Sequence record: OR352940.1 | Length of the DNA: 64,000 nucleotides | Direction: 5' to 3' (one strand) | DNA from: Escherichia phage AV110 | Shown: positions 1 through 64,000 of the stretch, piece after piece | How positions within the stretch are numbered: position 1 is the stretch's first letter | Layout: each line of letters begins with the position of its first letter | Notes under the pieces: generated by a model | Told to the model about the DNA's origin: nothing | Database searches by the model: none | Seen by the model: only the letters and a program-made list of their open reading frames with translations | Position numbers and translations under genes: made by a program

Positions 1-35
1 CACGCTCACGTTCGGCCTCTACTACGTTCTGAAGA

Positions 36-335
36 TTATGACTCATATCGTTCCTTATAACTATCAATATAGTCCTGTATGTCGAAAAACGACATTTCAT
101 ATTCTAGGGCGTTAAGAGCCCGTTCTTCAGTATAGTCAGAACCAAAGACGATAGTGATTTCACCGGGCTTCATGTGATTGAAATCGACACTAAAAGGAAT
201 ACGAGAACATACTTCGTCTGCCATATCTACGATAACACTACGACACACTTCTCTGTTAACCTGATAAAGCTCTGCAAGTTCTTCACAACGAATAACAAGT
301 TCAGTGGCAGGATTTTCTTTGATTTTAGTAAGCAT
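36..335 (-). CDS. hypothetical protein (99 aa)
   Basis: ORF at distal end of the motA-downstream minus-strand gene string; no recognisable motif. Confidence 0.45.
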   Translation of the reverse strand: MLTKIKENPATELVIRCEELAELYQVNREVCRSVIVDMADEVCSRIPFSVDFNHMKPGEITIVFGSDYTEERALNALEYEMSFFDIQDYIDSYKERYES

Positions 336-409
336 AGTCTTTACCCTTATGTTTTTGTTTGCGTTTAGATTGAAGTTCTGATTTCTTCTTGTCCTTATGG
401 ACAGAAGCC

Positions 410-637
410 TTATTGAAATCGTGTTTTGCTACAAGATTGTTCATAATGATTTATAACCTCATTTAAACATTTGTCTGTGAAAGAAAACTTTTTAGCCACA
501 GAACATTCGATAATGTGCTCTTTCAAATCTTTAGAGTCAGTATAACCCATCTCAGTAATAAAGTGGCGAATTAAAGCTTTATTCTTATCATTAACAGAAT
601 TAAAATAATCTGCTTTAGAATCAATTATTCTCATCAT
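410..637 (-). CDS. hypothetical protein (75 aa)
   Basis: ORF in packed minus-strand string; 17-nt overlap with upstream ORF end. Confidence 0.4.
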   Translation of the reverse strand: MMRIIDSKADYFNSVNDKNKALIRHFITEMGYTDSKDLKEHIIECSVAKKFSFTDKCLNEVINHYEQSCSKTRFQ

Positions 638-902
638 CTAATTTCCTTAATTGATATTGCAACGAGCCAATAATTTCTTCGTTCATTTTAATATACATGT
701 CGCGCAAGAAAGGTTTTAACCCATCACGAATAATTGCTAACGTATCACCTTTACATAAATTAACCAAATAAGGATGGTCTAAAGCATCCCAACCAGGCTG
801 ATTAGCATACATACCATAATTTTCTTCCATCATAGCATTCAGGCGTTTGATATGATTAATGTGGGCTTCAATAGCATCAATCTGGAGTTGTTTAAGATTC
901 AT
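621..902 (-). CDS. hypothetical protein (93 aa)
   Basis: ORF whose start abuts stop of upstream ORF (translational coupling); T4 arn/asiA neighbourhood by synteny, not recognised by sequence. Confidence 0.45.
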   Translation of the reverse strand: MNLKQLQIDAIEAHINHIKRLNAMMEENYGMYANQPGWDALDHPYLVNLCKGDTLAIIRDGLKPFLRDMYIKMNEEIIGSLQYQLRKLDDENN

Positions 903-1363
903 TAGTAAAGGTCCTCAGAGTAAAGTTCTTTTTCATTACCACCACGTTCAATACGTACTTGTCCAGCGTAAGTTGCAATAATCATTGCTTCTTCACGTGT
1001 CCAATAATTACTATATTGGTCAATAAACCCTTGGTCATCATCACAAACTTGTTGAGTAACTAATTGAGGTTTAACTACATCTAAAACTTCTGCCATATCT
1101 TTAGAATAATGACGAGCACCTGGAATAATAAGAGTTCGTCCATCTTTTAATTTAAAACGGTTGGCTGCGCAGACAATTCGTCGTTGATACTTTTGGTTTT
1201 CATCCCAATACAGAGTCTGCCAACAGATTTCAGGAACTTCATCTAAAACATTTTGTTCTGTATATTCACCACCGTAAGAAGCTAATTTAGCAGCCAGACT
1301 TTCCGGAGTCTCACGCGACAAAGCTTTATCTAACAGAGCTAAACGTTCTTTAAAAGTTTTCAT
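902..1363 (-). CDS. hypothetical protein (153 aa)
   Basis: ORF with ATGA start/stop overlap to upstream gene. Confidence 0.5.
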
Positions 1364-1689
1364 TTAAACCATCCTTTAATACGTTGCCAAATAGATTTTT
1401 GTGCTTGTTTATTAACACCAATTGAACGAATAACCGGTTGTGACTGCTGATATTCTTTATAATCTTCTTTATAGATTTCGTAAGCTGCATCAACAAATGA
1501 ACTGATCGCTGCCATGTAGTTTTTACGAAGGCCAAATGGCGCGTCATTATTTTCACGAATAACCGTATATTGGCCTGCTTTAATCTTTACAATTGTCCCT
1601 AAATAGGCCCCGTGGTACCAAATATCCCATCCTTCCTGAGTAGGTTCTGCACATTTACGAAGTTCGTTAATAATACTCAGCTTATTCAT
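1360..1689 (-). CDS. hypothetical protein (about 109 aa)
   Basis: ATG at 1689 preceded by GAGGAA; track start at 1710 overlaps motA 3' end and is probably an artefact. Confidence 0.5.
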
Positions 1690-1699
1690 TATGTATTCC

Positions 1700-2332
1700 T
1701 CACAGTACATTAGTTACAAGGGTAATGATTTCTTTGGACACATTAGGGAAGTCAATGTAAGTATATTTACCACCGATTTTAATCTTAACATCATTTTCAA
1801 GAGAAGTAAACAGCTTTGATTCAGTTTCTGACATGTTGTATGCAAAGATTCTAAGAGCGCCATCTCGACGAATTTCGATCTGACGAATACCTAGAACTCG
1901 TTTTGCAAATCGAACTTCCAAGTTACTACGGTTTTCACCAATTTCTTTAACTTCAACTTTATCTTTAATATTTTCAAAAACAAAGTTTGCTAGTTCATGC
2001 ATTTCAGGAGTAACTCCACGTGCTTTTCTAGTGTTACGTTTCTGAAGAAGTTCTGGAGCATTTTCTTGAGCAAATAGATCTGCGGCTTTTTGGATAATAT
2101 CCATTGCTTCGCCTGTTGCTACAAGTCCATCACCTGATTTTTCGACTAAACCTTTCTTAATCAATACACCGATGTTAGAGTTAACAACTGATGCATTGTA
2201 TTCTGCTTCCAGAGCTTCACGGACATTGGCAGCAGTGGTGAAGTTGTTCTTAATGATATAAACCATTATTGCAGCAGTTTTTTCATTCAGAGCGTTTTCA
2301 GAAGCTTTGATGATGTAAGTAACTTTAGACAT
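1700..2332 (-). CDS. motA: MotA, activator of middle transcription
   Basis: 210 aa; MSKVTYIIKAS...VVNSNIGVLIKKGLVEKSGDGL matches T4 MotA as recalled; size matches (T4 211 aa); early promoter immediately upstream. Confidence 0.85.
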   Translation of the reverse strand: MSKVTYIIKASENALNEKTAAIMVYIIKNNFTTAANVREALEAEYNASVVNSNIGVLIKKGLVEKSGDGLVATGEAMDIIQKAADLFAQENAPELLQKRNTRKARGVTPEMHELANFVFENIKDKVEVKEIGENRSNLEVRFAKRVLGIRQIEIRRDGALRIFAYNMSETESKLFTSLENDVKIKIGGKYTYIDFPNVSKEIITLVTNVL

Positions 2333-2369
2333 TTTATTTCTCCAAATTAGTATTTGTTTTGATAGGTCT

Positions 2370-2398
2370 ATAATATCATGTTTGAAGCAAAAGTAAAC
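2370..2398 (-). promoter_or_regulatory. early promoter (GTTTAC-17-TATTAT) for motA
   Basis: Minus-strand GTTTAC at 2398-2393, TATTAT at 2375-2370, followed by conserved AGACCTATCAA; the about 60-bp module is duplicated at 2691-2719. Confidence 0.5.
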
Positions 2399-2435
2399 TT
2401 TATTTTGGGCTCTTTTTCAAAAGCCCTGGTAAAAT

Positions 2436-2651
2436 TTACAAACTCATTTCTTTAATAAGGCCAATAAGTTTTGCCTTTTTAGAACGAAGCTTTTCTAAAT
2501 GATATCCGTTTGAACCGCGAACAACTAAAGAATTGATTTCAACTTCTAAGAAATTTAATTCTTCAACAAGTGCTTTACGGGGAGCATTCATACCAGGTTT
2601 AACTTTACCGAAACGAGTAGTTGTGTTTTGGGTTAATTTCATTTTAGACAT
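2436..2651 (-). CDS. hypothetical basic protein (71 aa)
   Basis: ORF starting MSK with same promoter/RBS module as motA (local duplication of about 60 bp). Confidence 0.5.
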   Translation of the reverse strand: MSKMKLTQNTTTRFGKVKPGMNAPRKALVEELNFLEVEINSLVVRGSNGYHLEKLRSKKAKLIGLIKEMSL

Positions 2652-2690
2652 TTTATTTCTCCAATTGGGTTGTTTTGTTTTGATAGGTCT

Positions 2691-2719
2691 ATAATATCAT
2701 GTTTGAAGCACGTGTAAAC
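2691..2719 (-). promoter_or_regulatory. early promoter (GTTTAC-17-TATTAT), duplicate copy
   Basis: Same module as 2370-2398, upstream of ORF 2436..2651. Confidence 0.5.
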
Positions 2720-2743
2720 TGTTTTGTGAGAAAAATGCACAAA

Positions 2744-2759
2744 GGGAGCCGAAGCTCCC
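2744..2759 (-). terminator. hairpin terminator downstream of gene 52
   Basis: GGGAGC-UUCG-GCUCCC then UUUGUGCAUUUUUC on minus-strand RNA. Confidence 0.45.
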
Positions 2760-2835
2760 TAATCATGTTTGACCAACCAATATAGCCAAATCACTAGTGC
2801 AGCTATTGCACTGAGAAATCCTAAGGCTAGGGCAC

Positions 2836-4161
2836 TCAAAGTGCCTCCAAGTCTTTAGTGTACTCTGTCACAACATCAGTAGACTTCCAATACTCATTTT
2901 CTTCTTTCTTAGCTTTAGCTTCTTCGGCTAGTTTACGTGCTTCATCAGAAGTGATATGGAAGATGTTAAGACCTACCAGTTTATCGACATGTTCTTTATA
3001 CATTTCTATTTGTGCTAGCTCTTCAGTCAAAGCTTTACGAGTCTTGCCCTGAATCACAATTTCACCGTTGATAACTTTTTTGATGAAGTGTGCCTTAGCA
3101 AAAGCCAGTTTAAATGCTTTTTCAGATTCAAGGATTTTGTTGTCAATACGTTTCTGAACGTAAGTCTTACGGACTTCAACAAAATCTTTGATTAAGTCCA
3201 CTACGTTATCGTAGACAGCTAATTTACCCTTTTCATTAATCACTGTGATGTTTTGTGAACGACGTTCGATGAGACTAAAATCTTTCATGATTTTTTCATG
3301 ACGTAGCTCTTCATCATCAGGAAGCGAGTACTCTTTACGGAACTTCACCTTAAACCCAAAGCCGTGTTCACCGCAATCATCTTCCCATGAGATTAGACCT
3401 TTGTCTTCCAACGGGTCAAGAACCTTACTCACATACGTTTCACGGTCGAATTTATATGGGATTTCAGTTATCTGCATTTGAGTGCGAGATGTGAACTTAT
3501 ACGTTCCGTGAATCTCATAACGCCCATCAACTTCATGTACTTCACCACGGAATTCCGGGAATTCAACTTTTGGCTTAGTGACATTTTTACCTTGAAGAGC
3601 TTGTAATACAGCCTTTTTTACCGATTTAAAACTATGAGGCAGAATATTTGTTGCGTAACCGGTTGCAATACCAGAGACGCCATTCAAAAGAACCGTCGGA
3701 ATAATAGGAAGATAGAATTTTGGTGGAATGTGTTCTTTATCTTCATGAGCTGGAGCATATTCAGTATCTTTATATACGTTATAGAAATTTTTACTTACAC
3801 GAGCAAAAATATAACGAGATGCTGCAGCTTTTTGGACTGTTCTAGAACCAAAGTTGCCTTGGCCATCTAACAGTGGATAGTTGTTGTTCCATGTGTTAGC
3901 CATCAATGCACCTGCATCTTGTGCAGAAGATTCACCATGGTGATAACCTAAATCTGCAACACCGCCTGCAATTGACGCAAGTTTATGAAATTTTTCTTTA
4001 TTACCACGAGCCAAATCTAACGCGCGATGAACCACAAAACGTTGAACCGGCTTAAATCCATCAATCATGTTTGGGATCGCACGGTTTTCAACGGTGTACA
4101 TCGCATATGCTAAGGCTTCGTTATCAATAATACTTTTTAGATTACGAGAATTCAATTGCAT
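2836..4161 (-). CDS. 52: DNA topoisomerase II medium subunit gp52
   Basis: 441 aa; GyrA/ParC-like N-terminal region (GFKPVQRFVV...); size and position as T4 gene 52. Confidence 0.9.
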   Translation of the reverse strand: MQLNSRNLKSIIDNEALAYAMYTVENRAIPNMIDGFKPVQRFVVHRALDLARGNKEKFHKLASIAGGVADLGYHHGESSAQDAGALMANTWNNNYPLLDGQGNFGSRTVQKAAASRYIFARVSKNFYNVYKDTEYAPAHEDKEHIPPKFYLPIIPTVLLNGVSGIATGYATNILPHSFKSVKKAVLQALQGKNVTKPKVEFPEFRGEVHEVDGRYEIHGTYKFTSRTQMQITEIPYKFDRETYVSKVLDPLEDKGLISWEDDCGEHGFGFKVKFRKEYSLPDDEELRHEKIMKDFSLIERRSQNITVINEKGKLAVYDNVVDLIKDFVEVRKTYVQKRIDNKILESEKAFKLAFAKAHFIKKVINGEIVIQGKTRKALTEELAQIEMYKEHVDKLVGLNIFHITSDEARKLAEEAKAKKEENEYWKSTDVVTEYTKDLEAL

Positions 4162-4165
4162 ATTT

Positions 4166-4306
4166 TCACCATATTAATGAACGAATAACCATTATAACAT
4201 CTGAAATGAAAAGCACTACTTGGATTAGTCCAAACATCACACCGTAGTACAGAACCGTAAGCAACAACAAGAGCCCGAAGGCTCCTGCTAAGATTTTCTT
4301 AATCAT
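4166..4306 (-). CDS. small hydrophobic protein (46 aa)
   Basis: Hand-found ORF MIKKILAGAFGLLLLLTVLYYGV..., stop 5 nt before gene 52 ATG; below track size cut-off; position of T4 ac/stp small membrane genes. Confidence 0.35.
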   Translation of the reverse strand: MIKKILAGAFGLLLLLTVLYYGVMFGLIQVVLFISDVIMVIRSLIW

Positions 4307-4452
4307 TACTCGCCTTTTAACACGTTAAAAAGAGCTAAGACCGCTAAGGTGCCTTGTGATACGGCCTGTTGAAATACCGTTGTTTCGCCTGTAACTAAAG
4401 TGTTAACGAATAAAAACGACCAACACAACAATGCAATAATCCATGATACCAT
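4306..4452 (-). CDS. small hydrophobic protein (48 aa)
   Basis: Hand-found ORF MVSWIIALLCWSFLFV..., TAATG coupling to next small ORF; follows a terminator hairpin. Confidence 0.35.
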   Translation of the reverse strand: MVSWIIALLCWSFLFVNTLVTGETTVFQQAVSQGTLAVLALFNVLKGE

Positions 4453-4477
4453 TTTAATTACCTCAAAAATAAATTAA

Positions 4478-4497
4478 AGGCCTAACTTAATAGGCCT
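4478..4497 (-). terminator. intrinsic terminator downstream of ndd-like gene
   Basis: AGGCCU stem, 8-nt loop, then UUUAAUUUAUUUUUG. Confidence 0.5.
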
Positions 4498-4504
4498 GTA
4501 TAAA

Positions 4505-4951
4505 TTAGTAACTCTGCAGAATGAATTTGAAATTATCAGCCAGAAGACGGTTCATTTCAGTGAGTGTTTGATATTCTGATGTATGGTTGCGAGTGAATGC
4601 CAGAGCCAATTGACCTTTACCATAACCAGTGGTCAGTGGTTTCATGTTCTTAGCTGCAACAAAGATTACATCATATTCAATATTGTTAGTGCCCATGGTA
4701 CGGGCTAGTTGCGAACGGCCTTGACGAATGTGAGAAAGAATTGCATCCAACCCTTGTTTAGAACGTTGACGTCCTACAAAGAATCGTGCTGCTACTTGTC
4801 GCCAATCAGATGAACCTTTAACGAAGAAGTAAAAACCTTCACGAGAACGAAACTCTTTAGAAACTTCAGAACCGTATTCGCCATTACGAACTACTGCAAC
4901 AACTTCACCGCCAACTGCCAGAAGGTCTTTACGAGTTAAATATTTGGACAT
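4505..4951 (-). CDS. putative Ndd-like nucleoid disruption protein
   Basis: 148 aa; size and position (between 52 and rIIB) match T4 ndd; sequence similarity is from memory only. Confidence 0.4.
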
Positions 4952-4996
4952 GCTAATTTCCTCAATTGATTAATGTTTTTTGTAATCCATGAGAGA

Positions 4997-5026
4997 ATTA
5001 TACTCTGCTCTCAAGAGTTTGTACAA
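4997..5026 (-). promoter_or_regulatory. early promoter (TTGTAC-18-TATAAT)
   Basis: Upstream of ORF 4505..4951; near-identical about 35-bp element recurs at 49971-50000. Confidence 0.45.
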
Positions 5027-5028
5027 TT

Positions 5029-5229
5029 TTATTCGGCTATATCAGAACGTTCAAAAAGCTCTTCAACAGTTAAACATTCAGTGTCATCTTCAATAAAGAA
5101 TCGAGTCCAACACGTTGGGGCGATACAGTTATGAGTTTGTCCGGCGATAGAAGCTACACGAATAAGCTGCTGGCCGTTATTCAGAACAAATTTTTCACCA
5201 ATTTCAACATCTTTAAAAAGCTTAGCCAT
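5029..5229 (-). CDS. hypothetical protein (66 aa)
   Basis: ORF with GGAA RBS downstream of early promoter at 5258-5287. Confidence 0.45.
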   Translation of the reverse strand: MAKLFKDVEIGEKFVLNNGQQLIRVASIAGQTHNCIAPTCWTRFFIEDDTECLTVEELFERSDIAE

Positions 5230-5257
5230 TTTGTGTTCCTCATGTTTCAGTAGGACT

Positions 5258-5287
5258 ACTATACCATAATCCTACCTTGTTGTAAAC
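5258..5287 (-). promoter_or_regulatory. early promoter (GTTTAC-18-TATAGT)
   Basis: Upstream of ORF 5029..5229; -10 followed by AGTCCTAC. Confidence 0.45.
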
Positions 5288-5289
5288 AA

Positions 5290-5400
5290 TTAAATTACAT
5301 TAAAATATGTTAAAGCCAACCATGTTCCAGTGAACGAACATGCGATGTAAAACCACGCATCACAAATTGTTCTTAGTACAATAAGAAGTGCATTTTTCAT
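5290..5400 (-). CDS. small hydrophobic protein (36 aa)
   Basis: Hand-found ORF MKNALLIVLRTICDAWFYIACSF... with GAGGT RBS and upstream TTGCTT/TATAAT promoter. Confidence 0.25.
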   Translation of the reverse strand: MKNALLIVLRTICDAWFYIACSFTGTWLALTYFNVI

Positions 5401-5424
5401 AAGTACCTCAACACAATTGAAAAT

Positions 5425-5453
5425 ATTATACAAATCATTGGGATACTAAGCAA
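5425..5453 (-). promoter_or_regulatory. sigma70-like promoter (TTGCTT-17-TATAAT)
   Basis: Upstream of small ORF 5290..5400. Confidence 0.35.
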
Positions 5454-5479
5454 CCATATTCCTATCCACATTTTAGAGC

Positions 5480-5743
5480 TCATATCTCAACTTCCGCGAG
5501 TTCCATATATCCTTTGTTGATAACCTCTTTAAGGTCTTTAGAAAGAATAACACCAAAATGGTCGTTCATATGTCCGTTAACTAAACGAGTTATTTCGGCT
5601 TCAGATGACATATAAGGCACGTCCGAGTCCCAATGAGATAGACCCAAATGGGTATAAATCATCCCTTCGTCATCTGCAGTGTTGTACATTGAAACAAATT
5701 CGCCTGTTACTTTATGTTTTGCGTAGAAAAATTTAAATTTCAT
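5480..5743 (-). CDS. hypothetical protein (87 aa)
   Basis: ORF with AAGAGG RBS just downstream of early promoter at 5770-5799. Confidence 0.5.
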   Translation of the reverse strand: MKFKFFYAKHKVTGEFVSMYNTADDEGMIYTHLGLSHWDSDVPYMSSEAEITRLVNGHMNDHFGVILSKDLKEVINKGYMELAEVEI

Positions 5744-5769
5744 GATGTTATCCTCTTTTAGATAGGACT

Positions 5770-5799
5770 ACTATATCATAGTCCTACTTAGTTGTAAAC
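5770..5799 (-). promoter_or_regulatory. early promoter (GTTTAC-18-TATAGT)
   Basis: Upstream of ORF 5480..5743; -10 flanked by inverted repeat AGGACTA/TAGTCCT. Confidence 0.45.
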
Positions 5800-5811
5800 A
5801 CTTTTATGAAA

Positions 5812-6369
5812 TTAAAGATGAAGATACCACCCGTTGTAGTTGCTCTTGCGGACGATTTTCTTTAGGTCTTCATGGTCTCCCACGAACTTTATAGAATAAG
5901 AGAAGACGTCAGGTGAGGTTTCTTTGACATCTAATATAATAATGCAATCTGCGACTCGATGGTTCAAGAAGGGCCCTATATTGATTCCATTACCACCCGG
6001 ATAATCACCACTGTATCCTGTGGTAACCGAAATCCATTTCGAATCCATCTGATGGGTCTTTACTTCTACGCGTAGACCACAGTACTTAGGATGAGCTAAA
6101 ACGTCCCATGCATACGTGTACGGGTCTTCTACGTCTTCATTACCTTTATTAACATATCCGTCTAGCCAATTTGCTACTACATACTCTGCAAAGACTGCAA
6201 CCTTACAACGTCGAACAACGTCTTCTTTTATTTGACCTGGATCTTGTTTCAACGAGTACCGAGCAGTATCAGCGATCTTAACCTTCATTTCGCTAGTCAA
6301 AAACTCATTCGACAGGATAAATGTCGGAAGACTATTCAGCCTCAACAACCCCAAGTTCGTCTTTACCAT
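5812..6369 (-). CDS. hypothetical protein in denB position (about 185 aa)
   Basis: ATG at 6369 has GAGG RBS and gives 185 aa, the size of T4 endonuclease IV; assignment by synteny only; track start 6432 overlaps upstream ORF. Confidence 0.35.
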   Translation of the reverse strand: MVKTNLGLLRLNSLPTFILSNEFLTSEMKVKIADTARYSLKQDPGQIKEDVVRRCKVAVFAEYVVANWLDGYVNKGNEDVEDPYTYAWDVLAHPKYCGLRVEVKTHQMDSKWISVTTGYSGDYPGGNGINIGPFLNHRVADCIIILDVKETSPDVFSYSIKFVGDHEDLKKIVRKSNYNGWYLHL

Positions 6370-6592
6370 AGATACCTCTGATGTGTAGTTCGCCAAAATA
6401 AATGCGGTCTCCTTCTTCAAGATATTCTGCATCTACCGGTGGGATTTCAATAACAACTTCGTCGCATTCTAACCAGCCGTAGTGTGCATCGCCAGGATGT
6501 TTTACCAATTTAGCACAATAAACTGATTTACACTTATGGTGACCACGAAGATTAGCAATTTTGGATTCTGATACGTCAAATGGATGAATCAT
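6332..6592 (-). CDS. hypothetical protein (86 aa)
   Basis: ORF immediately downstream of rIIB terminator. Confidence 0.4.
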   Translation of the reverse strand: MIHPFDVSESKIANLRGHHKCKSVYCAKLVKHPGDAHYGWLECDEVVIEIPPVDAEYLEEGDRIYFGELHIRGIYGKDELGVVEAE

Positions 6593-6612
6593 AATTACCC
6601 CTAAAGAAAAAA

Positions 6613-6628
6613 GGGGACCGAAGTCCCC
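6613..6628 (-). terminator. intrinsic terminator downstream of rIIB
   Basis: GGGGAC-UUCG-GUCCCC followed by UUUUUUCUUU. Confidence 0.65.
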
Positions 6629-6633
6629 AATTA

Positions 6634-7560
6634 TTATTCTGCAAATAATTCAGTAACGTCTGAAATTACTTCATAACGACATGTACGCATCTTAGCATCG
6701 CCATAGTCAACCGGGATGGATACAACATCACGTGGATGAACTTTAACCTTAACAACTTTATCTGAGCTAGAACCAAAGTGACGAATATATGATTTAGCGC
6801 AAACATGTAGACCACGGGAGCAGGTTTGTGTATCATCATCGTTAACACGAGTACGAGGCATTGAAACAACTTTACCTGGTGAGTTATCAAATGTACCGCT
6901 ATAACAATCTAAATAGTCTTTACGAACTACTTTCCACGCGTAGAAATGCCCATCTTCAGTGATTTCAATATCATTTGCAACCAAGAAGTCGAATAAACGT
7001 TGTACAGCTTTTTCGCTCGGGTTTTCTAACAGGTTTTCAAGGAACGGTAGATAGAATTTAAAGTCTTCGCCTTTTTCCATTGAATCAATAATACGGTTAA
7101 CCAGCCCTGAACGAATCTCTATACCTTGATAAAATAAACTACCACCTTCAATAACAACATTACCGTCAACAAACTTACTAATAGCTTTCTTGATGTTAAT
7201 AAGTTCGACAGCTTTACTAAGGTTTCCTGCGACCAGATTAGCTTTAATTTCTTCAAAATTTGCATGACTTGATGGAGTCGCATTGTATGCTACGCGTCCT
7301 TCAATAATTGAAATAAATTTAGATGACGCGTTCCATACGATTTCAGGACGATGGCCGCCGATAATAGGTTCATCATTTTCTGGAACTTCTTCAACTTTCG
7401 AAGTCTCATCTTCGGCTTTAAAATTCTTAACAATCTTACGAAGAGTATCTGTTGAAATGTCGAAGTAATCAGCAATTTCCCGACGGGTCCATTGACCTGA
7501 TTCAACCAGTCTGTAAGCTTCTAACTGTTCTTCTTTGGACAAGCATTTGATATTGTACAT
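6634..7560 (-). CDS. rIIB: rIIB
   Basis: 308 aa directly downstream of rIIA; size and position as T4 rIIB (312 aa). Confidence 0.85.
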   Translation of the reverse strand: MYNIKCLSKEEQLEAYRLVESGQWTRREIADYFDISTDTLRKIVKNFKAEDETSKVEEVPENDEPIIGGHRPEIVWNASSKFISIIEGRVAYNATPSSHANFEEIKANLVAGNLSKAVELINIKKAISKFVDGNVVIEGGSLFYQGIEIRSGLVNRIIDSMEKGEDFKFYLPFLENLLENPSEKAVQRLFDFLVANDIEITEDGHFYAWKVVRKDYLDCYSGTFDNSPGKVVSMPRTRVNDDDTQTCSRGLHVCAKSYIRHFGSSSDKVVKVKVHPRDVVSIPVDYGDAKMRTCRYEVISDVTELFAE

Positions 7561-7569
7561 AATGTTTCC

Positions 7570-9783
7570 TTATTTGGCCGCTTCCACGGCCTTCATGAAT
7601 TTAACGATTTGAGCGACCTGTTCTTTGGAAAGAGTACCACGTCGTCCCATGTAGTCTGACACAATATGATAATTGGTTTCGAATTCAATAACCATTTTAT
7701 CATCATTATCGTAAGCATTATCTTTAAGCTTATCGAAAATTTTAGCACACAATTCTAACTTCTTATTCAGGTCTGTATTAGTAGCACCTGCGAATCGATT
7801 CCATCCCCAACGATTATTTACTGTTGAGAGTTTTGCAAAGTCTTTACTGATTTCTTTGTTCTTAGAGCTAAAATACTTACTAAGGAAGTTAAGCTCTTCA
7901 TTACGAGTAATATGATTCAAATAAGGCTGTGCTCTACGACTTGGTGATACATACTCATCATAATCTACTTTATCGATTAGCGTAATATAGTCGTTAATTG
8001 ATTTTTCGAACAAGCATTCTACTTCACCAAGTTTACGAACTTTCTTAGCAATCTGTGGACGGACTACAGTGAACTCTTTAATACCTGACAAATCAGCAAT
8101 ACGGGTCAAGAAATTGGAGTCATAGTTCAACCAACCTTTATCTGAGTCAAGACATTCAGCATTAGAACGATTACGAACTATAGCATAACCTTGGATTTCA
8201 TCTGCTTCACTTGCCGGAATAAAGAGGTCTTCTGATACCCAAACGTCATTTTCATTCTTAAAGAATCGATGAGCACTTGGCGATTTAGGACGAGGCTCAT
8301 TAGTCCGTTTCCTGACTTCAATCCATGGCTTAACGATTTGTAAAAGCTCTGAAGTCTTGTACATGTTAATGTTGTCGCCATCAAAGATAACTTTAAGGCG
8401 TTCCAGAAGTTTCATTGCATCTTCGTCTGTAGGGTCAACGAATAGTACACTTTTACCAAAACCGCGTGGAACTTTACCAGTTAATTTAACCTCGTCTTTA
8501 GACATTTCAATTGAATTAAGAGCTCGCATTAATGGAACGCGGCCCTTAACGTCGTCAATAACAATTTCAACATTTTTAATGTTAATGCCAATCAGACTGT
8601 TAATTGAAATGGTTGCCGTTGAGCTACCGCTTTCACGAATACGACGAAGACGAGGGGATTCAACGATATCGTATACGACACCAAGATTACACCACTCAGG
8701 CCCCATTTTAAAACGTTTGTACAACTCAGAATAAGTTAGTTGTTCTTTAGAGTATTTCAGTGATTCAATATTAGACCCGGCCTTTTCCATGTATTTACGA
8801 GCGGTATAGCCAAGAGAATCAATTTCACGGAACACATGACGTGGGTATTTACAATCAATCCATTTCTTAGAATCTTCAGCAAATAATTTTGCATCAATTT
8901 CTGCAACACGTTTATGGATATTTGCTACTGTACGTTTATCAAATGACAATGCTTCACGAGACGGGGCTACATCTAGTTCACCCATAGGGAATTTAATATA
9001 AGCTGTAGTGCATCGTGTCATCATCCATGTTTGTTCTTTAATAACACTTCCGATTGGATATACAATACCACCGTAAACAGCCATGATATTACCGCGTTCA
9101 CCCCATGGAGCTTCCTTGGCCAAATATACATCGTCAAATTCAGGGAAGTATTTAATATCTTTAACACCACGAACTTCTGCAATATCACCTAGAGGACGCA
9201 TAACATATGCAATTTCGGATGCGAACTTTTCAAAATCTTCTGGGTTAACAGGCACAACTACTTCAACGCCGGTCCGGTCATCAGGACCCATCTTATCTAC
9301 AAAGGTCGGCTTAATTTGTGGACCCGTGTCATCTTGGTAGATTACGTAACCACGAACTTCACCGTTGTGATAAGACGTAAGGTTAAACGTATCGGTATAT
9401 GCTAGTGGAGCTTTAGAACCGAGTCCGAATCCACCAATGAAATCGTTACTCGATGTTTTAGTTGAAGCAAAATATGAGTTATAGATTCCTGGCTCTTCGT
9501 CATTACCTCGAATGGTGAAATCACTCATACCAGGACCAAAGTCTCGAACTACAAAACGTGGGTCTAAACGACCTGGAGCCTGAACAATAAACTTATCAGT
9601 GCAACCATTAAGAATTTGTCCATCGATACAGTTTGTGATTAATTCACGTACACAAGCCAATTCTTTGTTTGTATAAAGGTCATTAGACAAAATCTTATAA
9701 ACTTTGCTATTGCCTTGAATAGTAAATGCTGTGCTTTTACCACCAGAACCAATAATCGTTTCTTTAGCCGTTTCAATAATCAT
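7570..9783 (-). CDS. rIIA: rIIA
   Basis: 737 aa; N-terminal GHKL-ATPase-like region (ELITNCIDG...DFGPGM); size and position as T4 rIIA. Confidence 0.9.
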   Translation of the reverse strand: MIIETAKETIIGSGGKSTAFTIQGNSKVYKILSNDLYTNKELACVRELITNCIDGQILNGCTDKFIVQAPGRLDPRFVVRDFGPGMSDFTIRGNDEEPGIYNSYFASTKTSSNDFIGGFGLGSKAPLAYTDTFNLTSYHNGEVRGYVIYQDDTGPQIKPTFVDKMGPDDRTGVEVVVPVNPEDFEKFASEIAYVMRPLGDIAEVRGVKDIKYFPEFDDVYLAKEAPWGERGNIMAVYGGIVYPIGSVIKEQTWMMTRCTTAYIKFPMGELDVAPSREALSFDKRTVANIHKRVAEIDAKLFAEDSKKWIDCKYPRHVFREIDSLGYTARKYMEKAGSNIESLKYSKEQLTYSELYKRFKMGPEWCNLGVVYDIVESPRLRRIRESGSSTATISINSLIGINIKNVEIVIDDVKGRVPLMRALNSIEMSKDEVKLTGKVPRGFGKSVLFVDPTDEDAMKLLERLKVIFDGDNINMYKTSELLQIVKPWIEVRKRTNEPRPKSPSAHRFFKNENDVWVSEDLFIPASEADEIQGYAIVRNRSNAECLDSDKGWLNYDSNFLTRIADLSGIKEFTVVRPQIAKKVRKLGEVECLFEKSINDYITLIDKVDYDEYVSPSRRAQPYLNHITRNEELNFLSKYFSSKNKEISKDFAKLSTVNNRWGWNRFAGATNTDLNKKLELCAKIFDKLKDNAYDNDDKMVIEFETNYHIVSDYMGRRGTLSKEQVAQIVKFMKAVEAAK

Positions 9784-9795
9784 ATTTTTCTCTCA

Positions 9796-9996
9796 TCACA
9801 AGTTACGTTTAAAAATTTCTGCCACTTCAAGAAGTTCTTCTTTAGTAGCTGTATCGGTTTGTATTTTATATCGAATTTCTTTAAAGCGTTCTTTAAAGGA
9901 CTCTGCTGACTCGATATCAAAAAATCTTTGGATAAGCCGGAATTCCCGGAGCACTGCTTTATCAAAAAGTTCCAAGTCCACGTTATATGTTCTCAT
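9796..9996 (-). CDS. hypothetical protein (66 aa)
   Basis: ORF between glycosyltransferase and rIIA; position of T4 rIIA.1. Confidence 0.45.
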   Translation of the reverse strand: MRTYNVDLELFDKAVLREFRLIQRFFDIESAESFKERFKEIRYKIQTDTATKEELLEVAEIFKRNL

Positions 9997-10088
9997 AATA
10001 TTCTCTTCAGTAGATTCCTAGGGCACTATTACTAAAGACCATATAATCTATCATCTTATGTGTAATAGTGCCTCAGGCTATTCAGGAT

Positions 10089-11189
10089 TTACGCTGTGAA
10101 GATTTTATCCCACATCGCAACAACTGCATCTCGATTATACTTCTTCCATACTGCTTCAGCACGTTTAACTCGAGCTTCGTATGTGTCAGTGAATTCTAAT
10201 ACAGCTTTTGTGTAAAGCGCAACTACTTCTTTCTTAGGAGTAGAGGAATCAATTTCTACACGCACAGTATCTGGGTCATATTCGAATGTCGCGTGCGGAT
10301 AATCCTTAAAAACTAACTGAATCACAGGGACACCTTTAGAGATGGCTTCAATAGAACTATTCTCTACCGTACCTGTGTCAGGACACGTATTAATAAGTGC
10401 TTTAGCTGTTTTAAGACGTTCCATGATTTCACTGTGTGGAGCATCAATAATAACAGGATACTTAGCCGGTGGTGCCCATTTACTAGGACAGTATCCTGCA
10501 CCATTTTCGCCTAGTGCTTTAATCGCTTCAAGAGCAACATCAGTACGACGCATTTTAGTGTCATAACGTTGTGCACTAATAATCAGATCCGTCGCCGGAA
10601 GAACTTCAGGTTTCTCATTCAAACAAATAACCGGATAATCTTCGGCTTCAAACAACGGATTTGCTCGCCAATAATCATAATCAATTTTGTCAGTCAGACC
10701 TGAAGTCATATAACAATATTTGCGTTCAAATTCACGGAAGGCTTTAGTAGGAGCATAACTCTTACCACCATTCTTATGAATTTGAATAGTCTGGTCCCAA
10801 ATTTGAACAATGCCACGAGATACCGGTTCAAATGGTGTTGCCATAAAATTCTTATGAACTTTAGAGAGACCCGCGTCTTTAATTGCCTGAACGGTTAGTT
10901 TGGTCGGTTCCATTGTAACAACGAAATCATACTCATTAATGCCGGCTAGTTCAACAATCTTACGAGCCATAGTATAACTCATACCTAGACTGAATTTAGT
11001 CAGATGACCAACAGGATGATGATTAACTTTCCAATCACCAAATGTGTCATTATCAAAACCGATATAATCAATATCAGCACCGATGGACACAAGATATTTC
11101 AACACATTTAAATGTACTGCTTCAAGACCACCTTGTACACGGTCAGGATTAAATGGGACTGCACGAGATGGGATAAACATAACTTTCAT
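10089..11189 (-). CDS. GT-B fold glycosyltransferase, candidate DNA hmC glycosyl/arabinosyl-transferase
   Basis: 366 aa; GT4-like N-terminus MKVMFIPSRAVPF...GGLEAVHLNVLKYL and C-terminal E...EAISKGVPVIQ donor-binding pattern; third gene from rIIA, where T4 has gene 60/mobA. Confidence 0.6.
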   Translation of the reverse strand: MKVMFIPSRAVPFNPDRVQGGLEAVHLNVLKYLVSIGADIDYIGFDNDTFGDWKVNHHPVGHLTKFSLGMSYTMARKIVELAGINEYDFVVTMEPTKLTVQAIKDAGLSKVHKNFMATPFEPVSRGIVQIWDQTIQIHKNGGKSYAPTKAFREFERKYCYMTSGLTDKIDYDYWRANPLFEAEDYPVICLNEKPEVLPATDLIISAQRYDTKMRRTDVALEAIKALGENGAGYCPSKWAPPAKYPVIIDAPHSEIMERLKTAKALINTCPDTGTVENSSIEAISKGVPVIQLVFKDYPHATFEYDPDTVRVEIDSSTPKKEVVALYTKAVLEFTDTYEARVKRAEAVWKKYNRDAVVAMWDKIFTA

Positions 11190-11215
11190 AATTAAGCCTT
11201 ATTAAAATTAAAATG

Positions 11216-11233
11216 AAGCTCCCGAAGGAGCTT
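11216..11233 (-). terminator. hairpin after gene 39 (attenuator/terminator-like)
   Basis: AAGCUCC-UUCG-GGAGCUU overlapping gene 39 stop, followed by interrupted U-tract. Confidence 0.35.
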
Positions 11234-13049
11234 AGGACATCCATTCTTTACGAAGTTCTGAATCATCACCCATCAACATTTCAAAGAGTTCTTTCCAATT
11301 TTCAGGAAGTTTAACTACGTCGTACACAGGGTTCTGAATCATTTCACGATATTCTGACTTTTCAAGGGAGCCTAATCCCTTGATGTATCGAATACTATGC
11401 TTAGGCAGTGTATCTTTAACTTCTTCATACTCAGCTACAGTATAAAACCATTTTTGAGTTTTGCCAATTTGTGCAATAATTACAGGCGTTTTAACAAAGC
11501 GAATACGTCCTTGTTCAAACAATTCAGGCCAATTACTAAAGAAAGCAAGCAAAGCCGGATAGATACTTCCAAGACCGTCGTGATCTGCATCGGTCATAAT
11601 TGCAATATTACGATAGTTCGTATTCTCTGCCTTTTCACCAAGAATAAGACCTGTGATAGCACAGATATCGAAGAGCTCTTTGTTCTTCATCATATCAGCA
11701 TATGACATACCCCAGCTATTCATCACCTTACCACGTAATGGGAATCCGCCGTGTAGTTCACGGTCACGAACATCAATGAGATAACCAATTGCCGAATCAC
11801 CTTCTGTTAAAAACAATGTCGTATCTGCATCTTTACCACATTGGTTAGCTTTAATATGCTTATGAACCTTAGCTTTAGTTGCCTTTTTAGCTGCTTTAGT
11901 TTCTGCAGCCTTTTCTGCTGCCAATTTACGAGCTAATGCTGCTTCAACAATAGGCATAATCAAGGCTTCGTTTTTAAGAAGTGCCTGAGCAATTTTCTTA
12001 GCATCTAATTGGATATGATTACGAATATCACCATACGTTGACGTTAAACGTTCTTTAGTCTGAGAATCAAAACGCATGTTGCTCATGTCTCTAATAAACA
12101 TCAACATTGTGAGGCATTCTTTAACACGAGCTTTAGTGACTTCAATACCCTTATATTTCTTTTTAATACCCGGTAAAAGATGTTCGCAGATATCATCCAT
12201 TACACATTCAACATGATGACCGCCATTTTTAGTATGGATGTTATTCACATAAGTTAAATGACGGAAGCCATCTGGTGATGTTGTGAATGCTATAGAGACT
12301 TTATCATTTTCTTGAATGATGTTATCTTCACCAAATTGTTTAGCAAATCGTTTAAAATTACCATCAACCTTTTTACCATTAAATGTGAACTTGATATCAG
12401 GATAAACGACTGCCAATGTTTGAAGTCGGTCTAAAGTAATATCTAAATAAATTTGAGATAAATTATGCTCTTCAAATGAAGAGAAATCAGGAGTGAAGAT
12501 TACTTTAGTGCCTTTACCTTTAGATTTCTTAGAAGACCATGATTTGTTTTCCATTCCGTTTGAACAGTTAACAGTGATTTCATTTTCGCCATCTGACGTG
12601 ATGCCTGTAAACAACGTAGAGAAGATATTAGTTAAACTACTCCCGACGCCGTTCATACCACCAGTCTTGCGTTCAGAGTCATCACCAAAGTTACCACCGG
12701 CCTTTGGAATAGTCCAGGCTGCTACAGGCCCAGGAATTTGTTCATCTGTTTGGTCAGTAACTAAACCTTGAGGAATACCACGTCCGTTATCTTCCACCGA
12801 AACTTGATTATTTTTAATTTGCACATCAATTTTATTTGCAAACTTAAATGATGTACGAATAGCTTCATCAACCGAGTTGTCAATAATCTCATCGATTAAT
12901 TTAACCAGACCAGGAACATATTCAACTTGTTGATATTTACCAAACAAAAAACGCTCATGTGCTTCTTTAGCAGAAGAACCAATATACATACCACTACGTT
13001 TCTTAATATGTTCTACATCTGACAATACCTTAATTTCATTTTTAATCAT
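11232..13049 (-). CDS. 39: DNA topoisomerase II large subunit gp39 (uninterrupted 39+60 form)
   Basis: 605 aa; GyrB-like GHKL ATPase (GMYIGS, DNGRGIP, GG.NGVGSS) and TOPRIM (LFLTEGDSA); fused form as in T2/T6. Confidence 0.9.
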   Translation of the reverse strand: MIKNEIKVLSDVEHIKKRSGMYIGSSAKEAHERFLFGKYQQVEYVPGLVKLIDEIIDNSVDEAIRTSFKFANKIDVQIKNNQVSVEDNGRGIPQGLVTDQTDEQIPGPVAAWTIPKAGGNFGDDSERKTGGMNGVGSSLTNIFSTLFTGITSDGENEITVNCSNGMENKSWSSKKSKGKGTKVIFTPDFSSFEEHNLSQIYLDITLDRLQTLAVVYPDIKFTFNGKKVDGNFKRFAKQFGEDNIIQENDKVSIAFTTSPDGFRHLTYVNNIHTKNGGHHVECVMDDICEHLLPGIKKKYKGIEVTKARVKECLTMLMFIRDMSNMRFDSQTKERLTSTYGDIRNHIQLDAKKIAQALLKNEALIMPIVEAALARKLAAEKAAETKAAKKATKAKVHKHIKANQCGKDADTTLFLTEGDSAIGYLIDVRDRELHGGFPLRGKVMNSWGMSYADMMKNKELFDICAITGLILGEKAENTNYRNIAIMTDADHDGLGSIYPALLAFFSNWPELFEQGRIRFVKTPVIIAQIGKTQKWFYTVAEYEEVKDTLPKHSIRYIKGLGSLEKSEYREMIQNPVYDVVKLPENWKELFEMLMGDDSELRKEWMS

Positions 13050-13071
13050 GTTGTCTCCTCGTTATGAAGGT

Positions 13072-13098
13072 ATTCTATCATCCGAAATCTAAAGCAAA
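13072..13098 (-). promoter_or_regulatory. middle promoter (MotA box TTTGCTTTA, 12 bp, -10 TAGAAT) for gene 39
   Basis: MotA-box consensus centred about -30 with sigma70 -10 at correct spacing, upstream of gene 39; motA is present in the window. Confidence 0.5.
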
Positions 13099-13114
13099 AA
13101 GGGCCGAAGCCCTT
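13099..13114 (-). terminator. hairpin terminator upstream of gene 39 promoter
   Basis: AAGGGC-UUCG-GCCCUU then UUUGCUUU; overlaps MotA box. Confidence 0.45.
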
Positions 13115-13535
13115 ATTTAAATTTAATTTTCTGAAGTGCATCAATTGCAGCCAAACGCCCTTGTTCACTTTTAACTGTAATGACCACATCGCCTGATACG
13201 ATCACCGAACCATCAACAAATTCTATAGAGCCTTTTTTGAAATCGACAACTGTATCTGGTTCCGGAACTTCTTCAAAGAATTTAAATTCTGCACCATAAA
13301 TCAGAATATCACCTTGCATACTAATGATTGAACGTCCAGGTCCATCGGTTTCAGCGGCAATCATTGAAACACCATAACCAATCATCTCTTCTACAATAAA
13401 ATCTCTTGATAATAAAACTGTATGCAGAGTAGTGTTAAGACGTTTACCAGTCGTATTAAGAATTCTCAAGAAATTATCTTCCTGTCCTTTGATAATACGA
13501 TATTTCTTACCAACTTCAAAACCTTTAAAAGCCAT
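13113..13535 (-). CDS. hypothetical protein (140 aa)
   Basis: ORF downstream of gene 39; followed by UUCG hairpin terminator. Confidence 0.5.
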   Translation of the reverse strand: MAFKGFEVGKKYRIIKGQEDNFLRILNTTGKRLNTTLHTVLLSRDFIVEEMIGYGVSMIAAETDGPGRSIISMQGDILIYGAEFKFFEEVPEPDTVVDFKKGSIEFVDGSVIVSGDVVITVKSEQGRLAAIDALQKIKFK

Positions 13536-13537
13536 AA

Positions 13538-13717
13538 TTAACCCTTCTTAAGTAAGTCGTAAAAACCACCGTTCACATGTTTAGGAGCAGAAACCCGACG
13601 AGTAGACAGACGATGACATTCAGGGCAAACATCGTTTTCTCGTTCAGAAATTCTTTTAATTTTTTCATATTCATGACCACAATCTTCAGATTGACATTTA
13701 TAGTCGTATAACGGCAT
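13538..13717 (-). CDS. FmdB-like zinc-ribbon protein (59 aa)
   Basis: Hand-found [21 protein letters not shown]...CPEC (two CxxC pairs), TAATG-coupled to upstream ORF; below track cut-off. Confidence 0.5.
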   Translation of the reverse strand: MPLYDYKCQSEDCGHEYEKIKRISERENDVCPECHRLSTRRVSAPKHVNGGFYDLLKKG

Positions 13718-14130
13718 TATTGTTCCTTAAAGTGAGCTTTCAACATTTGATACAAAGACCATGCCTGGTCGTTATTTTTGATAGTAATCGTCATCACCGG
13801 AAATTCAGACAATTCATCAAGTTCTCCAGAGTCTTGCTCTTCAGACGCTTGATATGGATTTCCAACTTCGTCAAAGAACTCTGCTTCATTCGTGGAGAGC
13901 CAGATAAAGTTTTCATCAAGGATATCACCACCTGTCGCGTATCCAACCATGCCAGTAGATGTCACAATTTTAGTAGGACGATCAAGATGGTCAACATCTA
14001 ATACTTTAAATGGTTCCACGCCAAGACGTCGTGCATAAATCCCATTATCGGTGTGGTCCTTAATAAACTCTTCTTGGGCACGTTTATCTTTAAATTGGTA
14101 CCATGAGTTAACGCGGAATTTATTAGCCAT
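13717..14130 (-). CDS. hypothetical acidic protein (about 137 aa)
   Basis: Start taken at Met-7 (MANKF...) coupled to upstream stop; track lists 13717..14148. Confidence 0.5.
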
Positions 14131-14357
14131 TAGTAAGTTTCCTTCCAATAAGTTGTACCGTTTTCAGTGATTTCACGGAAGATACCGTAGATAGGCATTT
14201 CATCACCGAGTTTTTCGTAAACGTAAACCACTTCGGTGTAGCATAAAAATCCGGTCCAGTTTTTCTGTACAACAACTAAATCAGGATTAAACAGAACATC
14301 TTCAAACTCATCGATGTTTGAATCAGTAGTTACGTTTTTAATGATTTGACGTTTCAT
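14130..14357 (-). CDS. hypothetical protein (about 75 aa)
   Basis: ATG at 14357 with AGAGGAG RBS; track start 14402 lies inside the promoter. Confidence 0.45.
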
Positions 14358-14385
14358 AATATTCTCCTCTTGTTTTGATAGGTCT

Positions 14386-14414
14386 ATAGTATCATAGACC
14401 ACAGTTGTTGTACA
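14386..14414 (-). promoter_or_regulatory. early-type promoter (TGTACA-17-TACTAT)
   Basis: Upstream of ORF 14130..14357; -10 flanked by GGTCTAT/ATAGACC inverted repeat. Confidence 0.4.
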
Positions 14415-14939
14415 TCATTTTAGCAAAATAAAATCAACTTGTTCTGCCAATGAACGTCTGAACATTAATTGACAACTTCCGAGGATGAAATCAGGTGCTT
14501 CATAGACCGCGATGTAGTATCCTTTAGCTTTCAAGAGTTCAACATCCACCTGGTCATCAAACCATGCATAAACCGCGTCAACACTTTCAAATCCAAAATA
14601 GAACCCTTGAGCCCAATCTTCACTCAATTCAAATGTGTGCTCAATTCTATGGTATCTTAAGATATTTTGTTCAAGGAGTTTGTCTTCATTTACTGTAGGA
14701 CGATTAGGGACATTATAGTTGTCGCCGTGATGGTAGAAGTTACCTGAGAGTATTCCATGCTTATCAAGGAACTCCCATGTTTCTTCAGAGTTGTCGGTGC
14801 CCGACCAACCGTATGGCGAGCGAGGTTCTTTATTCCAAGAGGTTTCCCAAATTCTGACGGCTTTACCATCTTCGATAGCAATTCCTGGTAATGATTCACG
14901 TTGAGTACAAAAACTACGTTCTACGCGATAAACTAACAT
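14415..14939 (-). CDS. hypothetical protein (174 aa)
   Basis: ORF with GGAG RBS downstream of early promoter 14966-14994. Confidence 0.5.
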   Translation of the reverse strand: MLVYRVERSFCTQRESLPGIAIEDGKAVRIWETSWNKEPRSPYGWSGTDNSEETWEFLDKHGILSGNFYHHGDNYNVPNRPTVNEDKLLEQNILRYHRIEHTFELSEDWAQGFYFGFESVDAVYAWFDDQVDVELLKAKGYYIAVYEAPDFILGSCQLMFRRSLAEQVDFILLK

Positions 14940-14965
14940 ATTATTCTCCTCTGGTTGATAGGTCT

Positions 14966-14994
14966 ATAATATCAAAACCGGAGGAGAAGTAAAC
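14966..14994 (-). promoter_or_regulatory. early promoter (GTTTAC-17-TATTAT)
   Basis: Upstream of ORF 14415..14939; followed by AGACCTATCAA. Confidence 0.5.
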
Positions 14995-14998
14995 AACT

Positions 14999-15418
14999 TT
15001 ATGCAAAAGATGCTGGACAATATTTTTTGATTTGGAACTCAGGAACTACCATGAACTGTCCAGCGAAAACGATGTTATAAAGCTTAACACCATCTTCTAC
15101 CCATTGGTCCGAAATAAAGCCAGCAACTTGATTCGTTTTCCATGGAGACCCGTCAGTTGCAGCAGCAATAGTAAATTTGTGGTCTTTTACAACTAAAACA
15201 GACCTGCACAGTTTCCATTTGAACGCACGTTCTTCTGGCTCAATGAATTGGCTTTTAACGTAACCAATGTTACCATCTGCGTCACGAACTTTAACTTCGT
15301 TACGTCCAAAAACCGGATCACTCACAGAAAGAACTTCAACCAACTTCCCGGCAACTTTAGAGCGAGAAGCATCCGATACGTGTACATAATCACCAATAGA
15401 GAGATTTGCAATATTCAT
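14999..15418 (-). CDS. paralogous family protein, member A (139 aa)
   Basis: Shares C-terminal motif ISDQWVEDGxKLYNIVFxGxFxVV and N-terminal SxASRSKxAGxLVEV with adjacent ORF 15428..15883. Confidence 0.6.
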   Translation of the reverse strand: MNIANLSIGDYVHVSDASRSKVAGKLVEVLSVSDPVFGRNEVKVRDADGNIGYVKSQFIEPEERAFKWKLCRSVLVVKDHKFTIAAATDGSPWKTNQVAGFISDQWVEDGVKLYNIVFAGQFMVVPEFQIKKYCPASFA

Positions 15419-15427
15419 AATAATTCC

Positions 15428-15883
15428 TTAAGCTTTACGAGGAGACACATAGCGAGTGATTTCAGATTCTTTAACAACTCGGAAGTCACCTAAGAATACG
15501 ATATTGTATAACTTTTCACCATCTTCAACCCATTGGTCACTAATGAAGCCACACATAGTATCAGTTTTGCTTGGATAACCGTATTCATCGATGAAGTCAA
15601 ATTCTTTATCAGTCTGGAATTCAACACCTTTATAAAGAGCCCATTTGAACTGTACATTAGGTTCAGTAGAAGCAAAATGAGCGCTCACATGAGTTTCCAA
15701 GAATTTAGGACTTACGTAAGCGTACTGAGTATCCTGACGTCCAAAACTAGGAATGATTCGAACTTTAACTTCTTTAATACGTCCCATGCCATTTGTGCGA
15801 AGTCCGACAACTTCAACCAGACGACCTGCGGCTTTAGAACGGGATGCAGTTGATACACGCTTAATTTCACCAATAGTAATCAT
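15428..15883 (-). CDS. paralogous family protein, member B (about 152 aa)
   Basis: Paralogue of 14999..15418; start taken at MITIGEIK (ATG 15883) because track start lies within promoter -35. Confidence 0.6.
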   Translation of the reverse strand: MITIGEIKRVSTASRSKAAGRLVEVVGLRTNGMGRIKEVKVRIIPSFGRQDTQYAYVSPKFLETHVSAHFASTEPNVQFKWALYKGVEFQTDKEFDFIDEYGYPSKTDTMCGFISDQWVEDGEKLYNIVFLGDFRVVKESEITRYVSPRKA

Positions 15884-15913
15884 AATTTTTCTCTCTTTGT
15901 TTAAGTTGAATTC

Positions 15914-15943
15914 ATTATACTCCAACCATCCTTGGTTGTACAA
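15914..15943 (-). promoter_or_regulatory. early-type promoter (TTGTAC-18-TATAAT)
   Basis: Upstream of paralogue B; spacer AACCAAGGATGGTTGGAG shared with 16471-16500 and 58281-58309. Confidence 0.45.
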
Positions 15944-15945
15944 CA

Positions 15946-16440
15946 TTAATTTAGAATATTAACCACAGCACTACGTGGAACTACACTAAAATCACCTGCA
16001 TGAACAACGTTCAGAAGTTCAACACCGTCTTCAATCCACTGGTCAGTTACCCAGCCACTTACCGGTCCTGCGAACGGACGTCGAATTGAAACAGCTTTAC
16101 ACAACAAATCAGTAGGCTCAATAGGCTTAATCAGAGTACCGTACATACAAGCGATATCCATATCAATACAGATGTCTTTAACGGGTTCTACTTCTTCAAT
16201 CAACAGTTCAAAGTCGGTGCTTGGAAGGGCGGTAGTAGAAATTGTACCATATGAATTTTTAATTTCTAAGAATAACCAAGGGCCTTCAGCTTGTTTGATG
16301 AAGTTAACAATAGTAAAACTATTACCTTGAGTGGCACCTAAAATTTCACAAAACTTTTCATAAGCTCGCACTGAAGCACCGTACCAGTTGATTTGTTTTT
16401 CGTCTTTCAGGATGTAAGTAGCCGTAGTATTGATATTCAT
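15946..16440 (-). CDS. paralogous family protein, member C (164 aa)
   Basis: More divergent copy with same C-terminal motif (VTDQWIEDGVELLNVVHAGDFSVV); own early promoter; position of T4 dexA.1/dexA.2/motB. Confidence 0.55.
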   Translation of the reverse strand: MNINTTATYILKDEKQINWYGASVRAYEKFCEILGATQGNSFTIVNFIKQAEGPWLFLEIKNSYGTISTTALPSTDFELLIEEVEPVKDICIDMDIACMYGTLIKPIEPTDLLCKAVSIRRPFAGPVSGWVTDQWIEDGVELLNVVHAGDFSVVPRSAVVNILN

Positions 16441-16470
16441 AATGTTTTCCTGTTTGGTTAAGATAGAAAG

Positions 16471-16500
16471 ATTATACTCCAGCCATCCTTGGTTGTAAAC
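16471..16500 (-). promoter_or_regulatory. early promoter (GTTTAC-18-TATAAT)
   Basis: Upstream of paralogue C; spacer AACCAAGGATGGCTGGAG. Confidence 0.5.
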
Positions 16501-16505
16501 TGATT

Positions 16506-17183
16506 TTATCGCTGTTTTACACTTAACGGGTCAGGATTCTCAGGGACATCTTCAAGGCCAAGCGCATAACGCTGAGCATATTTTAACATCAAAATATCTT
16601 TAGCACAATCATGAATACTATCATGGGCAACGAATCCTTTTAGCGTACCCATCGGTAATGGACACATACTTAATCCTCGTGTCAACGAGTAAGCTTCGAT
16701 TGCCGTACGAATATCGCGTTGAGCCCAGAATTTAACCGGTTCTAATTTATCAGTATCAATATCTGGTTCAAGAACACCTTCATCACGATAGAGGTCACGA
16801 ATCAAATCGACCAAGATTGGGAAGTCAAAGCTCATACCACGGCACCACATCTGTGATTTCCATTGGTCAACTTTATTATCTCGGCAATAGTCTAAAAAGA
16901 TTTTAATGCCTTCAAGCGTAGTGACATCATCTTCAGACGGAGCCAGGTTTTTACGCGCTTCAGCCGATTGTTCTTTCCACCATTTCATAGTGGATTTAGC
17001 GAAAACTCGCTTCCCTTTCTGAGAAGCTAAATTAAATTTAATTCGCTTACCTCGTTGAACAAGTTCTTCAAATGATTCAACAACTTCAGGGTCGGAATTA
17101 TATGCAATAACCGCAAGGTCAATAACAGCCGCTTTTGATGTATTGCCGAATGTTTCAAAATCTATAATAACATCAGTGCTCAT
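16506..17183 (-). CDS. dexA: exonuclease A (DexA), DnaQ-like 3'-5' exonuclease
   Basis: 225 aa; exo I motif VIIDFETFG near N-terminus; size and position as T4 dexA. Confidence 0.8.
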   Translation of the reverse strand: MSTDVIIDFETFGNTSKAAVIDLAVIAYNSDPEVVESFEELVQRGKRIKFNLASQKGKRVFAKSTMKWWKEQSAEARKNLAPSEDDVTTLEGIKIFLDYCRDNKVDQWKSQMWCRGMSFDFPILVDLIRDLYRDEGVLEPDIDTDKLEPVKFWAQRDIRTAIEAYSLTRGLSMCPLPMGTLKGFVAHDSIHDCAKDILMLKYAQRYALGLEDVPENPDPLSVKQR

Positions 17184-17192
17184 AATTTTCTC

Positions 17193-18506
17193 TCAAATAA
17201 AATGGACGTCAAACCGTCCACGAGTTGTGCCGACATACAATAACTGTTTAGCTAATTCTGAATCGGCATAATGGATACACGGTGTATAAACAAAGGCAGT
17301 GTCAACAGACATACCCTGGGCCTTATGGAAGGTTGATACAGGTAGTGCCTTCACCTTAGTGAACATACGTTTAGCATCCCAGAATTCGCTCCATGGGGCT
17401 TTACCACCTTTATTCCAGAATTTATATGTTTCTGCTGTCTTAGCCAAAAACAAATTGAATTTATAAAGCTCTTCTTCAGAAGAAATAACCTTTATATCTT
17501 CGCGGATGTATTCTTCATCATCCCCATATGTTTCTACTGTAAGATTCCAGTATCGTATCATATATTCGCCTGAAACACCACGTGCTTTAACGAATGTAGA
17601 CGTTTCTACAGCATCTCGAATACGAACGAATTGCCCGTTATTGAAAAGCATTTCGGTCATATTTTTACCATCTAGCTTATATGTCTTAGTAAATGGCTCT
17701 TGTAGAACAATGACTTCGTCTTTAATAAATGGTTTTTCTGTTTCAAGAAGTTTTCGGCGAATAATTGAATTTAACTTGTCCACCGACTTATTTGTGAATG
17801 CCATCATTCGATTTTCGAAAAGGTCTTCAGGAGTTTTAACGACGTTAAAATAGTTCATCATATACGATTTAAGGTCTGTATATCCATGAACACCGTGTCC
17901 ATCAACTACTTTATCGTAAATCCATTTGCCATTACGAATATCAGTCGCAACATCAATAATTGGTGCATTGCTACGTTTAACTTCTGTAAGGTTGCATTGC
18001 ACGAAGTCTTTGTGAGTGAAGAAAGGACTTAGATACGCAGTTGATTCGCCTGGGTCTACCGGACGAATCTGGCATCGGTCGCCGATTCCAATTACTGTAC
18101 ACCATTTAGGGATACTAGCTAACATTATTTTAAACAGAGAACGGTCGCACATTGACGCTTCATCAAATAACAGTACACGACACAAGGCTAAGTCGGGAAC
18201 CTTTTTCTGTTCAAACAATACGTTTTCTTCGTATGTAGTTGGGTTGATTTTAAGAATGCTATGAATAGTCGATGCTTCTTGACCCGCAAGTTTGCTTAGA
18301 ACCTTTTTAGCAGCATGTGTAGGGGCTGCTAAAATAATACCTGATTCTCCTGAAGAAATAAGAGCTTCAACAATAAATCTAGTAAGGGTTGTTTTACCTG
18401 TACCAGCCGGTCCATTAATAGTTACATGATGTTTCTTTTCTTTAATAGCTTCCATAACAACGTTGAAGGCGTTTTTCTGGCCTTCAGTCAAATCATCAAA
18501 TGTCAT
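17193..18506 (-). CDS. dda: Dda DNA helicase (SF1)
   Basis: 437 aa; Walker A GPAGTGKTT, helicase motifs; size and position as T4 dda (439 aa). Confidence 0.9.
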   Translation of the reverse strand: MTFDDLTEGQKNAFNVVMEAIKEKKHHVTINGPAGTGKTTLTRFIVEALISSGESGIILAAPTHAAKKVLSKLAGQEASTIHSILKINPTTYEENVLFEQKKVPDLALCRVLLFDEASMCDRSLFKIMLASIPKWCTVIGIGDRCQIRPVDPGESTAYLSPFFTHKDFVQCNLTEVKRSNAPIIDVATDIRNGKWIYDKVVDGHGVHGYTDLKSYMMNYFNVVKTPEDLFENRMMAFTNKSVDKLNSIIRRKLLETEKPFIKDEVIVLQEPFTKTYKLDGKNMTEMLFNNGQFVRIRDAVETSTFVKARGVSGEYMIRYWNLTVETYGDDEEYIREDIKVISSEEELYKFNLFLAKTAETYKFWNKGGKAPWSEFWDAKRMFTKVKALPVSTFHKAQGMSVDTAFVYTPCIHYADSELAKQLLYVGTTRGRFDVHFI

Positions 18507-18814
18507 CGTAAAGTCCCTGCAATTGGAATACTAACAATACGGCCTGTGTCCAGGATTCGTTGATACAATCTTTGCGTCTCCGCATCTAGTTTAACGTGTT
18601 TCATTTCAAGCTTATTAAACCAGAACTTACGCGGAGTTTCGACCATTCTTAGAACTCCCATTTTTAAATCTGTTTTATACTGTGTTTTCAAAGTATCGAA
18701 AACTTTATCTGCAATATCCTTTCTAAAAAATACTGCAGGACGATGCTCATCAAGTGGAACCGGGACAGTAAATCCTTCCATATCTCGATAAACTATTGCA
18801 TATACATAAACCAT
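18503..18814 (-). CDS. hypothetical protein (103 aa)
   Basis: ORF overlapping dda start by 4 nt; position of T4 dda.1. Confidence 0.5.
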   Translation of the reverse strand: MVYVYAIVYRDMEGFTVPVPLDEHRPAVFFRKDIADKVFDTLKTQYKTDLKMGVLRMVETPRKFWFNKLEMKHVKLDAETQRLYQRILDTGRIVSIPIAGTLR

Positions 18815-18816
18815 AA

Positions 18817-19563
18817 TTAACCTTTAATCAGTTGGAATAATGATGCGCTAAGTGGTAAGCCACGTTTCAATTTTAATTTACCAATGAAACCAATCTTTTC
18901 AAAACGTTGCAGACCTTGGATAACTTTATCATATGTATCGAAAAGCGATTCAGCATCAGTTAATTTAGTTTTAGTTTTCCAGTCAGAGCCTTTAAGAAGA
19001 ACGTTGAGTTTAGTAAGTTCATGGCCTTCTGCTTGATGTGAGCCATTAATACGTGCTTTCAAAGCAACAATTCTAAGTTTAGATTCGTTAGATAAAGGTT
19101 GATTTTTCATCATGTTCGCCATATGCTTAACACGATTTTCACGTTTTGCTCGGATTTTTAAAATAGTATCATAAACATTTTTAATTTGGGCCCATTTCTT
19201 CTCGTCGAGATTAAGTTTCTCTACTTTACGGGCAGAAGGATTAGCGATACGTCTTGCAATGGCATCACGTTTCACAATAAGTTCTTCTAATGTTAAATCA
19301 GAACGAGCCGTGTTATATTTTTTCTTAACTGGGATAACATTGCCTTTAATGTAGCCTATATCATTATTAAAACGTTCTAAGGATAATTTCTCACCTTCAA
19401 CAGAGTTATTGAAAGATTCACCTGAGTAAGCGCAGACCTTTTGATCAAGAATGTTTTTAAGGTAATTAAAGTCTAAGTTAAAATCCTTAGAGCGTCTCTT
19501 CGCAGAAGCTCTGGTGTGGTCAAGACGACGATTGATTTTGTTAATTTTATTATTTGATAACAT
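18817..19563 (-). CDS. basic protein in srd position (248 aa)
   Basis: Lys/Arg-rich; position between dda.1 and modA matches T4 srd; not verified by sequence. Confidence 0.4.
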   Translation of the reverse strand: MLSNNKINKINRRLDHTRASAKRRSKDFNLDFNYLKNILDQKVCAYSGESFNNSVEGEKLSLERFNNDIGYIKGNVIPVKKKYNTARSDLTLEELIVKRDAIARRIANPSARKVEKLNLDEKKWAQIKNVYDTILKIRAKRENRVKHMANMMKNQPLSNESKLRIVALKARINGSHQAEGHELTKLNVLLKGSDWKTKTKLTDAESLFDTYDKVIQGLQRFEKIGFIGKLKLKRGLPLSASLFQLIKG

Positions 19564-19613
19564 AATATTTTCCTCTGTCTTACGGACGTTAAGGTCATTT
19601 AGCTGATAAGCTT

Positions 19614-19642
19614 ATAATATCATGCCCTCAGGTAGTGTACAC
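19614..19642 (-). promoter_or_regulatory. early-type promoter (GTGTAC-17-TATTAT)
   Basis: Upstream of srd-position gene, heading the srd-dda-dexA string. Confidence 0.4.
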
Positions 19643-19716
19643 TCTTTTTTCATAAAATGCTTTAATTTTTTATGTGTTATAATGGTTCTGAGTTCCATCC
19701 GGTTATTCCAATTCAG

Positions 19717-20325
19717 TCAGTAACTGACAATAGACAGATTCCAGATTGTATAACGTCCATCTTGAATAATAGAATCTACACGCAGTGTAGTCCCTATAGG
19801 GAGCATAAATTCACATTCGTCAGATATAAGTCTAGCATTAGACCGTCTTGTCGCTTCAGGGAAAGCTCCATTGAACTCACAAGATGGCGCAGCCAGAATC
19901 ATGTTAAGCATATGTTCACGGAAGTTGAAAGCAAATGGTGCATCTTTGATGCAGAACATATTAAATGTTCCGTAAAAATTATACGAAGCAAAGTTACGTG
20001 CTACACCGAACACTGGGCTGAAGCTCATTACTCTGTCAAATTTAATAATACTACCAATGCCTTTATCATCGAGTGTAGCCATAGTTTTCTTAGAGATTCC
20101 ACGATACATTGTCTCAGGAACAGAAGACGTCCAATTTCTACGAACGATTGAACTTAACTCCTGTTGAATACAGTCTGGCTTGTTTTCCATACACTGCCAA
20201 AGGATGCTTTGTTCATTATCGTTGAATTGACTATCAATTTCGTACTGCAATACATCTTGATATTCGGGGTTTTGAGCACGACGAACCATTTCTTCAATTT
20301 CACACTCGTTATACGGCATAAACAT
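19717..20325 (-). CDS. modA: ADP-ribosyltransferase, ModA-like
   Basis: 202 aa; R-S-ExE triad candidates (YRG, FSPVFG, ECEF); paralogue of next gene; position as T4 modA. Confidence 0.55.
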   Translation of the reverse strand: MFMPYNECEIEEMVRRAQNPEYQDVLQYEIDSQFNDNEQSILWQCMENKPDCIQQELSSIVRRNWTSSVPETMYRGISKKTMATLDDKGIGSIIKFDRVMSFSPVFGVARNFASYNFYGTFNMFCIKDAPFAFNFREHMLNMILAAPSCEFNGAFPEATRRSNARLISDECEFMLPIGTTLRVDSIIQDGRYTIWNLSIVSY

Positions 20326-20353
20326 TTAGGTTTCTCCTGTGGTTGATAAAGGT

Positions 20354-20382
20354 ATAGTATCATCATCGGAAGAGTTTGTACA
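20354..20382 (-). promoter_or_regulatory. early-type promoter (TGTACA-17-TACTAT)
   Basis: Upstream of ModA-like gene. Confidence 0.4.
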
Positions 20383-20964
20383 CTAAAAATTCAACATTTT
20401 CAAATGAATGATTTTGTATAATCGAGATAAAGGGTCATATTCTAAGTCTTCAATTTCCACAATCTCAAATCTAGAGATACCTGAGACCATGTACTCTTGT
20501 TCAGATTCAATCATATCTAGGACATCGATACGAGTTTCTTCCATAACATGCTTAGGGTTCTTTCCGGCGAGTACAATGTTAACCATGTTTTGGTAGTAAT
20601 CAAAAATGAATGGAGCATTCCTGAGACTAAGAATAGTGTACGTCTGATATTCCCATCTCCCAGAGAATTGACGAGCTGTACTGAAATCAGTTGTGAACGA
20701 TGTTACTCGTCCAGGAGACCAATGGCATCCAACAGAAAGAAGAGAAAGACGTTCTACTTCTTCTGGAGTTACACCACGGTAGAGTTCTACTGGTACTGTA
20801 GAAGTCATATGCTTACGAACAAGATGGTCTAATTCATAGTGGAAATCCGGGTCTTCCTTAGAATCGGTGCAAGCCCAGAGAATGTTTTGTTCTTGGCGGG
20901 TGAATTTGCTATCAATCAGATTTGTTAGGTATTCACGTTCTTGAAGTTCAGATTGACATGTCAT
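20383..20964 (-). CDS. modB: ADP-ribosyltransferase, ModB-like
   Basis: 193 aa; YRG, FTTDFSTA, EQEY motifs; N-terminal EQNILWAC shared with ModA-like neighbour. Confidence 0.55.
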   Translation of the reverse strand: MTCQSELQEREYLTNLIDSKFTRQEQNILWACTDSKEDPDFHYELDHLVRKHMTSTVPVELYRGVTPEEVERLSLLSVGCHWSPGRVTSFTTDFSTARQFSGRWEYQTYTILSLRNAPFIFDYYQNMVNIVLAGKNPKHVMEETRIDVLDMIESEQEYMVSGISRFEIVEIEDLEYDPLSRLYKIIHLKMLNF

Positions 20965-20991
20965 GATAGACCTCCATTTAAAGATAAGCCT

Positions 20992-21022
20992 ATCATAACA
21001 CGAGAGGAGGGAATGTAAACTA
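20992..21022 (-). promoter_or_regulatory. possible early promoter (GTTTAC-19-TATGAT)
   Basis: Upstream of ModB-like gene; spacing slightly long. Confidence 0.3.
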
Positions 21023-21180
21023 CTTTTTAAGCTTTCCTACTAAAAGTCCGTCAGGACCAGGTTGTTCTAACATGAATAAGGATGCTTTAAAAAGCAATGT
21101 CAACCCTTTCACCATTCGATACCATGTCTCAAAGTCTTTTTCCTTGATTTCTAGTAAGAATTTCTCTTTAAATTTCTCTT

Positions 21181-21369
21181 TCATTTCCAAGGACTCCATG
21201 GTGGAGGGTCATCATAATAAGAGGCAAGGTCTTTCAGGGCTTCAACAGGTAAACTAAAGCCGTGTCGTTGTATAATACTATCTAGTTCATCGACAAGTTC
21301 ACTACAATGCACTTTAGGAGCCTTGACTTCAGGCTCGTCAAACATACTCATAAGGTCCATATTATTCAC
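21181..21369 (-). CDS. hypothetical protein (62 aa)
   Basis: ORF with stop/start overlap to upstream ORF. Confidence 0.4.
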   Translation of the reverse strand: MNNMDLMSMFDEPEVKAPKVHCSELVDELDSIIQRHGFSLPVEALKDLASYYDDPPPWSPWK

Positions 21370-21826
21370 CTAAATAAAAACTAGGCTGCTCGGAGAATGT
21401 TTCTAGCGCTACACCTTTTGCCTTAAAAAAATTCCAAATAGCTCGTTGCAAATGGATTAAATCTGCTAATGATGTAATAAAGTATTTTTTGGCAAAATAC
21501 TTATGGTCTCGCTTTTCAAACAAGTCTAAACGCTTTTCAGGATTCACATAAACAGCATTTTCTGTAGATTCGTACCCTAAATCCTTTATGCCTTCTTCAA
21601 GACTAAACGGAGAATTTTTAGAATGAGTAATAGCTCCAACTCGCTCTACACGAATTTTGTAACCTTTAGGAATCTGCAATTTGCAGAATTCTTCTACGAT
21701 ATATTGCGGATTATTTAGACTTTTGTTAATGAGAATAGCTATTTCTAGTGGGGTCTTATCTTCTACTGGTATATGTTTAAACGACTTGGCTTCAAGCAAA
21801 TACATTTTAAATAACATAGCATCCAT
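21362..21826 (-). CDS. hypothetical protein (154 aa)
   Basis: ORF, coding-like composition, coupled to neighbours. Confidence 0.5.
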   Translation of the reverse strand: MDAMLFKMYLLEAKSFKHIPVEDKTPLEIAILINKSLNNPQYIVEEFCKLQIPKGYKIRVERVGAITHSKNSPFSLEEGIKDLGYESTENAVYVNPEKRLDLFEKRDHKYFAKKYFITSLADLIHLQRAIWNFFKAKGVALETFSEQPSFYLGE

Positions 21827-22032
21827 TATAATTTCCTCGATGGTTCACCCATATAAAGTTTTACAATACGTTCGCCTTCATCTTCGACGAGCTTTTCTTC
21901 ATGTTTCTGGAATTCTTTAGCCATATTCTCTTCAAGAACATCCAGCCAATCTTCTGGACCGACACCATCGTCCCAGCTTTTAAACCATTTAACTATCTTG
22001 TTCATTCGCAGCTCCCTGAGCTTGAACCACAA
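21826..22032 (-). CDS. hypothetical protein (68 aa)
   Basis: ORF coupled to neighbours. Confidence 0.4.
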   Translation of the reverse strand: MWFKLRELRMNKIVKWFKSWDDGVGPEDWLDVLEENMAKEFQKHEEKLVEDEGERIVKLYMGEPSRKL

Positions 22033-22325
22033 TCAGAATAACTTGACCCGGAATCACCAGGCCAAGACGATACGTATGAATGATTATAACTTGAAGAGCT
22101 TGAAGCGTTAACCTGTTTTGTTTTTGGTCGAATAACTTCTTCCATCATGCCGTCACCAATGTATTCCCAACTTTTTTCGTGTGTATCAGGAATAGGCATC
22201 ATACCTTCGCCTGGTTTAACAGCAAACAACTTCTTCAGCATCGTAAGCATTAATTGTTCCTCGAACAAAACGAACACCACCGTCATCCCAACGGATTTCG
22301 GCATTAAATTTGACGTCTTCACCAT
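22002..22325 (-). CDS. hypothetical protein, start uncertain
   Basis: Ser/Gly/Cys-rich C-terminus; 5' part overlaps next ORF in another frame, true start probably internal (MMPIPD, near 22202). Confidence 0.3.
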   Translation of the reverse strand: MVKTSNLMPKSVGMTVVFVLFEEQLMLTMLKKLFAVKPGEGMMPIPDTHEKSWEYIGDGMMEEVIRPKTKQVNASSSSSYNHSYVSSWPGDSGSSYSDCGSSSGSCE

Positions 22326-22443
22326 CCATCATGAATGAGTGTACGACTACATCATCATAATATCCAAGGCCGTACTTTAATGAAACTTCTTGAGCAATCA
22401 AAGCACCTAATGTGTTATTAGGTTTAATCCAACGATTTAACAT
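22216..22443 (-). CDS. hypothetical protein (about 76 aa)
   Basis: ATG at 22443 preceded by AGGAG; track start 22512 lies in promoter/terminator region. Confidence 0.4.
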   Translation of the reverse strand: MLNRWIKPNNTLGALIAQEVSLKYGLGYYDDVVVHSFMMDGEDVKFNAEIRWDDGGVRFVRGTINAYDAEEVVCC

Positions 22444-22471
22444 ATTGTTCTCCTCTTGAGTAAGTAAGAAT

Positions 22472-22501
22472 ATCTTAACACAGTTTTTAGTGGTTGTAAA
22501 C
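22472..22501 (-). promoter_or_regulatory. early promoter (GTTTAC-18-TAAGAT)
   Basis: Follows soc terminator; tgTTAAGAT element shared with 51399-51428. Confidence 0.4.
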
Positions 22502-22516
22502 TGTAGAAACAAAAAA

Positions 22517-22536
22517 AGGAATCCCGAAGGATTCCT
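22517..22536 (-). terminator. intrinsic terminator downstream of soc
   Basis: AGGAAUCC-UUCG-GGAUUCCU followed by UUUUUUUGUU. Confidence 0.65.
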
Positions 22537-22544
22537 TAAATTAT

Positions 22545-22781
22545 TTAACCACTTACTGGTGTAGGGGTAAACATTGCAGCGTTCTTAGTTTTCCAGTCAG
22601 CTGCATCAGAAACTACAGTAGAATAAGCTGCCTTTTCTGATGGAAAGATTTGGTAATGAGAATCTGCAATCCGATGTTCGTTTGAATAAATCTCAAACGG
22701 CACAGAAACTTCCATACCTTTAACTTCTTTACCTTCACCAGCAGGATGCGTAAAGGTTTTGATGTTTACATAACCACCCAT
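22545..22781 (-). CDS. soc: small outer capsid protein Soc
   Basis: 78 aa; GYVNIKTF...HYQIFPSEKAAYSTV matches T4 Soc as recalled; late promoter TATAAATA about 32 nt upstream; UUCG terminator downstream. Confidence 0.8.
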   Translation of the reverse strand: MGGYVNIKTFTHPAGEGKEVKGMEVSVPFEIYSNEHRIADSHYQIFPSEKAAYSTVVSDAADWKTKNAAMFTPTPVSG

Positions 22782-22783
22782 AA

Positions 22784-23122
22784 TTAACTCCTTTGTTGTT
22801 TAATTACAGGTGTATTTATAATGAATTTCTTCGGGACAATAAAATATCCGAATTTAGCTAATATAACAACATCACCGTTAATTATTACCGGAGAATAATC
22901 ATCTGGAGTATTAAATTTCCAGTGGAGTCTAGTATTATATCCATCAGAGCCGAATGCTTTATTAGCCGGTCTCCCGGCTTTTTGCCATGCATAAAAATCA
23001 AGTTTCATTTGCAACCCAATCAACCATATGTAGATGGTCTGATAATTGACTAACATGCTGAAGCTGATTAGACAGGAGCTTACAAATAAGCTCACTGTTA
23101 TCATTTTTAAATAGTTGGTCAA
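22784..23122 (-). CDS. hypothetical protein, start uncertain
   Basis: N-terminal third looks non-genic; C-terminal part may be a short protein starting near 23008. Confidence 0.35.
   Translation of the reverse strand: MTNYLKMITVSLFVSSCLISFSMLVNYQTIYIWLIGLQMKLDFYAWQKAGRPANKAFGSDGYNTRLHWKFNTPDDYSPVIINGDVVILAKFGYFIVPKKFIINTPVIKQQRS
22813..22820 (-). promoter_or_regulatory. late promoter TATAAATA for soc
   Basis: Exact T4 late consensus on minus strand about 32 nt upstream of soc ATG; soc is a late capsid gene. Confidence 0.6.
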
Positions 23123-23170
23123 TACGTTTCTTATGAGCTTTCTTAAGCTGACGTTTATTTAAACAAGCCA

Positions 23171-23692
23171 TTAATAACCTCGGTCTTGACGAGCAAAGTT
23201 TTCAGCATTCTTCAGATAATACAGTTTAAAGATTTCTTCAGCAGAAAGACCCAGACCTTGGAACATGTTCAGAACGAAGTGCAGAATATCAATCATTTCG
23301 AATTTAATTTCGAGCTGGTCTTCAGGAGACAGTTCATCAATACGACGATTACGATATTCAGCATGTTGTGCTTTCCATGGCTTCCACACAGAGCTAGCGG
23401 CTTTTTCACCATTGCTCATACCACCAAGTGAAGTCAGCAGTTCACGGAATTCATCATCAATATAATCTTTCTGATTACGCAGCCAATCAACAACATCGCC
23501 TGCAGTGGCCAATTCATCAGGATGTTTGTTATGTTCAGGCTTGTCATTTGCCAGGCGAACCTGTAAAGATTTCTGCATATCAAGCATTACCTGCAGTGGG
23601 TCTTTATCTTCGTGAATCAGAGCATTAAAATAAGCTTCTTCCGCTTTATCAACACCAGAAATAAGTTGTGAACATTCGTTAAAGTGTGCCAT
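23171..23692 (-). CDS. 56: dCTP pyrophosphatase gp56 (MazG-like)
   Basis: 173 aa from MAHFNEC (ATG 23692, AGGA RBS); MazG-type helical NTP-PPase, size as T4 gp56; track start uses an upstream TTG. Confidence 0.85.
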   Translation of the reverse strand: MAHFNECSQLISGVDKAEEAYFNALIHEDKDPLQVMLDMQKSLQVRLANDKPEHNKHPDELATAGDVVDWLRNQKDYIDDEFRELLTSLGGMSNGEKAASSVWKPWKAQHAEYRNRRIDELSPEDQLEIKFEMIDILHFVLNMFQGLGLSAEEIFKLYYLKNAENFARQDRGY

Positions 23693-23780
23693 TATTTTTC
23701 CTTTCAATTCAGTATAAGAGAGTTAATTCTAACATTAATTTTATAAAGCGTAATAAATAATAGGTAACTAAGGAGATATT

Positions 23781-23978
23781 ATGTTTAAACTTCCATCGTT
23801 AATCAACGCTATTAAAGGCAATAAAAAGAAAACTGCTATCGCTGCAATAGTTGTAGGTGGCATTATTTCATGGAACTTCGGGATTGCACCATTGTTAGTT
23901 GCCCATGGTATTATAGTTCCTTCTGTTCCATTGGATACTGTAGTTGATTTGGCCTTTGCTATTATAGGGCTTGTTTAA
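23781..23978 (+). CDS. small membrane protein (65 aa), plus strand
   Basis: Strong RBS AAGGAGATATTATG; two hydrophobic segments; convergent with gene 61; one of very few credible plus-strand genes. Confidence 0.45.
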   Translation: MFKLPSLINAIKGNKKKTAIAAIVVGGIISWNFGIAPLLVAHGIIVPSVPLDTVVDLAFAIIGLV

Positions 23979-24997
23979 ATCTTCGAATAACGAGATAATC
24001 TCATTTTAGCATGCAACCCACTTGAAATATTCTGTTTCATATATTCTAAAATTTCTTGTGGTGTTGCATTTTCTTTCATTACCATATCATTCACATCCTT
24101 TGAACTCCATGGAGCTCTATCCCAGAACATGACACGTTCGCCTGCATCAACTAATCGCTTCATGCGAGCTATAGTATCCGGATGCCTAGGTTCATTATCC
24201 ATTACCCATACCCGACGTTCTTTAAATGGTACCACATCTAAATCTATCGAGCCGCCTGTAATAGCGATTGCATTGGGTATGAATAAACTATCAATAGGGC
24301 CTTCCATTACCCAGACGTCTCCTTCCTTAACACGTTCAACACCATAAATTTTTGTTGCAGACTCAAACGCTTTAATAGTGATATATTTCTGAGGAGCATC
24401 TTTACGAAGTGCACGTCCTTGGAATGACTCGGCCTTCCCATCTTTATTAAAAATAGGAATCACTAAACGTGGTTCGGGGATCTCTTTCTTATACGTACCA
24501 GGTTGAATCTTGTTGACCAATTTGGGCCATTCTAATGTGAACCATAATCTGTTCCACGATTCTTTAGGAATACATCTAGACTTAACATATTTCACAATAG
24601 GATGCTCTTCAGGCAACTTGTCCAGACGAGAACAAGACGGCAAAGAATTTATAGTCTTTTTCTCTGGCTCCGGCTTAGCTTCAGGAACCTTTTCAATCTT
24701 TGGTTCCATTCTAGCTTTTTCTTTACGAACTTCCATTAGATACTCGCGATAAAGCTCTTCATCATACTCTTTTAAGTATCCGGAAATTGTATTGTGGTAT
24801 TGACAGTTATAGCAATGCACATTACCAGGAGTACCGCCATAATACCAACCGCGGGCTTTCATTGCATCTGTCTGAGAGTCGCCACAAACTGGACAACGAA
24901 ACGTTAATTTAAATGTGCTTGAATTATTGATTTGTCTAAAACGAGGGAGGTGAGAAAACGCACGATAAGCAAATTCATTATCTATCCATTCAGCCAT
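23975..24997 (-). CDS. 61: DNA primase gp61
   Basis: 340 aa; WIDNEFAYRA...FRCPVCGDS zinc ribbon and TOPRIM-like core matching T4 gp61 as recalled. Confidence 0.9.
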   Translation of the reverse strand: MAEWIDNEFAYRAFSHLPRFRQINNSSTFKLTFRCPVCGDSQTDAMKARGWYYGGTPGNVHCYNCQYHNTISGYLKEYDEELYREYLMEVRKEKARMEPKIEKVPEAKPEPEKKTINSLPSCSRLDKLPEEHPIVKYVKSRCIPKESWNRLWFTLEWPKLVNKIQPGTYKKEIPEPRLVIPIFNKDGKAESFQGRALRKDAPQKYITIKAFESATKIYGVERVKEGDVWVMEGPIDSLFIPNAIAITGGSIDLDVVPFKERRVWVMDNEPRHPDTIARMKRLVDAGERVMFWDRAPWSSKDVNDMVMKENATPQEILEYMKQNISSGLHAKMRLSRYSKI

Positions 24998-25002
24998 AGT
25001 AT

Positions 25003-25022
25003 TCTCCAGAGGCCTTAAATTA
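25003..25022 (-). promoter_or_regulatory. RNA hairpin immediately upstream of gene 61 RBS
   Basis: GGCCUUA...UAAGGCC stem followed by CUGGAG and AUG of gene 61. Confidence 0.35.
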
Positions 25023-25036
25023 ATAAGGCCATCTTA

Positions 25037-25531
25037 TCACAACTTATTAATATTTACTTTAATTCGCTTTCTTTTCTTGGAAGGAATTTGTTCGGGACCT
25101 TTATTTACAATTGCACCTGTAGTAGTTCCTGATGCAATAGCTTGAGGATTGCCGTCTGAATCACCAGCAACCATATCCTCAAATAAAGGGAGTTCTTTAA
25201 ATATTTCTTTCTGTTGTTCTTCCGTAATGTTATAGCGTGAAGCTACAGCACTCCAGGCAGACATCATTGAGGCCATTCCATTAAGACCTGGAACAGTGCT
25301 CATCATTCGCTTCATTGAACGAACTGAAGCATGAAAAGGTGTATAAGCCGCTTTCTCTTCAGGAGTGGAAGGACGTTTAAGAACACTTCCACGTTCATCG
25401 ATGATTTTGGCTTCGTATGCTTTCCATTCGGTAAAAGGTTTTTGCATTAGTCGAATAAACTTATATGCATAAACAGAATCTATTGCAGTGTTAATAATAC
25501 CCATAGGTACCTCCTGAGTATATTTAATCAA
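25037..25531 (-). CDS. hypothetical protein (164 aa)
   Basis: ORF in position of T4 61.1; basic C-terminus KKRKRIK. Confidence 0.5.
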   Translation of the reverse strand: MIKYTQEVPMGIINTAIDSVYAYKFIRLMQKPFTEWKAYEAKIIDERGSVLKRPSTPEEKAAYTPFHASVRSMKRMMSTVPGLNGMASMMSAWSAVASRYNITEEQQKEIFKELPLFEDMVAGDSDGNPQAIASGTTTGAIVNKGPEQIPSKKRKRIKVNINKL

Positions 25532-25721
25532 TTACAAAGATTGCTTTGTCACCATTTATATCTGTGACTTCATATGTAGTGCCTTCATACTGTGGAATAT
25601 TCCAAATTACACCATCATTAGCTTTTACGCTAATATGGCATTGGTGTTTTGAAACAACTTCATAATCTTCAAAACTTGTAAAAACACTAATTTTAGAACC
25701 AGTGCAAATTGCAGTAGTCAT
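25524..25721 (-). CDS. hypothetical protein (65 aa)
   Basis: Short ORF coupled to neighbours. Confidence 0.4.
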   Translation of the reverse strand: MTTAICTGSKISVFTSFEDYEVVSKHQCHISVKANDGVIWNIPQYEGTTYEVTDINGDKAIFVID

Positions 25722-25722
25722 T

Positions 25723-26382
25723 TTAACCTCGATTCATAAATGCATTAAATATTTGGTCATCAACAGAAATTTCTAATTCGACTTCAATTGCTTCAGCTTT
25801 TTCTTCAGGTGGTAATTCGTATCCACACACTACAATTTTTTCATCGATATCAAAATATACAGAAGCAATACGATTAATGTTATTTTCAGTTAAGTCCAAA
25901 TCAACATCAACATCTTTTTGGCCTACACTTAGAGGATAACTAATACGGGTTATTTTATTATCTTTAACAAAGAGTCCACCAACATACTCTGTACTACGTT
26001 TGAAGTTTACACGTTTCCGAATTGAAAGATATGATGCATCTTTACCGTGAGCTCGGCTCATAGGACATAATGAATAGCTAGAATAAGAGATGTCAAATCC
26101 TACACCTTCAATATGAGCCAACGTGTCATGATTAAACCAATTATAATCATATGCCAAATCCATTATATTGTAATATGTGAAAGGCACTGGATTAACATCA
26201 TATGTTGTACCTTTAAAATCTGCCCAGGCAACGATTTCGTTATCTTTAACAATTACAAAAATTACACCAATATGATATCCACGATTGTTTTCATCAGGCG
26301 TTATATTATAACATTGTGCATCAGGAAATTTACCGTATTTAAACGGTGGATTTTTGTGCATATAATAAATCATATTATTCAC
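25723..26382 (-). CDS. hypothetical protein in 61.2 position (219 aa)
   Basis: Position corresponds to T4 61.2, which I recall (not verified) as the anti-DarT factor adfA locus. Confidence 0.5.
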   Translation of the reverse strand: MNNMIYYMHKNPPFKYGKFPDAQCYNITPDENNRGYHIGVIFVIVKDNEIVAWADFKGTTYDVNPVPFTYYNIMDLAYDYNWFNHDTLAHIEGVGFDISYSSYSLCPMSRAHGKDASYLSIRKRVNFKRSTEYVGGLFVKDNKITRISYPLSVGQKDVDVDLDLTENNINRIASVYFDIDEKIVVCGYELPPEEKAEAIEVELEISVDDQIFNAFMNRG

Positions 26383-26668
26383 CTGTGATTTCGGTTACGA
26401 TATCTTTGTTATCGAAATTAGGGTCACAATACAAAACATAGTTGTACTGCATGGTACCACCAGACTTAAGTTGTTCAACAACTTTATTAACCATATTAGG
26501 ACGGTCTCGTTTAGTGATGTTCATGATATCAGAGAAGATTTGTTGTTCAACATCTTCTTGATTTGCAGTCATTGACCACTCACAGAGGTCTTTATCATAA
26601 CCTGCCGTAACTGGAGCCGGTGCACATGATACTGCAAGTAAGATTGCTGCCAATGATAACTTTTTCAT
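26375..26668 (-). CDS. sp: periplasmic protein Sp (spackle)-like
   Basis: 97 aa; signal peptide MKKLSLAAILLAVSCAPAPVTA; size and position as T4 sp (61.3); own early promoter. Confidence 0.55.
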   Translation of the reverse strand: MKKLSLAAILLAVSCAPAPVTAGYDKDLCEWSMTANQEDVEQQIFSDIMNITKRDRPNMVNKVVEQLKSGGTMQYNYVLYCDPNFDNKDIVTEITGE

Positions 26669-26697
26669 TTTAACTCCTTAGTTGATTTGATAGGACT

Positions 26698-26727
26698 ACT
26701 ATACTATAGTCCATCTATAATGTAAAC
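26698..26727 (-). promoter_or_regulatory. early promoter (GTTTAC-18-TATAGT) for sp
   Basis: Upstream of sp-like gene. Confidence 0.45.
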
Positions 26728-26731
26728 AAGT

Positions 26732-26980
26732 TTATTCTTTTTCGCGAATAATAATTACTTGTTGAGGCTGCTGAGCAGATTTCTTTTCGGCAACGATAGA
26801 CCAAATTAAAGTTCCAATCCAACCAACCATCGTCCAGTTAAAGAGTAAAGATACAAAGAAGATTGCTGTTGTGCTTTTTGTGCCACGAATAAGTGCGATT
26901 ACCCAAGGCAACATGTAAATGATGATTGAACCAATACCTGCGATTAAAACTGCTACTGAACTAGCTACGAATAATTCCAT
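26732..26980 (-). CDS. small inner-membrane protein, superinfection-immunity (Imm)-like
   Basis: 82 aa, two TM segments; pattern YMLPWVIALIRG...VGWIGTLIWS resembles the superinfection-immunity family; own promoter. Confidence 0.5.
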   Translation of the reverse strand: MELFVASSVAVLIAGIGSIIIYMLPWVIALIRGTKSTTAIFFVSLLFNWTMVGWIGTLIWSIVAEKKSAQQPQQVIIIREKE

Positions 26981-27008
26981 GTTAATTTCCTCTTGATTTG
27001 TTATGTTT

Positions 27009-27038
27009 ATAGTATCTTGTTTTAACTTTGGTGTAAAC
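27009..27038 (-). promoter_or_regulatory. early promoter (GTTTAC-18-TACTAT)
   Basis: Upstream of Imm-like membrane gene. Confidence 0.45.
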
Positions 27039-27041
27039 CAA

Positions 27042-27410
27042 TTAATTAAATTTGTTTAAACGTTCAATACACTGGACGTAGTTATTCGCGATTTGTTTCT
27101 GGGTAGGCTCTTTACCAGTTGTTTCAACATAGCGAATGAATGCGATTTCAGTAGCCTGTAGACAATGTTCTTTAACGCGTTGTTCTTTTGTCAATGCTAC
27201 AGTATCAGAATCACGATAACGTTGAGCATGAGCATCAGCTTGAATCATTCGATTACCTACAGTAACCGGGTCTTCCACTTCAACTTTAGGTTGCTCATAT
27301 TGTTTAACATTCGGATTGTAAATCAGTTGGCCGACGTTATTAGGAATAAAGCCATGGGCGCCACATCCGGTTAATCCAAATACCATTGCTAAAGCGATTA
27401 ATTTTTTCAT
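27042..27410 (-). CDS. lipoprotein (122 aa)
   Basis: Signal peptide with lipobox MVFGLTGC; own early promoter and GGAA RBS. Confidence 0.55.
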   Translation of the reverse strand: MKKLIALAMVFGLTGCGAHGFIPNNVGQLIYNPNVKQYEQPKVEVEDPVTVGNRMIQADAHAQRYRDSDTVALTKEQRVKEHCLQATEIAFIRYVETTGKEPTQKQIANNYVQCIERLNKFN

Positions 27411-27437
27411 TTCAATTTCCTCTGTAGTTGATAGAAA

Positions 27438-27467
27438 GATAGTAACACAGTATGTGGTGCTTGTAAA
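27438..27467 (-). promoter_or_regulatory. early promoter (GTTTAC-18-TACTAT)
   Basis: Upstream of lipoprotein gene. Confidence 0.45.
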
Positions 27468-27481
27468 CAGCTATTTTAAAA

Positions 27482-27691
27482 TTATCGAAAATCTGCTTCG
27501 AAAACTTTCTCGTCATTAACAAATGCTTTAACTAATGCTTTGTTCACTTCAGCAAGTTGTACCGCAACCCACTCGATTTCTTCACGGTCACCTGATAACA
27601 TGATATCTTTAGTGAACATCTCACCGCTTTTAAACCAACCGATAAAAGTAACTTTAGTTAATTTGCTCATATTTCCTCGCAAAATGCCCAT
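27482..27691 (-). CDS. hypothetical protein (about 62-69 aa)
   Basis: Position near T4 dmd (61.5); assignment not supported by sequence. Confidence 0.4.
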   Translation of the reverse strand: MGILRGNMSKLTKVTFIGWFKSGEMFTKDIMLSGDREEIEWVAVQLAEVNKALVKAFVNDEKVFEADFR

Positions 27692-27909
27692 TCAGCGTGA
27701 TAAACTGTAGCGCCTTTAGTATCATTCATTTGAACTACATCTACCGGAGAAATTACTCGATAGAGACGTGGTTCACCTCCATAAGAGTGTGCTGCTCGTC
27801 CTGCATAAATCTTTGCTAAACCGATATCTTCAGTAAAGAATACACGATCCAAGTTTTTCTTACGTCCAGTTTCAGACAGAACTCCTGTTTCTTCAGGAGG
27901 ACAAAGCAT
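27667..27909 (-). CDS. hypothetical protein (80 aa)
   Basis: No RBS at listed ATG; a 14-codon mini-ORF with good RBS lies just upstream in another frame. Confidence 0.35.
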   Translation of the reverse strand: MLCPPEETGVLSETGRKKNLDRVFFTEDIGLAKIYAGRAAHSYGGEPRLYRVISPVDVVQMNDTKGATVYHAEWAFCEEI

Positions 27910-27999
27910 GTTTTCGATGTTAGCTGAACTACTTGAACCGTTTAAATTCTGCTTTACAATCGATGGTTTTCATTTTGTTCTCCAGTAGTTGATAGGTCT

Positions 28000-28028
28000 A
28001 TAATAACACAACTACTGGAGAAGTAAAC
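28000..28028 (-). promoter_or_regulatory. early promoter (GTTTAC-17-TATTAT)
   Basis: Family-1 element with AGACCTATCAA. Confidence 0.45.
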
Positions 28029-28402
28029 TAAAAACGTAATTTAGATACATCTGCGTTGATTTCGTTTTGGTTTGCGTCGTATGCAATTAAACGAACTGCT
28101 TTAGATGGGTCATTCAATGCATAGAAATGATGGAACATTGCTCGAACGATATCACCATTTACGAGTTCTACCTGGATAGGAGAACCTTTTTCGAGTTGGA
28201 AATGTTCATAAGCTTTGATGGTTCGTAGATAATCAAGTTTTTGATTTCCGGCTCCAACAATTTGTACGATACGTTTGCCCGTGTTTTCCATACGAGATAC
28301 AATAGTTTTAGGAGCAAGAATAACGTAGGTTGCCAGCGGAGAAACTACTTCAACAGTTGTGTTTTCGGTGATTGCAGTAAAAATTGCTTGAGACATATTC
28401 AT
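28028..28402 (-). CDS. hypothetical protein (124 aa)
   Basis: AAGAGGAAA RBS; early promoter GTTTAC-18-TATGAT upstream. Confidence 0.5.
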   Translation of the reverse strand: MNMSQAIFTAITENTTVEVVSPLATYVILAPKTIVSRMENTGKRIVQIVGAGNQKLDYLRTIKAYEHFQLEKGSPIQVELVNGDIVRAMFHHFYALNDPSKAVRLIAYDANQNEINADVSKLRF

Positions 28403-28431
28403 AATGTTTTCCTCTTGGTTTGTGTAAGTAC

Positions 28432-28461
28432 ATCATATCATGCCTAGAGGAAGATGTAAAC
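28432..28461 (-). promoter_or_regulatory. early promoter (GTTTAC-18-TATGAT)
   Basis: Immediately after gp41 terminator hairpin, upstream of ORF 28028..28402. Confidence 0.45.
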
Positions 28462-28467
28462 CCCGAA

Positions 28468-28485
28468 AGGAGACCGAAGTCTCCT
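28468..28485 (-). terminator. hairpin terminator downstream of gene 41
   Basis: AGGAGAC-UUCG-GUCUCCU directly after gp41 stop; weak U-tract. Confidence 0.4.
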
Positions 28486-28490
28486 TTTTA

Positions 28491-29933
28491 TTAAAATTTT
28501 AACTCATTGGCTAAGCTATCTAGGTCAGCACGTGTTGCTTTGGCTTTACCTACGCGTTCCGTACGATTCACCTCTGCCTGACGCATCTGAGCACCTGCGT
28601 TTTCATTTACTGTGTTAGGTGTGTTCATGCCTTCTTGCTCAATCTCAACCCATTTCTGATTGCCTTTACGTACACCCATCAGGAATTTATTCCACTTATT
28701 CTTATCACCATATCGTGATTTGATTTGTTTGATAAGTTGTTGTTCAGCTTGTGCAAGTTCTTCGGTTTCAATTACAGCCAACATGAAATCTGCCGTTGCT
28801 GGTAAACCTGCTGATTCTGCGATATCACTCATGTTCATGTCTGAAGCATCCCATGCTGCACGTCCTACTTGAGCTGCAGTCCATAGAACTGTTTCAGATT
28901 CTACTGCTAATGCACGAAGTTCTTCTGCGATAGCTTTAACTAATGTGTAGCTATTTTCAGTGTAAACTCTGATACGACAAGACCCACAAATACCTAAGTA
29001 ATCAACCATGATTACAGATGGCACAAAGTTCTTCTTAAGTTTTAACTCATTAAGCAATGCACGGAATGTATTAGCATTAGCTCCGCCAGTAGGATACTGT
29101 TTAACTACTAAACGTCCTAATGTTGTTTTTGAACGCCATTTTTCCATCTTGGCTTTATATTCAGCATAAGATACGTTACCATCATCGATATCATCGAGTG
29201 ATACGTCAAGCATGTTTGCATCTATACGCTTAGCACAAACTTCTTCAGCCATTTCCATGGAAATATAAAGAACATTATGCCCTGTTTGAAGATAATCTGC
29301 AGCAAGTGAACAAAGGCCTAAAGATTTACCGACGTTAACACCAGCCATTAAAACGTTTAGTGTACCGGTTTCAGCACCACCTTTAGTGATTTTATTCAAA
29401 ATGTTTAATTTGAACGGGACCTTACGTGCTTTGTTCAGATAAGAAAGCCAGCGTGCTTCATAGTCTTCCATCCAGTCATGTCCAACATAACTATCAAACG
29501 AAATTGAAAGTGCTTGACGCATAATATCAGGAATAGCTCCTACGTCAGGCATTTTCTTGTTACGTTGTTCTGGAGGTAGTTCAGCATTAGACTGAATCTC
29601 AATGATTTTGGATGTAGCATTATACATCGCTTTTTGCTGGACATATTTCTCAGTTTCTTTAACCAACCATTCATGGTCTTCAGGAGTATCAGCCAATTTT
29701 TCAATTAGGTCTGAAGTTCCTTTATATTCGGCTTCAGTTAAAGAACTGTTATCTAAAGCCACCTTTAACGCATTGATAGATGGCATTGCATTATATTCGT
29801 TAACGTGGCTCTTTATAATTTTAAAGACATTTTTTGCCGGTCCACGCTCAAAATACTCAGAATCCATATAAGGCCAGACCTTAGAAAAATAAGCCTGGTC
29901 GTATACTAGATGAGACAAAATAATTTCTACCAC
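28491..29933 (-). CDS. 41: replicative DNA helicase gp41 (DnaB-like)
   Basis: 480 aa; Walker A GVNVGKS and RecA-like core; size and position as T4 gp41 (475 aa). Confidence 0.9.
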   Translation of the reverse strand: MVEIILSHLVYDQAYFSKVWPYMDSEYFERGPAKNVFKIIKSHVNEYNAMPSINALKVALDNSSLTEAEYKGTSDLIEKLADTPEDHEWLVKETEKYVQQKAMYNATSKIIEIQSNAELPPEQRNKKMPDVGAIPDIMRQALSISFDSYVGHDWMEDYEARWLSYLNKARKVPFKLNILNKITKGGAETGTLNVLMAGVNVGKSLGLCSLAADYLQTGHNVLYISMEMAEEVCAKRIDANMLDVSLDDIDDGNVSYAEYKAKMEKWRSKTTLGRLVVKQYPTGGANANTFRALLNELKLKKNFVPSVIMVDYLGICGSCRIRVYTENSYTLVKAIAEELRALAVESETVLWTAAQVGRAAWDASDMNMSDIAESAGLPATADFMLAVIETEELAQAEQQLIKQIKSRYGDKNKWNKFLMGVRKGNQKWVEIEQEGMNTPNTVNENAGAQMRQAEVNRTERVGKAKATRADLDSLANELKF

Positions 29934-29942
29934 GATAACTCC

Positions 29943-30305
29943 TTAAAAGAATTTAAATTTTTTCTTGGTTCGTTCATTAAAAGCTTGTTGTACTTGCATT
30001 GTAACACATTTTTCAACATGTGGTGCAAGTTCTGCTTTTCTGTCCTGGTCAAGAACTGCAAAGTCCATTACGATTTTACCATCAACCCAGTCTAGTTTTG
30101 TAATATAGACTATATGATGGGAACCGTCTTCAAGTGTAATCAGAATCTCTTGAATGACATTTTCCATTGCTGAACGGACAATTTTAAGAGATTCATTAAA
30201 CACTCGTTCTTTGCGAATGTCTTCCCCTTCCGAAGAAGGGGATTCATCAACGATTTCTAGATTTAAATCATCGAGATTATTCATCGAAATCTTCCATTTC
30301 GTCAA
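29943..30305 (-). CDS. 40: gp40-position protein (head assembly chaperone in T4)
   Basis: Short acidic ORF between uvsX and 41 as in T4; alternative start at 30284; by synteny only. Confidence 0.45.
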   Translation of the reverse strand: MTKWKISMNNLDDLNLEIVDESPSSEGEDIRKERVFNESLKIVRSAMENVIQEILITLEDGSHHIVYITKLDWVDGKIVMDFAVLDQDRKAELAPHVEKCVTMQVQQAFNERTKKKFKFF

Positions 30306-31449
30306 GGTCGTTTTCTATATCTGCTGCAGATGGAGCATCAGAAGTTTTAACCGGAACTTTAGTTGTTGCTTTGCAATTAATAAGGTCGTTAACAGCGTCA
30401 TCAACTTCTTTAATAGAAGAGATAGCACCTAGTTTATATTTAGTTTCAATTGCATCTCGGAAAGGTTTGTGTTTAAACAACGGTCCCCAGAATTCTACAC
30501 AATCAGTAGCTTTAGCACGCCATGATTTTTCTTCACGAATCATTTCGCCTGTTTCTTCGTCAAGGAATTCACGAGCATACCACCCGGCTTTAGGCTTAAC
30601 TACAAAACCAATTTCAGTTGCCATTTCTAACAAGCCACTGAATGGGTCAATACCGCCATCAAAATTAACCGTGATCGGGAAAGTAGATTTCTCTTTAACT
30701 GTACGAGATTTTTCTGCTTTCAACGTGAAGTCATAACCGGTCAATTCAGTGCCATCTTTAACCTGACGTTTAGAGATAAAGAATACAGTGTTAGCCGAGT
30801 AAAGAATACCTGTACCGCCACCCATAATCTCTTTAGGATACAATCCGCCAATTTCCATTGCTGTATGGTTGATTGCAACACATGGAATATCTTTAATAGT
30901 CAGATAAGGAGTCACAATACGGAAAAGAGATTTAAGTGCCTTAGCACGAGACATATCACCTACAACTTTCTCGTTCAATGCATCTTCAGTTTCTTTCTTA
31001 GATGCAGTATTACCGATTGAATCGATAAAGATAATAACTTTATCACCCCGTTCAATCGCGGCAAGCTGATTAGTCATATCAACTTTAAGTTGTTCGACGG
31101 ATTGAATCGGAGTATGAACTACACGGTCTAAATCAACACCCATTGAACGAAAATAAGATTCTGAAGCACCGAATTCTGAGTCATAAAACAAACAGATTGC
31201 ATCTTTATATTTCTTCATATACGCTGCGACCATAGTTAGTCCAAACAACGTTTTAAAGTGTTTAGAAGGAGCAGCAAAAATAGTTAAGCCTGATTGCAAC
31301 CCTGCATTCAGTGCACCACCTAATGCGATATTCAACATCGGAATACGAGTAGGGACTTCATCACGATTATTAAACAGCTTAGACTTAGTCAAGTCTGCAG
31401 TCATTTTAGAAGTAGAAGCTTTAATCAGACGAGATTTTAAATCAGACAT
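30277..31449 (-). CDS. uvsX: UvsX recombinase (RecA-like)
   Basis: 390 aa; MSDLKSRLIKASTSK..., Walker A and acidic C-terminus DLDEMEDFDE matching T4 UvsX. Confidence 0.9.
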   Translation of the reverse strand: MSDLKSRLIKASTSKMTADLTKSKLFNNRDEVPTRIPMLNIALGGALNAGLQSGLTIFAAPSKHFKTLFGLTMVAAYMKKYKDAICLFYDSEFGASESYFRSMGVDLDRVVHTPIQSVEQLKVDMTNQLAAIERGDKVIIFIDSIGNTASKKETEDALNEKVVGDMSRAKALKSLFRIVTPYLTIKDIPCVAINHTAMEIGGLYPKEIMGGGTGILYSANTVFFISKRQVKDGTELTGYDFTLKAEKSRTVKEKSTFPITVNFDGGIDPFSGLLEMATEIGFVVKPKAGWYAREFLDEETGEMIREEKSWRAKATDCVEFWGPLFKHKPFRDAIETKYKLGAISSIKEVDDAVNDLINCKATTKVPVKTSDAPSAADIENDLDEMEDFDE

Positions 31450-31547
31450 TGTATTTTTCCATAGGCATCATTATATTTTACTCATGTTTAAAAGATAAGA
31501 TGATTATATACTAAGGGTTATACAGCATTTAAAACTTTAAATGGCTC

Positions 31548-32096
31548 TTAACGAGCCCATTTGATGATTTCTGTAATCAAACCATTACGTTCGCTTGCAT
31601 TAAATCCTATAACTTTGTTAGCACCATCATGATTAAGTAATTGATATGTTTGGATTTTGTTATGAATTGCAAACTCTTCAAAATGTGAAATGACTGTATT
31701 AAAACCGAATGAAGACAAAGTAATAAGGTCGTCTTCAAAACTTTCAGTCATTTCGTTACGTGTTAAAATAATTGTGAACACATCATGGTTTTGGCAAAGA
31801 CGAACATAATCCTGTTCATAAACGTCAAGAACCGAGTCAGCATCTTGTCGAATACGTCCATAAACCCAGTTACTAATATATCCACGGTCTAACAGATAAA
31901 TCTTAGTAGGGTCTAAATAATTCAACATCGTTTCGAAACAGCCAACTTCATTTCGAGACTTAACATCGAAACGCCCATCAACTGTTCGTTTAGGGAAATC
32001 AATCTTTACATATCTTTCACTAATTTCCATTATGTCATTAATGAAAGTTGTTTTACCAGCATTATCCGGGCCATCTACTAAAATAATTTTAGCCAT
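31548..32096 (-). CDS. P-loop kinase-like protein (182 aa)
   Basis: Walker A ILVDGPDNAGKTT at N-terminus, small-kinase size; no T4 counterpart at this position. Confidence 0.5.
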   Translation of the reverse strand: MAKIILVDGPDNAGKTTFINDIMEISERYVKIDFPKRTVDGRFDVKSRNEVGCFETMLNYLDPTKIYLLDRGYISNWVYGRIRQDADSVLDVYEQDYVRLCQNHDVFTIILTRNEMTESFEDDLITLSSFGFNTVISHFEEFAIHNKIQTYQLLNHDGANKVIGFNASERNGLITEIIKWAR

Positions 32097-32097
32097 T

Positions 32098-32997
32098 TTA
32101 TTCCTCGATTACGACATCTTCATATTTAGGTATATTATACGGCGAAGAAATTAAAGCATTAAAGTAGATGAACTCACCAAGACCTGGATGGAATACTTCT
32201 TCAGGATTTTCGAAATATTGAATTTTCGGACGCCCTTTAAGAATTTGATAGTACTCTGTTTTAGTTGGTTTAAAAATTCGAATCAGCGCTTCTTCAGGAT
32301 ACTTATTTCTGTCGAAGCTATTATTTGGATCGGTTATATAAAGCGGTTGGCCTAATTGAATTGCACATTCAACCACTTGTTCAAAACGATAGCACGGGTC
32401 ACTAATTCGAAATGGATGAAAAATACCATCTAGATAAATAGGAGCCAAATCACCTACAAGACGCTGCATGATGGAAGGACGTATAACTTTCTGCGTTACG
32501 ATAATCTTATTACCATCTGCACCTGCGTTAACCAGCACTTCTTTTTGACGTTCATTCAACACAGTAGTTTGAAGTGAACGATTAACCGACAACATATCAG
32601 TTTTTAAGAATTCATCAATATAAAAACGTGGTTTATTAGGGTCTGCAGTGATATTGAAATTGAATTCCACATCAAAAGCGCCGTCATATCCAGTGATATC
32701 TGTGATTAGAAAATCACAGTCATAATAAGCAATTAATGAATCAACCACAAATCCATTTTCAGACCAGAAATATTTACGAGTGTTATACGCGTTATCTTTA
32801 TACCATAATGGAACAAACTTAAATTCTGGAAAAAGACGTTCGCATTCTTTAATATCAGATGCATTACGTGGATATGTAATCACATCACCCGGATTAGCAC
32901 GGTGCAAATGAAGTTGGAAGTTGCCATCCTTAAGGATAGCATACTGTCCAGTTTCATAAGACCGCATACTCAAGATTGGTACGCGGAAAATAGCCAT
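32098..32997 (-). CDS. protein at beta-glucosyltransferase position (299 aa), possible glycosyltransferase
   Basis: Occupies the slot between 42 and uvsX where T4 has beta-gt (351 aa); no confident motif. Confidence 0.4.
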   Translation of the reverse strand: MAIFRVPILSMRSYETGQYAILKDGNFQLHLHRANPGDVITYPRNASDIKECERLFPEFKFVPLWYKDNAYNTRKYFWSENGFVVDSLIAYYDCDFLITDITGYDGAFDVEFNFNITADPNKPRFYIDEFLKTDMLSVNRSLQTTVLNERQKEVLVNAGADGNKIIVTQKVIRPSIMQRLVGDLAPIYLDGIFHPFRISDPCYRFEQVVECAIQLGQPLYITDPNNSFDRNKYPEEALIRIFKPTKTEYYQILKGRPKIQYFENPEEVFHPGLGEFIYFNALISSPYNIPKYEDVVIEE

Positions 32998-33713
32998 TAG
33001 TCAAGGAATCCTTTAACATAATCAAAATCACGTTCAAACACATGGGCACTTACCATGGTATGAGTATAATCACCAACTTCTACACCGCATTCGTTAGCGA
33101 TATAATGAAGTAATTTTCCTTGGAGATAAAAATCCAACTGCATAACAACAGCACAGTTCTGAGAACGCATATGACAGTGGGTATAAAGCTTACCATCACG
33201 AATATAATAAGTCACTGAGTCAGTACATGGATATTCAAGTGTTTCGTCTGAATCAAGCAAAGCCTGATCAGAACTTTCTAGAATTTGGAACACAACTCTT
33301 CGGGAGTTAGGCTTCTCTTTAAGTTCTTTTAGAAGAGCTGGTAATTGAGCCGCAATGCGAGGACCATAGAAAGTGTTGAAGTTCGCCGGCAAAACATCTG
33401 ATTTTGGTTTAGAAATAAATTTAGCGACATTAGGATATGTCTTAAACGCTTCTTCTGCGTTGGTACCACCAGAAATCATAAACTTCCAGAAGTCTTCGGC
33501 ATATTCATAAGAGATGCGGTTAATACGTGGGTCGGTCATTTTGAATGATGATGGAGTGTCAACAACTACTGTCATAGACCCAATTTCATTACAACGTCCA
33601 ATACGAGAATCAGTTACGAATTCCGGGTTTTCTAAAATTTCACGATTGACTGCTTTAAATGCGGTTTGAAAATCTGCGGCTTTGATATATTTCATTGTGT
33701 TATGTTTTCCCAT
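32997..33713 (-). CDS. 42: dCMP hydroxymethylase gp42 (thymidylate-synthase fold)
   Basis: 238 aa; TS-like core with catalytic Cys context (LEYPCTDSVTYY...HCHMRSQN); size/position as T4 gene 42. Confidence 0.65.
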   Translation of the reverse strand: MGKHNTMKYIKAADFQTAFKAVNREILENPEFVTDSRIGRCNEIGSMTVVVDTPSSFKMTDPRINRISYEYAEDFWKFMISGGTNAEEAFKTYPNVAKFISKPKSDVLPANFNTFYGPRIAAQLPALLKELKEKPNSRRVVFQILESSDQALLDSDETLEYPCTDSVTYYIRDGKLYTHCHMRSQNCAVVMQLDFYLQGKLLHYIANECGVEVGDYTHTMVSAHVFERDFDYVKGFLD

Positions 33714-33755
33714 GTTTACCTCAATACAATTTATTATATACTCAATTCGTAAAGC

Positions 33756-33995
33756 TTATTTGAATTTCTTGACAATGTTGACATAACGTAAAGCTTCAGC
33801 ATCGATACTTCCAAGAACACTATGAAGAAATGCATCAGCGTAGTATTCCAATTGAACAGGTTCTTTAATCACTTTAGCCGCTTTAGTTTCAAACAGGCCC
33901 ATCAGGGCCTTTTTAAGAATTTGTTCATTAGTGTTCAGATTCATAGTCAAAATCTCTTCATTAAGTTGGTGGTTAAAAGTTTTTCTAGAAATCAT
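33756..33995 (-). CDS. hypothetical protein (79 aa)
   Basis: ORF with ATGA overlap to upstream enzyme gene. Confidence 0.45.
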   Translation of the reverse strand: MISRKTFNHQLNEEILTMNLNTNEQILKKALMGLFETKAAKVIKEPVQLEYYADAFLHSVLGSIDAEALRYVNIVKKFK

Positions 33996-35152
33996 TCCGG
34001 GTACCTCAAAGCGTCATCAGAGTTAGTTATATCAATAATAGATATAGAGTTTTCTGCTAACCCGTTTTTAGATAATTGACGTTTATAATATCTTTCACAA
34101 TATGTACACGTCGTCCCGCAGATTTCATTAGCACAATCGAAATCTGGATGTCTGAACCACCTTTTTTCTAAAAAGCCATCTAACAAAGAGGTTTCAATAT
34201 TTACTGTATGTGAAAACTCAGTTTCGTTTTCAAGAGTGAAAATAGTCTCTAAAGGCTTCCACAGTTCTAACAAATTACCTTCAAACTTTTCAGAAGCGTA
34301 TGCTTCAAGAACTTTCAAAATGTAGTCTGTGCTACCTGTACGTCCTGAAACTTTGAATTGAGTGATACCAATATCATTATAAAGTTTCAAATCTTGAGGA
34401 CGAACAAAACGAGTTCTCAACCAGTTAAATGGGTCTGTATCACGAGCTTTAATACAGTGCTGCATAGGATATCCGTTTAAGGATTTAGCATCATCAGCTG
34501 TAACATCAGTACTATGGAAAATATAGCAAGAGTCACGATAGCTACAATGTGTTGTATACCCTTTACCAGCATTAGAACAGAACTCATTTACAAGAACTTC
34601 AAATATTATATTGTTCTTATTGCAAAACTCTGCTGCACGCTTCAGGAAAGAAACTGAACGGTTCTTATGAATTCCACAGCAGACCTTTTTGATATTATAT
34701 TGGTCATGCAAGTATTTGATTTGAGTTACAGCATCGACATGTAGAATTGTTGAAACTTCAATCTCAATGTCTTTATTGACTTCACGAACAATTTCCATAA
34801 CAACAGGGTTAGCGATAGTAATACGCCATACGCCTATTGACCAAAGATACTGAACATAATCCTGAATAGCTTTCTTCTTCCACTCAACTAGTTCTCTTTT
34901 TGAACCAGGATTTATCGTGTTGAGTGTATAGTTAAAGCAAATACCTAATTCGTTACAACGTTTAACGTAATCTTCTAACATCTTTTTGTCAACGTCAGGA
35001 AGCCTAAAATCAGGTCTGGCTGCTACAAAAGCCATTTCTCTTGTAGAGCCATATACTTCGTTTATCAAGCTATTAGGATAGGTTTTATTGAGCTCTACGA
35101 TTTTATCAAGAAGAGCTAAATCAAAATTTGTTCCGATTTTAAAAGTATTCAT
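33992..35152 (-). CDS. Cys-rich enzyme of unknown function (386 aa), possible Fe-S protein
   Basis: Several Cys clusters including C-x4-C-x3-C-x2-C near C-terminus (DCANEICGTTCTYCERY); embedded in the sugar-nucleotide cluster. Confidence 0.5.
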   Translation of the reverse strand: MNTFKIGTNFDLALLDKIVELNKTYPNSLINEVYGSTREMAFVAARPDFRLPDVDKKMLEDYVKRCNELGICFNYTLNTINPGSKRELVEWKKKAIQDYVQYLWSIGVWRITIANPVVMEIVREVNKDIEIEVSTILHVDAVTQIKYLHDQYNIKKVCCGIHKNRSVSFLKRAAEFCNKNNIIFEVLVNEFCSNAGKGYTTHCSYRDSCYIFHSTDVTADDAKSLNGYPMQHCIKARDTDPFNWLRTRFVRPQDLKLYNDIGITQFKVSGRTGSTDYILKVLEAYASEKFEGNLLELWKPLETIFTLENETEFSHTVNIETSLLDGFLEKRWFRHPDFDCANEICGTTCTYCERYYKRQLSKNGLAENSISIIDITNSDDALRYPE

Positions 35153-35211
35153 TTTTTTTGCATCTCACGTTAATTGATGCGATGGTTTTTTTGCAGGTCT
35201 TACTTAAATTA

Positions 35212-35613
35212 TTATAGATTCGGTTTATACGATTTAAATGTTTCGAATTCGCCTTTATTCATAAGAGCTTTGAATTCGTCAGGACGCATAGCTTTGTCGT
35301 CGATAATCCAATCATATACTGGTTTATGTGTTAGCAAATTATGGTACTTCAAGCCAATGTTTGCCAAGTTCTGAATCAGACTTGGGAGAATGTCAATTGC
35401 TATACGACCAGGACCTACTGACTTCATACCGCGAGCAGTGTAAAGCGTTATTGTATGCCCTGCATCATACAGAGCATTAATGGCAGACACCATTTCGACG
35501 TCCGGTTTGAAGTTCACATAATCACGATTGTTATTCCACTCTGTTATACAATCATCGACATCAAAACAAAGATTAAGCATGTTTTCTACACGGTGCATTA
35601 GATTCGTTCCCAT
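35212..35613 (-). CDS. HAD-superfamily phosphatase-like protein
   Basis: Motif I LCFDVDDCIT, motif II ITLYTAR, motif III K...DD; start may be Met-6 (TAATG-coupled at about 35598). Confidence 0.55.
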   Translation of the reverse strand: MGTNLMHRVENMLNLCFDVDDCITEWNNNRDYVNFKPDVEMVSAINALYDAGHTITLYTARGMKSVGPGRIAIDILPSLIQNLANIGLKYHNLLTHKPVYDWIIDDKAMRPDEFKALMNKGEFETFKSYKPNL

Positions 35614-37283
35614 TGATGAGTGATATCGCCACCGATTGGACGATAAGAAACACCAGTTTCTTTATCAGTTAGTACCCATTTACCAGGATTTTTTGTAATC
35701 AGAGTAGCCGTTACAGGTTCTGCTACGTCATAACTAATAGAGCCGTCCTGAAGTACACGGCCCATGTTACGTAATTGCTTAGTCAGAAGTTCCATACCTT
35801 TATAATATGCGGCTACCGCTTTAAGTGGATTATTCTTGAAATAACCACCTAATGCAATCCAGATAATTGCTACAGCCAAATGATGATATTCATTAAACGA
35901 ACTCAGCTTTCCATATTTGTAAACTAATGGATTGATGTTAATAGTCACATTACAAGTTGTTTCATCAATAGTAAACTGTCCCCAGGTCGGATTAGCGTTG
36001 AATTCATCATAACCTGAAACAGCGTAAAGCACTTTAGCTTCGTCGTACAATTTCGGCCCGTAAATCTTGGTTTCGCCAAAATATCCACGAGGGTCGATAA
36101 ACTTGACTTCGCCGTTATCAGTAATCATAGTATTACTGAAGTTCGGGTCACCATGAATAACAGAGTACTGTCCCTGAGAACGGTTATGATAACGAATAAG
36201 GTGTTCTAAAGCTTGTTTCAGCATTGGCTTCAGACGTCCAATCTTAGTGTAGTTCACATGTGTGATTTTACCAAATGAATCAATCAATGGTTGAATGCTT
36301 TCACAACGATCAATAACTTTCGTATAGAATTCTTTAGTGAAATCACGACGAACAGTTTCAGGACTTACAAAATAAGTGTCTGCGCTGAATTTCAGTGCAT
36401 CTAAAATTGCATCAATAATTTGTGGACGAGCAAGACTTGATTTTGATTTAATATATTCAAATGCCGGCTTACCTTTAATGCGTTCCATTTCAAAGTTATT
36501 TTCATTAACAGAAACTAACTGAGGAACTGAATCTGATTTCACTTTCAAATACCACGAAATCTCATCTTTCTGAAGAGCTCGACCCTGTTCGGTTAATGCG
36601 AATTTAGTTACAGTTTCTTCGCCAATTTCAACTGCATTAAAACTACGGTTCAGTTCACGAACTTCATGGGCCTTTTCAAGTTTAGGCATATCACCAAGGT
36701 CGATGATATTCATAAGCTCTGATTTATTGAATGCGCCGCTGTAAAGGAATTCTACGAAATCACGTCCTTTGCAGTATTCATGAATTTCCTCATCGGTAGA
36801 ACCCATATAGAATTCCCAGTCTTTGAACTGATAAATTCCTACAACATTACCGCCTGTTTCACCTACATTAGTGATATTTTCACCATCGAAATTATACCGA
36901 CATTCATCACCCTTAACATAGATTGCGTTAACATTCCAAGACCAAGAACCAAAATCGGGAATAATATCACACCAGTTAACAATTACATTATGGCCGTCTA
37001 AATCTTTGTGTAATTTAGCAAGAGCATAAGCAGAACCATACGCTTCATCAACTGTACGAATAGTCACATTGAACCCTTCTTGCTCACAATAAGCTCGAAC
37101 AGTTTCAGCAAATTTTGAATGAACTACTACAATAATTTCATCTGCGCCAAGGTCAGAATAAATTGTATACAAATTGCTCAGAATAGTGTCTTGCTTATAG
37201 TTAACAAGCACCTTAGGAATATGATGCGTTATTGGATACAAACGAGTTGCCAGTCCAGCACCAAGAATAACAGCTTTTTTCAT
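35598..37283 (-). CDS. bifunctional sugar-1-phosphate nucleotidyltransferase / APH-like sugar kinase
   Basis: 561 aa; N-terminus AVILGAGLATRLYPIT (RmlA/GlmU-type NTase signature); C-terminus VIHGDPNFSNTMI and FIDPRG (aminoglycoside/choline-kinase Brenner and DFG-like motifs). Confidence 0.7.
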   Translation of the reverse strand: MKKAVILGAGLATRLYPITHHIPKVLVNYKQDTILSNLYTIYSDLGADEIIVVVHSKFAETVRAYCEQEGFNVTIRTVDEAYGSAYALAKLHKDLDGHNVIVNWCDIIPDFGSWSWNVNAIYVKGDECRYNFDGENITNVGETGGNVVGIYQFKDWEFYMGSTDEEIHEYCKGRDFVEFLYSGAFNKSELMNIIDLGDMPKLEKAHEVRELNRSFNAVEIGEETVTKFALTEQGRALQKDEISWYLKVKSDSVPQLVSVNENNFEMERIKGKPAFEYIKSKSSLARPQIIDAILDALKFSADTYFVSPETVRRDFTKEFYTKVIDRCESIQPLIDSFGKITHVNYTKIGRLKPMLKQALEHLIRYHNRSQGQYSVIHGDPNFSNTMITDNGEVKFIDPRGYFGETKIYGPKLYDEAKVLYAVSGYDEFNANPTWGQFTIDETTCNVTININPLVYKYGKLSSFNEYHHLAVAIIWIALGGYFKNNPLKAVAAYYKGMELLTKQLRNMGRVLQDGSISYDVAEPVTATLITKNPGKWVLTDKETGVSYRPIGGDITHQWERI

Positions 37284-37324
37284 GTTGAAGTCCTCATTGG
37301 TAAGTAGGAGTATTGTACACTATT

Positions 37325-37468
37325 CTAGTTAAAGCATTCATACTTTGCCTGTAGACCAATCATAATCCATCCAATTACAAGTGTTGGAATCATTACCGGA
37401 GCCGTTAAGCTCCAGTAGATAGTCATGGCAAGCATCAATAGTAAAAGTCCTATTGTTATTGCTTTCAT
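37325..37468 (-). CDS. small membrane protein (47 aa)
   Basis: Hand-found ORF MKAITIGLLLLMLAMTIYWSL..., ATGA-coupled to upstream SIS gene; sits where T4 has imm/imm.1. Confidence 0.35.
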   Translation of the reverse strand: MKAITIGLLLLMLAMTIYWSLTAPVMIPTLVIGWIMIGLQAKYECFN

Positions 37469-38100
37469 TGTTCGCCTCGTAACATGGCACCTAGTGCACC
37501 ACCTGGATGGAACTTAAGGAAGTCATTAGAGGTAAATCCACGTTCAGACGAAAGGTTGATAGCGAACGTATCGATAAGCGCTAACAACAATGTAGTAGAC
37601 ATTGTCGGAGCTAAAGAGTTCTCGTCAACTTCTACCGCGATACCGGTACAGAACGTATAATCAAAAAGAGCTTCGTATTCTTGTGGAATGTCAGGGTTAC
37701 AATGTAACAGAATCTGTTTAACCTGAGGACGAATCATACGAAGATGTTTAGCAACACCTATCATTTCTTCAGTCTTACCAGAACGACTGATGTGAACTAA
37801 TACATCATTAGGTGCAATAAATCCTGCGTCACCATGAGAATAATGCCCAGTGTTCAAGTACATACTTGGGATACCGAGTGAAGCAAAAGTCTCGGAAGCT
37901 TTAGTTGCGATATTAGCGTTCTTACCAACACCTGTAATAATTACTCGGCTTTCATAATTACTAAGTCCCGGGCGTCGAAGAGTTTCTAGAATAGCATTAT
38001 AACGAGCAGGGTTTTGACTAATTACTTTAGCCATAGTGGCAAGAGATGAAGCTTGTTTTACGATTGCGTCAATAGCGATAGTGATTGGTGTAGTTTTCAT
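37465..38100 (-). CDS. SIS-domain sugar-phosphate isomerase, arabinose-5-phosphate isomerase (KdsD/GutQ)-like
   Basis: 211 aa; KdsD-type SIS motifs (TFASLGIPS, HGDAGF, ISRSGKT, LAPTMSTT, GFTSNDF..HPGGALG); lacks CBS domains. Confidence 0.7.
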   Translation of the reverse strand: MKTTPITIAIDAIVKQASSLATMAKVISQNPARYNAILETLRRPGLSNYESRVIITGVGKNANIATKASETFASLGIPSMYLNTGHYSHGDAGFIAPNDVLVHISRSGKTEEMIGVAKHLRMIRPQVKQILLHCNPDIPQEYEALFDYTFCTGIAVEVDENSLAPTMSTTLLLALIDTFAINLSSERGFTSNDFLKFHPGGALGAMLRGEQ

Positions 38101-38140
38101 ATTTCTCTCATTTAATTAGTTGGCCGTCCTTGGCATTATA

Positions 38141-40852
38141 TCAAAAATCAAACATATCGAACAGAGATGCTTTCTTCTCGTAATCGAGTTTAGCTGCTGA
38201 TGTGAATCCTTCAAGTGGTTTAATAAATGTCTTCTCAAGGAGAACAGTGTAGTCCATCCAATGAAGTACGTCGTCTTTAATTAAATCTGTGATTTCAGTA
38301 CCAGAAGGCCATGCGATACATTTATCACCGAATGGGTTTCCTTCACGTAAAGGCAGAACATATACTTTTTCACCTTCTACAACTTGTGGTGCATCAATAT
38401 TACCTTTGATAGCTCGGTTATATGTCAGAATTCCACGAATATGGAACGGGCATTTAGGACCCGGGAATCCACCTACGTCATATTTAGCAATGTTATTCGC
38501 AGAAGATACCGACGCGATGCTAATATAATTCAATTGACGGAATTCTTTTTCAAACTCTTTAAAATATTCTTGTAATGATTCTTCACCTTCTTGAAGCATA
38601 CGACGAATACATTCTTTAAGAGCTTTCTGTACTGCTTTAGGAGTCGAAGATTTCTGAGTCTCTAGACCCATGATTTTGAGTTTAGGCTCAGCGTAACGAG
38701 TGCCTTCCATATCCCACACGTTTAATGCATAACGTTTCTTACCAGTCCAGAATCCACCAATACCTTTAGAACCGAGCGGAGGGCCAGCAATAGCTTCTCG
38801 GTCCATGAACATTAAGTGTTGTTTATTGTTCATGTATTCACACATTTCACGGAAACCTCTATCAATAGCAGGTTCCATACGTTCACGAGCGAACTTATCT
38901 AAGAAGTCTACCCAATGGTTGGTATCACGGAATTTAGATTCACCAACCTTATCGATAATTTTATCGGCAGATACGTAAATAGAGTCTGTATCACCATATA
39001 GAACGAAAGCTTCACCTTCTGTACCACAAACTTCATTCAGATATTCATTAACTTTACGTTCAATCCACTGTAAAGCCATTTGTCCGAATGTTGTGATTGC
39101 AGTAGCATTACGCAAATCATAATAACGGAACCAAACGTTGCCAAGTGCACCATAAAGTGAGTTGATAAGCAATTTACGGTTAATTTGTGCGGTCATACCT
39201 GCAACTTCAGTACGTTGAGCTCTAAACAACATTTCATTAAGAGATTTAGCAGACAACTTTTTAATCTTTTCTTTAATCTCATCACTGAAGTCGAAACGAT
39301 AATCAACATCTAATGGTTCGTCAACAGAAAGATTAGGATTATGCAATGCCTCTTTAATTATTTCACCATTACGTTGAGCTGCAAGCATATAACCTTTATG
39401 TTCTTTACGTTGATTAAAGACCTTAGTGATTTCAGTTGGAACTACACCATCACGGTCTTTATAATACATCATGCCGTTAGGAGAGCAACTGTACACATCT
39501 GAAGGACGTTCAGCGATTGCGTTAATATAATCATGCAATGGAGCTACTTTAAACGTTCCTGCTATTGTTTCCGGGCTAATATTCACTTGGCGAATAATAC
39601 TTGGATACAGAGATGTAAGGTCGAAACTCATTACATATTTGTATCGATTTGGAATAGGTTCCTTAACAAAAGCGCCAGGATAAGGTTGAACCGGGTGAGA
39701 ACGACCTTGTGGAATCACCTTGTTTTGTTCTTTAAGGCTATTAAAAATAATAGCATCCCAAGTTTTAATTGGACTGAACACAGATTGAATCTGAATTTTA
39801 GCATAATAACCCATGTCCAAGCTCAAGTTGATGAACTGACGCTTAGAATCAATTTGCAATACACGATACACGTCGATAATGTTATAAGAAATATATCGTT
39901 GGTGATTGCTTTCACGAAGCTTAGAAATAGGGCCGTCATATTTCAGTTTACCAACGTTCAATTCAAATTCTGAAATGTAATCCAGAGAATACGACGGTTG
40001 ATTGGTAAAAGAGAATTTTTTGTAAAGGTCAATGTAATCAAGAACAGAGATACCGAACAATGTAATGATTTCACGAGAACCATACATGTTTTCGATAACT
40101 TTAACACGAGTTTTACGATGCGGCGATAAACGTTTCGCAGTAGATTCGCCAAAAATATTCTTGATTCGGTTATACACATATGGAATATCAAATGACTCAA
40201 CGTTCCATCCAGTCAAAATGACAGGAGTTTTCTGTTGCCAGAAGTTGAGATATTCCATCAACAATTCTTTTTCGTTATCGAACGGCATATAAATGATTTT
40301 ATCGATAATTTCAGATGGAACTTCATCACCGCCTTGTTCTTGAAGCTTAGCAGCGATTTCAATAGACCATTCTTCTACATTACCATATGGAGAATTCAAT
40401 AGATCAAATACGTAGAACCTGTCGTCAATTGAGTCATAATGGGTGATAGCATCAATCGGATGTTTTGCTTGTGACGGCTCAGGGAACCCGTCCGGAGATG
40501 TTACTTCGATGTCGAAGTTAGCCACACGAATTTTTGTATGGTCGTATTTGATTTCATAGTTATAAGTGTCAGACAAATACGCCAATTTGAAATCGTCCAT
40601 GCCAAGTGCTTCAAGTCCGATATCTTCCATGCGTTTAATCCATTGGGAGGCATCACGCATATTAGCGAACAACTTACGAGTACACGGCTTACCGTAGATA
40701 TCGAAATATTTCGTAGCCTGACTTTCCGGACAATGAGCAAACAGTGATGGTTTATATTCTACTTCACGAGTACGTTCACGGCCATTAGAATCGATGTAAC
40801 GTTCAAAAATTGAATCACCAATCTGTTCAACCGTTAAGTAAAATTCTTTCAT
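38141..40852 (-). CDS. 43: DNA polymerase gp43 (family B)
   Basis: 903 aa; exo motifs FDIEV, YNIIDV, pol motifs DLTSLYPSI, YGDTDS; N-terminus matches RB69 gp43 as recalled. Confidence 0.95.
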   Translation of the reverse strand: MKEFYLTVEQIGDSIFERYIDSNGRERTREVEYKPSLFAHCPESQATKYFDIYGKPCTRKLFANMRDASQWIKRMEDIGLEALGMDDFKLAYLSDTYNYEIKYDHTKIRVANFDIEVTSPDGFPEPSQAKHPIDAITHYDSIDDRFYVFDLLNSPYGNVEEWSIEIAAKLQEQGGDEVPSEIIDKIIYMPFDNEKELLMEYLNFWQQKTPVILTGWNVESFDIPYVYNRIKNIFGESTAKRLSPHRKTRVKVIENMYGSREIITLFGISVLDYIDLYKKFSFTNQPSYSLDYISEFELNVGKLKYDGPISKLRESNHQRYISYNIIDVYRVLQIDSKRQFINLSLDMGYYAKIQIQSVFSPIKTWDAIIFNSLKEQNKVIPQGRSHPVQPYPGAFVKEPIPNRYKYVMSFDLTSLYPSIIRQVNISPETIAGTFKVAPLHDYINAIAERPSDVYSCSPNGMMYYKDRDGVVPTEITKVFNQRKEHKGYMLAAQRNGEIIKEALHNPNLSVDEPLDVDYRFDFSDEIKEKIKKLSAKSLNEMLFRAQRTEVAGMTAQINRKLLINSLYGALGNVWFRYYDLRNATAITTFGQMALQWIERKVNEYLNEVCGTEGEAFVLYGDTDSIYVSADKIIDKVGESKFRDTNHWVDFLDKFARERMEPAIDRGFREMCEYMNNKQHLMFMDREAIAGPPLGSKGIGGFWTGKKRYALNVWDMEGTRYAEPKLKIMGLETQKSSTPKAVQKALKECIRRMLQEGEESLQEYFKEFEKEFRQLNYISIASVSSANNIAKYDVGGFPGPKCPFHIRGILTYNRAIKGNIDAPQVVEGEKVYVLPLREGNPFGDKCIAWPSGTEITDLIKDDVLHWMDYTVLLEKTFIKPLEGFTSAAKLDYEKKASLFDMFDF

Positions 40853-40864
40853 TTAATTTCCTTT

Positions 40865-40880
40865 AGACGAGTTATTGTCT
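40865..40880 (-). promoter_or_regulatory. gp43 translational operator hairpin (loop AAUAACUC)
   Basis: mRNA reads AGAC-AAUAACUC-GUCU then AAGGA and AUG of gene 43; the 8-nt loop equals the T4 gp43 operator loop as I recall it. Confidence 0.6.
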
Positions 40881-40911
40881 TTTGTTTGTTGATGAACTTA
40901 TTATACTCCAA

Positions 40912-40929
40912 ATGGGACCGAAGTCCCAT
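40912..40929 (-). terminator. hairpin downstream of regA
   Basis: AUGGGAC-UUCG-GUCCCAU immediately after regA stop, upstream of gene 43 -10-like TATAAT. Confidence 0.4.
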
Positions 40930-40933
40930 TGCT

Positions 40934-41311
40934 TTAATTACCAATTGTATATTTTGCTTTCAAAGTCCAGTCATCTTTCTGTTTAAAAGAGATAACACGG
41001 AAGTTATTAGTCAGGCCAAACAGATCTTCACGAGCAGAGTCTTCAATAACAATCAAGCCCCAGTCTTCAAGCAACTGAGCAATCGAATCACGTCGCTGAT
41101 AGTCTTCACCATCAATATCAACCTGACGTCCGTCCATACGCAGCATTTCTTTAAAGTGGACGATGTAATATTTACCTTGCTTTTGGAGGATATGACAGGA
41201 CTGATAAAGAACTTTATCCTTGTTATTAGCGATGCCCATACGGGTCAGAGTCTCTTTGACTTTCAGAAAATCTTCGGGGTTCTTCAATTTAATTTCGATC
41301 ATTTTTACCAT
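40934..41311 (-). CDS. regA: RegA translational repressor
   Basis: 125 aa; [31 protein letters not shown] matches T4 RegA; position between 62 and 43. Confidence 0.85.
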
Positions 41312-41868
41312 TCCAATGCTAATTTTTTAAATTGTTTTTGTTCTTTCACATTTTTTGTAACTTCTTTGAGAAACTCATCAGTGACCATGGCCTTCAGTTC
41401 TTTAAGGACTATTGGCAACTTGTTATTTTTTTCAAGGAGCCGCTTATACTCGGTAGCATCATTCATGTTGATTGTGTAATGTTTCATCAACAGTTTGATA
41501 ACTAGTAACTCTGAAGTGTCTTCGACTAGTTTAGCCCATTTAGAGAATCGTCGGCCACGTGGAATTGCCGCCATCATATAGTTGAAGTGCGCTTCATCAC
41601 TTAATTCAGAACCGACTAAGTTCATCATGTAAACGGCTGGCATACATTCTGGGAACTGGGATAATGAGTTCTCAACCATAAATTTTGAGTAGTCGACCTG
41701 AGCAATTGACATAGATTTCTTTTCATTAATAGCATTAATGATTTTAAAGAATTCATTCTCAGGTTTTTCTTTAAACATGTCAGCACATTTTTGAATCGCA
41801 TCAGCGTCGTTAGACTTCCATGCAATTTGGTGCTCGTTAAGTTGGACGTCATCATCAAATAAGTTCAT
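41305..41868 (-). CDS. 62: clamp loader small subunit gp62
   Basis: 187 aa (same as T4 gp62); overlaps gene 44 stop and regA start as in T4. Confidence 0.8.
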
Positions 41869-41869
41869 A

Positions 41870-42832
41870 TTATTTCCAAGTCAGTTCGCAGGTCAGTTGA
41901 AGAAGCATATACATAACATGTAATTCAATATTACTTGCTAATCCATGAAACTTATTATTTTCGCCTGCAATTTCATAAAGCGAAATAATACTTTTACCTG
42001 GTGCAACTTTGTCATAACACTCAGAAACTAATTTATCGATGAACCATGAATAATCAGCGGCATATTTTGGAGCTAACGCACGAAGCTGTTTGATATCTTT
42101 ATTTTTCATTGCTTCTATGACATCATCTACCGTGCCACGATCATTGGTTACAATCGACAAAATACCTGCATCAAGAACACCTTTAGACGAGTACTGGTCT
42201 AATTGACCAATTGTACGTCGAAAGTCCGGGAAGTTCTTTTTAACCAGAGCTGCAACAACTTTCATATCAGCGATTTCGATATTTTCGTTCTTACAGATTT
42301 CAACCATGCGATGAATCATTTTCTTCATCATTGAGATTTTATCTTCTTCGGTTGGACGTCCGAATTCGATAACTCGACAACGACTACGTAACGGTTCGAT
42401 AATTCCATCGATGTTGTTGGCAGTAATAATAATAGAACAGTTACTAGAGAATTCTTCCATGAATGTACGAAGGTGACGTTGTGATTCAGCGAGGCCACTA
42501 CGGTCAAATTCATCAATAACAATAACTTTAGGCTTGCCTTCCATTGAGACTGAACGAGCGAATGCAGTTAACGGACCACGCACAAAATCAATCTTACAAT
42601 CAGAACCGTTGACGAACATCATTTCGGCATTGATATCATTACATAATGCTTTTGCTACGGTTGTTTTACCGGTACCAGGAGATGGAGAGTGTAAAATAAT
42701 ATGAGGAAGTTTTCCTTTAGATACTAAAGACTTGAATGTTTCATGGTCATACGCAGGCAGAATACATTCGTCAATGGAAGAAGGACGATATTTCTGTTCT
42801 AGAATGTGTTCTTTGGAATTGATAGTAATCAT
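41870..42832 (-). CDS. 44: clamp loader ATPase gp44 (AAA+)
   Basis: 320 aa; Walker [11 protein letters not shown], Walker B VIVIDEFD, sensor and SRC-type arginine-finger region. Confidence 0.9.
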
Positions 42833-42857
42833 GTAATTTTCCTCATTATCATTAAAC

Positions 42858-42875
42858 TGGAGGATTTCTCCTCCA
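42858..42875 (-). promoter_or_regulatory. 45-44 intercistronic RNA hairpin (GAAA tetraloop)
   Basis: UGGAGGA-GAAA-UCCUCCA between gene 45 stop and gene 44 RBS. Confidence 0.4.
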
Positions 42876-42907
42876 TAATCGTATCACAATAAACGTAAAG
42901 CTTTGAC

Positions 42908-43594
42908 TTAGAAGTCGTGAGTAGAATCGGCTTCCATCGCAATAACATAACTTACTTGAGAGCTTTCAAACTTAGCTGCAACTTTATCACCAGCTCCCCA
43001 CAACATTACTTTATAGTTACCTGGCTGGATTTTCATATTAGCCATATTGATTACGAAGTTAAAGTTATTAGAACCGTCATAATCAGTAAGAGTCAAAGAA
43101 TACTTAGGACGAGTTAGTCCGGAATCTTCAACTTTATTATAGCCATTGATAACAATTTTACCATCTTTATTTGTAATAGCAATTGTATCAATCTGAAGTC
43201 CACGTGAAACTCGAAGCAATTGTTGAAGGTCTTCAGCTTTAATTTCAGTAATCACAGAAGCCACTGGGAATTGAATTGGCTTATTAGGAAAAACAATGGT
43301 GCTCTTGTCGGCAGCAGGCCAATAAACTGTGGAACGTGTATCTGCAATTTTAATATTGCCATCAGTATGCATTGAAATTTCGGCATCGTCAGACACTAGA
43401 CTCAAAATGCTTAAGAAGCTATTCAAATCATAAAGTGCTACGTCAAAATCAATTTCATCAGAGATATTTGCTTCCGCATAAGTGGTGCCATTAACTGCAC
43501 GAGTCATAATAAATTTACCTTGACTCAGCAGAATGCCAGAGTTAATAGAGGCAAAGTTTTTCAGAATAGCGATAGTATCTTTAGACAGTTTCAT
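42908..43594 (-). CDS. 45: sliding clamp gp45
   Basis: 228 aa from MKLSKDTIAILKNF (ATG 43594, AGGAA RBS), same length as T4 gp45; C-terminal ALEADSTHDF. Confidence 0.9.
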   Translation of the reverse strand: MKLSKDTIAILKNFASINSGILLSQGKFIMTRAVNGTTYAEANISDEIDFDVALYDLNSFLSILSLVSDDAEISMHTDGNIKIADTRSTVYWPAADKSTIVFPNKPIQFPVASVITEIKAEDLQQLLRVSRGLQIDTIAITNKDGKIVINGYNKVEDSGLTRPKYSLTLTDYDGSNNFNFVINMANMKIQPGNYKVMLWGAGDKVAAKFESSQVSYVIAMEADSTHDF

Positions 43595-43636
43595 TTTATT
43601 TCCTTTCAAGACAATTCAAAGTTTATAACAAATTTA

Positions 43637-44053
43637 TTATGCAGCAACCATCTGCTTTTTAATAGCTTCAGGCAGTGATTCAATATATTCTGGAATTTTA
43701 GAAGCAACAATTTCGCCAGCTGCAATTAGTTGTTCGTCGGCATCAACACAGTAAAAATCTTCAAGGCGTTCAGAACCGTCTTTATCAAGAACGATTTTAG
43801 CACCTGCTTCGATAGAATCTTTATAGTGCTTACGCATCAAATGAATCCACATATCAGACACATCGTTATCAATAAAACCATAAATCATAAAACGAGTTTC
43901 TTGTGGCAAAGATTGGAGTTTTTTAGCACTTGCGTCATCACAATGCAGGACCCATGCTTTACGAACACGATTATGGTTATGCGGGTTAGCGTCAGTACGG
44001 ATAGAAGTAACTTTCAGATCAGCAGCGGTAAAACCTTTAGCAGTAGTAAACAT
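43637..44053 (-). CDS. rpbA: RpbA-position protein (RNA polymerase-binding protein in T4)
   Basis: 138 aa between 46/45.2 and 45 as in T4; by synteny only. Confidence 0.4.
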   Translation of the reverse strand: MFTTAKGFTAADLKVTSIRTDANPHNHNRVRKAWVLHCDDASAKKLQSLPQETRFMIYGFIDNDVSDMWIHLMRKHYKDSIEAGAKIVLDKDGSERLEDFYCVDADEQLIAAGEIVASKIPEYIESLPEAIKKQMVAA

Positions 44054-44065
44054 ATTATTTCTCTC

Positions 44066-44266
44066 TTATTCGTAGAAGTCGGTAACTGTCCATGCGGAAT
44101 TGCGATTAGACATTATTTTATTATACTCATCTTTAAAAGCAGATTTGAGCATTTGTTCAGTAACAATATGTTCTTCACCTGAAAACGTATTGGTCAAAAC
44201 ATATTTTTTAATTTCAGGGACAACGAGAAGATGTTGTCCAGTTGAATACTCCATGTTGTTCTCCAT
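44066..44266 (-). CDS. hypothetical protein (66 aa)
   Basis: Position of T4 45.2; GGAG RBS. Confidence 0.45.
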   Translation of the reverse strand: MENNMEYSTGQHLLVVPEIKKYVLTNTFSGEEHIVTEQMLKSAFKDEYNKIMSNRNSAWTVTDFYE

Positions 44267-44282
44267 TTAATTTGATGTGGTC

Positions 44283-44310
44283 ATTATAACCACATCGTGT
44301 TAAAGCGTTT
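44283..44310 (-). promoter_or_regulatory. possible middle promoter (GCTTTA box, 12 bp, TATAAT)
   Basis: MotA-box-like ACGCTTTA directly after gene 46 stop, TATAAT 12 bp downstream; same module at 59342-59366. Confidence 0.35.
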
Positions 44311-45997
44311 ATGAAACAGTCATTACAGTAAATCGTCCAACTTTGCTCATTTGCAAATGTTGTCCATAACGTTGAGGGTCATGGTCCCTATGAGAAATAA
44401 TGAACACGTTAGTATTTTGTAAACTTCCAAGAATGGTATCTATAGCCTTAACAGCTTCAGAATCAACTGCCCCATCAAAAACCTCATCAAGAATCAGAGT
44501 GTTGATTTTAACACCAGAGACCTTTTCAGCAATATCTCGCCATGTAAACAACAACGCGATATCAATGCGTGCTTTTTCACCTTGACTAAATGAAGCATAA
44601 CTAAAATCTTCACGACCACGTGATTTTATAGATTCATTGAATTCTTCATCAATAGAAAACACGTAATCAGCTTCCATAATTTTAAGATAATGGTTAATCT
44701 GCTTGTTGAACAGAGGCACATATTTTTTAATGATAGCACCTTTAATACCAGAATCTTTTAACATATCTGTGATAATACCACGATGGTATTTTTCAAGAAC
44801 GATATCCGATTTTGTTTTAATGATTTTATCAAGTTCTTTTTGAAGCAAAGCTATCTCATCGGCATGGTCGATAAATTCTGCTGAGGCTTGCTCTATTGCA
44901 GCTTTAACTTTCTTAGCTTTATCAATAGTGGCAATCATTGCTTGTTTCTTGGTACGAATATCAGATGCAAGGTCCTGTTTAGTCTTAACATTAGCTCTAT
45001 ATTCGTCCACTAGGACACTCAGATTATCTCTGTGACATGTAAGTTGCTCGAATGAGTGATTACATTCATGAAGCTTATCGGTAATCTTAGAGACAATAGG
45101 ATCACCCTGGTGCAACTGTGATGCGCAAGTAGGACATGTACCGCCGTCATGATACATCTTAATAACTTTGTTGTATGAGTCAATTTTAGATTTAATCAAG
45201 AATGCTTCTTGTCCTATCTTGTTGAATGCCTCAGTAGGGTCTTCATCAAGAACGATATTAAGTAGTCGCTCATTAGCTTCTTCGATTTCTGCTTTTAATG
45301 AACGAGCTTCTTTGGCTAGGTCGTCATACATATTCTGTAGACGCGCTACATTATCACCAGATAATTTCTTTTGACGTTCGATATTCTCGTTATAAATCTT
45401 AATTTGTTGGATAACACCATCTTTCTTGGCATCGAGAACTTGTCCCTGAGAATTAAGTTCGCGAACTTGAGACTTATTGATTTTATCCATTTCAGCGAGT
45501 GTGCCGACTTCTAAAAGGTCTTCGACAAGTTTTCTACGAGCAGGGGTGCTAAGAGCCATGAAAGGGGTATACCCTGCCGTCCCAAGCACAACGATCTGTT
45601 TAAAAGACGCGTATGACATTCCGATGCTACGTTCAAATTCTTCTTGGAAGTCACGACTGCTGGCAGATTCATCGAGACGAACACCGTCAACGGAGATTTC
45701 GAAAATATTGGGCTTTTGGCCACGTTTAATGAAGTATTTTTTATCATCGAATTCCATCCAAAGCTCAACTAAGAGCTCTTTCTTGTTCGTGCTATTAATG
45801 ATTTGTCCTTTCTTAACATCACGAAATGGTTTACCGAAAAGTCCGAAAGTAATGGCTTCTAACATCGTAGATTTACCACCGCCATTTTTACCGGTGATTA
45901 AGGTCTTTTGGACTTTATCTAATTGGATATCGATAGGATTCCCACCTACCGACATGATGTTTTGATAACGAACACGATTTAATTTAAATGATTTCAT
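44309..45997 (-). CDS. 46: recombination endonuclease subunit gp46 (Rad50/SbcC-like ATPase)
   Basis: 562 aa; Walker A GKNGGGKST, coiled-coil middle with CPTC zinc hook, signature and D-loop region at C-terminus. Confidence 0.9.
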   Translation of the reverse strand: MKSFKLNRVRYQNIMSVGGNPIDIQLDKVQKTLITGKNGGGKSTMLEAITFGLFGKPFRDVKKGQIINSTNKKELLVELWMEFDDKKYFIKRGQKPNIFEISVDGVRLDESASSRDFQEEFERSIGMSYASFKQIVVLGTAGYTPFMALSTPARRKLVEDLLEVGTLAEMDKINKSQVRELNSQGQVLDAKKDGVIQQIKIYNENIERQKKLSGDNVARLQNMYDDLAKEARSLKAEIEEANERLLNIVLDEDPTEAFNKIGQEAFLIKSKIDSYNKVIKMYHDGGTCPTCASQLHQGDPIVSKITDKLHECNHSFEQLTCHRDNLSVLVDEYRANVKTKQDLASDIRTKKQAMIATIDKAKKVKAAIEQASAEFIDHADEIALLQKELDKIIKTKSDIVLEKYHRGIITDMLKDSGIKGAIIKKYVPLFNKQINHYLKIMEADYVFSIDEEFNESIKSRGREDFSYASFSQGEKARIDIALLFTWRDIAEKVSGVKINTLILDEVFDGAVDSEAVKAIDTILGSLQNTNVFIISHRDHDPQRYGQHLQMSKVGRFTVMTVS

Positions 45998-46248
45998 ATG
46001 TATTCTCTTCGAATGAAGTCCTCTACATATTTTAACATGTCATCTCTATCAGCAAAATATTCATCTAGTTCTGCATACATAACAACACCTGGTGCATACT
46101 CACAGGTAACATACATTGTTCCAAAGAAACGAGGAGTTGATTCCTCGTAATTCTCAGTCCATTCAACGATACCAATATAACCGTCACCAATACTAAATTC
46201 ATGACGATGGATTTCATAATCAGTCTTCGTCATTATACGCATCCTCAA
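45994..46248 (-). CDS. hypothetical protein (84 aa)
   Basis: Position of T4 46.1; coupled. Confidence 0.5.
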   Translation of the reverse strand: MRMRIMTKTDYEIHRHEFSIGDGYIGIVEWTENYEESTPRFFGTMYVTCEYAPGVVMYAELDEYFADRDDMLKYVEDFIRREYI

Positions 46249-46477
46249 TACACGCTTCAGCCATTTTAAGAATAGAGCCGGGAGTATCGTTGTCCATTAT
46301 ATTAAAGCTAAATTCAATAGCCCAGTCGGTGCAGACATGAACTGCTTTAACTTCATTGCCTTCAACGCGTAATGGCTCAATCCAATACTTGATGGTGTTC
46401 TCGAATCCATCATCGTCTTTAACGTCTATTTCAACTTCAAGCCCGAGCCCAGCATTGTTAAATTCATCTAAAGTCAT
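46220..46477 (-). CDS. hypothetical protein (85 aa)
   Basis: Position of T4 46.2; coupled. Confidence 0.5.
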   Translation of the reverse strand: MTLDEFNNAGLGLEVEIDVKDDDGFENTIKYWIEPLRVEGNEVKAVHVCTDWAIEFSFNIMDNDTPGSILKMAEACIEDAYNDED

Positions 46478-47493
46478 TGTGTTGCCTCAATATAAAGTTC
46501 GTTGGAATATTTGACCAGCGCTTCTCTGTCTTCGTCTGAGATATCTGGAATCGCGTCAATATATTCTTTAATGATATCTTGAAGTGATTTAATCTCAATT
46601 TCCTGGTCATCATCAGATTCAACACTGTTATCAAATTTAGAAACCATACGAAGAGAGTGAACTACTTTTTCAAGTTCAGATTCAAACTTAGTCAACTCTG
46701 AATCAATTTCTGATACTATAACACGTACGGCTAGATTAGTATAATCAGAATAATTAATTTTGCCTTTAAACGGATAAGTGATTCGTCGATGCCATGTTGT
46801 TTCATTAGGAATAAATTCCATACGTTCAACATCAGTGTCAAATACCCAGAATCCGCGTGGGTCGTTCTCATCGCCTGCAGTAAGGGTCCATGGTGTCCCA
46901 ATATATTTGACGTTAGCAGCTTCAGAGATTGTGTGGAAGTGGCCGGACCAGACTTGTTTATAGGTCTTTAAGAAATCAGGTTCAAGCCCATGAGACTTCA
47001 TTCCTTTATAGAAATAAAAGCCATTTAATTCCCAGTGCCCAACACAATACGCGGCGGAAGAAGTCTTGATGTGCTCTAAGATTTCACCTGTATTTTCTTC
47101 ACACATCCATGGAACGATATCAATCAGACATCCGTCAAAATCTACAGTAGTCGGATGCTCGTAAATAGTAAAGTTTTCAAATTGAGTTAACAATTCAGAA
47201 ACAGTGTTAGGTGTTATTGTATTCTTAAACGCCATGTCATGGTTTCCTATCGTGACATGAACGTGAATGCCTGCTTTAGAAATCATATCAACGATTTCAC
47301 GATTGAATTCCATTGTACGATGTGTTATTGCTTTACGGACGTCAAACCAATCACCGTACTGAATCCAAGTTTTAATCCCGTGTTTCTTAGAGTATTCAAT
47401 TGCTTGTTGAATACCATCACGTTGAATATCTTGAACCCATGGGTCGTCTTGTTTGACTCCGATATGGAAGTCGCCTAAGTGCAAAATTTTCAT
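46474..47493 (-). CDS. 47: recombination endonuclease subunit gp47 (Mre11/SbcD-like)
   Basis: 339 aa; calcineurin-like phosphoesterase motifs (LHLGDFH, GDWFD, GNHD, GHWE, GHFH). Confidence 0.9.
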   Translation of the reverse strand: MKILHLGDFHIGVKQDDPWVQDIQRDGIQQAIEYSKKHGIKTWIQYGDWFDVRKAITHRTMEFNREIVDMISKAGIHVHVTIGNHDMAFKNTITPNTVSELLTQFENFTIYEHPTTVDFDGCLIDIVPWMCEENTGEILEHIKTSSAAYCVGHWELNGFYFYKGMKSHGLEPDFLKTYKQVWSGHFHTISEAANVKYIGTPWTLTAGDENDPRGFWVFDTDVERMEFIPNETTWHRRITYPFKGKINYSDYTNLAVRVIVSEIDSELTKFESELEKVVHSLRMVSKFDNSVESDDDQEIEIKSLQDIIKEYIDAIPDISDEDREALVKYSNELYIEATQ

Positions 47494-47545
47494 ATTATTT
47501 CCTCATTAGTTAATTCATTTTATCATCCGTTTATAAAGCAAAAAA

Positions 47546-47563
47546 GGAACTCCGAAGAGTTCC
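47546..47563 (-). terminator. intrinsic terminator upstream of gene 47
   Basis: GGAACUC-UUCG-GAGUUCC followed by UUUUUUGCUUU. Confidence 0.6.
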
Positions 47564-47736
47564 TATCCACATAGTACACCGTACAGAGGCTCATTTGAAC
47601 TTTTAAATCGAATGGGCTTGTACGTAATAGTTCCTTCGGCAGAAGCTTTATCATAAGACTCTTTAAAACGTCTCATTCTTTCTGCTTTGCCTTTACGGAT
47701 TTTATCGAAATTTTCAGAAGTCGGGATGTTCGTCAT
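47563..47736 (-). CDS. small protein (57 aa)
   Basis: Hand-found ORF with GAGGTG RBS, followed directly by UUCG hairpin terminator; below track cut-off. Confidence 0.35.
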   Translation of the reverse strand: MTNIPTSENFDKIRKGKAERMRRFKESYDKASAEGTITYKPIRFKSSNEPLYGVLCG

Positions 47737-47775
47737 GCATAATCACCTCTCAGAAAATACCTAAACCGATTTCTC

Positions 47776-47997
47776 TCATCGTTTCCACCATTTCTTAACT
47801 TGAAATGAATCGACCCACACGAGTTGTTTTGGGTCTGCCTTTACAATAGGCGGACAAATTTCTGTAATAGAACCGTCGTGATATTCCTTTTCAGAAATTT
47901 TAACACAAAGAGGACCTCCCAATTTAAGGGTGAACCCTGCGTTCAGCTTCAGATGTTTAAACTTTGTTTGAACTAGCGCCATTAATGATGTCCTCAA
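47776..47997 (-). CDS. hypothetical protein (73 aa)
   Basis: Short ORF in the region where T4 carries alpha-gt. Confidence 0.4.
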   Translation of the reverse strand: MRTSLMALVQTKFKHLKLNAGFTLKLGGPLCVKISEKEYHDGSITEICPPIVKADPKQLVWVDSFQVKKWWKR

Positions 47998-48280
47998 TAG
48001 CCTGACGAGTAGTAACCCACTGGATTTTAATTAACTTGTCATTGTATGGTTGTCGTAGAATATCCCGAGATTTCTTAATAGCATATTCGTAAGCTTCGAA
48101 GTTGTTTTGAATTGCTGCTTCTTGAGCATGTGCATAAAGACGGTTTAGTTCAAAACGATTCTTTTTAAGAATCTTTTCGGATTTTTTACGTGCTTCAGCT
48201 TCATTTTTCTTTTGGATTTCTTGTAGCATTTTAGCTACTGCATCTTCTGCTTCTTTATTTTCAATAATCTCGGTAGTCAT
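47957..48280 (-). CDS. hypothetical protein (107 aa)
   Basis: Charged, probably helical. Confidence 0.5.
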   Translation of the reverse strand: MTTEIIENKEAEDAVAKMLQEIQKKNEAEARKKSEKILKKNRFELNRLYAHAQEAAIQNNFEAYEYAIKKSRDILRQPYNDKLIKIQWVTTRQAIEDIINGASSNKV

Positions 48281-48281
48281 A

Positions 48282-48575
48282 TTATCTCATTAAATTAAAA
48301 TAAAAACGTCCGTCCTCTTCAATACAGAACTCGTACTCAACTGGAGTTCCATTTATCGAAAATGACACGTCATGTGGGTTCAAAGGGTCGATGTCAAAAT
48401 TAATTTTAAATTCTCGACCCAACAGTTTTACCAAATAAGGGATTGCTTCGTCAAAAGGTTCTTCTAAGTAGTTAGAGATGTCAATTGTCATCCTCATATA
48501 AAAAATCCAAACTAGGCGAATCGCTAACAACTTCCTTCTTTTCAGCCCCAGGAGCTTTATAAGCGGATTCTTCAT
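48282..48575 (-). CDS. hypothetical protein, start uncertain
   Basis: 5' part overlaps gene 55 3' end in another frame; likely starts at internal Met near 48491-48497. Confidence 0.3.
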
Positions 48576-49038
48576 AATGCGTCATTTTATCGTAGATGTC
48601 TTGAATAAACGTTTCATCTACCAACGCTACCATATCATCGTCATGACTGTCGTAGACATTATGAACGAAGTAACTATATTTCTTTGCAACTTCCTTACGT
48701 TCTTTTTTGATACGTTGGACAAAAGCATTAAAACAAGCTCGAGTTATGTATGCATGTGGGTTATTGTACTTAGTTTCGTCGAAATTATGAAGTCCCTTAA
48801 TAGAGGCTTCAATCCCATCTGCAATCATCTCCTGCTTCCAAGACTGGGTATATCCTGAAAAGTTGAAACGTTTGGACAGGCCTTCGGCGATAAGCATAAT
48901 TGCTAAACCGATAGTATCATTCTGACGAATAATTTTGTTTGGGTCTTTATTATTTAAGAGCTCCTTTTTCCACTCGATTATAGCGGCGAGAAGCTCTTTA
49001 TTATTCACATAGTTATTTTTAGGTTTTTGTTCAGTCAT
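48481..49038 (-). CDS. 55: late sigma factor gp55
   Basis: 185 aa from [17 protein letters not shown] (ATG 49038, AGAGG RBS); matches T4 gp55 in length and sequence as recalled. Confidence 0.85.
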
Positions 49039-49110
49039 AAGTACCTCTTGGCTCAATTCATAGGTCTATTATATCATAATATTTAGAGACCTATCTTAAA
49101 GCACGAGATA

Positions 49111-49380
49111 CTATCGGAGCAAACAATAAGCCTGAAACACTTTTTCCATTAAACGTTTGAACTCATGGATATCGATATAAAGCTCAGTAAGACCGGCATT
49201 ATAAAGAAAATCTAAAAAGTTCTCATGTGTTTCGTTATAGTCGCCTTCGTTTAATTGAGATACATGAGTTTCCCAAAAACCAACACCTTTAACGAATGGA
49301 AAATACGTGACTTTCATGTATTCGTCAACATAAAATTCGCCAAGCTTTTCTTCAGTTATACTGATTCGAGTTAATTTCAT
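49111..49380 (-). CDS. hypothetical protein (89 aa)
   Basis: Position of T4 55.x genes. Confidence 0.5.
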   Translation of the reverse strand: MKLTRISITEEKLGEFYVDEYMKVTYFPFVKGVGFWETHVSQLNEGDYNETHENFLDFLYNAGLTELYIDIHEFKRLMEKVFQAYCLLR

Positions 49381-49604
49381 TCTAGTTCCTTTGCTGCTTC
49401 AAGAGCAGCATCCAGCGAGTCAAATTGGTCAACGAAATCAATATTCAACGCATCGTCAACCGTAGCATATAACCACCATTGTTTGAATTCGTATTCTAGA
49501 ATAAATCCAGGACCTTCAATCTGAGGAAGACCTAGGCTATTTGTACCAACTTCGTAACCAGCTAGATGCAGGTCATTAATCAAAATTTCTGTTAATACGC
49601 TCAT
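49377..49604 (-). CDS. hypothetical protein (75 aa)
   Basis: Acidic; ATGA-coupled. Confidence 0.5.
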   Translation of the reverse strand: MSVLTEILINDLHLAGYEVGTNSLGLPQIEGPGFILEYEFKQWWLYATVDDALNIDFVDQFDSLDAALEAAKELE

Positions 49605-49933
49605 TTTACCGCCTTAACAATTTTCAAGTCAGCGAATTTTTTCTTACGTTGATTTTTCATACGACGGATAGTTTTTTCAGAGATTTCATGTTTCTGATAA
49701 GCTTTAGATTCAACACCAAATGCAGCAACGTCAAATTCAGAAAGAATATATTGTACTAGAATTTCGCGAATAGAATTACGTCCAATTTTCTGGTCGTGTT
49801 TTTGCATGATTTCATAAAGACGGAATTCCCACGCGTCAAGAACTTGAGGAGTAACAATATTGCCGGATTCCAGAAGAGCAACAACTTTATCGAAAGCGAA
49901 AGAATTAACTACGTTTTTGATTTTAGTAGACAT
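49601..49933 (-). CDS. hypothetical protein (about 110 aa)
   Basis: Start taken at MSTKIKNVV (ATG 49933, GGA RBS); track start lies inside the promoter. Confidence 0.5.
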   Translation of the reverse strand: MSTKIKNVVNSFAFDKVVALLESGNIVTPQVLDAWEFRLYEIMQKHDQKIGRNSIREILVQYILSEFDVAAFGVESKAYQKHEISEKTIRRMKNQRKKKFADLKIVKAVK

Positions 49934-49970
49934 ATTATTTTCCTCGGTTATTTTATTATCCAACGAGAGA

Positions 49971-50000
49971 ATTATACTCATCTCTCAAGAGTTTGTATAC
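49971..50000 (-). promoter_or_regulatory. early-type promoter (GTATAC-18-TATAAT)
   Basis: Repeat of the 4997-5026 element. Confidence 0.4.
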
Positions 50001-50239
50001 TATTTTTTAAGCATGAAAAGTAAGTAATTTGTATCACGTGGAGTAATATCAACACCCATATCAAAGATGCCTTTATAGATTGGGTATTTGTTTTCGGTTG
50101 TATCGAAGCTGAAACTATTTCCATCACAACTAACAGTAATAGCATCTGTTAAAATGTCATACTCAATCCTAACAATTGAATCCCCAATTTTAACGTCTAG
50201 GTGTTTTTTGAATTTGATAAAATCTAATTCTTGGGCCAT
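50000..50239 (-). CDS. hypothetical protein (79 aa)
   Basis: GAGGAAAA RBS; promoter with 12-bp inverted repeat upstream. Confidence 0.5.
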   Translation of the reverse strand: MAQELDFIKFKKHLDVKIGDSIVRIEYDILTDAITVSCDGNSFSFDTTENKYPIYKGIFDMGVDITPRDTNYLLFMLKK

Positions 50240-50270
50240 GATATTTTCCTCATTTTAAGACGATAGGAAG

Positions 50271-50299
50271 ATAATAACATGTCTTCCTATCGTTGTACA
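50271..50299 (-). promoter_or_regulatory. early-type promoter (TGTACA-17-TATTAT) inside 12-bp perfect inverted repeat
   Basis: Arms ACGATAGGAAGA / TCTTCCTATCGT (about 50260-50293) bracket the -10. Confidence 0.45.
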
Positions 50300-50302
50300 T
50301 TA

Positions 50303-50515
50303 TTAACCGAACTTTTTAGCGCCTTTCCAGCCTTCGTACATAACTGCGCAAGTCAGTAGTACAGCGTGCTGGCATTCTTTGTATTTGTAAATCCAGAACC
50401 AGCGTAAGAAGTCTTCGTCCTCAACACCGTTGAGTTTCATATTGGCAAAGAATTCGGCCCGTTCTTCACGAAGCTTTTGCGATAACATAGATTCAGGATT
50501 CATTTTGTGTTCCAC
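50303..50515 (-). CDS. hypothetical protein (70 aa)
   Basis: ORF. Confidence 0.45.
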   Translation of the reverse strand: MEHKMNPESMLSQKLREERAEFFANMKLNGVEDEDFLRWFWIYKYKECQHAVLLTCAVMYEGWKGAKKFG

Positions 50516-50634
50516 ACCCCATTTTCATCGATGAACTTAATCCAGTCATTTACAGACCATTTAGTTGTATCACCCTTTGGATTAACATTTAAAGTATATA
50601 ATCCCTGCTTAAAAAGCATTCGTTTGATATTCAT
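50500..50634 (-). CDS. small protein (about 44 aa)
   Basis: Start taken at MNIKRML with GAGGAA RBS; track ORF 50500..50727 overlaps upstream gene. Confidence 0.3.
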   Translation of the reverse strand: MNIKRMLFKQGLYTLNVNPKGDTTKWSVNDWIKFIDENGVWNTK

Positions 50635-50641
50635 AATTTCC

Positions 50642-50935
50642 TCAACTGTAACGATAACATTCGTTAGCTTTACGTTTGGCTTCAGTATGAGAAGTATTAT
50701 AATCATAATCTTCTTTACTGTAAACATCTTTTTTCAACTTACGAACTTCTTTGCGGAGTTGTCGATTCATTTCATTCTTGACTTCAGAATCAACGCCTTT
50801 CATACGTTTCCATTTATCTGAGCGGAAAATGTTTTCAACCATGACTTTGTGGCTAACACCGTCAGGAGCTTTACGCTTACCAAAATAGTCGTAATCGCGA
50901 ACTTTCAAATCTTTACGACGATATGTTTTACCCAT
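50642..50935 (-). CDS. highly basic protein (about 97 aa)
   Basis: Start MGKTYRRKDLK (ATG 50935, GAGG RBS); Lys/Arg-rich throughout, probable nucleic-acid binder. Confidence 0.45.
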   Translation of the reverse strand: MGKTYRRKDLKVRDYDYFGKRKAPDGVSHKVMVENIFRSDKWKRMKGVDSEVKNEMNRQLRKEVRKLKKDVYSKEDYDYNTSHTEAKRKANECYRYS

Positions 50936-50942
50936 AAGTACC

Positions 50943-51191
50943 TCAGAGGTTGATTGATACAATGCGTTTGATAAAATTCACTTCACTTACTGAAAGGTCT
51001 TTAAGACCGATTGATTCTAAACGCTGAGTAAGCGTCAACATTGGGATATAATCCCAATGAGTTTTATTTGCTTGATAAGTACGAACGCCATTAGCAATTT
51101 CAACATACAAATCGGAAATGGTAACGAATACCGGTCGCTCGTTATTTACATTAAGAGATAGAACAACTTTCTTTGAATCTAAACTAATCAT
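50943..51191 (-). CDS. hypothetical protein (82 aa)
   Basis: ORF. Confidence 0.45.
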   Translation of the reverse strand: MISLDSKKVVLSLNVNNERPVFVTISDLYVEIANGVRTYQANKTHWDYIPMLTLTQRLESIGLKDLSVSEVNFIKRIVSINL

Positions 51192-51370
51192 GGCTTAATT
51201 TCCTTCGCAATTGAACAGAAGATACCACGGTCACAAAGCATTTCACCAATTTCTGGATATTTGATTGAACGGTACCAAACATCCAGGTTTGAAACTTTGG
51301 TTATCTGTACTGCATTACCGTTGACAGAATAGTACTGGTCAACCTTAATTTCTTTATCTTCAATTGTCAT
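51188..51370 (-). CDS. hypothetical protein (about 60 aa)
   Basis: Start taken at MTIEDKEIK (ATG 51370, GGA RBS); track start lies in promoter. Confidence 0.4.
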   Translation of the reverse strand: MTIEDKEIKVDQYYSVNGNAVQITKVSNLDVWYRSIKYPEIGEMLCDRGIFCSIAKEIKP

Positions 51371-51398
51371 TTTATTTTCCTCTATAGTAGATGGTTTA

Positions 51399-51428
51399 AT
51401 CTTAACACATTTATTGAGGATGTAAACT
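51399..51428 (-). promoter_or_regulatory. early promoter (GTTTAC-18-TAAGAT)
   Basis: Intergenic, upstream of ORF 51188..51370. Confidence 0.4.
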
Positions 51429-51519
51429 GTTTTATGAAAATATTTTTTGATTTGAGAGGGGCACAAGGAGATAGTGAAGTGAAGATTCCAATGGATTATA
51501 TTAGAAATGAGATAAAGAA

Positions 51520-51538
51520 GACCAGGCGGCACCTGGTC
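51520..51538 (-). terminator. hairpin terminator downstream of NrdH-like gene
   Basis: GACCAGG...CCUGGUC overlapping stop codon, U-rich tail. Confidence 0.4.
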
Positions 51539-52034
51539 AATCTTCTATGATATCAGAGTCATATCCTAATGAAATCAAGGACTTTTTAAACTCTGCAATA
51601 TTCTTTTGTTTCTTATCATTTAAAAATATGACAGGATAACGAATATTAAGTGAAGTGAATCCTGCACGTTTAGCAAGAGATACGATTAAAGGACGGTCAT
51701 ATTCAATCTTACCATTGTTAGTGAGGACTTTATAAAATGTATAAGGAGCATTGAGCTCCTTTAAAAGTTTTGTAACAGTATAACATCCTGGACAACGTCC
51801 AACTTCTTCAGGGATGCCATAAACTTCAATTTTATTCTTTGGGTTCGAGTTTTGTTCCACGAGAAATAATTCCTTGATAAGCCCAGTACGGCGGGTTAAC
51901 AGAATCATCACCAGAATTTTCTTCAGGGAAATAAACCTGAATAACGAATCCGGATTCGTCAAAGGTAAAATACACTGTAGGCAGTTCACCAAGCAATTCG
52001 GAACGAGCGTTAATTTCTTCGAGGTCTTGCTCAC
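51537..52034 (-). CDS. thioredoxin-fold redox protein (NrdH/glutaredoxin-like), start uncertain
   Basis: C-terminal about 100 aa carry KIEVYGIPEEVGRCPGCY redox motif; N-terminal 60 codons overlap the upstream ORF and look non-genic; no ATG at domain start (possible GTG near 51860). Confidence 0.5.
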   Translation of the reverse strand: MSKTSKKLTLVPNCLVNCLQCILPLTNPDSLFRFISLKKILVMILLTRRTGLIKELFLVEQNSNPKNKIEVYGIPEEVGRCPGCYTVTKLLKELNAPYTFYKVLTNNGKIEYDRPLIVSLAKRAGFTSLNIRYPVIFLNDKKQKNIAEFKKSLISLGYDSDIIED

Positions 52035-52143
52035 GTCCAGCCCAAAAACTAGGATTTAAACTACATTCGTAAAAATAATAGTCATTACCAAACATATCAA
52101 AACCCTTCCAACTCTCTACCACGTACCGCTCAAAACTAATCAT
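51832..52143 (-). CDS. hypothetical acidic protein (103 aa)
   Basis: Protein-like composition. Confidence 0.45.
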   Translation of the reverse strand: MISFERYVVESWKGFDMFGNDYYFYECSLNPSFWAGREQDLEEINARSELLGELPTVYFTFDESGFVIQVYFPEENSGDDSVNPPYWAYQGIISRGTKLEPKE

Positions 52144-52145
52144 AA

Positions 52146-52361
52146 TTAAGCCTTTTTATCAAGAACAGAATTCAGTTTATTAGTAATTTTGTCCAAACGT
52201 TCATTGAATTCGCTGGAGGATAAACCCTTTTCCGGAGAAATTAAACTAATCACGAAAAATACACCAGTAAAAGGAATAAGAAAAATAGCTCCAACTGCCA
52301 TAAACAAAAAGAACGTTACAGTTGTAAGAAAATCAGCTAAACCTTTACGAAATTTATACAT
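52146..52361 (-). CDS. small membrane protein (71 aa)
   Basis: Central hydrophobic segment FFLFMAVGAIFLIPFTGVFFVISLI. Confidence 0.45.
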   Translation of the reverse strand: MYKFRKGLADFLTTVTFFLFMAVGAIFLIPFTGVFFVISLISPEKGLSSSEFNERLDKITNKLNSVLDKKA

Positions 52362-52471
52362 ATTTACCCTTAATTAACTAAGCATTGATAAGCATTAAAC
52401 TATATTGCGAATAAAATTCTGGACCAAAATTAAAAATCATATCATTTATAGTATCCATAATGTAATTCAAT

Positions 52472-52942
52472 TTAATCATGTTTCCACACCCCATCGGTAT
52501 TTGACCAAAGTCGCTGGTTATCTGATCCTCGCCACAGTTTTTTGGTCGGAAGATTTTTCTCATACTTCCCATCAATAATAACATCAACATATTTAAGCAT
52601 TTCTAGTTGTTTAATATCTTCAAACTTATATCCTGTCCACAACCAAATGCTTTTATTTGGATAAAGATTTTTTACTGTTTGAACAATGCAATGAATAACA
52701 TCTCGGTTATCAGGATAGAGAGGGTCACCTCCGGTTATAGTCAATCCTTCTATATAATCATTATTCAAACATTCAATTAATTGTTCTAGTGTTTCGCCAG
52801 TGAATGGAATACCATTTCTAGCATTCCATGTTGATTTATTATAACACCCTTCACATTTATGCAAACAACCTGTAACGAAAAGAACGACCCTGCAACCAGG
52901 GCCATTCACAAAATCGCAAGGATAAAATCTATCATAATTCAT
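52472..52942 (-). CDS. nrdG: anaerobic ribonucleotide reductase activating protein NrdG (radical SAM)
   Basis: 156 aa; radical-SAM cysteine cluster CLHKCEGC; overlaps nrdD end as in T4. Confidence 0.85.
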   Translation of the reverse strand: MNYDRFYPCDFVNGPGCRVVLFVTGCLHKCEGCYNKSTWNARNGIPFTGETLEQLIECLNNDYIEGLTITGGDPLYPDNRDVIHCIVQTVKNLYPNKSIWLWTGYKFEDIKQLEMLKYVDVIIDGKYEKNLPTKKLWRGSDNQRLWSNTDGVWKHD

Positions 52943-54756
52943 TGGTGTTTAACCCTATGCATGATTTCTTTATTTTTACCGAGATTAAATCCGCGTTCGT
53001 TCGGATTTCCCAAATAACCACAAGTTCTTCTTATTGTGTTCATCTTTTTAGGATCAGTTTCTCCGCAAACTGAACAAACAAATCCATTTTCAGTAGGAGT
53101 CATTTCATGAGTACTTCCGCATGTAAAACATTTATCTACTGGCATATTAACACCAAAATAATCTAAATGTTGTGCAGCATAATCCCATACAGCCTCAAGT
53201 CCCTTTAAATTGTTTTTCATATCTGGAAGTTCAACATAAGAAATGTGACCGCCTGTCGCAATGAAATGATACGGCGCTTCACGAGAAATCTTTTCAAACG
53301 GAGTAATATTTTCTTCTACTGAAACATGGAAACTATTAGTGTACCAGCCTTTATCTGTAACATCTTTTACACTTCCATATTTTTCTGTGTCGAGTTTACA
53401 AAAGCGATAACAAAGGTTTTCAGCAGGAGTAGAATATAAACTAAAAGCAAATCCGGTTCTTTCAGTCCACTGTTTAAGATGAGCATTCATTTTAGTTAAA
53501 ATTTCTTGTCCAATATCACGACCGACAAGAATATTCAATTCGTGAATACCAATGTATCCCAAAGACACTGAACTTCTACCGTTTTTAAATAACTCAATTA
53601 TATCGTCATCAGGTTTAAGACGAACCCCAAATGCACCTTCTTGGTAAAGAATAGGAGCAACAGTCGCTTTAACTCCTTTTAAGGAACTAATTCTACACAT
53701 CAAAGCTTCAAAACACAGGTCCATTCGTTCGTTAAATAGCTCAACAAATTTCTGTTCATTGAACTGTGTTCCAATATAAGAATCTAACGCAATACGAGGA
53801 AGATTCAGTGTTACAACACCAAGATTATTACGTCCATCAAGAATTTCATTACCAGTCGAATCTTTCCATACGCTCAAGAAACTACGGCAACCCATCGGAG
53901 AAACAGGAACTGAAGAACCGGTAATAGCTTTATTATTCTTAACCGAAATAATGTCAGGATACATTCTTTTGCTTGCACATTCTAACGCAAGTTGTTTAAT
54001 ATCATAGTTCGGATCGTCTTTATAAAGATTAACACCTTCTTCAACGAACATAACAAGCTTAGGGAAAATAGGAGTTATTCCATCACGACCAAGACCTTTA
54101 ATGCGGTTTTTAAGAATTGCCTTCTGAATCATTCGTTCAGTCCAATCGGTTCCCGTACCAAATGTAATTGTTACAAAAGGAGTTTGTCCGTTTGAACTAA
54201 AGAGAGTATTTACTTCATATTCATAAGCTTGGAATGCGTCATAGACATCTTTTTCTGTTTTAGATTGAGCATAATTCAGAATGTCTGGTATTTGCCATTT
54301 TTCTGCATCTTCAACATGTTTAGCGTATGTACGTTTAACATAAGGAGAAAGAACTTTATCGACATTCGCAAATGTAGTTCCGCCATACTGATGTGAAGCA
54401 ACCTGTGCAGTAATTTGTGCCATAATTGCAGTAGCAACGCCAATAGATTTAGGCGTTTCAATTTGAGCATTGCCTAATTTAAATCCATTCTCAAGCATCC
54501 CCTTTAAATCGACTAAACAGCAATTGGTAAACGGAAGAGCAGGAGAATAATCAATATCATGCATGTGAATGATTCCGCTTTCATGCGCATTCATAATAAA
54601 AGACGGGACCATATTTTTGGCAATGTGCTTAGACACAATACCAGCCATAAGGTCCCGTTGAGTTGGAAAAACACGAGAATCTTTATTAGCATTCTCGTTT
54701 AAAAGGTCTTTATTAGTTTTATGAATTAATCCTTCAATTTCTTTTTCAATTTTCAT
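52939..54756 (-). CDS. nrdD: anaerobic ribonucleotide reductase NrdD (glycyl radical enzyme)
   Basis: 605 aa; C-terminal glycyl-radical motif RTCGYLG and Zn-ribbon CFTCGSTHE...CSVCG; uninterrupted (no intron). Confidence 0.9.
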   Translation of the reverse strand: MKIEKEIEGLIHKTNKDLLNENANKDSRVFPTQRDLMAGIVSKHIAKNMVPSFIMNAHESGIIHMHDIDYSPALPFTNCCLVDLKGMLENGFKLGNAQIETPKSIGVATAIMAQITAQVASHQYGGTTFANVDKVLSPYVKRTYAKHVEDAEKWQIPDILNYAQSKTEKDVYDAFQAYEYEVNTLFSSNGQTPFVTITFGTGTDWTERMIQKAILKNRIKGLGRDGITPIFPKLVMFVEEGVNLYKDDPNYDIKQLALECASKRMYPDIISVKNNKAITGSSVPVSPMGCRSFLSVWKDSTGNEILDGRNNLGVVTLNLPRIALDSYIGTQFNEQKFVELFNERMDLCFEALMCRISSLKGVKATVAPILYQEGAFGVRLKPDDDIIELFKNGRSSVSLGYIGIHELNILVGRDIGQEILTKMNAHLKQWTERTGFAFSLYSTPAENLCYRFCKLDTEKYGSVKDVTDKGWYTNSFHVSVEENITPFEKISREAPYHFIATGGHISYVELPDMKNNLKGLEAVWDYAAQHLDYFGVNMPVDKCFTCGSTHEMTPTENGFVCSVCGETDPKKMNTIRRTCGYLGNPNERGFNLGKNKEIMHRVKHQ

Positions 54757-55226
54757 TTTAAACTCTTTCTAAGCTGCTTTTTGAATGAAGCTATTAATTG
54801 TGTTTTAGTATCTGATTCATTATATTCAAATCCTCTTTGAAGCATCTCGGTCATCATTTCCTCTTTACCTAGTCTTGAGAACTCTTTAGTTTTGTCTGGA
54901 ACAAAATTAGGATGGATATTATTATCAGAATAATCTTGTTTCAAATAAGCGAGAAGAGCTTCAAGCCATTCTAGGTAGTCGACATCACGGCCTTTAAGAC
55001 CAGAACGGTTGAACTTATGCTTCATTTGACCTTCTGCTGCGTTGCACAGAGAACAGAGTAATCCACGAACTCTACCGGCTTTTGGCCCGTTTAATTCATG
55101 GTCGTGGTCAAGATGGTTACCTTGAACATCAGGGTCTAATTCACGGTGGCAAATAGGACACTTACCGTTCTGTGCATCATAAAATTTTTGTTTTTCTTCT
55201 TTATATTTTGCGCCTGATAATAACAT
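54753..55226 (-). CDS. 49: endonuclease VII gp49 (Holliday junction resolvase)
   Basis: 157 aa; CPICHREL...HLDHDHELNGPKAG...CSLCNAAEG zinc/HNH-like core matching T4 endo VII; identical C-terminal tail as recalled. Confidence 0.9.
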   Translation of the reverse strand: MLLSGAKYKEEKQKFYDAQNGKCPICHRELDPDVQGNHLDHDHELNGPKAGRVRGLLCSLCNAAEGQMKHKFNRSGLKGRDVDYLEWLEALLAYLKQDYSDNNIHPNFVPDKTKEFSRLGKEEMMTEMLQRGFEYNESDTKTQLIASFKKQLRKSLK

Positions 55227-55231
55227 GATAA

Positions 55232-55256
55232 ACCCTTACCTTAAATAGATAAGGGT
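55232..55256 (-). promoter_or_regulatory. RNA hairpin occluding gene 49 ribosome-binding site
   Basis: 7-bp stem ACCCUUA/UAAGGGU with 11-nt loop; 3' arm contains the AAGGG Shine-Dalgarno 6 nt before the gene 49 AUG. Confidence 0.4.
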
Positions 55257-55261
55257 ATTTA

Positions 55262-55675
55262 TTAACTTAAACGTCTTTCTAAATATTCAATGTATTCTGC
55301 GGCTGCTTGCATCAGGTTACCTTCATAGCCGTCGTTATTTTCTTGTCCGGCTAATTTAGCTAAAGCATAAGAAATACGTTCACCTTCGAATTCGCCAAGT
55401 CCACCATCACAAACTACTTGGTCAATTTCTTCGAGTTCATCTATTGAATGGGATTCCCAGAAGCACCAAAGAGAAGTATCACGGTCATAGATGCAAAGTT
55501 TCTCACCTGTGTTCAACAACACTTCGATAATGCCATGGTCGCCATAACCATCTTCGGTAGTAGTACCAATTACCTTGATGATCGTATCTTTCTTTAATTC
55601 AGGAAACTTGACTTGTAGTTCTTCATCTTCTTTAACAATCTTGAACCATTTACCGCGAGTTTCAGAAATATTCAT
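55262..55675 (-). CDS. hypothetical acidic protein (about 137 aa; pin position)
   Basis: Start taken at MNISETRG; track ORF N-terminus overlaps next ORF; sits where T4 has pin. Confidence 0.4.
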   Translation of the reverse strand: MNISETRGKWFKIVKEDEELQVKFPELKKDTIIKVIGTTTEDGYGDHGIIEVLLNTGEKLCIYDRDTSLWCFWESHSIDELEEIDQVVCDGGLGEFEGERISYALAKLAGQENNDGYEGNLMQAAAEYIEYLERRLS

Positions 55676-55676
55676 A

Positions 55677-55874
55677 TCAATATTCTCTATAAAAGTTACG
55701 ATGAGAACGTTTAGCTTTGCGAAGCTGACGTTTAGTAGGACGAACTGTAAATGGTTGTCCAGAGAAAAAATTCGGATCGGTTTTAATAAGCAAATACCAA
55801 TCATGTTTACCATTTTTTAATAAACGGTACAATAATTTAACTTGCATAATAATCTCTTCCCATTTCCATATCAA
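55677..55874 (-). CDS. hypothetical basic protein (65 aa)
   Basis: ORF; an alternative 55-codon acidic ORF overlaps in another frame. Confidence 0.3.
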   Translation of the reverse strand: MIWKWEEIIMQVKLLYRLLKNGKHDWYLLIKTDPNFFSGQPFTVRPTKRQLRKAKRSHRNFYREY

Positions 55875-55975
55875 TTAATTCATTTATTGAAGGTTCATCA
55901 TAACATGGTTCTTCGTCGTTGTAAACCGTTTTGACGTCTGGCTCGACAGTCTCCCATCGAGCAGAATACCACGGT

Positions 55976-56332
55976 TTAACCCCGGAGTTTATTGAGCTCT
56001 TCATAATCAATCCAGGATTCTAGCCCTGACGGCAGGTCACATTCAATGTTCCACAGAAGCTCTTCAATGGCTTGCAGGCGATTATATTCTTCAACGGTAA
56101 TGGTAACCATTGGTGCAACCGGTTCTGCCTTTTTAACCATCATATCGTTCATCAGGACGTAAAGGTCATCACGAACGACAGTGTCGTTCCAACCCCATGA
56201 TTTGGCTTCGTAAGCTAATGATGAAGGGAGCACATTTAAAACTTCAATAATAGTTGGAGCATCAGGACCAAGTTCATTGGCACAAACTTCGTATACATCT
56301 TGGAAATCTTTAAGATTTAATGAATATGTCAT
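55976..56332 (-). CDS. hypothetical protein (118 aa)
   Basis: ATGA-coupled to nrdC. Confidence 0.5.
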   Translation of the reverse strand: MTYSLNLKDFQDVYEVCANELGPDAPTIIEVLNVLPSSLAYEAKSWGWNDTVVRDDLYVLMNDMMVKKAEPVAPMVTITVEEYNRLQAIEELLWNIECDLPSGLESWIDYEELNKLRG

Positions 56333-56592
56333 TTAAAATATTCTCGTAGTTGGTCAAAGCCACCGATCGAAGTTCCATCAGGAGCAAACACTTGAGGCAT
56401 AGTCAATCCGACTTGTGATTCACGTCCAAGCTTAGTCAGAAGCTCAGCAATTTTTTCTTCATCGAATACACCTTTTTCTGGCATAACATTAATGAATTCG
56501 AACGGCTGTTTCTTAACAGTCAGCAATCGTTTCGCATTATCACAATAAATGCATTTATGAATAGTAGAGTCATACCCGTACACTTTAAACAT
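56329..56592 (-). CDS. nrdC: thioredoxin NrdC
   Basis: 87 aa from MFKVYGYDSTIHKCIYCDNAKRLL (ATG 56592, AAGGAAA RBS), CxxC active site; matches T4 nrdC as recalled. Confidence 0.85.
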   Translation of the reverse strand: MFKVYGYDSTIHKCIYCDNAKRLLTVKKQPFEFINVMPEKGVFDEEKIAELLTKLGRESQVGLTMPQVFAPDGTSIGGFDQLREYFK

Positions 56593-56998
56593 TATTTTTC
56601 CTTTCATCGATTAAATATGCAATGCCAAATACAATACATGTAATAAAACCTGTGATACAGATAGAAACCAACAACACCGTACCAAAGAACCAAATCAAGT
56701 TATCTTTAGTAGTTTGTTTGATATCCATCTCACGAATTTCTATAGCTATCGTATCACCTTTATTCAGAAGCGTATAAAATGATGGAGATACACGCCTGTC
56801 AAAAACTCGTCCTTGCTCATCTTTATAAACTGCAATAAATTCTAATTTAGAATATTTTCCTGTAGATTGACCTGAAATTAATTCCACTACCTCCACAGGA
56901 ATTACTTTAGTTTCCATGTAAGTATTCTGGCTGTTCCAAATGAATGGAATGATGGCAAAAACTAAAGCTGCGATAAAACAACGAAGGCTATATCTCAT
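56585..56998 (-). CDS. membrane protein (137 aa)
   Basis: N- and C-terminal hydrophobic segments; position of T4 nrdC.1. Confidence 0.5.
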   Translation of the reverse strand: MRYSLRCFIAALVFAIIPFIWNSQNTYMETKVIPVEVVELISGQSTGKYSKLEFIAVYKDEQGRVFDRRVSPSFYTLLNKGDTIAIEIREMDIKQTTKDNLIWFFGTVLLVSICITGFITCIVFGIAYLIDERKNNV

Positions 56999-57303
56999 TA
57001 TAATGTTCTCTCAAATTTATGGAAGCATTTACGGCATTTCAATTTCAAGTTATCAGTGGTCCAGTTAACCAGTTGGACTTGGATAGTTCCACATTCCGGG
57101 CATGGATGTTTTGCTGCCGATTTGGCAGCATTTTCACGTCGTTCAACCATTTTCATTATTTCGTTCCATGCCGGAGGAACGAACTCTTCTTCACCGTGGA
57201 TTTTATCTCGCTGAACAAATTCGATCTTTGAACTATCGTCAATAAACTTAACCAAGCCATGATTAGTGCTCATATCAATATCCTCTAAAAGACGTAGTTT
57301 CAT
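56998..57303 (-). CDS. zinc-ribbon protein (101 aa)
   Basis: C-terminal CPEC...CRKC pair. Confidence 0.5.
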   Translation of the reverse strand: MKLRLLEDIDMSTNHGLVKFIDDSSKIEFVQRDKIHGEEEFVPPAWNEIMKMVERRENAAKSAAKHPCPECGTIQVQLVNWTTDNLKLKCRKCFHKFERTL

Positions 57304-58253
57304 TATAACACCTCAATGGCATTTCGTAAACCATCCGCTTTCGCATTCAGAGCTTTTAACGATTTAGTTTGTTCTGCAATCTGGGCTTCGACTTCTTTCA
57401 GACGAGATTTGAGATATTCGCGTTCTTCTCTTAAGTTATCAACTTTTTCTGCTTTAGGCTCTTTAATAGGCTTAGGCTTATACTCGTTAGGGTTCTTCAA
57501 CTTAATTTGAATGCGAGAACTGTATAACATTGAACCATTAGCTTCGGTTTCATCATACATTTCTACCACGTCCATGATTCTTAACATCATGCGAAGTTTA
57601 TAAGACAGCGAACGAACGGTTTTGTTGCGCTTATTAATTTCTTCGGCTTTCATGGTACCGAGATTACGTGAGTAGTAATAAGGAACCTGGATATCAATTG
57701 ATAATGATGCGTTACCATTACCGGTTGGTTTGAATACTGCAGTAACCCAATCTTTAACATGAACTTTATTTGTACGATCATCGCCGCCTGTGAATAATTT
57801 ACGAGAATGTTTAAAAAGCATATTCACTTGGTTATTGAATTCACAAGCAAATTTATCAGCAAATTTAGTTTCAGGAATGGTAGATAACCAATCAGCCAAA
57901 TGAGTCTTTTTAACATCATTAACAATAGTGAATTCAACCAAATCGGTTTTAGATGTCACAGATTTAATAAAGCTCGGCTTCATAAAGTTTTTAATGTTAT
58001 CGCGAGCTACAGTAGAAGATAATAAACGAGAACGTTTAAACCATTGAAGCAACGTCCCTAACGAATGAGAATACGCATTTTGAGTATCTTTACAGATATG
58101 ATTTTCTTGGCCTATGTATGTACCAAAATCGCGAAGAATACCACTTACTACATCTCGGTGTGGAACATCAAATCCTAGTGCACCAGAAGCACGTTGGGCA
58201 TGAACGTTAGCGATAAGACCTGCAAAGTATTCAATGTAATGTGAACGTGTCAT
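57303..58253 (-). CDS. hypothetical protein with C-terminal coiled coil (316 aa)
   Basis: Heptad-like charged C-terminus; early promoter upstream. Confidence 0.5.
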   Translation of the reverse strand: MTRSHYIEYFAGLIANVHAQRASGALGFDVPHRDVVSGILRDFGTYIGQENHICKDTQNAYSHSLGTLLQWFKRSRLLSSTVARDNIKNFMKPSFIKSVTSKTDLVEFTIVNDVKKTHLADWLSTIPETKFADKFACEFNNQVNMLFKHSRKLFTGGDDRTNKVHVKDWVTAVFKPTGNGNASLSIDIQVPYYYSRNLGTMKAEEINKRNKTVRSLSYKLRMMLRIMDVVEMYDETEANGSMLYSSRIQIKLKNPNEYKPKPIKEPKAEKVDNLREEREYLKSRLKEVEAQIAEQTKSLKALNAKADGLRNAIEVL

Positions 58254-58280
58254 AATATTTTCCTCTCGTTAAGATAGATT

Positions 58281-58309
58281 CATTATACTCCAACCATCCT
58301 TGGTTGTAC
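58281..58309 (-). promoter_or_regulatory. early-type promoter (TGTACA-17-TATAAT)
   Basis: Upstream of ORF 57303..58253. Confidence 0.45.
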
Positions 58310-58310
58310 A

Positions 58311-59306
58311 TCATTCCTTAAGAAGTTTTACTACTTGAATAAGATTAGCTCGTTCTGTTTTATTTTTACCATTTAAGCCTGCTAATCGTGAGATTTCATC
58401 GTCGGTCTGTTGAATAGTTACATTAAGTTCGTTAATCAAAGCTTCAAAGTATTTGATTTGCTCAGCATGTTTTGATTCAAATTTCTGAACAGGAATAACG
58501 TCTTGGTTTAGTTCATCAATAAGGTCTTTAAGAGCATCTTCTTGGTTGATATCATATTCAACTTCTTTTATTTCTTCAACGAGCTCGTCTTTATATCTAA
58601 CGTCTTTTAGTCCTGGTGCTGGTCCTGAAATCTCTTCTTTAAGAGTACAAACATACCCAATACGGTATCCAATGCCGTCTCGCTTGATATCAACTTCGTC
58701 GATAAATCCACAATGTTTAAGACCAGAGCCGATTAGGTCAAAATATCCTTGACGTCGTCCTTCAAACGTTACACGAACTACTAAGACAGTTTTGCCACCA
58801 ACCTTTTGAAGCTCACATTTATAAAAGTCTGTTGAACCTGAATAACTTGGATGAGTTTTAAAGTTCATCTGACGATCTAGGCCCATTTGTAAACGTGCTG
58901 TTACGGCCATAAAACGTGTTTGGTTCTCGTTAAGATGAGCAACAATCCATTTCAAAGGCATTTTACACTGTTCACGACCGAACAAATCGGTACGTCCTAG
59001 ATTACGCAGGATGTTGTTAGAGTTAATCATCGACAGAACGTTAAGTTTATTCAGCGCGCTGAAGATTCCATCAGCCATTGATTTTCCATAACCTTTACAC
59101 GCTTTAATAAGTGCTCGCGGCAGATTAGTATAGATTTCAGACGGCATATGAAAATCAAATTTACTAGTCAGTAATTGATGAACTTGGATAGCAATTTGCT
59201 CATAATTAAGTGCTCTGCGATCGTTATGGTCTTTAAACCACACTTTAATCTGTGAAGCACATAAACCGTTAATTTCATGTTTTACCGCATCAGATGTAAT
59301 GCTCAT
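58311..59306 (-). CDS. hypothetical protein with C-terminal coiled coil (331 aa)
   Basis: C-terminal 80 aa acidic coiled coil; MotA-box middle promoter upstream. Confidence 0.5.
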   Translation of the reverse strand: MSITSDAVKHEINGLCASQIKVWFKDHNDRRALNYEQIAIQVHQLLTSKFDFHMPSEIYTNLPRALIKACKGYGKSMADGIFSALNKLNVLSMINSNNILRNLGRTDLFGREQCKMPLKWIVAHLNENQTRFMAVTARLQMGLDRQMNFKTHPSYSGSTDFYKCELQKVGGKTVLVVRVTFEGRRQGYFDLIGSGLKHCGFIDEVDIKRDGIGYRIGYVCTLKEEISGPAPGLKDVRYKDELVEEIKEVEYDINQEDALKDLIDELNQDVIPVQKFESKHAEQIKYFEALINELNVTIQQTDDEISRLAGLNGKNKTERANLIQVVKLLKE

Positions 59307-59341
59307 AACTATTTCCTCAGATTGAATTGGAACTCAAAACC

Positions 59342-59366
59342 ATTATAACCCGTCCTTGGGTAAAGC
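59342..59366 (-). promoter_or_regulatory. possible middle promoter (GCTTTA box, 13 bp, TATAAT)
   Basis: ACGCTTTA box after stop of 59369..59896, upstream of 58311..59306. Confidence 0.35.
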
Positions 59367-59368
59367 GT

Positions 59369-59896
59369 TTATGCGTGAACCGTCTTTAAACGTTCTTCAA
59401 ATTTCCGAAGAGTACTAATACGTTCTGCTTTCTGTTTTGTATAGTTTGCAATACGTTCTGAAGTGAGAGCGTATCGTTCGTTTACTGTTTCTTTCATGAA
59501 GTCAGGGATTTCACGAGAAGCTTTAATTTCATCAAACTTATCGAGTACTGCCTGGTCTTCAGCGATTAAATTTTCATACATCTCGATATCTTTCTTGATA
59601 AACTCGATATCTTCCTGGGTTACTTTGGATAAACGAGATGCTTTATCCTTTTTGTACTGCTCGTTAGTTTCACGAGACCAGAATAATGTACGTTTTTTGT
59701 TAGTGTTTTTGTAGACTTCCGCAATTCCAACTGAATCGATGATAACAATCCAATTCCAGCGAGATTTGAAAATCTGACCTCCGTCTACGGTAATCTCGTT
59801 ACCATAAGCAACGTCATTAAAGAACTTGCTTTGTGCTTCAGATTTAAATTTTCCGTCGTTATAATTTACCAGGTTGAAAATATCTTTAGCGTTCAT
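59369..59896 (-). CDS. hypothetical protein (175 aa)
   Basis: GGAGGT RBS and early promoter upstream. Confidence 0.5.
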   Translation of the reverse strand: MNAKDIFNLVNYNDGKFKSEAQSKFFNDVAYGNEITVDGGQIFKSRWNWIVIIDSVGIAEVYKNTNKKRTLFWSRETNEQYKKDKASRLSKVTQEDIEFIKKDIEMYENLIAEDQAVLDKFDEIKASREIPDFMKETVNERYALTSERIANYTKQKAERISTLRKFEERLKTVHA

Positions 59897-59923
59897 GTTT
59901 TACCTCCAGTAGTTGATAGGTCT

Positions 59924-59952
59924 ATAATAACATAACTATAGACCTTGTAAAC
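59924..59952 (-). promoter_or_regulatory. early promoter (GTTTAC-17-TATTAT)
   Basis: Family-1 element with GGTCTATA/TATAGACC inverted repeat around -10. Confidence 0.5.
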
Positions 59953-59954
59953 AA

Positions 59955-60242
59955 CTAAAAGAAACTTTTTTCGGTATTTTTTCCACTGAACCAAACAGAC
60001 TTCGGGATTTTTTGTAATTTTTCAGATTTAAGTTTCTCTTCCTGTTCTTTCTTATATACACCCTTGTCGTACTGGAGCATCTCTATGGCATTCTTTTGCA
60101 AACGATCTAAGGTAATTAAGGCTTTAGTTTTTCCTTTCAAGGAAGAGTCCTGGCGAACCTCCTCACTATATTGCATCGTAGAACTAACCATACGATGAGC
60201 ATACAGTTCGACTGCGGCTTTATTTTTTTGCATAAAATCCAT
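59955..60242 (-). CDS. hypothetical protein (95 aa)
   Basis: AGAGGA RBS. Confidence 0.45.
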   Translation of the reverse strand: MDFMQKNKAAVELYAHRMVSSTMQYSEEVRQDSSLKGKTKALITLDRLQKNAIEMLQYDKGVYKKEQEEKLKSEKLQKIPKSVWFSGKNTEKSFF

Positions 60243-60379
60243 AACATATCCTCTTTGATTTGTACATCATTATTTTAAATATTTCTATGCCCTCAGTAGG
60301 TTCCTGGTGTCCTTCTTTGAGGTAAGCCATATGATTATTCATCTTTATGGCTTTTGTTACCTCAGAACTTCCTATAAGC

Positions 60380-61381
60380 TTATTTCAGTAAAGTTACTTC
60401 AGAGATTTCCTCCCAACCATCTTTATCAGTTGAAATAAAATCTGCTACATAAAGAGCGGTACGTAATGATACATTGCGAAGACGAGATACATTAGCCTTC
60501 ATCCAGGACAATGCTTTATACGTTTCTGCATCAGTCAGACCACGTTTCTGCATCATGTCAGTAGATAATATTACATCTTCAACTCGAACCATAATCTCTT
60601 CATTAGAGTGTACTCCAAGGTCGAGATACACTGAGCGAGATACTAAAGCTTGAAGGTGTGGAGCAAGTTTCGAACCGCGTTCTAACTCTTTATCGATATC
60701 AACGTTTGTAATGAAAACGATAGTACCTTCAAACTCAAATTCTTTATCAATACCCTTATCATCGAGATAAGATGACGCAGTGCTCCAACAAACTTTGCGT
60801 TTATCTCCAGTATCTAATGCTGCTTTAAGAAGATTCAAGATGTCCATATCTGAGAATACGTCAACGTCATCGATTAAGAGAACGCTGTCTGCATCACGGT
60901 TGAGCCAAAGTTGTTCGTAAAGGCCAATACCAGAGATTTTACCATTAATGCTTTTGTATTTGATGAAACCATTATCATTAGCATTATTAAGTGCTTTATC
61001 CAGAGAATACGTCTTACCAATACCGGCTGCACCTGAAATAATGAGTGAACGAATTTTGCCATCGATAATGCCATTCGTCATCATGTTCATTACTTTAAAG
61101 CGTTTGTTGATACGAGTTTTCATATCTTCAGTGCTTTCAACAACTGCAACTGGTGATGTCTCAACTCCTTCCATTACGATGTCTGATTTGAAGACCCATA
61201 CTCCACGTTCAGAACCATCAATCATAACGAAAATTTTACCGTCACCTAAGTGGGAACATTCAGGATTAAGCTTTGCTGGGAACCAGGTCTTTGTGGCAAC
61301 ATAAGAACCAGAGATTTCGTTATTACGATAGATACCTTTTTTGATTTGAACGTTGAACATTTTATTCTCCAATTTACTCAT
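60380..61381 (-). CDS. P-loop NTPase, AAA-like (333 aa)
   Basis: Walker A ISGAAGIGKTYS, Walker B VLLIDDVD, sensor-like TIVFITN; own promoter. Confidence 0.6.
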   Translation of the reverse strand: MSKLENKMFNVQIKKGIYRNNEISGSYVATKTWFPAKLNPECSHLGDGKIFVMIDGSERGVWVFKSDIVMEGVETSPVAVVESTEDMKTRINKRFKVMNMMTNGIIDGKIRSLIISGAAGIGKTYSLDKALNNANDNGFIKYKSINGKISGIGLYEQLWLNRDADSVLLIDDVDVFSDMDILNLLKAALDTGDKRKVCWSTASSYLDDKGIDKEFEFEGTIVFITNVDIDKELERGSKLAPHLQALVSRSVYLDLGVHSNEEIMVRVEDVILSTDMMQKRGLTDAETYKALSWMKANVSRLRNVSLRTALYVADFISTDKDGWEEISEVTLLK

Positions 61382-61398
61382 TTCGTTTCGATAGGTCT

Positions 61399-61427
61399 AT
61401 AATAACATATCCTAAAAGCATGTACAC
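61399..61427 (-). promoter_or_regulatory. early-type promoter (GTGTAC-17-TATTAT)
   Basis: Family-1 downstream motif AGACCTATCG; upstream of P-loop NTPase gene. Confidence 0.45.
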
Positions 61428-61447
61428 TACTTTTTTAAATATTTTAA

Positions 61448-61463
61448 CCCCCTAAAGGGACCC
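61448..61463 (-). terminator. hairpin terminator downstream of secreted-protein gene
   Basis: GGGACC-UUCG-GGUCCC; weak U-tract. Confidence 0.4.
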
Positions 61464-61477
61464 GAAGGTCCCCACAT

Positions 61478-61759
61478 TTACTTATCGCACTTAGCAACAT
61501 AATTAGGCATATCACAGAATACAGAGCGAGTAACTACTCGGCCCTTTGTCCATGCTTCAGTCGCTTGTCCGGCCGTGCTATTAATATAGCTTGATTTAAT
61601 GTTCTCAATACCTTGAGAATGTGATGCATTTACCGAACCATTGGAAGGCCCAGAAGACTGGTTACCACCAGCTCCTGCACTACCGCTGGCTGCACCCGTG
61701 GTAGCACCAACAGAGAATGTCATCATTACTGCGAATAAACCAATTGCTAATTTTTTCAT
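61478..61759 (-). CDS. secreted Gly/Ser-rich small protein (93 aa)
   Basis: Signal peptide MKKLAIGLFAVMMTFSVGA; low-complexity G/S/A/N region; late promoter TATAAATA about 33 nt upstream; hairpin terminator downstream. Confidence 0.5.
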   Translation of the reverse strand: MKKLAIGLFAVMMTFSVGATTGAASGSAGAGGNQSSGPSNGSVNASHSQGIENIKSSYINSTAGQATEAWTKGRVVTRSVFCDMPNYVAKCDK

Positions 61760-61790
61760 ATTTACCTCAAGTTAAGGGTTATTTATCTAC

Positions 61791-62780
61791 TTATTTATAG
61801 TAAGAATTATGATTTTCGAGATAGACTTGCTCAAGGAAATCATCCCAGAAACTCATATCTACTTTTTGTTGCATACCATTCTTGGCAGCTTGTTCTGACG
61901 CATGTTCAACTTGGTCAACGATATCTTCTAGGAATTCTTGTACAGTTTTAAACGTATGTTTACCAAGCTTAACATCGAGAATAAATGGAGCATCCTGAAG
62001 TGGGTAAACCAGGTCGCCGGTTTTGTAAATTTCTAATAGTTGAAGTCCACCACGACATGCATGACTCAATGCTTTCCAGTCAATACCTTCGTTAGCTTCT
62101 GCCTTACGAGCACGTTCACCGTAGTTCTCTTCCAGTTTAACCAGGATGGCATTGAACTCTTTATTGGTTAACGTATCTTGGAATTTACGGTCTAACAGAT
62201 TATAGAATGTTTGCTTACCTGTTTTCTCGTTTTCGGTTTCAACCCACGAAGCAAATTCACCTACAGGCAGAACATTCTTCATATGTGATAAACGAATTAC
62301 TGCACCATTATCAAAGTATTGTCCCCATTCATTAGAACGTTTAAGGGCTTGACGAAGAACAGCCAGTCGAGAACCCTTGACACCGTATTTAGAAGCTTGC
62401 TTACGGACATACCCTAAATAAGATTTCATGTTAGTGGTATAGAAGCGAGACCTGTTATCTTGAATATACTTCCATACATCAGGCAAATCAGATTTAACTA
62501 CTAGACTTTGCGGAGTGTGAAGCATATCTAATGCGACGGTTTCACCATCCGCAGCTAGTTTAAAGAAATATTTGAGACTATACAATTCATGGTCTACGTC
62601 GTCTTTTGTGTTCTTAGAAGATGTGTTATTCGTGTTCTTGCTCATGTGTTCTTTAACGTTACCGGTCAAAATATCACGAGCATGAGGGATATAAATTTCT
62701 TTAAAATCTACGTCAGATTCAGGAGTAGACGTTCCATAAAGGTGGCTACCAAAGTAGCCTTTCATAATTGTTTTCATCAT
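61791..62780 (-). CDS. Pol-beta-superfamily nucleotidyltransferase-fold protein (329 aa)
   Basis: N-terminal GS-x10-D-x-D signature GYFGSHLYGTSTPESDVDF. Confidence 0.55.
   Translation of the reverse strand: MMKTIMKGYFGSHLYGTSTPESDVDFKEIYIPHARDILTGNVKEHMSKNTNNTSSKNTKDDVDHELYSLKYFFKLAADGETVALDMLHTPQSLVVKSDLPDVWKYIQDNRSRFYTTNMKSYLGYVRKQASKYGVKGSRLAVLRQALKRSNEWGQYFDNGAVIRLSHMKNVLPVGEFASWVETENEKTGKQTFYNLLDRKFQDTLTNKEFNAILVKLEENYGERARKAEANEGIDWKALSHACRGGLQLLEIYKTGDLVYPLQDAPFILDVKLGKHTFKTVQEFLEDIVDQVEHASEQAAKNGMQQKVDMSFWDDFLEQVYLENHNSYYK
61792..61799 (-). promoter_or_regulatory. late promoter TATAAATA
   Basis: Exact late consensus about 33 nt upstream of the secreted-protein gene 61478..61759. Confidence 0.5.
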
Positions 62781-63250
62781 TTAGCCTTATATTCAAGAGT
62801 AGGACAGACTTTTTCTTTACGAGCTTTAAGGTATTCACCTATTAATGATTTCTTACGTTCAATAGGCTCAAGTCCATTTTTAATTCGTTCTTGGTTTTGT
62901 GCAATGAGCTCAACTTCTTTATAATACTTCCGCTCTCTGTATAAGTCGATTAGCCACGGTATGCCTAATACTAAAACTATAGAAATACCAACACATAATG
63001 CAATGAATAAAACACCTACACCAATTGAGGCCGGAACTAATGTCCATAAACTACTAAAGACAAAGAATTTAGTTAAAATTTCCTGGCCAACGATTGTGGC
63101 CGCTGCTAAAATCGCAAATCCAATAATCGAAACAAACAATACCGGGAGAAACGTTTTCCAAAAATAAGCACACAACGTTTTCGGGCGATTCCATGTACTA
63201 TTAAACGCGGTATAAATTTTAAAGTGCCAAGAGTTTTCATTGATAATCAT
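62777..63250 (-). CDS. membrane protein (157 aa)
   Basis: Multiple hydrophobic segments; basic C-terminus. Confidence 0.5.
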   Translation of the reverse strand: MIINENSWHFKIYTAFNSTWNRPKTLCAYFWKTFLPVLFVSIIGFAILAAATIVGQEILTKFFVFSSLWTLVPASIGVGVLFIALCVGISIVLVLGIPWLIDLYRERKYYKEVELIAQNQERIKNGLEPIERKKSLIGEYLKARKEKVCPTLEYKAK

Positions 63251-63259
63251 AATAATTCC

Positions 63260-63802
63260 TTATTTCAAAGTTGGGATAATAGAATCGAGATAAGCTTTAA
63301 GAGCAACTGCCTCATCTTTGTCTAATGTAATGATATGTTGACGAAGGTCATCAATTTGGCGAATAACTACGACATCACCGTCTTCATAAGAAGGATTAAC
63401 GCCTAGGACTGTTGTATAGTCAGGGCGGTCCTGATTTGTAATAAAAGCATTACGGCATTTAGCCCATTGAAGTTTGGCCTTTTTGGCTGTTTCAGATTCC
63501 ATTAATTCTTTCACCTTATTGACAAATGTTTTCCAATTATTAATAGAAAAACATTCGTCTTCAGTTTCGATATTAACCCCACTATAAAGTCCGTGATAAA
63601 AACGAACTTGAAGGTCTTCATCAATGTTAATTACAGATGCATGGCCGGGTGGATTGAGTTTCAAAATCTTGTCCAGTTCCATAGGAAGAATAGTAGCAGC
63701 ATCATCTTCTTGTGTCAGAACATACACATAACCACGTTTTTCGATACATAAATCACCAAACAACTCGGTTGTTTCAATTACAGTTTTCATATTATTCACC
63801 AA
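63260..63802 (-). CDS. hypothetical protein (180 aa)
   Basis: ORF. Confidence 0.5.
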   Translation of the reverse strand: MVNNMKTVIETTELFGDLCIEKRGYVYVLTQEDDAATILPMELDKILKLNPPGHASVINIDEDLQVRFYHGLYSGVNIETEDECFSINNWKTFVNKVKELMESETAKKAKLQWAKCRNAFITNQDRPDYTTVLGVNPSYEDGDVVVIRQIDDLRQHIITLDKDEAVALKAYLDSIIPTLK

Positions 63803-63971
63803 TTAAAGTTTCAACAAAATTCACCAAATCATTCAGACAAGCATCAACCTGTTTTTCATAAAAGTCTTCGTTATCATTTACTGCATGATAAGCTACATCA
63901 TTCAAATCTGAATCGGCTTCACGTAAGTCACGGATAAGGTCCATCAATTTATTAGCTTGTTCACGGGTCAT
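63792..63971 (-). CDS. small acidic protein (59 aa)
   Basis: Hand-found ORF MTREQANKLMDLIRDLREADSDL... at window edge; coordinates +-1. Confidence 0.3.
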   Translation of the reverse strand: MTREQANKLMDLIRDLREADSDLNDVAYHAVNDNEDFYEKQVDACLNDLVNFVETLIGE

Positions 63972-64000
63972 TTTACCATACTCGTTTCAATAAGATTCAC

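What the first reader, a model, noticed from the sequence alone, without database searches (positions are those of the whole stretch)
26375..27410. Cluster of separately promoted envelope proteins: Sp-like, Imm-like and a lipoprotein
Between genes 41 and 61 three consecutive genes encode a signal-peptide periplasmic protein (Sp-like), a two-TM protein with a superinfection-immunity-like pattern, and a lipobox lipoprotein, each with its own early promoter. This looks like a superinfection-exclusion or envelope-modification module; the lipoprotein has no T4 equivalent I recognise and could block a receptor.
Basis: partly seen in the sequence, partly recalled or inferred. Interest (0 to 1): 0.6.

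Follow-up and report, generated by a model that had tools for sequence, protein, structure and literature searches.

The report
T-even superinfection-exclusion genes sp, imm, imm.1
The three genes are the RB69-type copies of the phage T4 genes sp, imm and imm.1; all three are already annotated in many phage genomes, and only the conserved lipoprotein Imm.1, which almost always sits beside imm, still has no known function.

Summary
Window 26375-27410 (minus strand) carries three consecutive small envelope-protein genes, and each has a T4-early-type promoter motif directly upstream.

The window is a Mosigvirus (RB69-like T-even phage), about 98% identical in DNA to more than 150 deposited genomes that already annotate these genes.

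- **Gene 1** is Spackle: Pfam T4_Spackle at 142 bits, and 66% identical to T4 Sp.
- **Gene 2** is Imm: Pfam Imm_superinfect, and 64% identical to T4 Imm.
It is Imm.1 (DUF5481, phrog_1754; 34% identity, E 9e-20), and T4 Imm.1 also has a lipobox.

In T4 the imm.1-imm pair lies between genes 43 and 42. Here it lies next to sp.

Imm.1-family lipoproteins lie next to imm, or one small gene away, in all 15 T-even-like lineages where the neighbourhood could be read. These cover at least three genomic contexts.

Imm.1 function is unknown. A receptor-blocking role is unlikely, because T2, T4 and T6 share 98% identical Imm.1 despite using different receptors. Knock-down of T4 imm.1 showed no fitness cost in a published screen.

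Verdict: real, largely already known, low to moderate interest. The open point is whether Imm.1 is a third exclusion factor tethered to the outer membrane.

The parts
27439..27468 (-). T4-early-type promoter motif upstream of imm.1 (GTTTACAAGCACCACATACTGTGTTACTAT)
   Evidence: The motif search found 23 matches against 3.5 expected. The sigma-70 scan gives TTTACA-17-TACTAT preceded by TG. T4 has the same motif upstream of its imm.1. Activity was not tested.
27042..27410 (-). imm.1: 122-aa lipoprotein (lipobox LTGC, Cys16, Gly at +2), orthologue of T4 Imm.1; function unknown
   Evidence: Pfam DUF5481 at 39.8 bits (cut-off 27) and phrog_1754 at E 3.7e-29. It is 34% identical to T4 Imm.1, E 9e-20. 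Lipobox found. AF2 models residues 17-46 as disordered and places a confident helical hairpin at 75-120 holding the invariant Cys83 and Cys114. The sequence is identical to GenBank WPK33982.1 from phage AV110.
27009..27038 (-). T4-early-type promoter motif upstream of imm (GTTTACACCAAAGTTAAAACAAGATACTAT)
   Evidence: T4 has only 11 bp and no such motif between imm.1 and imm, so a separate imm promoter is specific to this lineage.
26732..26980 (-). imm: 82-aa inner-membrane superinfection-immunity protein
   Evidence: Pfam Imm_superinfect at 56.9 bits (cut-off 27.9) and phrog_1039. It is 64% identical to T4 Imm. T4 residues R33 and W50, whose mutation weakens exclusion (bioRxiv 10.64898/2026.03.06.709160), are conserved here as R32 and W49.
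26698..26727 (-). T4-early-type promoter motif upstream of sp (GTTTACATTATAGATGGACTATAGTATAGT)
   Evidence: T4 has the same motif at the same place upstream of sp.
26375..26668 (-). sp: 97-aa Spackle precursor (signal peptide 1-22, mature 75 aa), periplasmic inhibitor of the tail lysozyme gp5
   Evidence: Pfam T4_Spackle at 142 bits and phrog_1586. It is 66% identical to T4 Sp. It matches PDB 6x6o and 7cn6 at E 4e-39. Cys29, Cys81 and the gp5-contacting S32-M33-T34-A35 are conserved.
27482..27691 (-). dmd (context): antitoxin against RnlA/LsoA, immediately upstream of the cluster
   Evidence: Pfam Dmd at 72 bits and phrog_2102. The annotated start in relatives corresponds to Met8 of this ORF.
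25723..26382 (-). adfA / 61.2 (context): anti-DarT factor A; in relatives the annotated start comes 1 nt after the sp stop, so it is probably co-transcribed with sp
   Evidence: Pfam AdfA at 405 bits. Annotation in phage mogra.

Best explanation
The region is the RB69-type (Mosigvirus) version of the T-even phage superinfection-exclusion genes. It is expressed early from three stacked sigma-70-type early promoters.

**Sp.** It is exported by the Sec pathway and cleaved after Ala22. The 75-residue disulfide-bonded helical protein binds the lysozyme domain of the tail spike gp5 of an incoming phage. This stops peptidoglycan digestion. The activity is shown for T4 Sp and inferred here from 66% identity and conserved contact residues.

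**Imm.** It sits in the inner membrane and binds the tape-measure protein gp29 of the incoming phage. The genome-translocation channel therefore cannot form. This is shown for T4 Imm in a 2026 preprint and inferred here from 64% identity and the conserved Arg and Trp.

**The lipoprotein.** It is the orthologue of T4 Imm.1. It is predicted to be lipidated at Cys16 and sorted by the Lol pathway to the inner face of the outer membrane, since no family member has Asp at +2. It would hang a small disulfide-stapled helical domain into the periplasm on a disordered tether of about 30 residues.

Imm.1 is a conserved neighbour of imm. In this lineage the imm.1-imm pair has moved from the 43/42 interval to sit beside sp, inside an island of host-interaction genes (dmd, adfA).

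The biochemical role of Imm.1 is unknown. My best guess, by inference only and at roughly 30-35%, is that it acts as an accessory envelope-level barrier against incoming T-even-like tails at the outer-membrane side, complementing Sp in the periplasm and Imm in the inner membrane.
For: **Identity of the phage and region.** The region is 98% identical in DNA over 3.5 kb to Mosigvirus genomes; 152 records cover at least 80% of it. The annotations sp, imm and Imm.1 are already in those records.

**Sp.**

**Imm.**

**Imm.1 orthology.**. T4 Imm.1 has lipobox LAGC.

**Relocation.** T4 has 43 > imm.1 > imm > 42. In the window the 43-42 interval holds SIS, NTP-transferase and U32-like genes and no Imm.

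**Linkage of the Imm.1 family (phrog_1754) to imm.**
- T4, T2 and T6.
- Mosigvirus.
- A metagenome contig with frd.3 > imm.1 > imm.
- Gelderlandvirus, Moonvirus, Muldoonvirus and Jiaodavirus.
- Serratia phage 4S.
- Three further metagenome contigs.
- Gaprivervirus and fDHCT2, with the order imm > (42.1) > lipoprotein.

**Rarity and family features.** Lipoproteins are rare: only one credible signal in the 64-kb window. Family invariants are the lipobox G-C, one Tyr and the Cys pair. No member has Asp at +2.

**Structure.** AF2 gives a disordered tether plus a helical hairpin with pLDDT about 90.

**Promoters.**
Against: - Nothing here tests function. Exclusion activity of these particular proteins is inferred from T4.
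- For Imm.1 there is no functional evidence of any kind. The label 'immunity protein' in GenBank is annotation transfer.
- In a published T4 CRISPRi-ART screen, imm.1 knock-down scored 'Not Fit' while imm scored 'Fit' (PMC11879866 supplement). Imm.1 is therefore dispensable in that laboratory assay and is probably not required for Imm to work.
- T4 Imm alone gives exclusion from a plasmid.
- One homologue lacks the lipid-anchor Cys (P0002, LAGF).
- Imm occurs without an adjacent lipoprotein in Providencia phage PSTRCR_127 and in the small non-T4-like phage KP591P3.
- In one metagenome lineage the lipoprotein follows gene 43 with no imm between it and the next gene (L020).
- Gene adjacency may reflect shared early expression of envelope proteins, not a shared function.
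Confidence: 0.8

Rival explanations
1. Imm.1 is a receptor-blocking lipoprotein of the T5 Llp or phi80/N15 Cor kind. An outer-membrane lipoprotein would bind the periplasmic face of the phage's own receptor and make it unusable.
For: It has the same predicted location and timing: an early gene, a lipobox and no Asp at +2. T5 Llp works this way (PMC9586334, listed). There is a very weak PHROG hit of the Serratia PS2 homologue to Cor, E 8e-4, covering residues 1-40 only, which is essentially the signal peptide.
Against: - T2, T4 and T6 use different protein receptors (established knowledge) yet have 98% identical Imm.1.
- The window protein has no Pfam or PHROG match to Llp or Cor.
- Foldseek against PDB and BFVD found only family members.
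- Secondary T-even phages still adsorb to and eject into infected cells, which is the basis of lysis inhibition and of Imm/Sp action (established knowledge).
Confidence: 0.07
2. Imm.1 is an obligate partner or assembly factor of Imm. For example, it could help insert Imm, localise it, or bridge it to the outer membrane at injection sites. The two would form one functional unit.
For: The two genes are adjacent in about 15 lineages and at least three genomic contexts. The pair has moved together to three different places: 43/42, dmd/sp and after frd.3. In T4-type genomes the gap is only 8-11 bp, suggesting co-translation. The Klebsiella phage counts nearly match: 138 records with Imm and 135 with the lipoprotein.
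Against: - T4 Imm alone excludes from a plasmid and forms a complex with the tape-measure protein without Imm.1.
- imm.1 knock-down has no fitness phenotype whereas imm knock-down does.
- Imm.1 diverges far faster than Imm: 34% against 64% identity between T4 and this phage.
- Gene order is not fixed: Gaprivervirus has imm first with a small gene in between.
- In this window the two genes have separate promoter motifs.
Confidence: 0.15
3. Imm.1 has nothing to do with superinfection exclusion. It would be an early envelope protein with another role, for example protecting the outer membrane or peptidoglycan during infection, modulating lysis inhibition, or countering a host envelope-associated defence. 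Its linkage to imm and the clustering with sp here would be by-products of genome rearrangement when the arabinosyl-hmC gene set occupied the 43-42 interval.
For: The neighbourhood is a mixed bag of host-interaction genes with unrelated targets: dmd against RnlA and adfA against DarT. The 43-42 interval in this phage is occupied by SIS, NTP-transferase and U32-like genes. Imm.1 shows fast divergence, typical of arms-race proteins. It has no phenotype in a standard laboratory screen.
Against: The imm.1-imm pair persists in lineages with very different surroundings. Imm and Sp have also become adjacent independently in Gualtarvirus, which suggests that clustering of exclusion genes is favoured and not accidental.
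Confidence: 0.4

Closest known systems
T4 Spackle (Sp, gp61.3; Pfam PF25676; PDB 6x6o, 6xc0, 6xc1, 7cn6, 7cn7)
   Same: Same length (97 aa) and 66% identity. The signal peptide, the Cys29-Cys81 pair, the gp5-contacting S32-A35 segment and the genomic position upstream of 61.2/adfA with an early promoter motif all match.
   Different: Its upstream neighbour is imm instead of 61.4. About one third of residues differ. Activity against the cognate RB69-type gp5 was not tested.
T4 Imm (Pfam PF14373 Imm_superinfect; phrog_1039)
   Same: 64% identity, 82 aa against 83 aa. The hydrophobic segments and functionally important Arg and Trp are conserved, and it is preceded by imm.1.
   Different: It lies between imm.1 and sp in the 41-61 interval, not between 43 and 42. 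It has its own promoter motif and a 61-bp spacer after imm.1, whereas T4 has an 11-bp gap and no motif.
T4 Imm.1 (Pfam DUF5481 PF17578; phrog_1754), an uncharacterised predicted membrane protein
   Same: Homologous over the full length (E 9e-20). It shares the lipobox, the YNPNVK motif, the C-terminal Cys pair and the position immediately upstream of imm.
   Different: Only 34% identical. It lacks about 15 residues after the lipid Cys (the VVxxSxVGK segment) and the extra Cys pair of the T4 protein.
T5 Llp and phi80/N15 Cor receptor-blocking lipoproteins
   Same: A small, phage-encoded lipoprotein that is expressed early and predicted to go to the outer membrane.
   Different: There is no sequence or fold similarity. 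Imm.1 does not vary with receptor specificity.
Bacterial lysozyme-inhibitor lipoproteins (MliC/PliC family)
   Same: A lipoprotein in the periplasm, encoded beside a lysozyme inhibitor (Sp).
   Different: Those inhibitors are beta-sheet proteins (PMC7677548). The Imm.1 model is all-helical, and there is no Pfam match.

Membership tests
T4 Spackle (PF25676) | Profile match above the curated cut-off over the full length | tested here: met
   142.4 bits against a cut-off of 27, covering residues 1-96 of 96 profile positions. phrog_1586 at E 4e-42.
T4 Spackle (PF25676) | Cleavable Sec signal peptide giving a mature periplasmic protein of about 75 aa | tested here: met
   The N-terminus is MKK plus a hydrophobic core plus VTA|G. 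It aligns without gaps to T4 Sp, whose solved mature chain starts at residue 23. No SignalP run was possible.
T4 Spackle (PF25676) | Disulfide pair Cys29-Cys81 and the gp5-contacting end of helix alpha1 (Ser32-Ala35) | tested here: met
   All are conserved in the pairwise alignment. The residues are taken from PMC7677548.
T4 Spackle (PF25676) | Inhibits the gp5 tail lysozyme; exclusion phenotype | not testable with these tools
   Needs biochemistry or plating assays.
Imm superinfection immunity (PF14373) | Profile match above the curated cut-off | tested here: met
   56.9 bits against a cut-off of 27.9. phrog_1039 at E 1e-30. 64% identical to T4 Imm.
Imm superinfection immunity (PF14373) | Small inner-membrane protein with two hydrophobic segments | tested here: met
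   Kyte-Doolittle 19-residue windows above 1.6 start at residues 1-16 and 40-41.
Imm superinfection immunity (PF14373) | Residues needed for exclusion in T4 (R33, W50) | tested here: met
   Conserved as R32 and W49. The mutational data come from bioRxiv 10.64898/2026.03.06.709160.
Imm superinfection immunity (PF14373) | Binds the tape-measure protein and blocks DNA entry | not testable with these tools
   Needs co-purification and plating assays.
Imm.1 (DUF5481 / phrog_1754) | Profile match above the curated cut-off and reciprocal similarity to T4 Imm.1 | tested here: met
   DUF5481 at 39.8 bits against a cut-off of 27. phrog_1754 at E 3.7e-29. BLASTP to T4 Imm.1 at E 9e-20. T4 Imm.1 itself scores 239 bits on DUF5481.
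Imm.1 (DUF5481 / phrog_1754) | Lipoprotein signal (lipobox with Cys), conserved Tyr motif and C-terminal Cys pair | tested here: met
   LTGC at 13-16. Y31, C83 and C114 are invariant in the 11-sequence family alignment.
Imm.1 (DUF5481 / phrog_1754) | Located next to imm | tested here: met
   It lies 61 bp upstream of imm here. The same pairing is seen in about 15 lineages.
Imm.1 (DUF5481 / phrog_1754) | Actual lipidation and outer-membrane location | not testable with these tools
   Predicted only, from the lipobox and the absence of Asp at +2.
Llp/Cor receptor-blocking lipoproteins | Sequence or fold similarity to Llp or Cor | tested here: not met
   The window protein has no Pfam or PHROG hit to them. 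Foldseek against PDB and BFVD found only Imm.1 relatives.
Llp/Cor receptor-blocking lipoproteins | Specificity tracks the receptor used by the phage | tested here: not met
   T2, T4 and T6 Imm.1 are 98% identical, although these phages use different receptors (established knowledge).

The most novel reading that the evidence does not exclude
Imm.1 would be a third, so far unrecognised component of T-even superinfection exclusion. It would be an outer-membrane-anchored lipoprotein whose tethered, disulfide-stapled helical domain intercepts a component of the incoming tail tip, tube or tape-measure protein just beneath the outer membrane. Infected cells would then carry one barrier in each envelope layer: Imm.1 at the outer membrane, Sp in the periplasm and Imm in the inner membrane. 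Its rapid divergence between genera would set which competitor phages are excluded.
Probability: 0.3. Interest if true: 0.6.

Novelty: already known. Interest (0 to 1): 0.3.

Why it matters
In itself the finding re-discovers the classical T-even exclusion genes in an RB69-like genome, so it matters little.

What may deserve a bench test is the by-product. In a model phage studied for 70 years, the gene immediately upstream of imm encodes a lipoprotein that has stayed next to imm across many T-even-like genera and through at least three relocations. Yet it has no assigned function, and RefSeq mislabels it 'iduronate sulfatase'.

The mechanisms of Sp (2020) and Imm (2026 preprint) have only just been solved. 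Imm.1 is therefore the obvious remaining candidate for the incompletely explained part of T-even exclusion and of mutual exclusion between T4 and RB69-type phages.

Tried and rejected
1. **Fold recognition for Imm.1.** Two AF2 models (3-sequence and 20-sequence alignments; mean pLDDT 60 and 63) are confident only for the C-terminal hairpin. Foldseek against PDB gave nothing below E = 3. Against BFVD it found only Imm.1 relatives. A PDB sequence search gave nothing. No functional lead emerged.

2. **Imm.1 related to Spackle?** Both are small helical periplasmic proteins with one disulfide. hhalign aligned only the signal peptides (probability 11%), so this was rejected.

3. **NCBIfam.** No model hits any of the three proteins.

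4. **A second imm copy at the canonical 43-42 locus.** None is present. That interval holds SIS, NTP-transferase/kinase and U32-like genes.

5. **Wider homologue search.**
   - A full HMMER scan of 1.84 billion representatives found only 8 hits, so the family looked narrow.
   - A profile of synteny-derived relatives then recovered 19 clusters.
   - The search for related loci with that divergent alignment failed for lack of a conserved stretch.

6. **Literature.** A whole-word search for 'imm.1' plus 'phage' found one paper, which lists Imm.1 as absent from the RB69 group. The homology found here contradicts that. The 1993 Lu/Stierhof/Henning paper on Imm topology is not held.

7. **Receptor blocker.** Rejected as the leading idea.
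Full report
**What is at the coordinates**

All genes in this part of the window are on the minus strand. Between gene 41 helicase (28491-29933) and gene 61 primase (23975-24997) the order of transcription is as follows:

- a 124-aa ORF;
- a disrupted phrog_2110 gene;
- dmd (27482-27691);
- a 122-aa ORF (27042-27410);
- an 82-aa ORF (26732-26980);
- a 97-aa ORF (26375-26668);
- adfA/61.2 (25723-26382);
- a 65-aa ORF;
- 61.1.

The finding's coordinates are exactly the three middle ORFs.

The 97-aa protein has a Sec-type signal (MKK, hydrophobic core, VTA|G). The 82-aa protein has two hydrophobic stretches. The 122-aa protein has a textbook lipoprotein signal, MKKLIALAMVFGLTGC. A scan of the whole 64-kb window finds only one other pattern match, in an ORF at 52472-52942 whose N-terminus does not look like an export signal. 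Imm.1 is therefore the only credible lipoprotein in the window.

**Promoters**

The T4 early-promoter pattern GTTTAC-N16-19-TANNNT occurs 23 times in the window against 3.5 expected from shuffles, whose maximum was 7. Twenty of the 23 are on the coding strand. One lies in each of the three short intergenic gaps directly upstream of the three genes. T4 has the same motif upstream of sp, dmd and imm.1, but none between imm.1 and imm.

No terminator-like site separates the three genes, so the promoters probably add to read-through transcription. Promoter activity is inferred, not shown.

**Where the window comes from**

The region is about 98% identical in DNA to many Mosigvirus (RB69-like, Tevenvirinae) genomes, among them Shigella phages JK42 and JK45 and Escherichia phages APCEc01 and mogra. 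In total 152 records cover at least 80% of the 3.5-kb query. Those records already annotate 'spackle periplasmic protein', 'immunity to superinfection membrane protein' and 'Imm.1 conserved hypothetical predicted membrane protein'. The lipoprotein sequence is identical to GenBank WPK33982.1 of phage AV110.

**Identity of the three genes**

*Sp.*
- Pfam T4_Spackle scores 142 bits against a cut-off of 27.
- It is 66% identical to T4 Sp with no gaps and matches solved Spackle structures at E 4e-39.
- The disulfide cysteines and the Ser32-Ala35 segment that contacts gp5 lysozyme are conserved.

*Imm.*
- Pfam Imm_superinfect scores 56.9 bits against a cut-off of 27.9.
- It is 64% identical to T4 Imm.
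- It keeps the Arg and Trp whose mutation weakens T4 Imm in a 2026 preprint. That preprint shows Imm binding the tape-measure protein gp29.

*The lipoprotein.* It is not without a T4 equivalent.
- It matches Pfam DUF5481 and phrog_1754, the families of T4 Imm.1.
- It aligns over its full length with T4 Imm.1 at 34% identity, E 9e-20.
- T4 Imm.1 also begins with a lipobox (LAGC).

**Genome arrangement**

In T4 the order is 43 > imm.1 > imm > 42, and separately 41 > dmd > 61.4 > sp > 61.2 > 61.1 > 61. In this window the 43-42 interval contains SIS-domain, nucleotidyl-transferase/kinase and U32-like genes and no Imm. The imm.1-imm pair sits between dmd and sp.

The 'cluster' is therefore the T4 sp locus plus a relocated imm.1-imm pair. 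It lies within a stretch that also holds the antitoxin Dmd and the anti-DarT factor AdfA.

**Imm.1 across phages**

Genes adjacent to imm in other genera led to a set of divergent lipoproteins of 120-177 aa. All match phrog_1754, with E values from 1e-15 to 1e-52. They share the lipobox, one invariant Tyr and a C-terminal Cys pair.

| Lineage | Gene order |
|---|---|
| T4, T2, T6 | imm.1 > imm |
| Mosigvirus | dmd > (61.4) > imm.1 > imm > sp |
| Metagenome contig L011 | frd.3 > imm.1 > imm |
| Gelderlandvirus, Moonvirus, Muldoonvirus, Jiaodavirus | lipoprotein > imm > 42, except Muldoonvirus PS2, where two further genes lie between imm and 42 |
| Serratia phage 4S | 43 > lipoprotein > imm > SIS |
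| Metagenome contigs L019, L021, L023 | lipoprotein > imm > 42 |
| Gaprivervirus | imm > 42.1 > lipoprotein |
| fDHCT2 | imm > lipoprotein |

Exceptions:
- Contig L020, where the lipoprotein follows gene 43 and is followed by SIS with no imm between.
- Providencia phage PSTRCR_127, where imm has no lipoprotein neighbour but is followed directly by an sp homologue.
- A small non-T4-like Klebsiella phage that has an Imm homologue only.

Record counts in the phage collection point the same way. Imm is found in 1040 records and Sp in 897. The Imm.1 subtypes are found in 656-690, 148 and 60 records. These sets may overlap and were not merged.

**What Imm.1 looks like**

AF2 models the protein as follows:
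- residues 17-46 are disordered;
- a low-confidence helix spans 48-68;
- a confident hairpin (75-98 and 104-120, pLDDT about 90) carries Cys83 and Cys114.

No family member has Asp at +2, which in E. coli predicts transfer to the outer membrane (plus the established Lol sorting rule). All members have an even number of non-lipid cysteines, as expected for periplasmic disulfides. One homologue (P0002) has Phe in place of the lipid Cys and would be a soluble periplasmic protein.

No fold or sequence relative with a known function was found. There is no relation to Spackle beyond the signal peptide.

**What Imm.1 might do**

Its co-inheritance with imm and its predicted place under the outer membrane suggest an envelope-level role in handling incoming phage. 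That is inference only.

Against a receptor-blocking (Llp/Cor-like) role:
- T2, T4 and T6 Imm.1 are 98% identical, although the three phages use different receptors.
- T-even secondary phages are known still to adsorb and eject.

Against an obligate-partner role:
- T4 Imm works and binds the tape-measure protein on its own.
- In the CRISPRi-ART screen of T4, imm.1 knock-down was 'Not Fit' (score -0.77) while imm was 'Fit' (score 1.40, p 0.022).

Imm.1 diverged much more between T4 and this phage (34%) than its neighbours did:

| Protein | Identity to T4 (%) |
|---|---|
| gp41 | 86 |
| gp61 | 74 |
| Sp | 66 |
| AdfA | 66 |
| Imm | 64 |
| gp43 | 62 |
| Dmd | 55 |
| Imm.1 | 34 |

This pattern fits either weak constraint or an arms-race target.

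**Verdict**

The lipoprotein is the known but uncharacterised imm.1, and the arrangement is already in public annotations. I rate the finding as already known and of low to moderate interest.

The residual value is a testable hypothesis about Imm.1. I put its being a genuine exclusion factor at roughly 0.3.

Noticed in passing
window 27667-27990 (minus strand): The gene between the 124-aa ORF and dmd (phrog_2110, 105 aa in phage mogra) carries an 11-bp deletion (GATTTTTTATC) relative to mogra. This shifts the frame, so only an 80-aa C-terminal ORF (27667-27909) remains open. It is either a natural pseudogene or an assembly error.
   Followed up: partly
window about 27411-27481 (dmd / imm.1 intergenic): Gene 61.4, which lies between dmd and imm.1 in some Mosigviruses such as vB_Eco_mar005P1, is absent here and in JK42 and mogra. 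BLAST shows those genomes as two pieces with about 218 extra bases.
   Followed up: partly
window 33700-38100 (minus strand), between genes 43 and 42: In place of T4's imm.1-imm, this interval holds a SIS-domain sugar isomerase (37465-38100), a 561-aa nucleotidyl-transferase with a kinase-like C-terminus (35598-37283), a U32-peptidase-like protein (33992-35152) and small ORFs. This looks like the RB69-type cytosine hypermodification (arabinosyl-hmC) gene set. The local gene 42 is only 25% identical to T4 gp42.
   Followed up: partly
L026 2019-2452 (Providencia phage PSTRCR_127, Gualtarvirus): Here imm is followed directly by a shortened (80 aa) Spackle homologue that keeps the GYxKDxCE and YCDxxF motifs. 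imm and sp have thus become neighbours independently of the Mosigvirus arrangement.
   Followed up: partly
L011 718-1351 (Logan contig SRR30535852_365571): This is a third genomic context for the pair: frd.3 > imm.1 > imm. Its Imm.1 (P0002, 47% identical to the window protein) has LAGF in place of the lipobox Cys, so it would be a soluble periplasmic protein and not a lipoprotein.
   Followed up: partly
L003 10637-11014 (T4 imm.1, NC_000866): RefSeq names T4 imm.1 'iduronate sulfatase', and the label has spread to other records (HX01, IME340). The 125-aa protein matches only DUF5481 and has no sulfatase domain, so the product name is spurious. Separately, PMC5885020 lists Imm.1 as absent from the RB69 group; the 34%-identical orthologue found here contradicts that.
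   Followed up: yes
window 26698-28461 (minus strand): Five early-promoter motifs fall within 1.8 kb, one in front of each of the 124-aa ORF, the disrupted phrog_2110 gene, imm.1, imm and sp. This is an unusually dense run of separately promoted small genes.
   Followed up: no
window 25037-25531 (minus strand): The 61.1 homologue here is 164 aa (155 aa from the annotated ATG) against 54 aa in T4. Only its C-terminal 40 or so residues align with T4 gp61.1. The N-terminal part matches other PHROGs (phrog_2086, phrog_18642) of unknown function.
   Followed up: no

Follow-up and report, generated by a model that had tools for sequence, protein, structure and literature searches.

Escherichia phage AV110 (sequence record OR352940.1) was analysed over a single stretch of 64,000 nucleotides, referred to here as the window. 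The window derives from a Mosigvirus (an RB69-like T-even phage). Over 6.1 kb it matches the Shigella phages JK42 and JK45 best, at 98.4% identity, and locally APCEc01 is nearest, showing 10 differences over 1171 nt. The genes of the region are ordered 41, a homologue of ORF041c, a truncated homologue of ORF040c, dmd, imm.1, imm, sp, adfA, a 65-aa ORF, a 61.1-like gene, and 61 (Table 1). This order is the same as in RB69 and corresponds to the T4 order sp-61.2-61.1-61. The gene under study directly follows sp and precedes 61.1 and 61 on the same strand, and the T4 61.2 slot to which a preliminary description of this DNA had assigned it is therefore correct.

Table 1 Features of the region surrounding adfA, with positions given along the window.
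Feature	Position	Strand	Evidence and remarks
Gene 41	28491-29933		
dmd (RnlA/LsoA toxin inhibitor)	27482..27670	-	Pfam Dmd, E=4e-20; JK42 annotates 189 nt here
Candidate sigma-70-like promoter, TTTACA-17-TATAGT	26698..26726	-	Consensus scan, 10/12 matches; imm-sp intergenic gap
sp (spackle)	26375..26668	-	Pfam T4_Spackle, E=7e-42; stop TAA at 26377-26375, 1 nt from the adfA ATG
Shine-Dalgarno-like AGGTGA	26379..26384	-	5 nt upstream of ATG 26373; sequence read
GTG opening the mechanical 219-aa ORF	26380..26382	-	Inside AGGTGA, upstream of the sp stop codon
adfA CDS, orthologue of RB69/T4 61.2	25723..26373	-	216 aa plus stop, 651 nt; Pfam, PHROG, and gene calls of relatives
Internal ATG, the RB69 RefSeq start	26359..26361	-	RB69p034 (639 nt, 212 aa) aligned to the window
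Codon 164 (RB69 numbering), CGT = Arg	25870..25872	-	Alignment with RB69 (R) and T4 (H); codon extraction
65-aa ORF, RB69ORF033c homologue	25524..25721	-	PHROG 3249, E=3e-33; begins 1 nt past the adfA stop
Primase gene 61	23975-24997	-	

At its maximal extent the reading frame runs on the minus strand from a GTG at 26382 to a TAA stop at 25725-25723, a length of 219 codons. Chance ORFs of this length are expected at ~0.03 per window in DNA of 37% G+C, and this rarity, together with a full-length match to the Pfam AdfA family, confirms that the ORF at 25723..26382 is a real gene. An antisense ORF (26113..26388, plus strand, 91 aa) was rejected, as it is unsupported and lies wholly inside the strongly supported adfA. 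The extent given in the preliminary description (25723-26382) is accurate, but the length of 219 aa is probably not: translation probably begins at the ATG at 26373, which gives a protein of 216 aa, and the GTG marks only a mechanical maximum. This ATG coincides with the annotated start of T4 61.2 and with the start of the Pfam model, and the corresponding 651-nt call is found in 17 of the 18 Mosigvirus records compared, including those of JK42, HX01, and Bas47. The GTG is annotated as a start in none of the relatives compared (RB69, T4, and the Mosigvirus records). In the RB69 RefSeq record the gene starts four codons further in (212 aa; ATG 26361 here), and no Shine-Dalgarno-like motif was seen before this internal ATG when the sequence was read. 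The published "R164" numbering refers to the RB69 RefSeq protein of 212 aa; residue 164 is residue 168 of the 216-aa protein.

On the basis of its sequence, the gene is adfA, the Mosigvirus (RB69-type) orthologue of T4 61.2. The encoded protein matches the Pfam family PF23813 ("AdfA, Anti-DarT factor A") over the complete model (positions 1-211 of 211) with an E-value of 6.5e-122 and a score of 405 bits, compared to a gathering cutoff of 27, and it matches PHROG 3781 with an E-value of 7e-132. It aligns without gaps to RB69 gp61.2 (NP_861724), the founder of the family, with 98% amino acid identity (207 of 212 residues) and 97.3% nucleotide identity, and it is 68% identical to T4 gp61.2. The identification of the gene as 61.2 (adfA) proposed in the preliminary description is thereby confirmed, with similarity to both the T4 and RB69 proteins. 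With RB69 AdfA the window protein shares the Arg-164 codon CGT, an acidic C-terminal insert (AEAIE), and the position before the 65-aa ORF, 61.1, and 61, while, apart from the placement of the start, it differs by five substitutions (A5P, N14D, N23D, N27R, and S147G). T4 gp61.2 belongs to the same Pfam family, occupies the slot after sp, and conserves the core and the C-terminal motif DDQIFNAFMNRG, but it has His-164, neutralises DarT1 when expressed in trans, is ~37% identical over the N-terminal 40 residues, and does not have the 5-residue acidic insert. The gene has already been characterised and named and has its own Pfam family, so the identification is correct but ordinary. Most of the phage records compared still label adfA a "hypothetical protein", and the value for annotation is that the gene can confidently be named adfA, with the R164 allele.

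A search of 5.8 billion sequences yielded 16 AdfA clusters at 90% identity, and an exhaustive profile search with HMMER, covering 1.84 billion representatives at 50% identity, returned one full-length sequence and five fragments only, with no remote homologue. Outside the T-even phages, no relatives of AdfA were detectable by sequence or profile searches. A scan of IMG/VR recovered six full-length adfA loci, which is too few for a census, and we therefore used cultured-phage records, 486 of which carry adfA; their hosts are almost all Escherichia, Shigella, Yersinia, Citrobacter, or Salmonella.

Only 1 nt separates adfA from each of its neighbours, sp and the 65-aa ORF (the latter annotated in RB69 and its relatives), so the three are probably transcribed together. 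The sigma-70-like sequence between imm and sp is a candidate early promoter of sp-adfA and the genes downstream. Further along, dmd forms part of the island between genes 41 and 61, and the dmd-tifA-adfA region was named an "anti-TA island" by Srikant et al. (PMC9391042). Two genes for superinfection exclusion, imm (Pfam Imm_superinfect) and imm.1 (DUF5481; lipoprotein-like signal), occupy positions 26732-27410 on the minus strand, beside sp as in RB69; T4 has neither imm nor imm.1 between dmd and sp. Because imm and imm.1 are located inside it, the 41-61 island joins superinfection exclusion with anti-toxin functions.

Other differences from RB69 were observed within this island. From the imm.1 start to the dmd stop (27411-27481, intergenic), the whole gene for RB69 gp61.4 (RB69p038; 70 aa, Pfam DUF7279, PHROG 2375) is absent, with ~206 bp missing right after dmd; the T4 slot after dmd holds tifA (61.4), which encodes a ToxN inhibitor. 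The gp61.4 gene is also absent from JK42, and other close relatives are ~206 bp longer over the region, so the presence or absence of gp61.4 is apparently polymorphic among Mosigviruses. At 27667-27973 on the minus strand, the homologue of RB69ORF040c (105 aa, PHROG 2110, function not assigned) has lost 11 bp compared with RB69 (GATTTTTTATC, near 27942); this deletion shifts the frame after ~10 codons into a TAG stop and leaves an 80-aa ORF starting at an internal ATG (27667-27909). As JK42 and RB69 have an intact gene of 318 nt, this looks like a pseudogene specific to this lineage, or else an error of sequencing. The N-terminus that is lost includes KIFYHGSS, with the motif FYHGS, and we considered an Arr-like ADP-ribosyltransferase as an identity for RB69ORF040c; this found no support, with no Pfam match up to an E-value of 10. 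Lastly, the 61.1-like gene (25037-25504, minus strand) is a single ORF of 468 nt, as in JK42, HX01, and others, while the RB69 record splits the region into gp61.1 (279 nt) and ORF032c (192 nt), and T4 61.1 is only 165 nt; the split may reflect either an RB69 frameshift or a genuine difference.

For the function of AdfA we rely on published work for DarT1 binding and neutralisation, the effect of the R and H alleles, and the role of AdfN, while family membership, synteny, allele, and selection were computed here. RB69 is blocked by DarTG1 and escapes by the single AdfA change R164H (Johannesman, Carlson and LeRoux, PMC11257639), in agreement with the statement in the preliminary description that escape from DarTG maps to 61.2/adfA. 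In a bacterial two-hybrid assay, RB69 AdfA-R164 showed no association with the catalytically dead DarT1(E152A), while the R164H form associated strongly; the R164 form was described as non-functional or non-neutralising, and R164H neutralises DarT1 (PMC11257639). The support for the interaction between AdfA and DarT1 consists of the two-hybrid assay and rescue of toxicity, and residues besides 164 probably modulate AdfA activity (PMC11257639).

In the window, codon 164 is CGT, as in RB69, and T4 has His at the aligned column. The residue numbering is cross-validated by Bas47 (AlbertHofmann), which has R at this column, as PMC11257639 states. The window AdfA thus does not carry the His-164 needed for binding and neutralisation of E. 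coli DarT1 according to that study. We infer that the five substitutions relative to RB69 AdfA leave the R164 phenotype unaltered, and, by extension from RB69, the window AdfA-R164 is expected neither to bind nor to neutralise the reference DarT1. The preliminary description had proposed an anti-defence gene; this holds for the identity of the family, but not for an effective counter to the reference DarT1, given that Arg-164 is the wild-type, non-neutralising state of RB69 (PMC11257639).

The best explanation, which we consider very probable, is that the gene is an adfA orthologue belonging to a family of DarT1-binding inhibitors and is present here in an Arg-164, non-engaging state. AdfA would be a ~25-kDa acidic cytoplasmic protein (its pI is 4.85, and that of tail residues 186-216 is 4.05) produced from the gene string sp-adfA-61.1-61. 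When active, it would bind the DNA ADP-ribosyltransferase DarT1 directly and thereby block the toxin; it would leave ADP-ribose on DNA and counter the DarTG1 toxin-antitoxin defence stoichiometrically. Residue 164 would set specificity, with the Arg form found here predicted not to bind the reference E. coli DarT1, and a single G-to-A transition (CGT to CAT) would give His, the DarT1-binding and neutralising state.

Other DarT-resistance routes of known chemistry are enzymatic (a macrodomain or NADAR in DarG, and NADAR in AdfN), and AdfA could in principle work in the manner of DarG or AdfN, undoing or preventing the ADP-ribosylation of DNA as an enzyme instead of inhibiting DarT stoichiometrically. 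This appears highly improbable, as Pfam gave no macrodomain or NADAR match for the window AdfA, a profile search of PDB sequences with AdfA returned as its best result a chance match to a dCMP deaminase (E=0.28), and the gain of two-hybrid binding through the single substitution R164H in a predicted helix points to an interface and not to a catalytic site. In the AlphaFold2 model, which is beta-rich with three helices, residue 164 is placed within a predicted helix spanning residues 163-174 (216-aa numbering; local pLDDT of ~84). Overall confidence is low (pLDDT of 63.5, pTM of 0.50), which makes structural arguments on AdfA weak, and no fold was recognisable for the family.

The further proposal of the preliminary description, that the sequence state of adfA would predict DarTG sensitivity, is contradicted by published results. 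In a set of 17 Tevenvirinae, adfA was present in 13 and absent from four, with H164 in ten and R164 in Bas46 and Bas47, and neither carriage of adfA nor its allele correlates with DarTG1 sensitivity (Johannesman et al. 2024, PMC11257639). Bas46 and Bas47 are DarTG1-resistant despite R164, and T4 adfA (H164) rescues RB69 in trans, yet T4 with adfA deleted is still resistant (PMC11257639). The protective factor, both necessary and sufficient, is the NADAR ADP-ribosylglycohydrolase AdfN (gp30.3), and the DarTG1 sensitivity of RB69 is attributed to a frameshift in its 30.3 (PMC11257639). The adfA allele alone is thus unfit for predicting DarTG sensitivity, as adfN (30.3) must be inspected. By tblastn, adfN (T4 gp30.3) is absent from the 64-kb window (best E=1.8), as are T4 gp30 and gp30.2 (best E=0.23, for gp30.2). 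Homologues of gp30.3 were found in 1510 records of the phage collection, and 1503 of these cover at least 80% of the protein; Mosigviruses with full coverage (residues 1-152) include S143_2, SHSML-52-1, ZQ3, and mogra. Given these homologues, our prior expectation is that AV110 has an intact adfN and would be DarTG1-resistant regardless of adfA, and plating on DarTG1 hosts should depend on adfN, outside the window. For host-range prediction the lesson is negative, with the adfA allele superseded by the discovery of AdfN.

Deletion of adfA from T4 gives no DarTG1 phenotype even without adfN (PMC11257639), the gene is conserved under purifying selection across the 486 phage records, and it sits between the sp/imm genes and the primase gene. 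These observations could reflect a primary role elsewhere, for example in DNA replication or linked to the membrane, with DarT binding by the H164 form as a side activity. We consider such a DarT-unrelated function unlikely: the neighbours dmd and tifA encode dedicated toxin inhibitors of the "anti-TA island" (PMC9391042), and adfA is dispensable, since T2 naturally lacks it and four of the 17 Tevenvirinae tested are without it (PMC11257639).

We compared residue 164 across the family. The cluster representatives with R164 all belong to the RB69-type group; H is the state of T4-type and RB51/RB68-type representatives, and N that of a single one. In the phage collection, a 26-aa peptide was matched exactly by 59 records in its R form and by 30 in its H form, and ~62 more records had one mismatch to the R peptide and two to the H peptide, for example JK42 (V168I) and PhAPEC2 (V168A). 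As these near-matches carry R together with another change, frequencies of ~79% R and ~21% H are implied for RB69-type adfA. Both states are common at residue 164 in near-identical backgrounds, which is a minor new point. We extracted 21 RB69-type genes for further analysis, deliberately over-sampling H alleles. The proteins encoded by F31 (R) and by phi25-307 or SQ17 (H) differ at residue 164 only, and the His codon of ESh27 is CAC, not CAT. With codon 164 masked, a neighbour-joining tree over 1.17 kb (12-20 differences, no bootstrap) contained one pure H clade and a mixed clade in which H sequences (phi25-307 and ZQ3) are sister to R sequences (ST0 and PHB12). The mixed clade requires at least two state changes or recombination, although with so few differences and no bootstrap the tree is only suggestive.

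Measures of selection indicate that the gene is maintained in both states. The dN/dS of the window adfA relative to RB69 is 0.13, and pN/pS over the 21 RB69-type genes is ~0.10; this strong purifying selection argues that the R allele is not a decaying gene. Independent assortment is seen for the N-terminal 40 residues of AdfA, its core, the 105-190 block, and its tail. In the window adfA, an N-terminus of the RB68/APCEc01 type is joined to a remainder of the RB69 type, and the gene is considered mosaic because four of its substitutions (A5P, N14D, N23D, and N27R) reproduce that N-terminus. RB51/RB68-type AdfA has an RB69-like N-terminal half and a T4-like C-terminal half with H164, and in the Tequatrovirus REP3 an RB69-type core carrying R164 is followed by a tail of the T4 type. 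As judged from these alignments, at least three exchangeable segments make up the adfA mosaic.

The Arg-164 form may alternatively be an active inhibitor tuned to another DarT homologue or another toxin, with R and H kept as alternative specificities. This reading was already proposed by the discoverers of AdfA and AdfB (PMC11257639, PMC10760071), and several of our results are consistent with it: R164 is the majority state in RB69-type adfA, R and H are both found in intact genes under strong purifying selection and on otherwise identical proteins, and the two states are interleaved in the local codon-masked tree. However, the R164 form is not known to bind any DarT or other target, RB69 with adfA deleted is viable, and no phenotype of the R allele is described in PMC11257639, PMC10760071, or PMC9391042. 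Furthermore, the interleaving, seen in a 1.2-kb tree with 12-20 differences and no bootstrap and in a sample deliberately enriched in H alleles, could be the result of recombination and not of repeated selection. We regard alternative specificities as possible but doubtful. Similarly tentative is the broader proposal that residue 164 is a toggling specificity switch, its R and H alleles coexisting at ~4:1 on haplotype backgrounds both near-identical and different, in a three-module mosaic gene that passes between Mosigvirus and Tequatrovirus. Were the Arg form to neutralise another DarT or toxin, adfA would be a balanced polymorphism tracking the diversity of E. coli DarT, and the window allele would be aimed at a target different from the reference DarT1. 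The R/H polymorphism and the shuffling of modules provide a small, testable handle on the evolution of anti-toxin specificity.

As a DarT1-binding inhibitor, AdfA can be compared with several known phage systems. AdfB (Gp145 of Vibrio phage ICP1) is likewise a small protein of a phage, presumed to act on DarT as an inhibitor through direct contact, and it too has active and inactive natural alleles one residue apart (D62/G62) that were found through escape mutants; its sequence is unrelated to AdfA, however, with <15% similarity, and it has been proposed to mimic the C-terminal part of DarG (PMC10760071). AdfN (T4 gp30.3) also counters DarTG1 in the same phages, but it is an enzyme that strips ADP-ribose from phage DNA, does not bind DarT1, is unrelated in sequence, and is encoded elsewhere. 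Dmd and TifA (T4 61.5 and 61.4) are neighbouring small early proteins that bind host TA toxins directly (RnlA/LsoA and ToxN, respectively); they act on other toxins and have no sequence relationship to AdfA, and the window encodes dmd but not the RB69 61.4 gene.

The slot after sp is not always occupied by adfA. In a T-even-like IMG/VR contig of ~170.5 kb (L011, positions 1108-1545), and likewise in the T-even-like contigs L010 and L012-L015, a different protein of 145 aa (PHROG 8539) is encoded directly after sp. It shares with AdfA only the last 14 residues (SIDDQIFNAFMNRG, 13 of 14 identical), with a very weak resemblance to the AdfA N-terminus (E=0.13), and a third family, PHROG 4122, also matches the AdfA tail. 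Because the downstream gene differs in the L010-L015 contigs, the shared tail is not merely a recombination junction, and it may represent a functional C-terminal motif of otherwise unrelated occupants of this slot.

Follow-up and report, generated by a model that had tools for sequence, protein, structure and literature searches.

The closest described systems to the locus reported here are the gp45–gp55 genes plus gp3 of phage RB69 and the Afh cluster of phage HY126. Virion DNA of RB69 and of phage NP has been demonstrated to contain mono- or di-arabinosyl-5-hydroxy-dC, with NMR and MS placing the arabinose in ether linkage on the C5 hydroxyl (PMC13326640; PMC13390438), a modification first described as ara-hmC (Thomas 2018). 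RB69 gp48 yields 5-hydroxy-dCMP with incorporation of 18O2, and the thymidylate synthase (TS) homolog in close relatives of the phage studied here draws on flavin and O2 to hydroxylate dCMP at C5, while the phage dNMP kinase phosphorylates 5hodCMP to the diphosphate (PMC13326640); that the diphosphate is then taken to the triphosphate and incorporated by the DNA polymerase is an assumption of the published models. For the sugar donor, the kinase domain of HY126 AfhE converts Ara5P to Ara-1,5-bisphosphate, from which AfhF strips the 5-phosphate to give Ara-1-P, the precursor of UDP-Araf, with no free arabinose intermediate in the route as relayed from He 2026 in PMC13326640. Most of the cluster and its pathway has thus already been published (Thomas 2018; Lee 2026, PMC13326640).

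The glucosyl-hmC system of T4 occupies the same slot between uvsX and gene 43 (uvsX-segA-b-gt-42-imm-imm.1-43), and in both systems a TS homolog alters the dNMP before sugars are added to the DNA. T4 employs folate-dependent hydroxymethylation, with Asp at the position of ThyA residue 169, whereas here the reaction is hydroxylation with flavin and O2, with Asn at that position; the sugar, moreover, is a pentofuranose that the phage itself makes, and there is no homology to alpha-gt or beta-gt, which sets the locus apart from the T4 type. A further parallel is the ADP-heptose pathway, in which GmhA, HldE and GmhB provide an SIS isomerase, an anomeric kinase for a sugar phosphate, an HAD phosphatase that takes off the distal phosphate and a nucleotidyltransferase. 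The four-step logic is the same, with kinase and transferase fused in both, but the heptose pathway uses a ribokinase-like kinase and ADP, whereas the phage pathway uses a protein-kinase/APH-like kinase, a pentose and UDP. For one further protein of the locus, the relevant comparison is with RlhA, TrhP and UbiU/UbiV of the U32 family: RlhA produces 5-hydroxycytidine and requires prephenate and Fe–S clusters (PMC5727448), and prephenate is the oxygen donor in the UbiU/V-dependent anaerobic pathway (PMC10990095).

We analyzed a 64,000-nucleotide stretch of the Mosigvirus Escherichia phage AV110 (OR352940.1; hereafter the window), in which the list of open reading frames confirms a gene string at exactly 31548–38100, between uvsX and gene 43 (Table 1). 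All genes of the block lie on the minus strand, most are translationally coupled, and their GC content (0.34–0.41) is unremarkable. The closest deposited relative is 98.8% identical in nucleotides across the block, 151 phage records match at least 80% of its length, and its proteins are 96–100% identical to their counterparts in HY126 and JK45. The RB69 and HY126 clusters have the same gene order, proteins of 96–100% identity and the same TS signature. ORFs 46/47 and 52/53, each of which appears split in the GenBank entry of RB69 owing to sequencing errors, are whole in the window, the latter as a single ORF, as resequencing showed for RB69 gp52:53 (Thomas 2018). The initial annotation had compared the slot correctly with that of T4 and held that the T4 glucosyltransferases are missing; indeed, a-gt and b-gt find no match anywhere in the window (best E > 1), and the imm and imm.1 homologs lie away from the block. 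With the TS, HAD and GT2 proteins matching the HY126-series PDB entries 9iqc, 9iqw and 9ir0, we have little doubt that the block is the arabinosyl-5-hydroxycytosine (ara-5hoC) hypermodification cluster of RB69/HY126-type phages, which makes UDP-arabinofuranose and arabinosylates DNA in which cytosine is replaced by arabinosylated 5-hydroxycytosine.

Table 1. Genes of the ara-5hoC cluster, its flanks and associated loci in the window
Feature	Position	Strand	Length	Remarks
Second DNA arabinosyltransferase (predicted), RB69 gp3/ORF003c equivalent	10089-11189	-	366 aa	between rIIA and topoisomerase gene, outside block
Probable dCTPase (weak), gp56 type	23171-23707	-		C-terminal Pfam dUTPase_2 28.7 bits only; analogy with RB69p028 (PMC13326640)
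imm and imm.1 homologs	26735-27404
uvsX	30277-31449			flank
Thymidylate-kinase-like P-loop nucleotide kinase, RB69 gp45 equivalent	31548-32096	-	182 aa
GT-B-fold glycosyltransferase, presumed first arabinosyltransferase on 5hoC, RB69 gp46:47 equivalent	32098-32997	-	299 aa
5-Hydroxy-dCMP synthase by signature, flavin- and O2-dependent TS homolog, RB69 gp48 equivalent	32997-33713	-	238 aa
79-aa ORF, RB69 ORF049c	33756-33995	-	79 aa	ATGA overlap onto U32 stop codon
U32-family Fe–S protein, candidate hydroxylase, RB69 gp50 equivalent	33992-35152	-	386 aa
HAD-type phosphatase, AfhF/RB69 gp51 equivalent, Ara-1,5-bisphosphate to Ara-1-P	35212-35598	-		PDB 9iqw match
Bifunctional enzyme, AfhE/RB69 gp52:53 equivalent	35598-37283	-	561 aa
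47-aa hydrophobic ORF, RB69 ORF054c equivalent	37325-37468	-	47 aa	ATGA overlap onto isomerase stop codon
Single-domain SIS arabinose-5-phosphate isomerase, RB69 gp55 equivalent, Ru5P to Ara5P	37465-38100	-	211 aa
gp43	38141-40852			flank

The isomerase, kinase/uridylyltransferase and HAD phosphatase are encoded together, as in other clusters of this type. The isomerase matches Pfam SIS (39 bits) and the NCBIfam models KpsF/GutQ (110.7 bits), KdsD (105 bits, against a cut-off of 505) and GutQ (79 bits); a search for CBS domains in it found none, only the SIS domain, and full-length KdsD/GutQ membership, with its tandem CBS domains, was rejected. As it resembles the single-domain isomerase 3etn (E 1e-24; also 5uqi and 2xhz), it probably functions as an Ara5P isomerase and would convert Ru5P to Ara5P, as shown in close relatives. 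The 561-aa protein, 96% identical to that of HY126, combines an N-terminal sugar-1-P uridylyltransferase domain (NTP_transferase, 39 bits, residues 3–99; archaeal GlmU-type and UDPGP NCBIfam matches; PDB 1jyk) with a C-terminal protein-kinase/APH-like Ara5P 1-kinase domain (weak matches to Fructosamin_kin, EcKL, APH and RIO1, residues 308–409). Residues 6–133 of the HAD protein are 100% identical to PDB 9iqw and related to 1xpj (E 5e-10), with a match to the capsule-biosynthesis phosphatase model TIGR01689 (49 bits); its ORF, listed as 35212–35613, probably starts at 35598, with a TAATG start overlapping the stop of the upstream gene. As shown for the close relatives, the kinase domain would form Ara-1,5-bisphosphate, the phosphatase would release Ara-1-P and the nucleotidyltransferase domain would yield UDP-arabinofuranose.

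The TS homolog (Pfam Thymidylat_synt, E 2.4e-15; catalytic Cys C163) is 97% identical to PDB 9iqc/9ir2/9iqu and only 25% identical to T4 gp42, and it carries N186, D194 and E160 at the positions of E. coli ThyA D169, N177 and L143, the signature of 5hodCMP synthases. Judged by these residues, it is a 5hodCMP synthase and not a dCMP hydroxymethylase. Sequence searches with the 299-aa protein against Pfam, NCBIfam and PDB returned no match, and it has no similarity to T4 b-gt; its AF2 model (pLDDT 94.9), however, is matched by Foldseek in the PDB to MshA (3c4q, TM 0.61), 5ze7 (0.61), 6kih, UDP-GlcNAc 2-epimerases and 9ir0 ('phage HY126 glycosyltransferase with UDP'). The modeled GT-B fold makes it the presumed first arabinosyltransferase, predicted to place arabinose on the C5 hydroxyl, and the 366-aa glycosyltransferase (828 bits to PDB 9iqz/9ir0; phrog_8302) is predicted to attach the second. 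Both lie where clusters of this type have them, the first beside the TS homolog and the second in the interval that separates rIIA from the topoisomerase gene. The P-loop kinase matches phrog_761 'thymidylate kinase' (E 5.7e-45), a profile of 12 cluster kinases matches PDB thymidylate kinases and YorR (E 7e-9 to 6e-7), and the P-loop GxDxxGK and a DR motif are invariant in cluster kinases, all of which place it in the thymidylate kinase family; its score for the NCBIfam dTMP-kinase equivalog is 16 bits against a cut-off of 83, so its substrate may be other than dTMP. In JS98, Lazarus, TG1 and Thanatos the Tmk-like kinase adjoins GT1 and TS.

Two small ORFs complete the block. The 47-aa ORF, overlooked in the initial annotation, is annotated at the same place in JK45, HY126, CBH8 and TG1, and a similar ORF occupies another place within the JS98 cluster. 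The 79-aa ORF, with phrog_8601 as its only match, is intact here, frameshifted in HY126 and frameshifted or truncated in several other isolates; its five nucleotide differences from JK45 give four amino acid differences, so selection looks relaxed. We rejected a chorismate mutase (AroQ) identity for it, as it lacks a CM_2 match, hhalign gives a probability of 0.1% against phage chorismate mutases, and TG1 has both genes side by side. Outside the block, the putative gp56-type protein may be a dCTPase that supplies dCMP and excludes dCTP, an assignment that is weak because it rests on analogy with RB69p028. The phage also encodes the anaerobic ribonucleotide reductase NrdD.

The protein that the initial annotation described as a Cys-rich unknown enzyme is indeed Cys-rich and can now be placed in the U32 family (Pfam Peptidase_U32, 42.2 bits against a gathering cut-off of 22.4); the best PDB structural match to its AF2 model (pLDDT 90.8) is 5d88, a U32 protein. 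Residues E185/C203/C209/C233 align with RlhA E161/C169/C176/C192, of which the Glu and two of the three Cys have been shown to be essential, and the same cysteines align with UbiU C169/C176/C193, which are 4Fe–4S ligands, the fourth UbiU ligand, C232, being unaligned. The likeness to RlhA, TrhP and UbiU/UbiV comprises a U32 domain with Glu and three Cys, a required chemistry (C5 hydroxylation of cytosine) that RlhA carries out, a proposed partnership with an O2-dependent enzyme that makes the same product (as TrhO and UbiI/H/F do), and a genomic link to prephenate supply in relatives. The differences are that the phage protein is only 18–22% identical to the E. coli U32 proteins, lacks the C-terminal domains of RlhA, has its own invariant C-terminal C340-x4-C-x3-C-x2-C352 motif (seven invariant Cys lie beyond the aligned ones) and presumably acts on a DNA precursor or DNA, whereas the substrates of RlhA and UbiU are RNA or quinone. 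Conservation within the cluster is highest for this protein, at 79–87% identity across genera compared with 70–80% for gp43, and 28 nucleotide differences from HY126 result in a single amino acid difference.

Genomic associations connect the U32 gene to prephenate-pathway genes and to DNA-modification operons. In other phage genera, a CM_2 chorismate mutase (33–45 bits, cut-off 27) lies 3′ of U32 with a 4-nt overlap in Entb_45, Thanatos-2, F48 and CBH8, and a short way after it in TG1; chorismate mutase occurs in 56 phage records. All 221 U32-positive phage records belong to arabinose-cluster phages, and the protein is absent from T4-like hmC phages; none of the 221 is listed under an Acinetobacter phage, although 57 Acinetobacter records have the nucleotidyltransferase-kinase (NT-kinase). 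A scan of IMG/VR gave 32 uncultivated non-Straboviridae contigs, and in the 31 with a sufficiently full U32 that were examined, the protein is 40–55% identical to that of the window. Its operon neighbors there are the NT-kinase (16 contigs), SIS (nine) and GT1-like proteins (13), together with Tmk-like kinase and HAD, and in 11 contigs a chorismate mutase, a DAHP synthase or a DAHPS-CM fusion adjoins it. No 5hodCMP-synthase-type TS was found within 8 kb of an IMG/VR U32 gene (8 kb on each side being read for large U32-only contigs), and a collection-wide scan with two clade-specific peptide patterns found that synthase on no U32 contig, a divergent TS elsewhere being possible. Across at least three unrelated phage backgrounds, U32 is embedded in operons for DNA modification or replication. 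Three observations count against the role proposed below: a search of the window found no chorismate mutase, its lineage having none of its own; E. coli Dhakaviruses such as JS98 manage without U32; and only three of the four UbiU Cys ligands align.

From these features of sequence and context, we infer that the U32 protein is a candidate prephenate-dependent, O2-independent pyrimidine C5 (base) hydroxylase, which would supply the C5 hydroxyl when O2 is lacking, a backup in the way that TrhP is for TrhO and UbiU/V for UbiI/H/F; the link to prephenate derives from the chorismate mutase or DAHP synthase adjoining it in relatives. In its full form the proposal is tentative, and we rate its chances slightly short of even: the protein would be the first DNA-directed prephenate-dependent U32 hydroxylase, opening an O2-independent way to make 5-hydroxypyrimidine nucleotides or 5hoC in DNA, allowing fully cytosine-substituted phages to replicate in anoxic habitats that disable the flavin- and O2-dependent 5hodCMP synthase, and serving as the sole hydroxylase in the glycosyl-hydroxypyrimidine pathways of many uncultivated, often very large phages, which would carry it alongside a chorismate mutase or DAHP synthase of its own. 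The hydroxylase role is what is new here; Mahler 2025 and He 2026, reportedly also among the publications on the cluster, may already have put that idea to the test or refuted it.

Other readings of the locus were weighed against these. The initial annotation proposed that a dCMP hydroxymethylase (gene 42) gives hmC, and that Ara5P is dephosphorylated to free arabinose, phosphorylated at C1, activated and transferred to hmC. The domain content fits, as does the original description of ara-hmC by Thomas 2018, and the profile searches agree with its family calls (SIS, NTP_transferase, weak APH-like kinase, HAD and P-loop kinase); the hydroxylase signature at ThyA D169, the near-identity to the solved HY126-series enzyme and the sugar on the C5 hydroxyl in RB69 and phage NP (PMC13326640; PMC13390438) nevertheless make it almost certainly wrong. 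The step order is inverted, as in HY126 the kinase first phosphorylates Ara5P and the phosphatase then works on the resulting bisphosphate (He 2026 as relayed in PMC13326640), and the remark that the donor pathway was not biochemically established is out of date. What stands is a self-contained arabinose pathway feeding a DNA glycosyltransferase that is not of the T4 type; the acceptor is 5-hydroxycytosine. A less improbable, though still unlikely, proposal is that the 299-aa protein forms a UDP-pentose and that another enzyme attaches the first sugar, possibly to the nucleotide ahead of the Tmk-like kinase. In vitro, its Thanatos homolog, TH1_063, turned UTP and Xyl-1-P into UDP-xylose, and a dedicated Tmk-like kinase always adjoins. 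Single glycosyltransferases were inactive on 5hoC DNA, and the authors left undecided whether the first sugar goes onto the mononucleotide or DNA (Lee 2026, PMC13326640). Against this, the protein has the GT-B fold seen in MshA and sucrose-phosphate synthase, the 561-aa protein already has a bona fide nucleotidyltransferase domain, and mono-arabinosylating Thanatos has only this one glycosyltransferase (PMC13326640).

For the U32 protein, the most serious competitor, which we consider the less probable explanation by some way but worth keeping in view, is that it is a sugar- or cofactor-side enzyme, or a genuine collagenase-type peptidase. NT-kinase, SIS and GT1 are more constant companions of it than any base-modifying enzyme, Table 1 of Lee 2026 (PMC13326640) labels it 'sugar or heterocycle reductase', and in vitro reconstitution as a hydroxylase is not yet achieved for any U32 protein (PMC10990095). 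A reductase or peptidase, however, does not account for chorismate mutase and DAHP synthase being linked to it repeatedly, the assigned U32 functions are all hydroxylations of aromatic or pyrimidine carbons, and the sugar pathway is complete in DLP3 and JS98, which have no U32. There is also a slim chance that the protein hydroxylates host or phage RNA (tRNA U34 or rRNA C2501, like TrhP and RlhA), tuning translation, and sits in the cluster by chance. RNAs are the only characterized nucleic-acid substrates of U32 proteins (PMC10990095; PMC5727448), but the missing RlhA C-terminal domains, the recurrent placement in DNA-modification and replication operons and the restriction to arabinose-cluster phages (221 of 221) speak against an RNA target.

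The cluster explains why RB69 is genetically isolated from T4 and withstands restriction and CRISPR systems. An anaerobic hydroxylase would be worth having because the published hydroxylase needs O2, yet the phages concerned break down dCTP, have gut bacteria as hosts and encode a ribonucleotide reductase of the anaerobic kind. If the proposed role is correct, the U32 hydroxylase would resolve how such phages replicate without oxygen, the poorly understood U32 family would gain a nucleotide substrate that lends itself to in vitro study, and the protein would mark widespread, uncharted DNA hypermodification operons in uncultivated phages.

Gene calls show nine minus-strand genes between uvsX and the DNA polymerase gene (gp43), confirming the gene string that the initial annotation had described there. 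For most of them the stop and start codons of neighboring genes overlap (ATGA, TAATG), and the base composition of the block is the same as that of its flanks. The order at the equivalent place in T4 is uvsX-segA-b-gt-42-imm-imm.1-43, and the annotation was also correct that the T4 glucosyltransferase genes are missing, as no relative of a-gt or b-gt is present within the 64-kb window. T4 has imm and imm.1 between 42 and 43, but here their homologs (64% and 34% identical to T4, respectively) are located upstream of gene 41; JS98, unlike the window phage, still has imm beside gene 43. A scan of the block for sigma-70 promoters and terminators was uninformative (sites were rarer than in shuffled sequence), and nothing was inferred from the TATAAT-like elements present in its intergenic gaps. 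The block DNA is 98.8% identical to Mosigvirus genomes, and 151 deposited phage records have a match spanning at least 80% of the block; Shigella phage JK45 and Escherichia phage HY126 encode cluster proteins with 96-100% identity to those of the window. ORFs 46/47 and 52/53, which the RB69 GenBank entry shows as split, are intact in the window; 52/53 was shown to be unsplit by resequencing (Thomas et al. 2018, PMC6024577), and Lee et al. 2026 (PMC13326640) make a statement to this effect for both splits.

Features of the window and of comparison loci (positions in comparison loci are local to each locus)
Feature	Position	Strand	Length (aa)	Assignment
Second glycosyltransferase	10089-11189			Counterpart of the 9ir0 enzyme
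motB-family pair	15428-16440	-		Two neighboring genes
AdfA	25723-26382	-		Anti-DarT factor A
imm and imm.1 homologs	26735-27404	-		
uvsX	30277-31449			
Cluster	31548-38100	-		Nine genes, numbered from the uvsX side
Gene 1		-	182	P-loop protein
Gene 2	32098-32997	-	299	GT1
Gene 3	32997-33713	-	238	Thymidylate synthase (TS) homolog
Gene 4	33756-33995	-	79	ORF
Gene 5	33992-35152	-	386	Cys-rich, U32
Gene 6		-	128 (133 from first ATG)	HAD protein
Gene 7	35598-37283	-	561	Two-domain protein (nucleotidyltransferase-kinase)
Gene 8	37325-37468	-	47	Hydrophobic ORF
Gene 9, next to gp43		-	211	SIS protein
gp43	38141-40852			DNA polymerase
NrdG (likely)	52472-52942		156	
NrdD	52939-55226	-		Anaerobic ribonucleotide reductase
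L005	793-8391			Shewanella phage Thanatos-2 cluster
L006	3327-8994			Klebsiella phage F48 cluster
L008	5501-5623			Truncated/frameshifted 79-aa ORF
L010	1-11105			U32 block without sugar genes
L011	8001-15428			Two U32 genes
L013	335-10248			U32 block without sugar genes
L053	216-13817			GT1-SIS-nucleotidyltransferase-kinase-U32 row

The 47-aa ORF, overlooked by the initial annotation, is very hydrophobic (MKAITIGLLLLMLAMTIYWSL...), and its ATGA overlap indicates translational coupling to the arabinose-5-phosphate isomerase gene. It is annotated at the same position in JK45, HY126, CBH8 and TG1, with a similar ORF in JS98, and represents a small membrane protein amid a cytoplasmic pathway. An anti-defense gene lies near the cluster, with a full-length match to Pfam AdfA (405 bits), and elsewhere in the window two motB-family genes (128 and 36 bits) are apparently a tandem duplication.

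Searches with Pfam, PHROGs and NCBIfam profiles and against the PDB concur with the enzyme inventory proposed initially. The SIS protein (KpsF/GutQ, 110.7 bits; PDB 3etn at E 1e-24) has no CBS domains and is identified by sequence as a single-domain arabinose-5-phosphate isomerase. The 561-aa protein combines an N-terminal sugar-1-phosphate nucleotidyltransferase with a C-terminal protein-kinase/APH-like domain, the HAD protein shows full identity to PDB 9iqw over residues 6-133, and the TS homolog, which keeps the catalytic Cys, is 97% identical to PDB 9iqc/9ir2/9iqu. The 182-aa P-loop protein is thymidylate-kinase-like (Tmk-like); such a kinase constantly adjoins GT1 and the TS homolog, and is found in U32-only operons too. 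A T4-type dNMP kinase already phosphorylates 5hodCMP (PMC13326640). Because PDB sequence searches with GT1 and with U32 gave no match, predicted structures were used for both. GT1, for which no family was found at the sequence level, gave an AlphaFold model (pLDDT 94.9) with a GT-B fold that matches MshA, sucrose-phosphate synthase, UDP-GlcNAc 2-epimerases and 9ir0 ("phage HY126 glycosyltransferase with UDP"); the counterpart of the 9ir0 enzyme itself is a second glycosyltransferase (828 bits) beyond the coordinates reported for the block. A homolog of GT1 has been reported to form UDP-xylose in vitro, and no reconstitution of the first arabinosyl transfer was found in those parts of the literature that were covered.

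Arabinosylation of the DNA was correctly proposed by the initial annotation: arabinose has been published for RB69 DNA, with ORF055c and ORF53_52c proposed for UDP-arabinose synthesis (Thomas et al. 2018, PMC6024577). The acceptor base is not hydroxymethylcytosine (hmC), as had been supposed; NMR and MS place the sugar of RB69 DNA in ether linkage to 5-hydroxycytosine (Lee et al. 2026, PMC13326640), and the original hmC assignment was called erroneous in a 2026 study of phage NP. RB69 gp48 binds a flavin, and the 5-hydroxy-dCMP that it makes takes up 18O from O2 (PMC13326640). The diagnostic residues of the window TS homolog are N186 (at E. coli ThyA D169), D194 (at N177) and E160 (at L143), whereas T4 gp42 keeps Asp at the D169 position. 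In the assignment of Lee et al. 2026 (PMC13326640), the pathway comprises gp45-gp55 and gp3. As relayed there from He et al. 2026, HY126 AfhE converts Ara5P to the 1,5-bisphosphate and later carries out UDP-Araf synthesis, and AfhF removes the 5-phosphate; on this secondary account the kinase acts on Ara5P and the phosphatase follows, the reverse of the order initially proposed, and the statement that the donor pathway is not established is out of date. The initial observation is thus real and its interpretation right only in part; the cluster as a system is already known, and the residual interest is the U32 module.

The 386-aa protein matches Peptidase_U32 (42.2 bits; cut-off 22.4), and the best PDB match of its predicted model (pLDDT 90.8) is the U32 structure 5d88. 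Lee et al. give RB69 gp50, its equivalent, no more than a table entry reading "sugar or heterocycle reductase", and the words U32, chorismate and prephenate are absent from the text of that paper (PMC13326640). Our search, which covered neither He 2026 nor Mahler 2025, found no paper tying U32 or chorismate mutase to phage DNA modification. The characterized U32 proteins, RlhA (5-hydroxycytidine, 23S rRNA), TrhP (5-hydroxyuridine, tRNA) and UbiU/UbiV, are Fe-S proteins needed for prephenate-dependent, O2-independent hydroxylations (PMC5727448, PMC6599085, PMC10990095). E185, C203, C209 and C233 of the window protein align with E. coli RlhA E161, C169, C176 and C192; alignment with E. coli UbiU matches C169, C176 and C193, the fourth Fe-S ligand not being among the aligned Cys. 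Seven further Cys are invariant across the phage U32 family, including a C-terminal CX4CX3CX2C motif. U32 is the most conserved cluster protein across genera (79-87% identity, compared with 70-80% for DNA polymerase and 43-73% for the nucleotidyltransferase-kinase), and 28 nucleotide differences from HY126 leave a single amino-acid difference.

In four phages, Entb_45 (Enterobacter), F48 (Klebsiella), CBH8 (Serratia) and Thanatos-2 (Shewanella), a type II chorismate mutase (Pfam CM_2, 33-45 bits; cut-off 27) overlaps the U32 stop codon by 4 nt; in Yersinia phage TG1 it lies one gene further on (assigned by tblastn and a purpose-built CM profile). Chorismate mutase is carried by 56 phage records, and in Thanatos the U32 and chorismate mutase pair has been relocated together within the cluster. 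The F48 and Thanatos-2 clusters lack an arabinose-5-phosphate isomerase homolog; these phages presumably rely on host KdsD/GutQ or use another pentose, and a deoxypentose has been reported for Thanatos. No chorismate mutase was found elsewhere in the window. The 79-aa ORF is not a degenerate chorismate mutase (BLASTP E 6.8, no CM_2 match, hhalign probability 0.1%), a possibility also excluded by TG1 and PM2, in which both genes are present. Judged by its sequence, this ORF looks dispensable: HY126 and several further Mosigviruses carry it in truncated or frameshifted form, and 5 nucleotide differences from JK45, mostly non-synonymous, give 4 amino-acid differences beside an almost invariant U32.

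An IMG/VR scan returned 47 loci. The TS homolog is present in all 15 Straboviridae loci; the other 32 contigs, many of 120-295 kb, encode U32 proteins 40-55% identical to that of the window. Among the 31 of these that were examined (the one left out holds only a terminal U32 fragment), the U32 operons include homologs of the nucleotidyltransferase-kinase (16), GT1 (13) and SIS (9), and likewise Tmk-like kinases and HAD phosphatases. Chorismate mutase, DAHP synthase or a fusion of the two stands beside U32 in 11 contigs, for example L047 (DAHP_synth_1 125 bits, CM_2 65 bits), L033 (DAHP synthase, 143 bits), and L050 and L055 (CM_2 directly after U32, 55 and 54 bits). A hydroxylase-type TS homolog was found within 8 kb of U32 in none of the 31; the sole TS gene, in L035, has ordinary dUMP-type residues, and the 46 loci from a collection-wide scan for 5hodCMP synthase include none of the 32 U32-only contigs.

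Further U32 relatives occur amid MazG, radical-SAM/SPASM, thymidylate kinase, UDG-DNA polymerase III alpha, dCMP deaminase and SSB genes. In L010 and L013, large contigs from uncultivated phages (466 kb in one case) with a 55% identical U32, the block comprises MazG/dUTPase-like, radical-SAM/SPASM, a 400-aa protein, thymidylate kinase, UDG fused or adjacent to DNA polymerase III alpha, dCMP deaminase and SSB, has no sugar genes, and may serve a different, unglycosylated base modification. Two U32 genes in L011 flank an NT5C 5'-nucleotidase, an NMN transporter, a deoxynucleoside kinase, a radical-SAM/SPASM gene and a nucleoside deoxyribosyltransferase-like gene; the presence of a dockerin/GH43 gene in this contig is a hint that its host is anaerobic and cellulolytic. 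L053, a distant T4-like contig (gp43, UvsX and gp41 homologs), lacks both the TS homolog and the Tmk-like kinase, and a nearby histidine-phosphatase-family gene may stand in for its HAD enzyme.

Acinetobacter phages have the HAD gene followed directly by the TS homolog; none is listed among 221 U32-positive records, and the nucleotidyltransferase-kinase occurs in 57 Acinetobacter records. E. coli Dhakaviruses also lack U32. The window carries NrdD (572 bits), with endonuclease VII following it, and the neighboring 156-aa ORF is likely NrdG. Among 2913 NrdD-positive phage records, the ten commonest hosts by name do not include Acinetobacter, a comparison restricted to those ten names; as a proxy for anaerobic lifestyle, NrdD distribution is a weak hint.

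U32 and the TS homolog thus occur together in enterobacterial T4-like phages, the TS homolog alone in phages of a strict aerobe (Acinetobacter) and U32 alone in many uncultivated phages, and U32 travels with prephenate-making enzymes. This pattern and the linkage to prephenate enzymes are what would be expected if U32 offered another, O2-independent way to hydroxylate the base position that the TS homolog acts on, and we tentatively infer that it could have this role. The proposed pairing resembles TrhO with TrhP, and UbiI/H/F with UbiU/V. Candidate substrate levels for U32 would be dCMP, dUMP or DNA, and the window lineage, having no chorismate mutase of its own, would rely on host PheA/TyrA.
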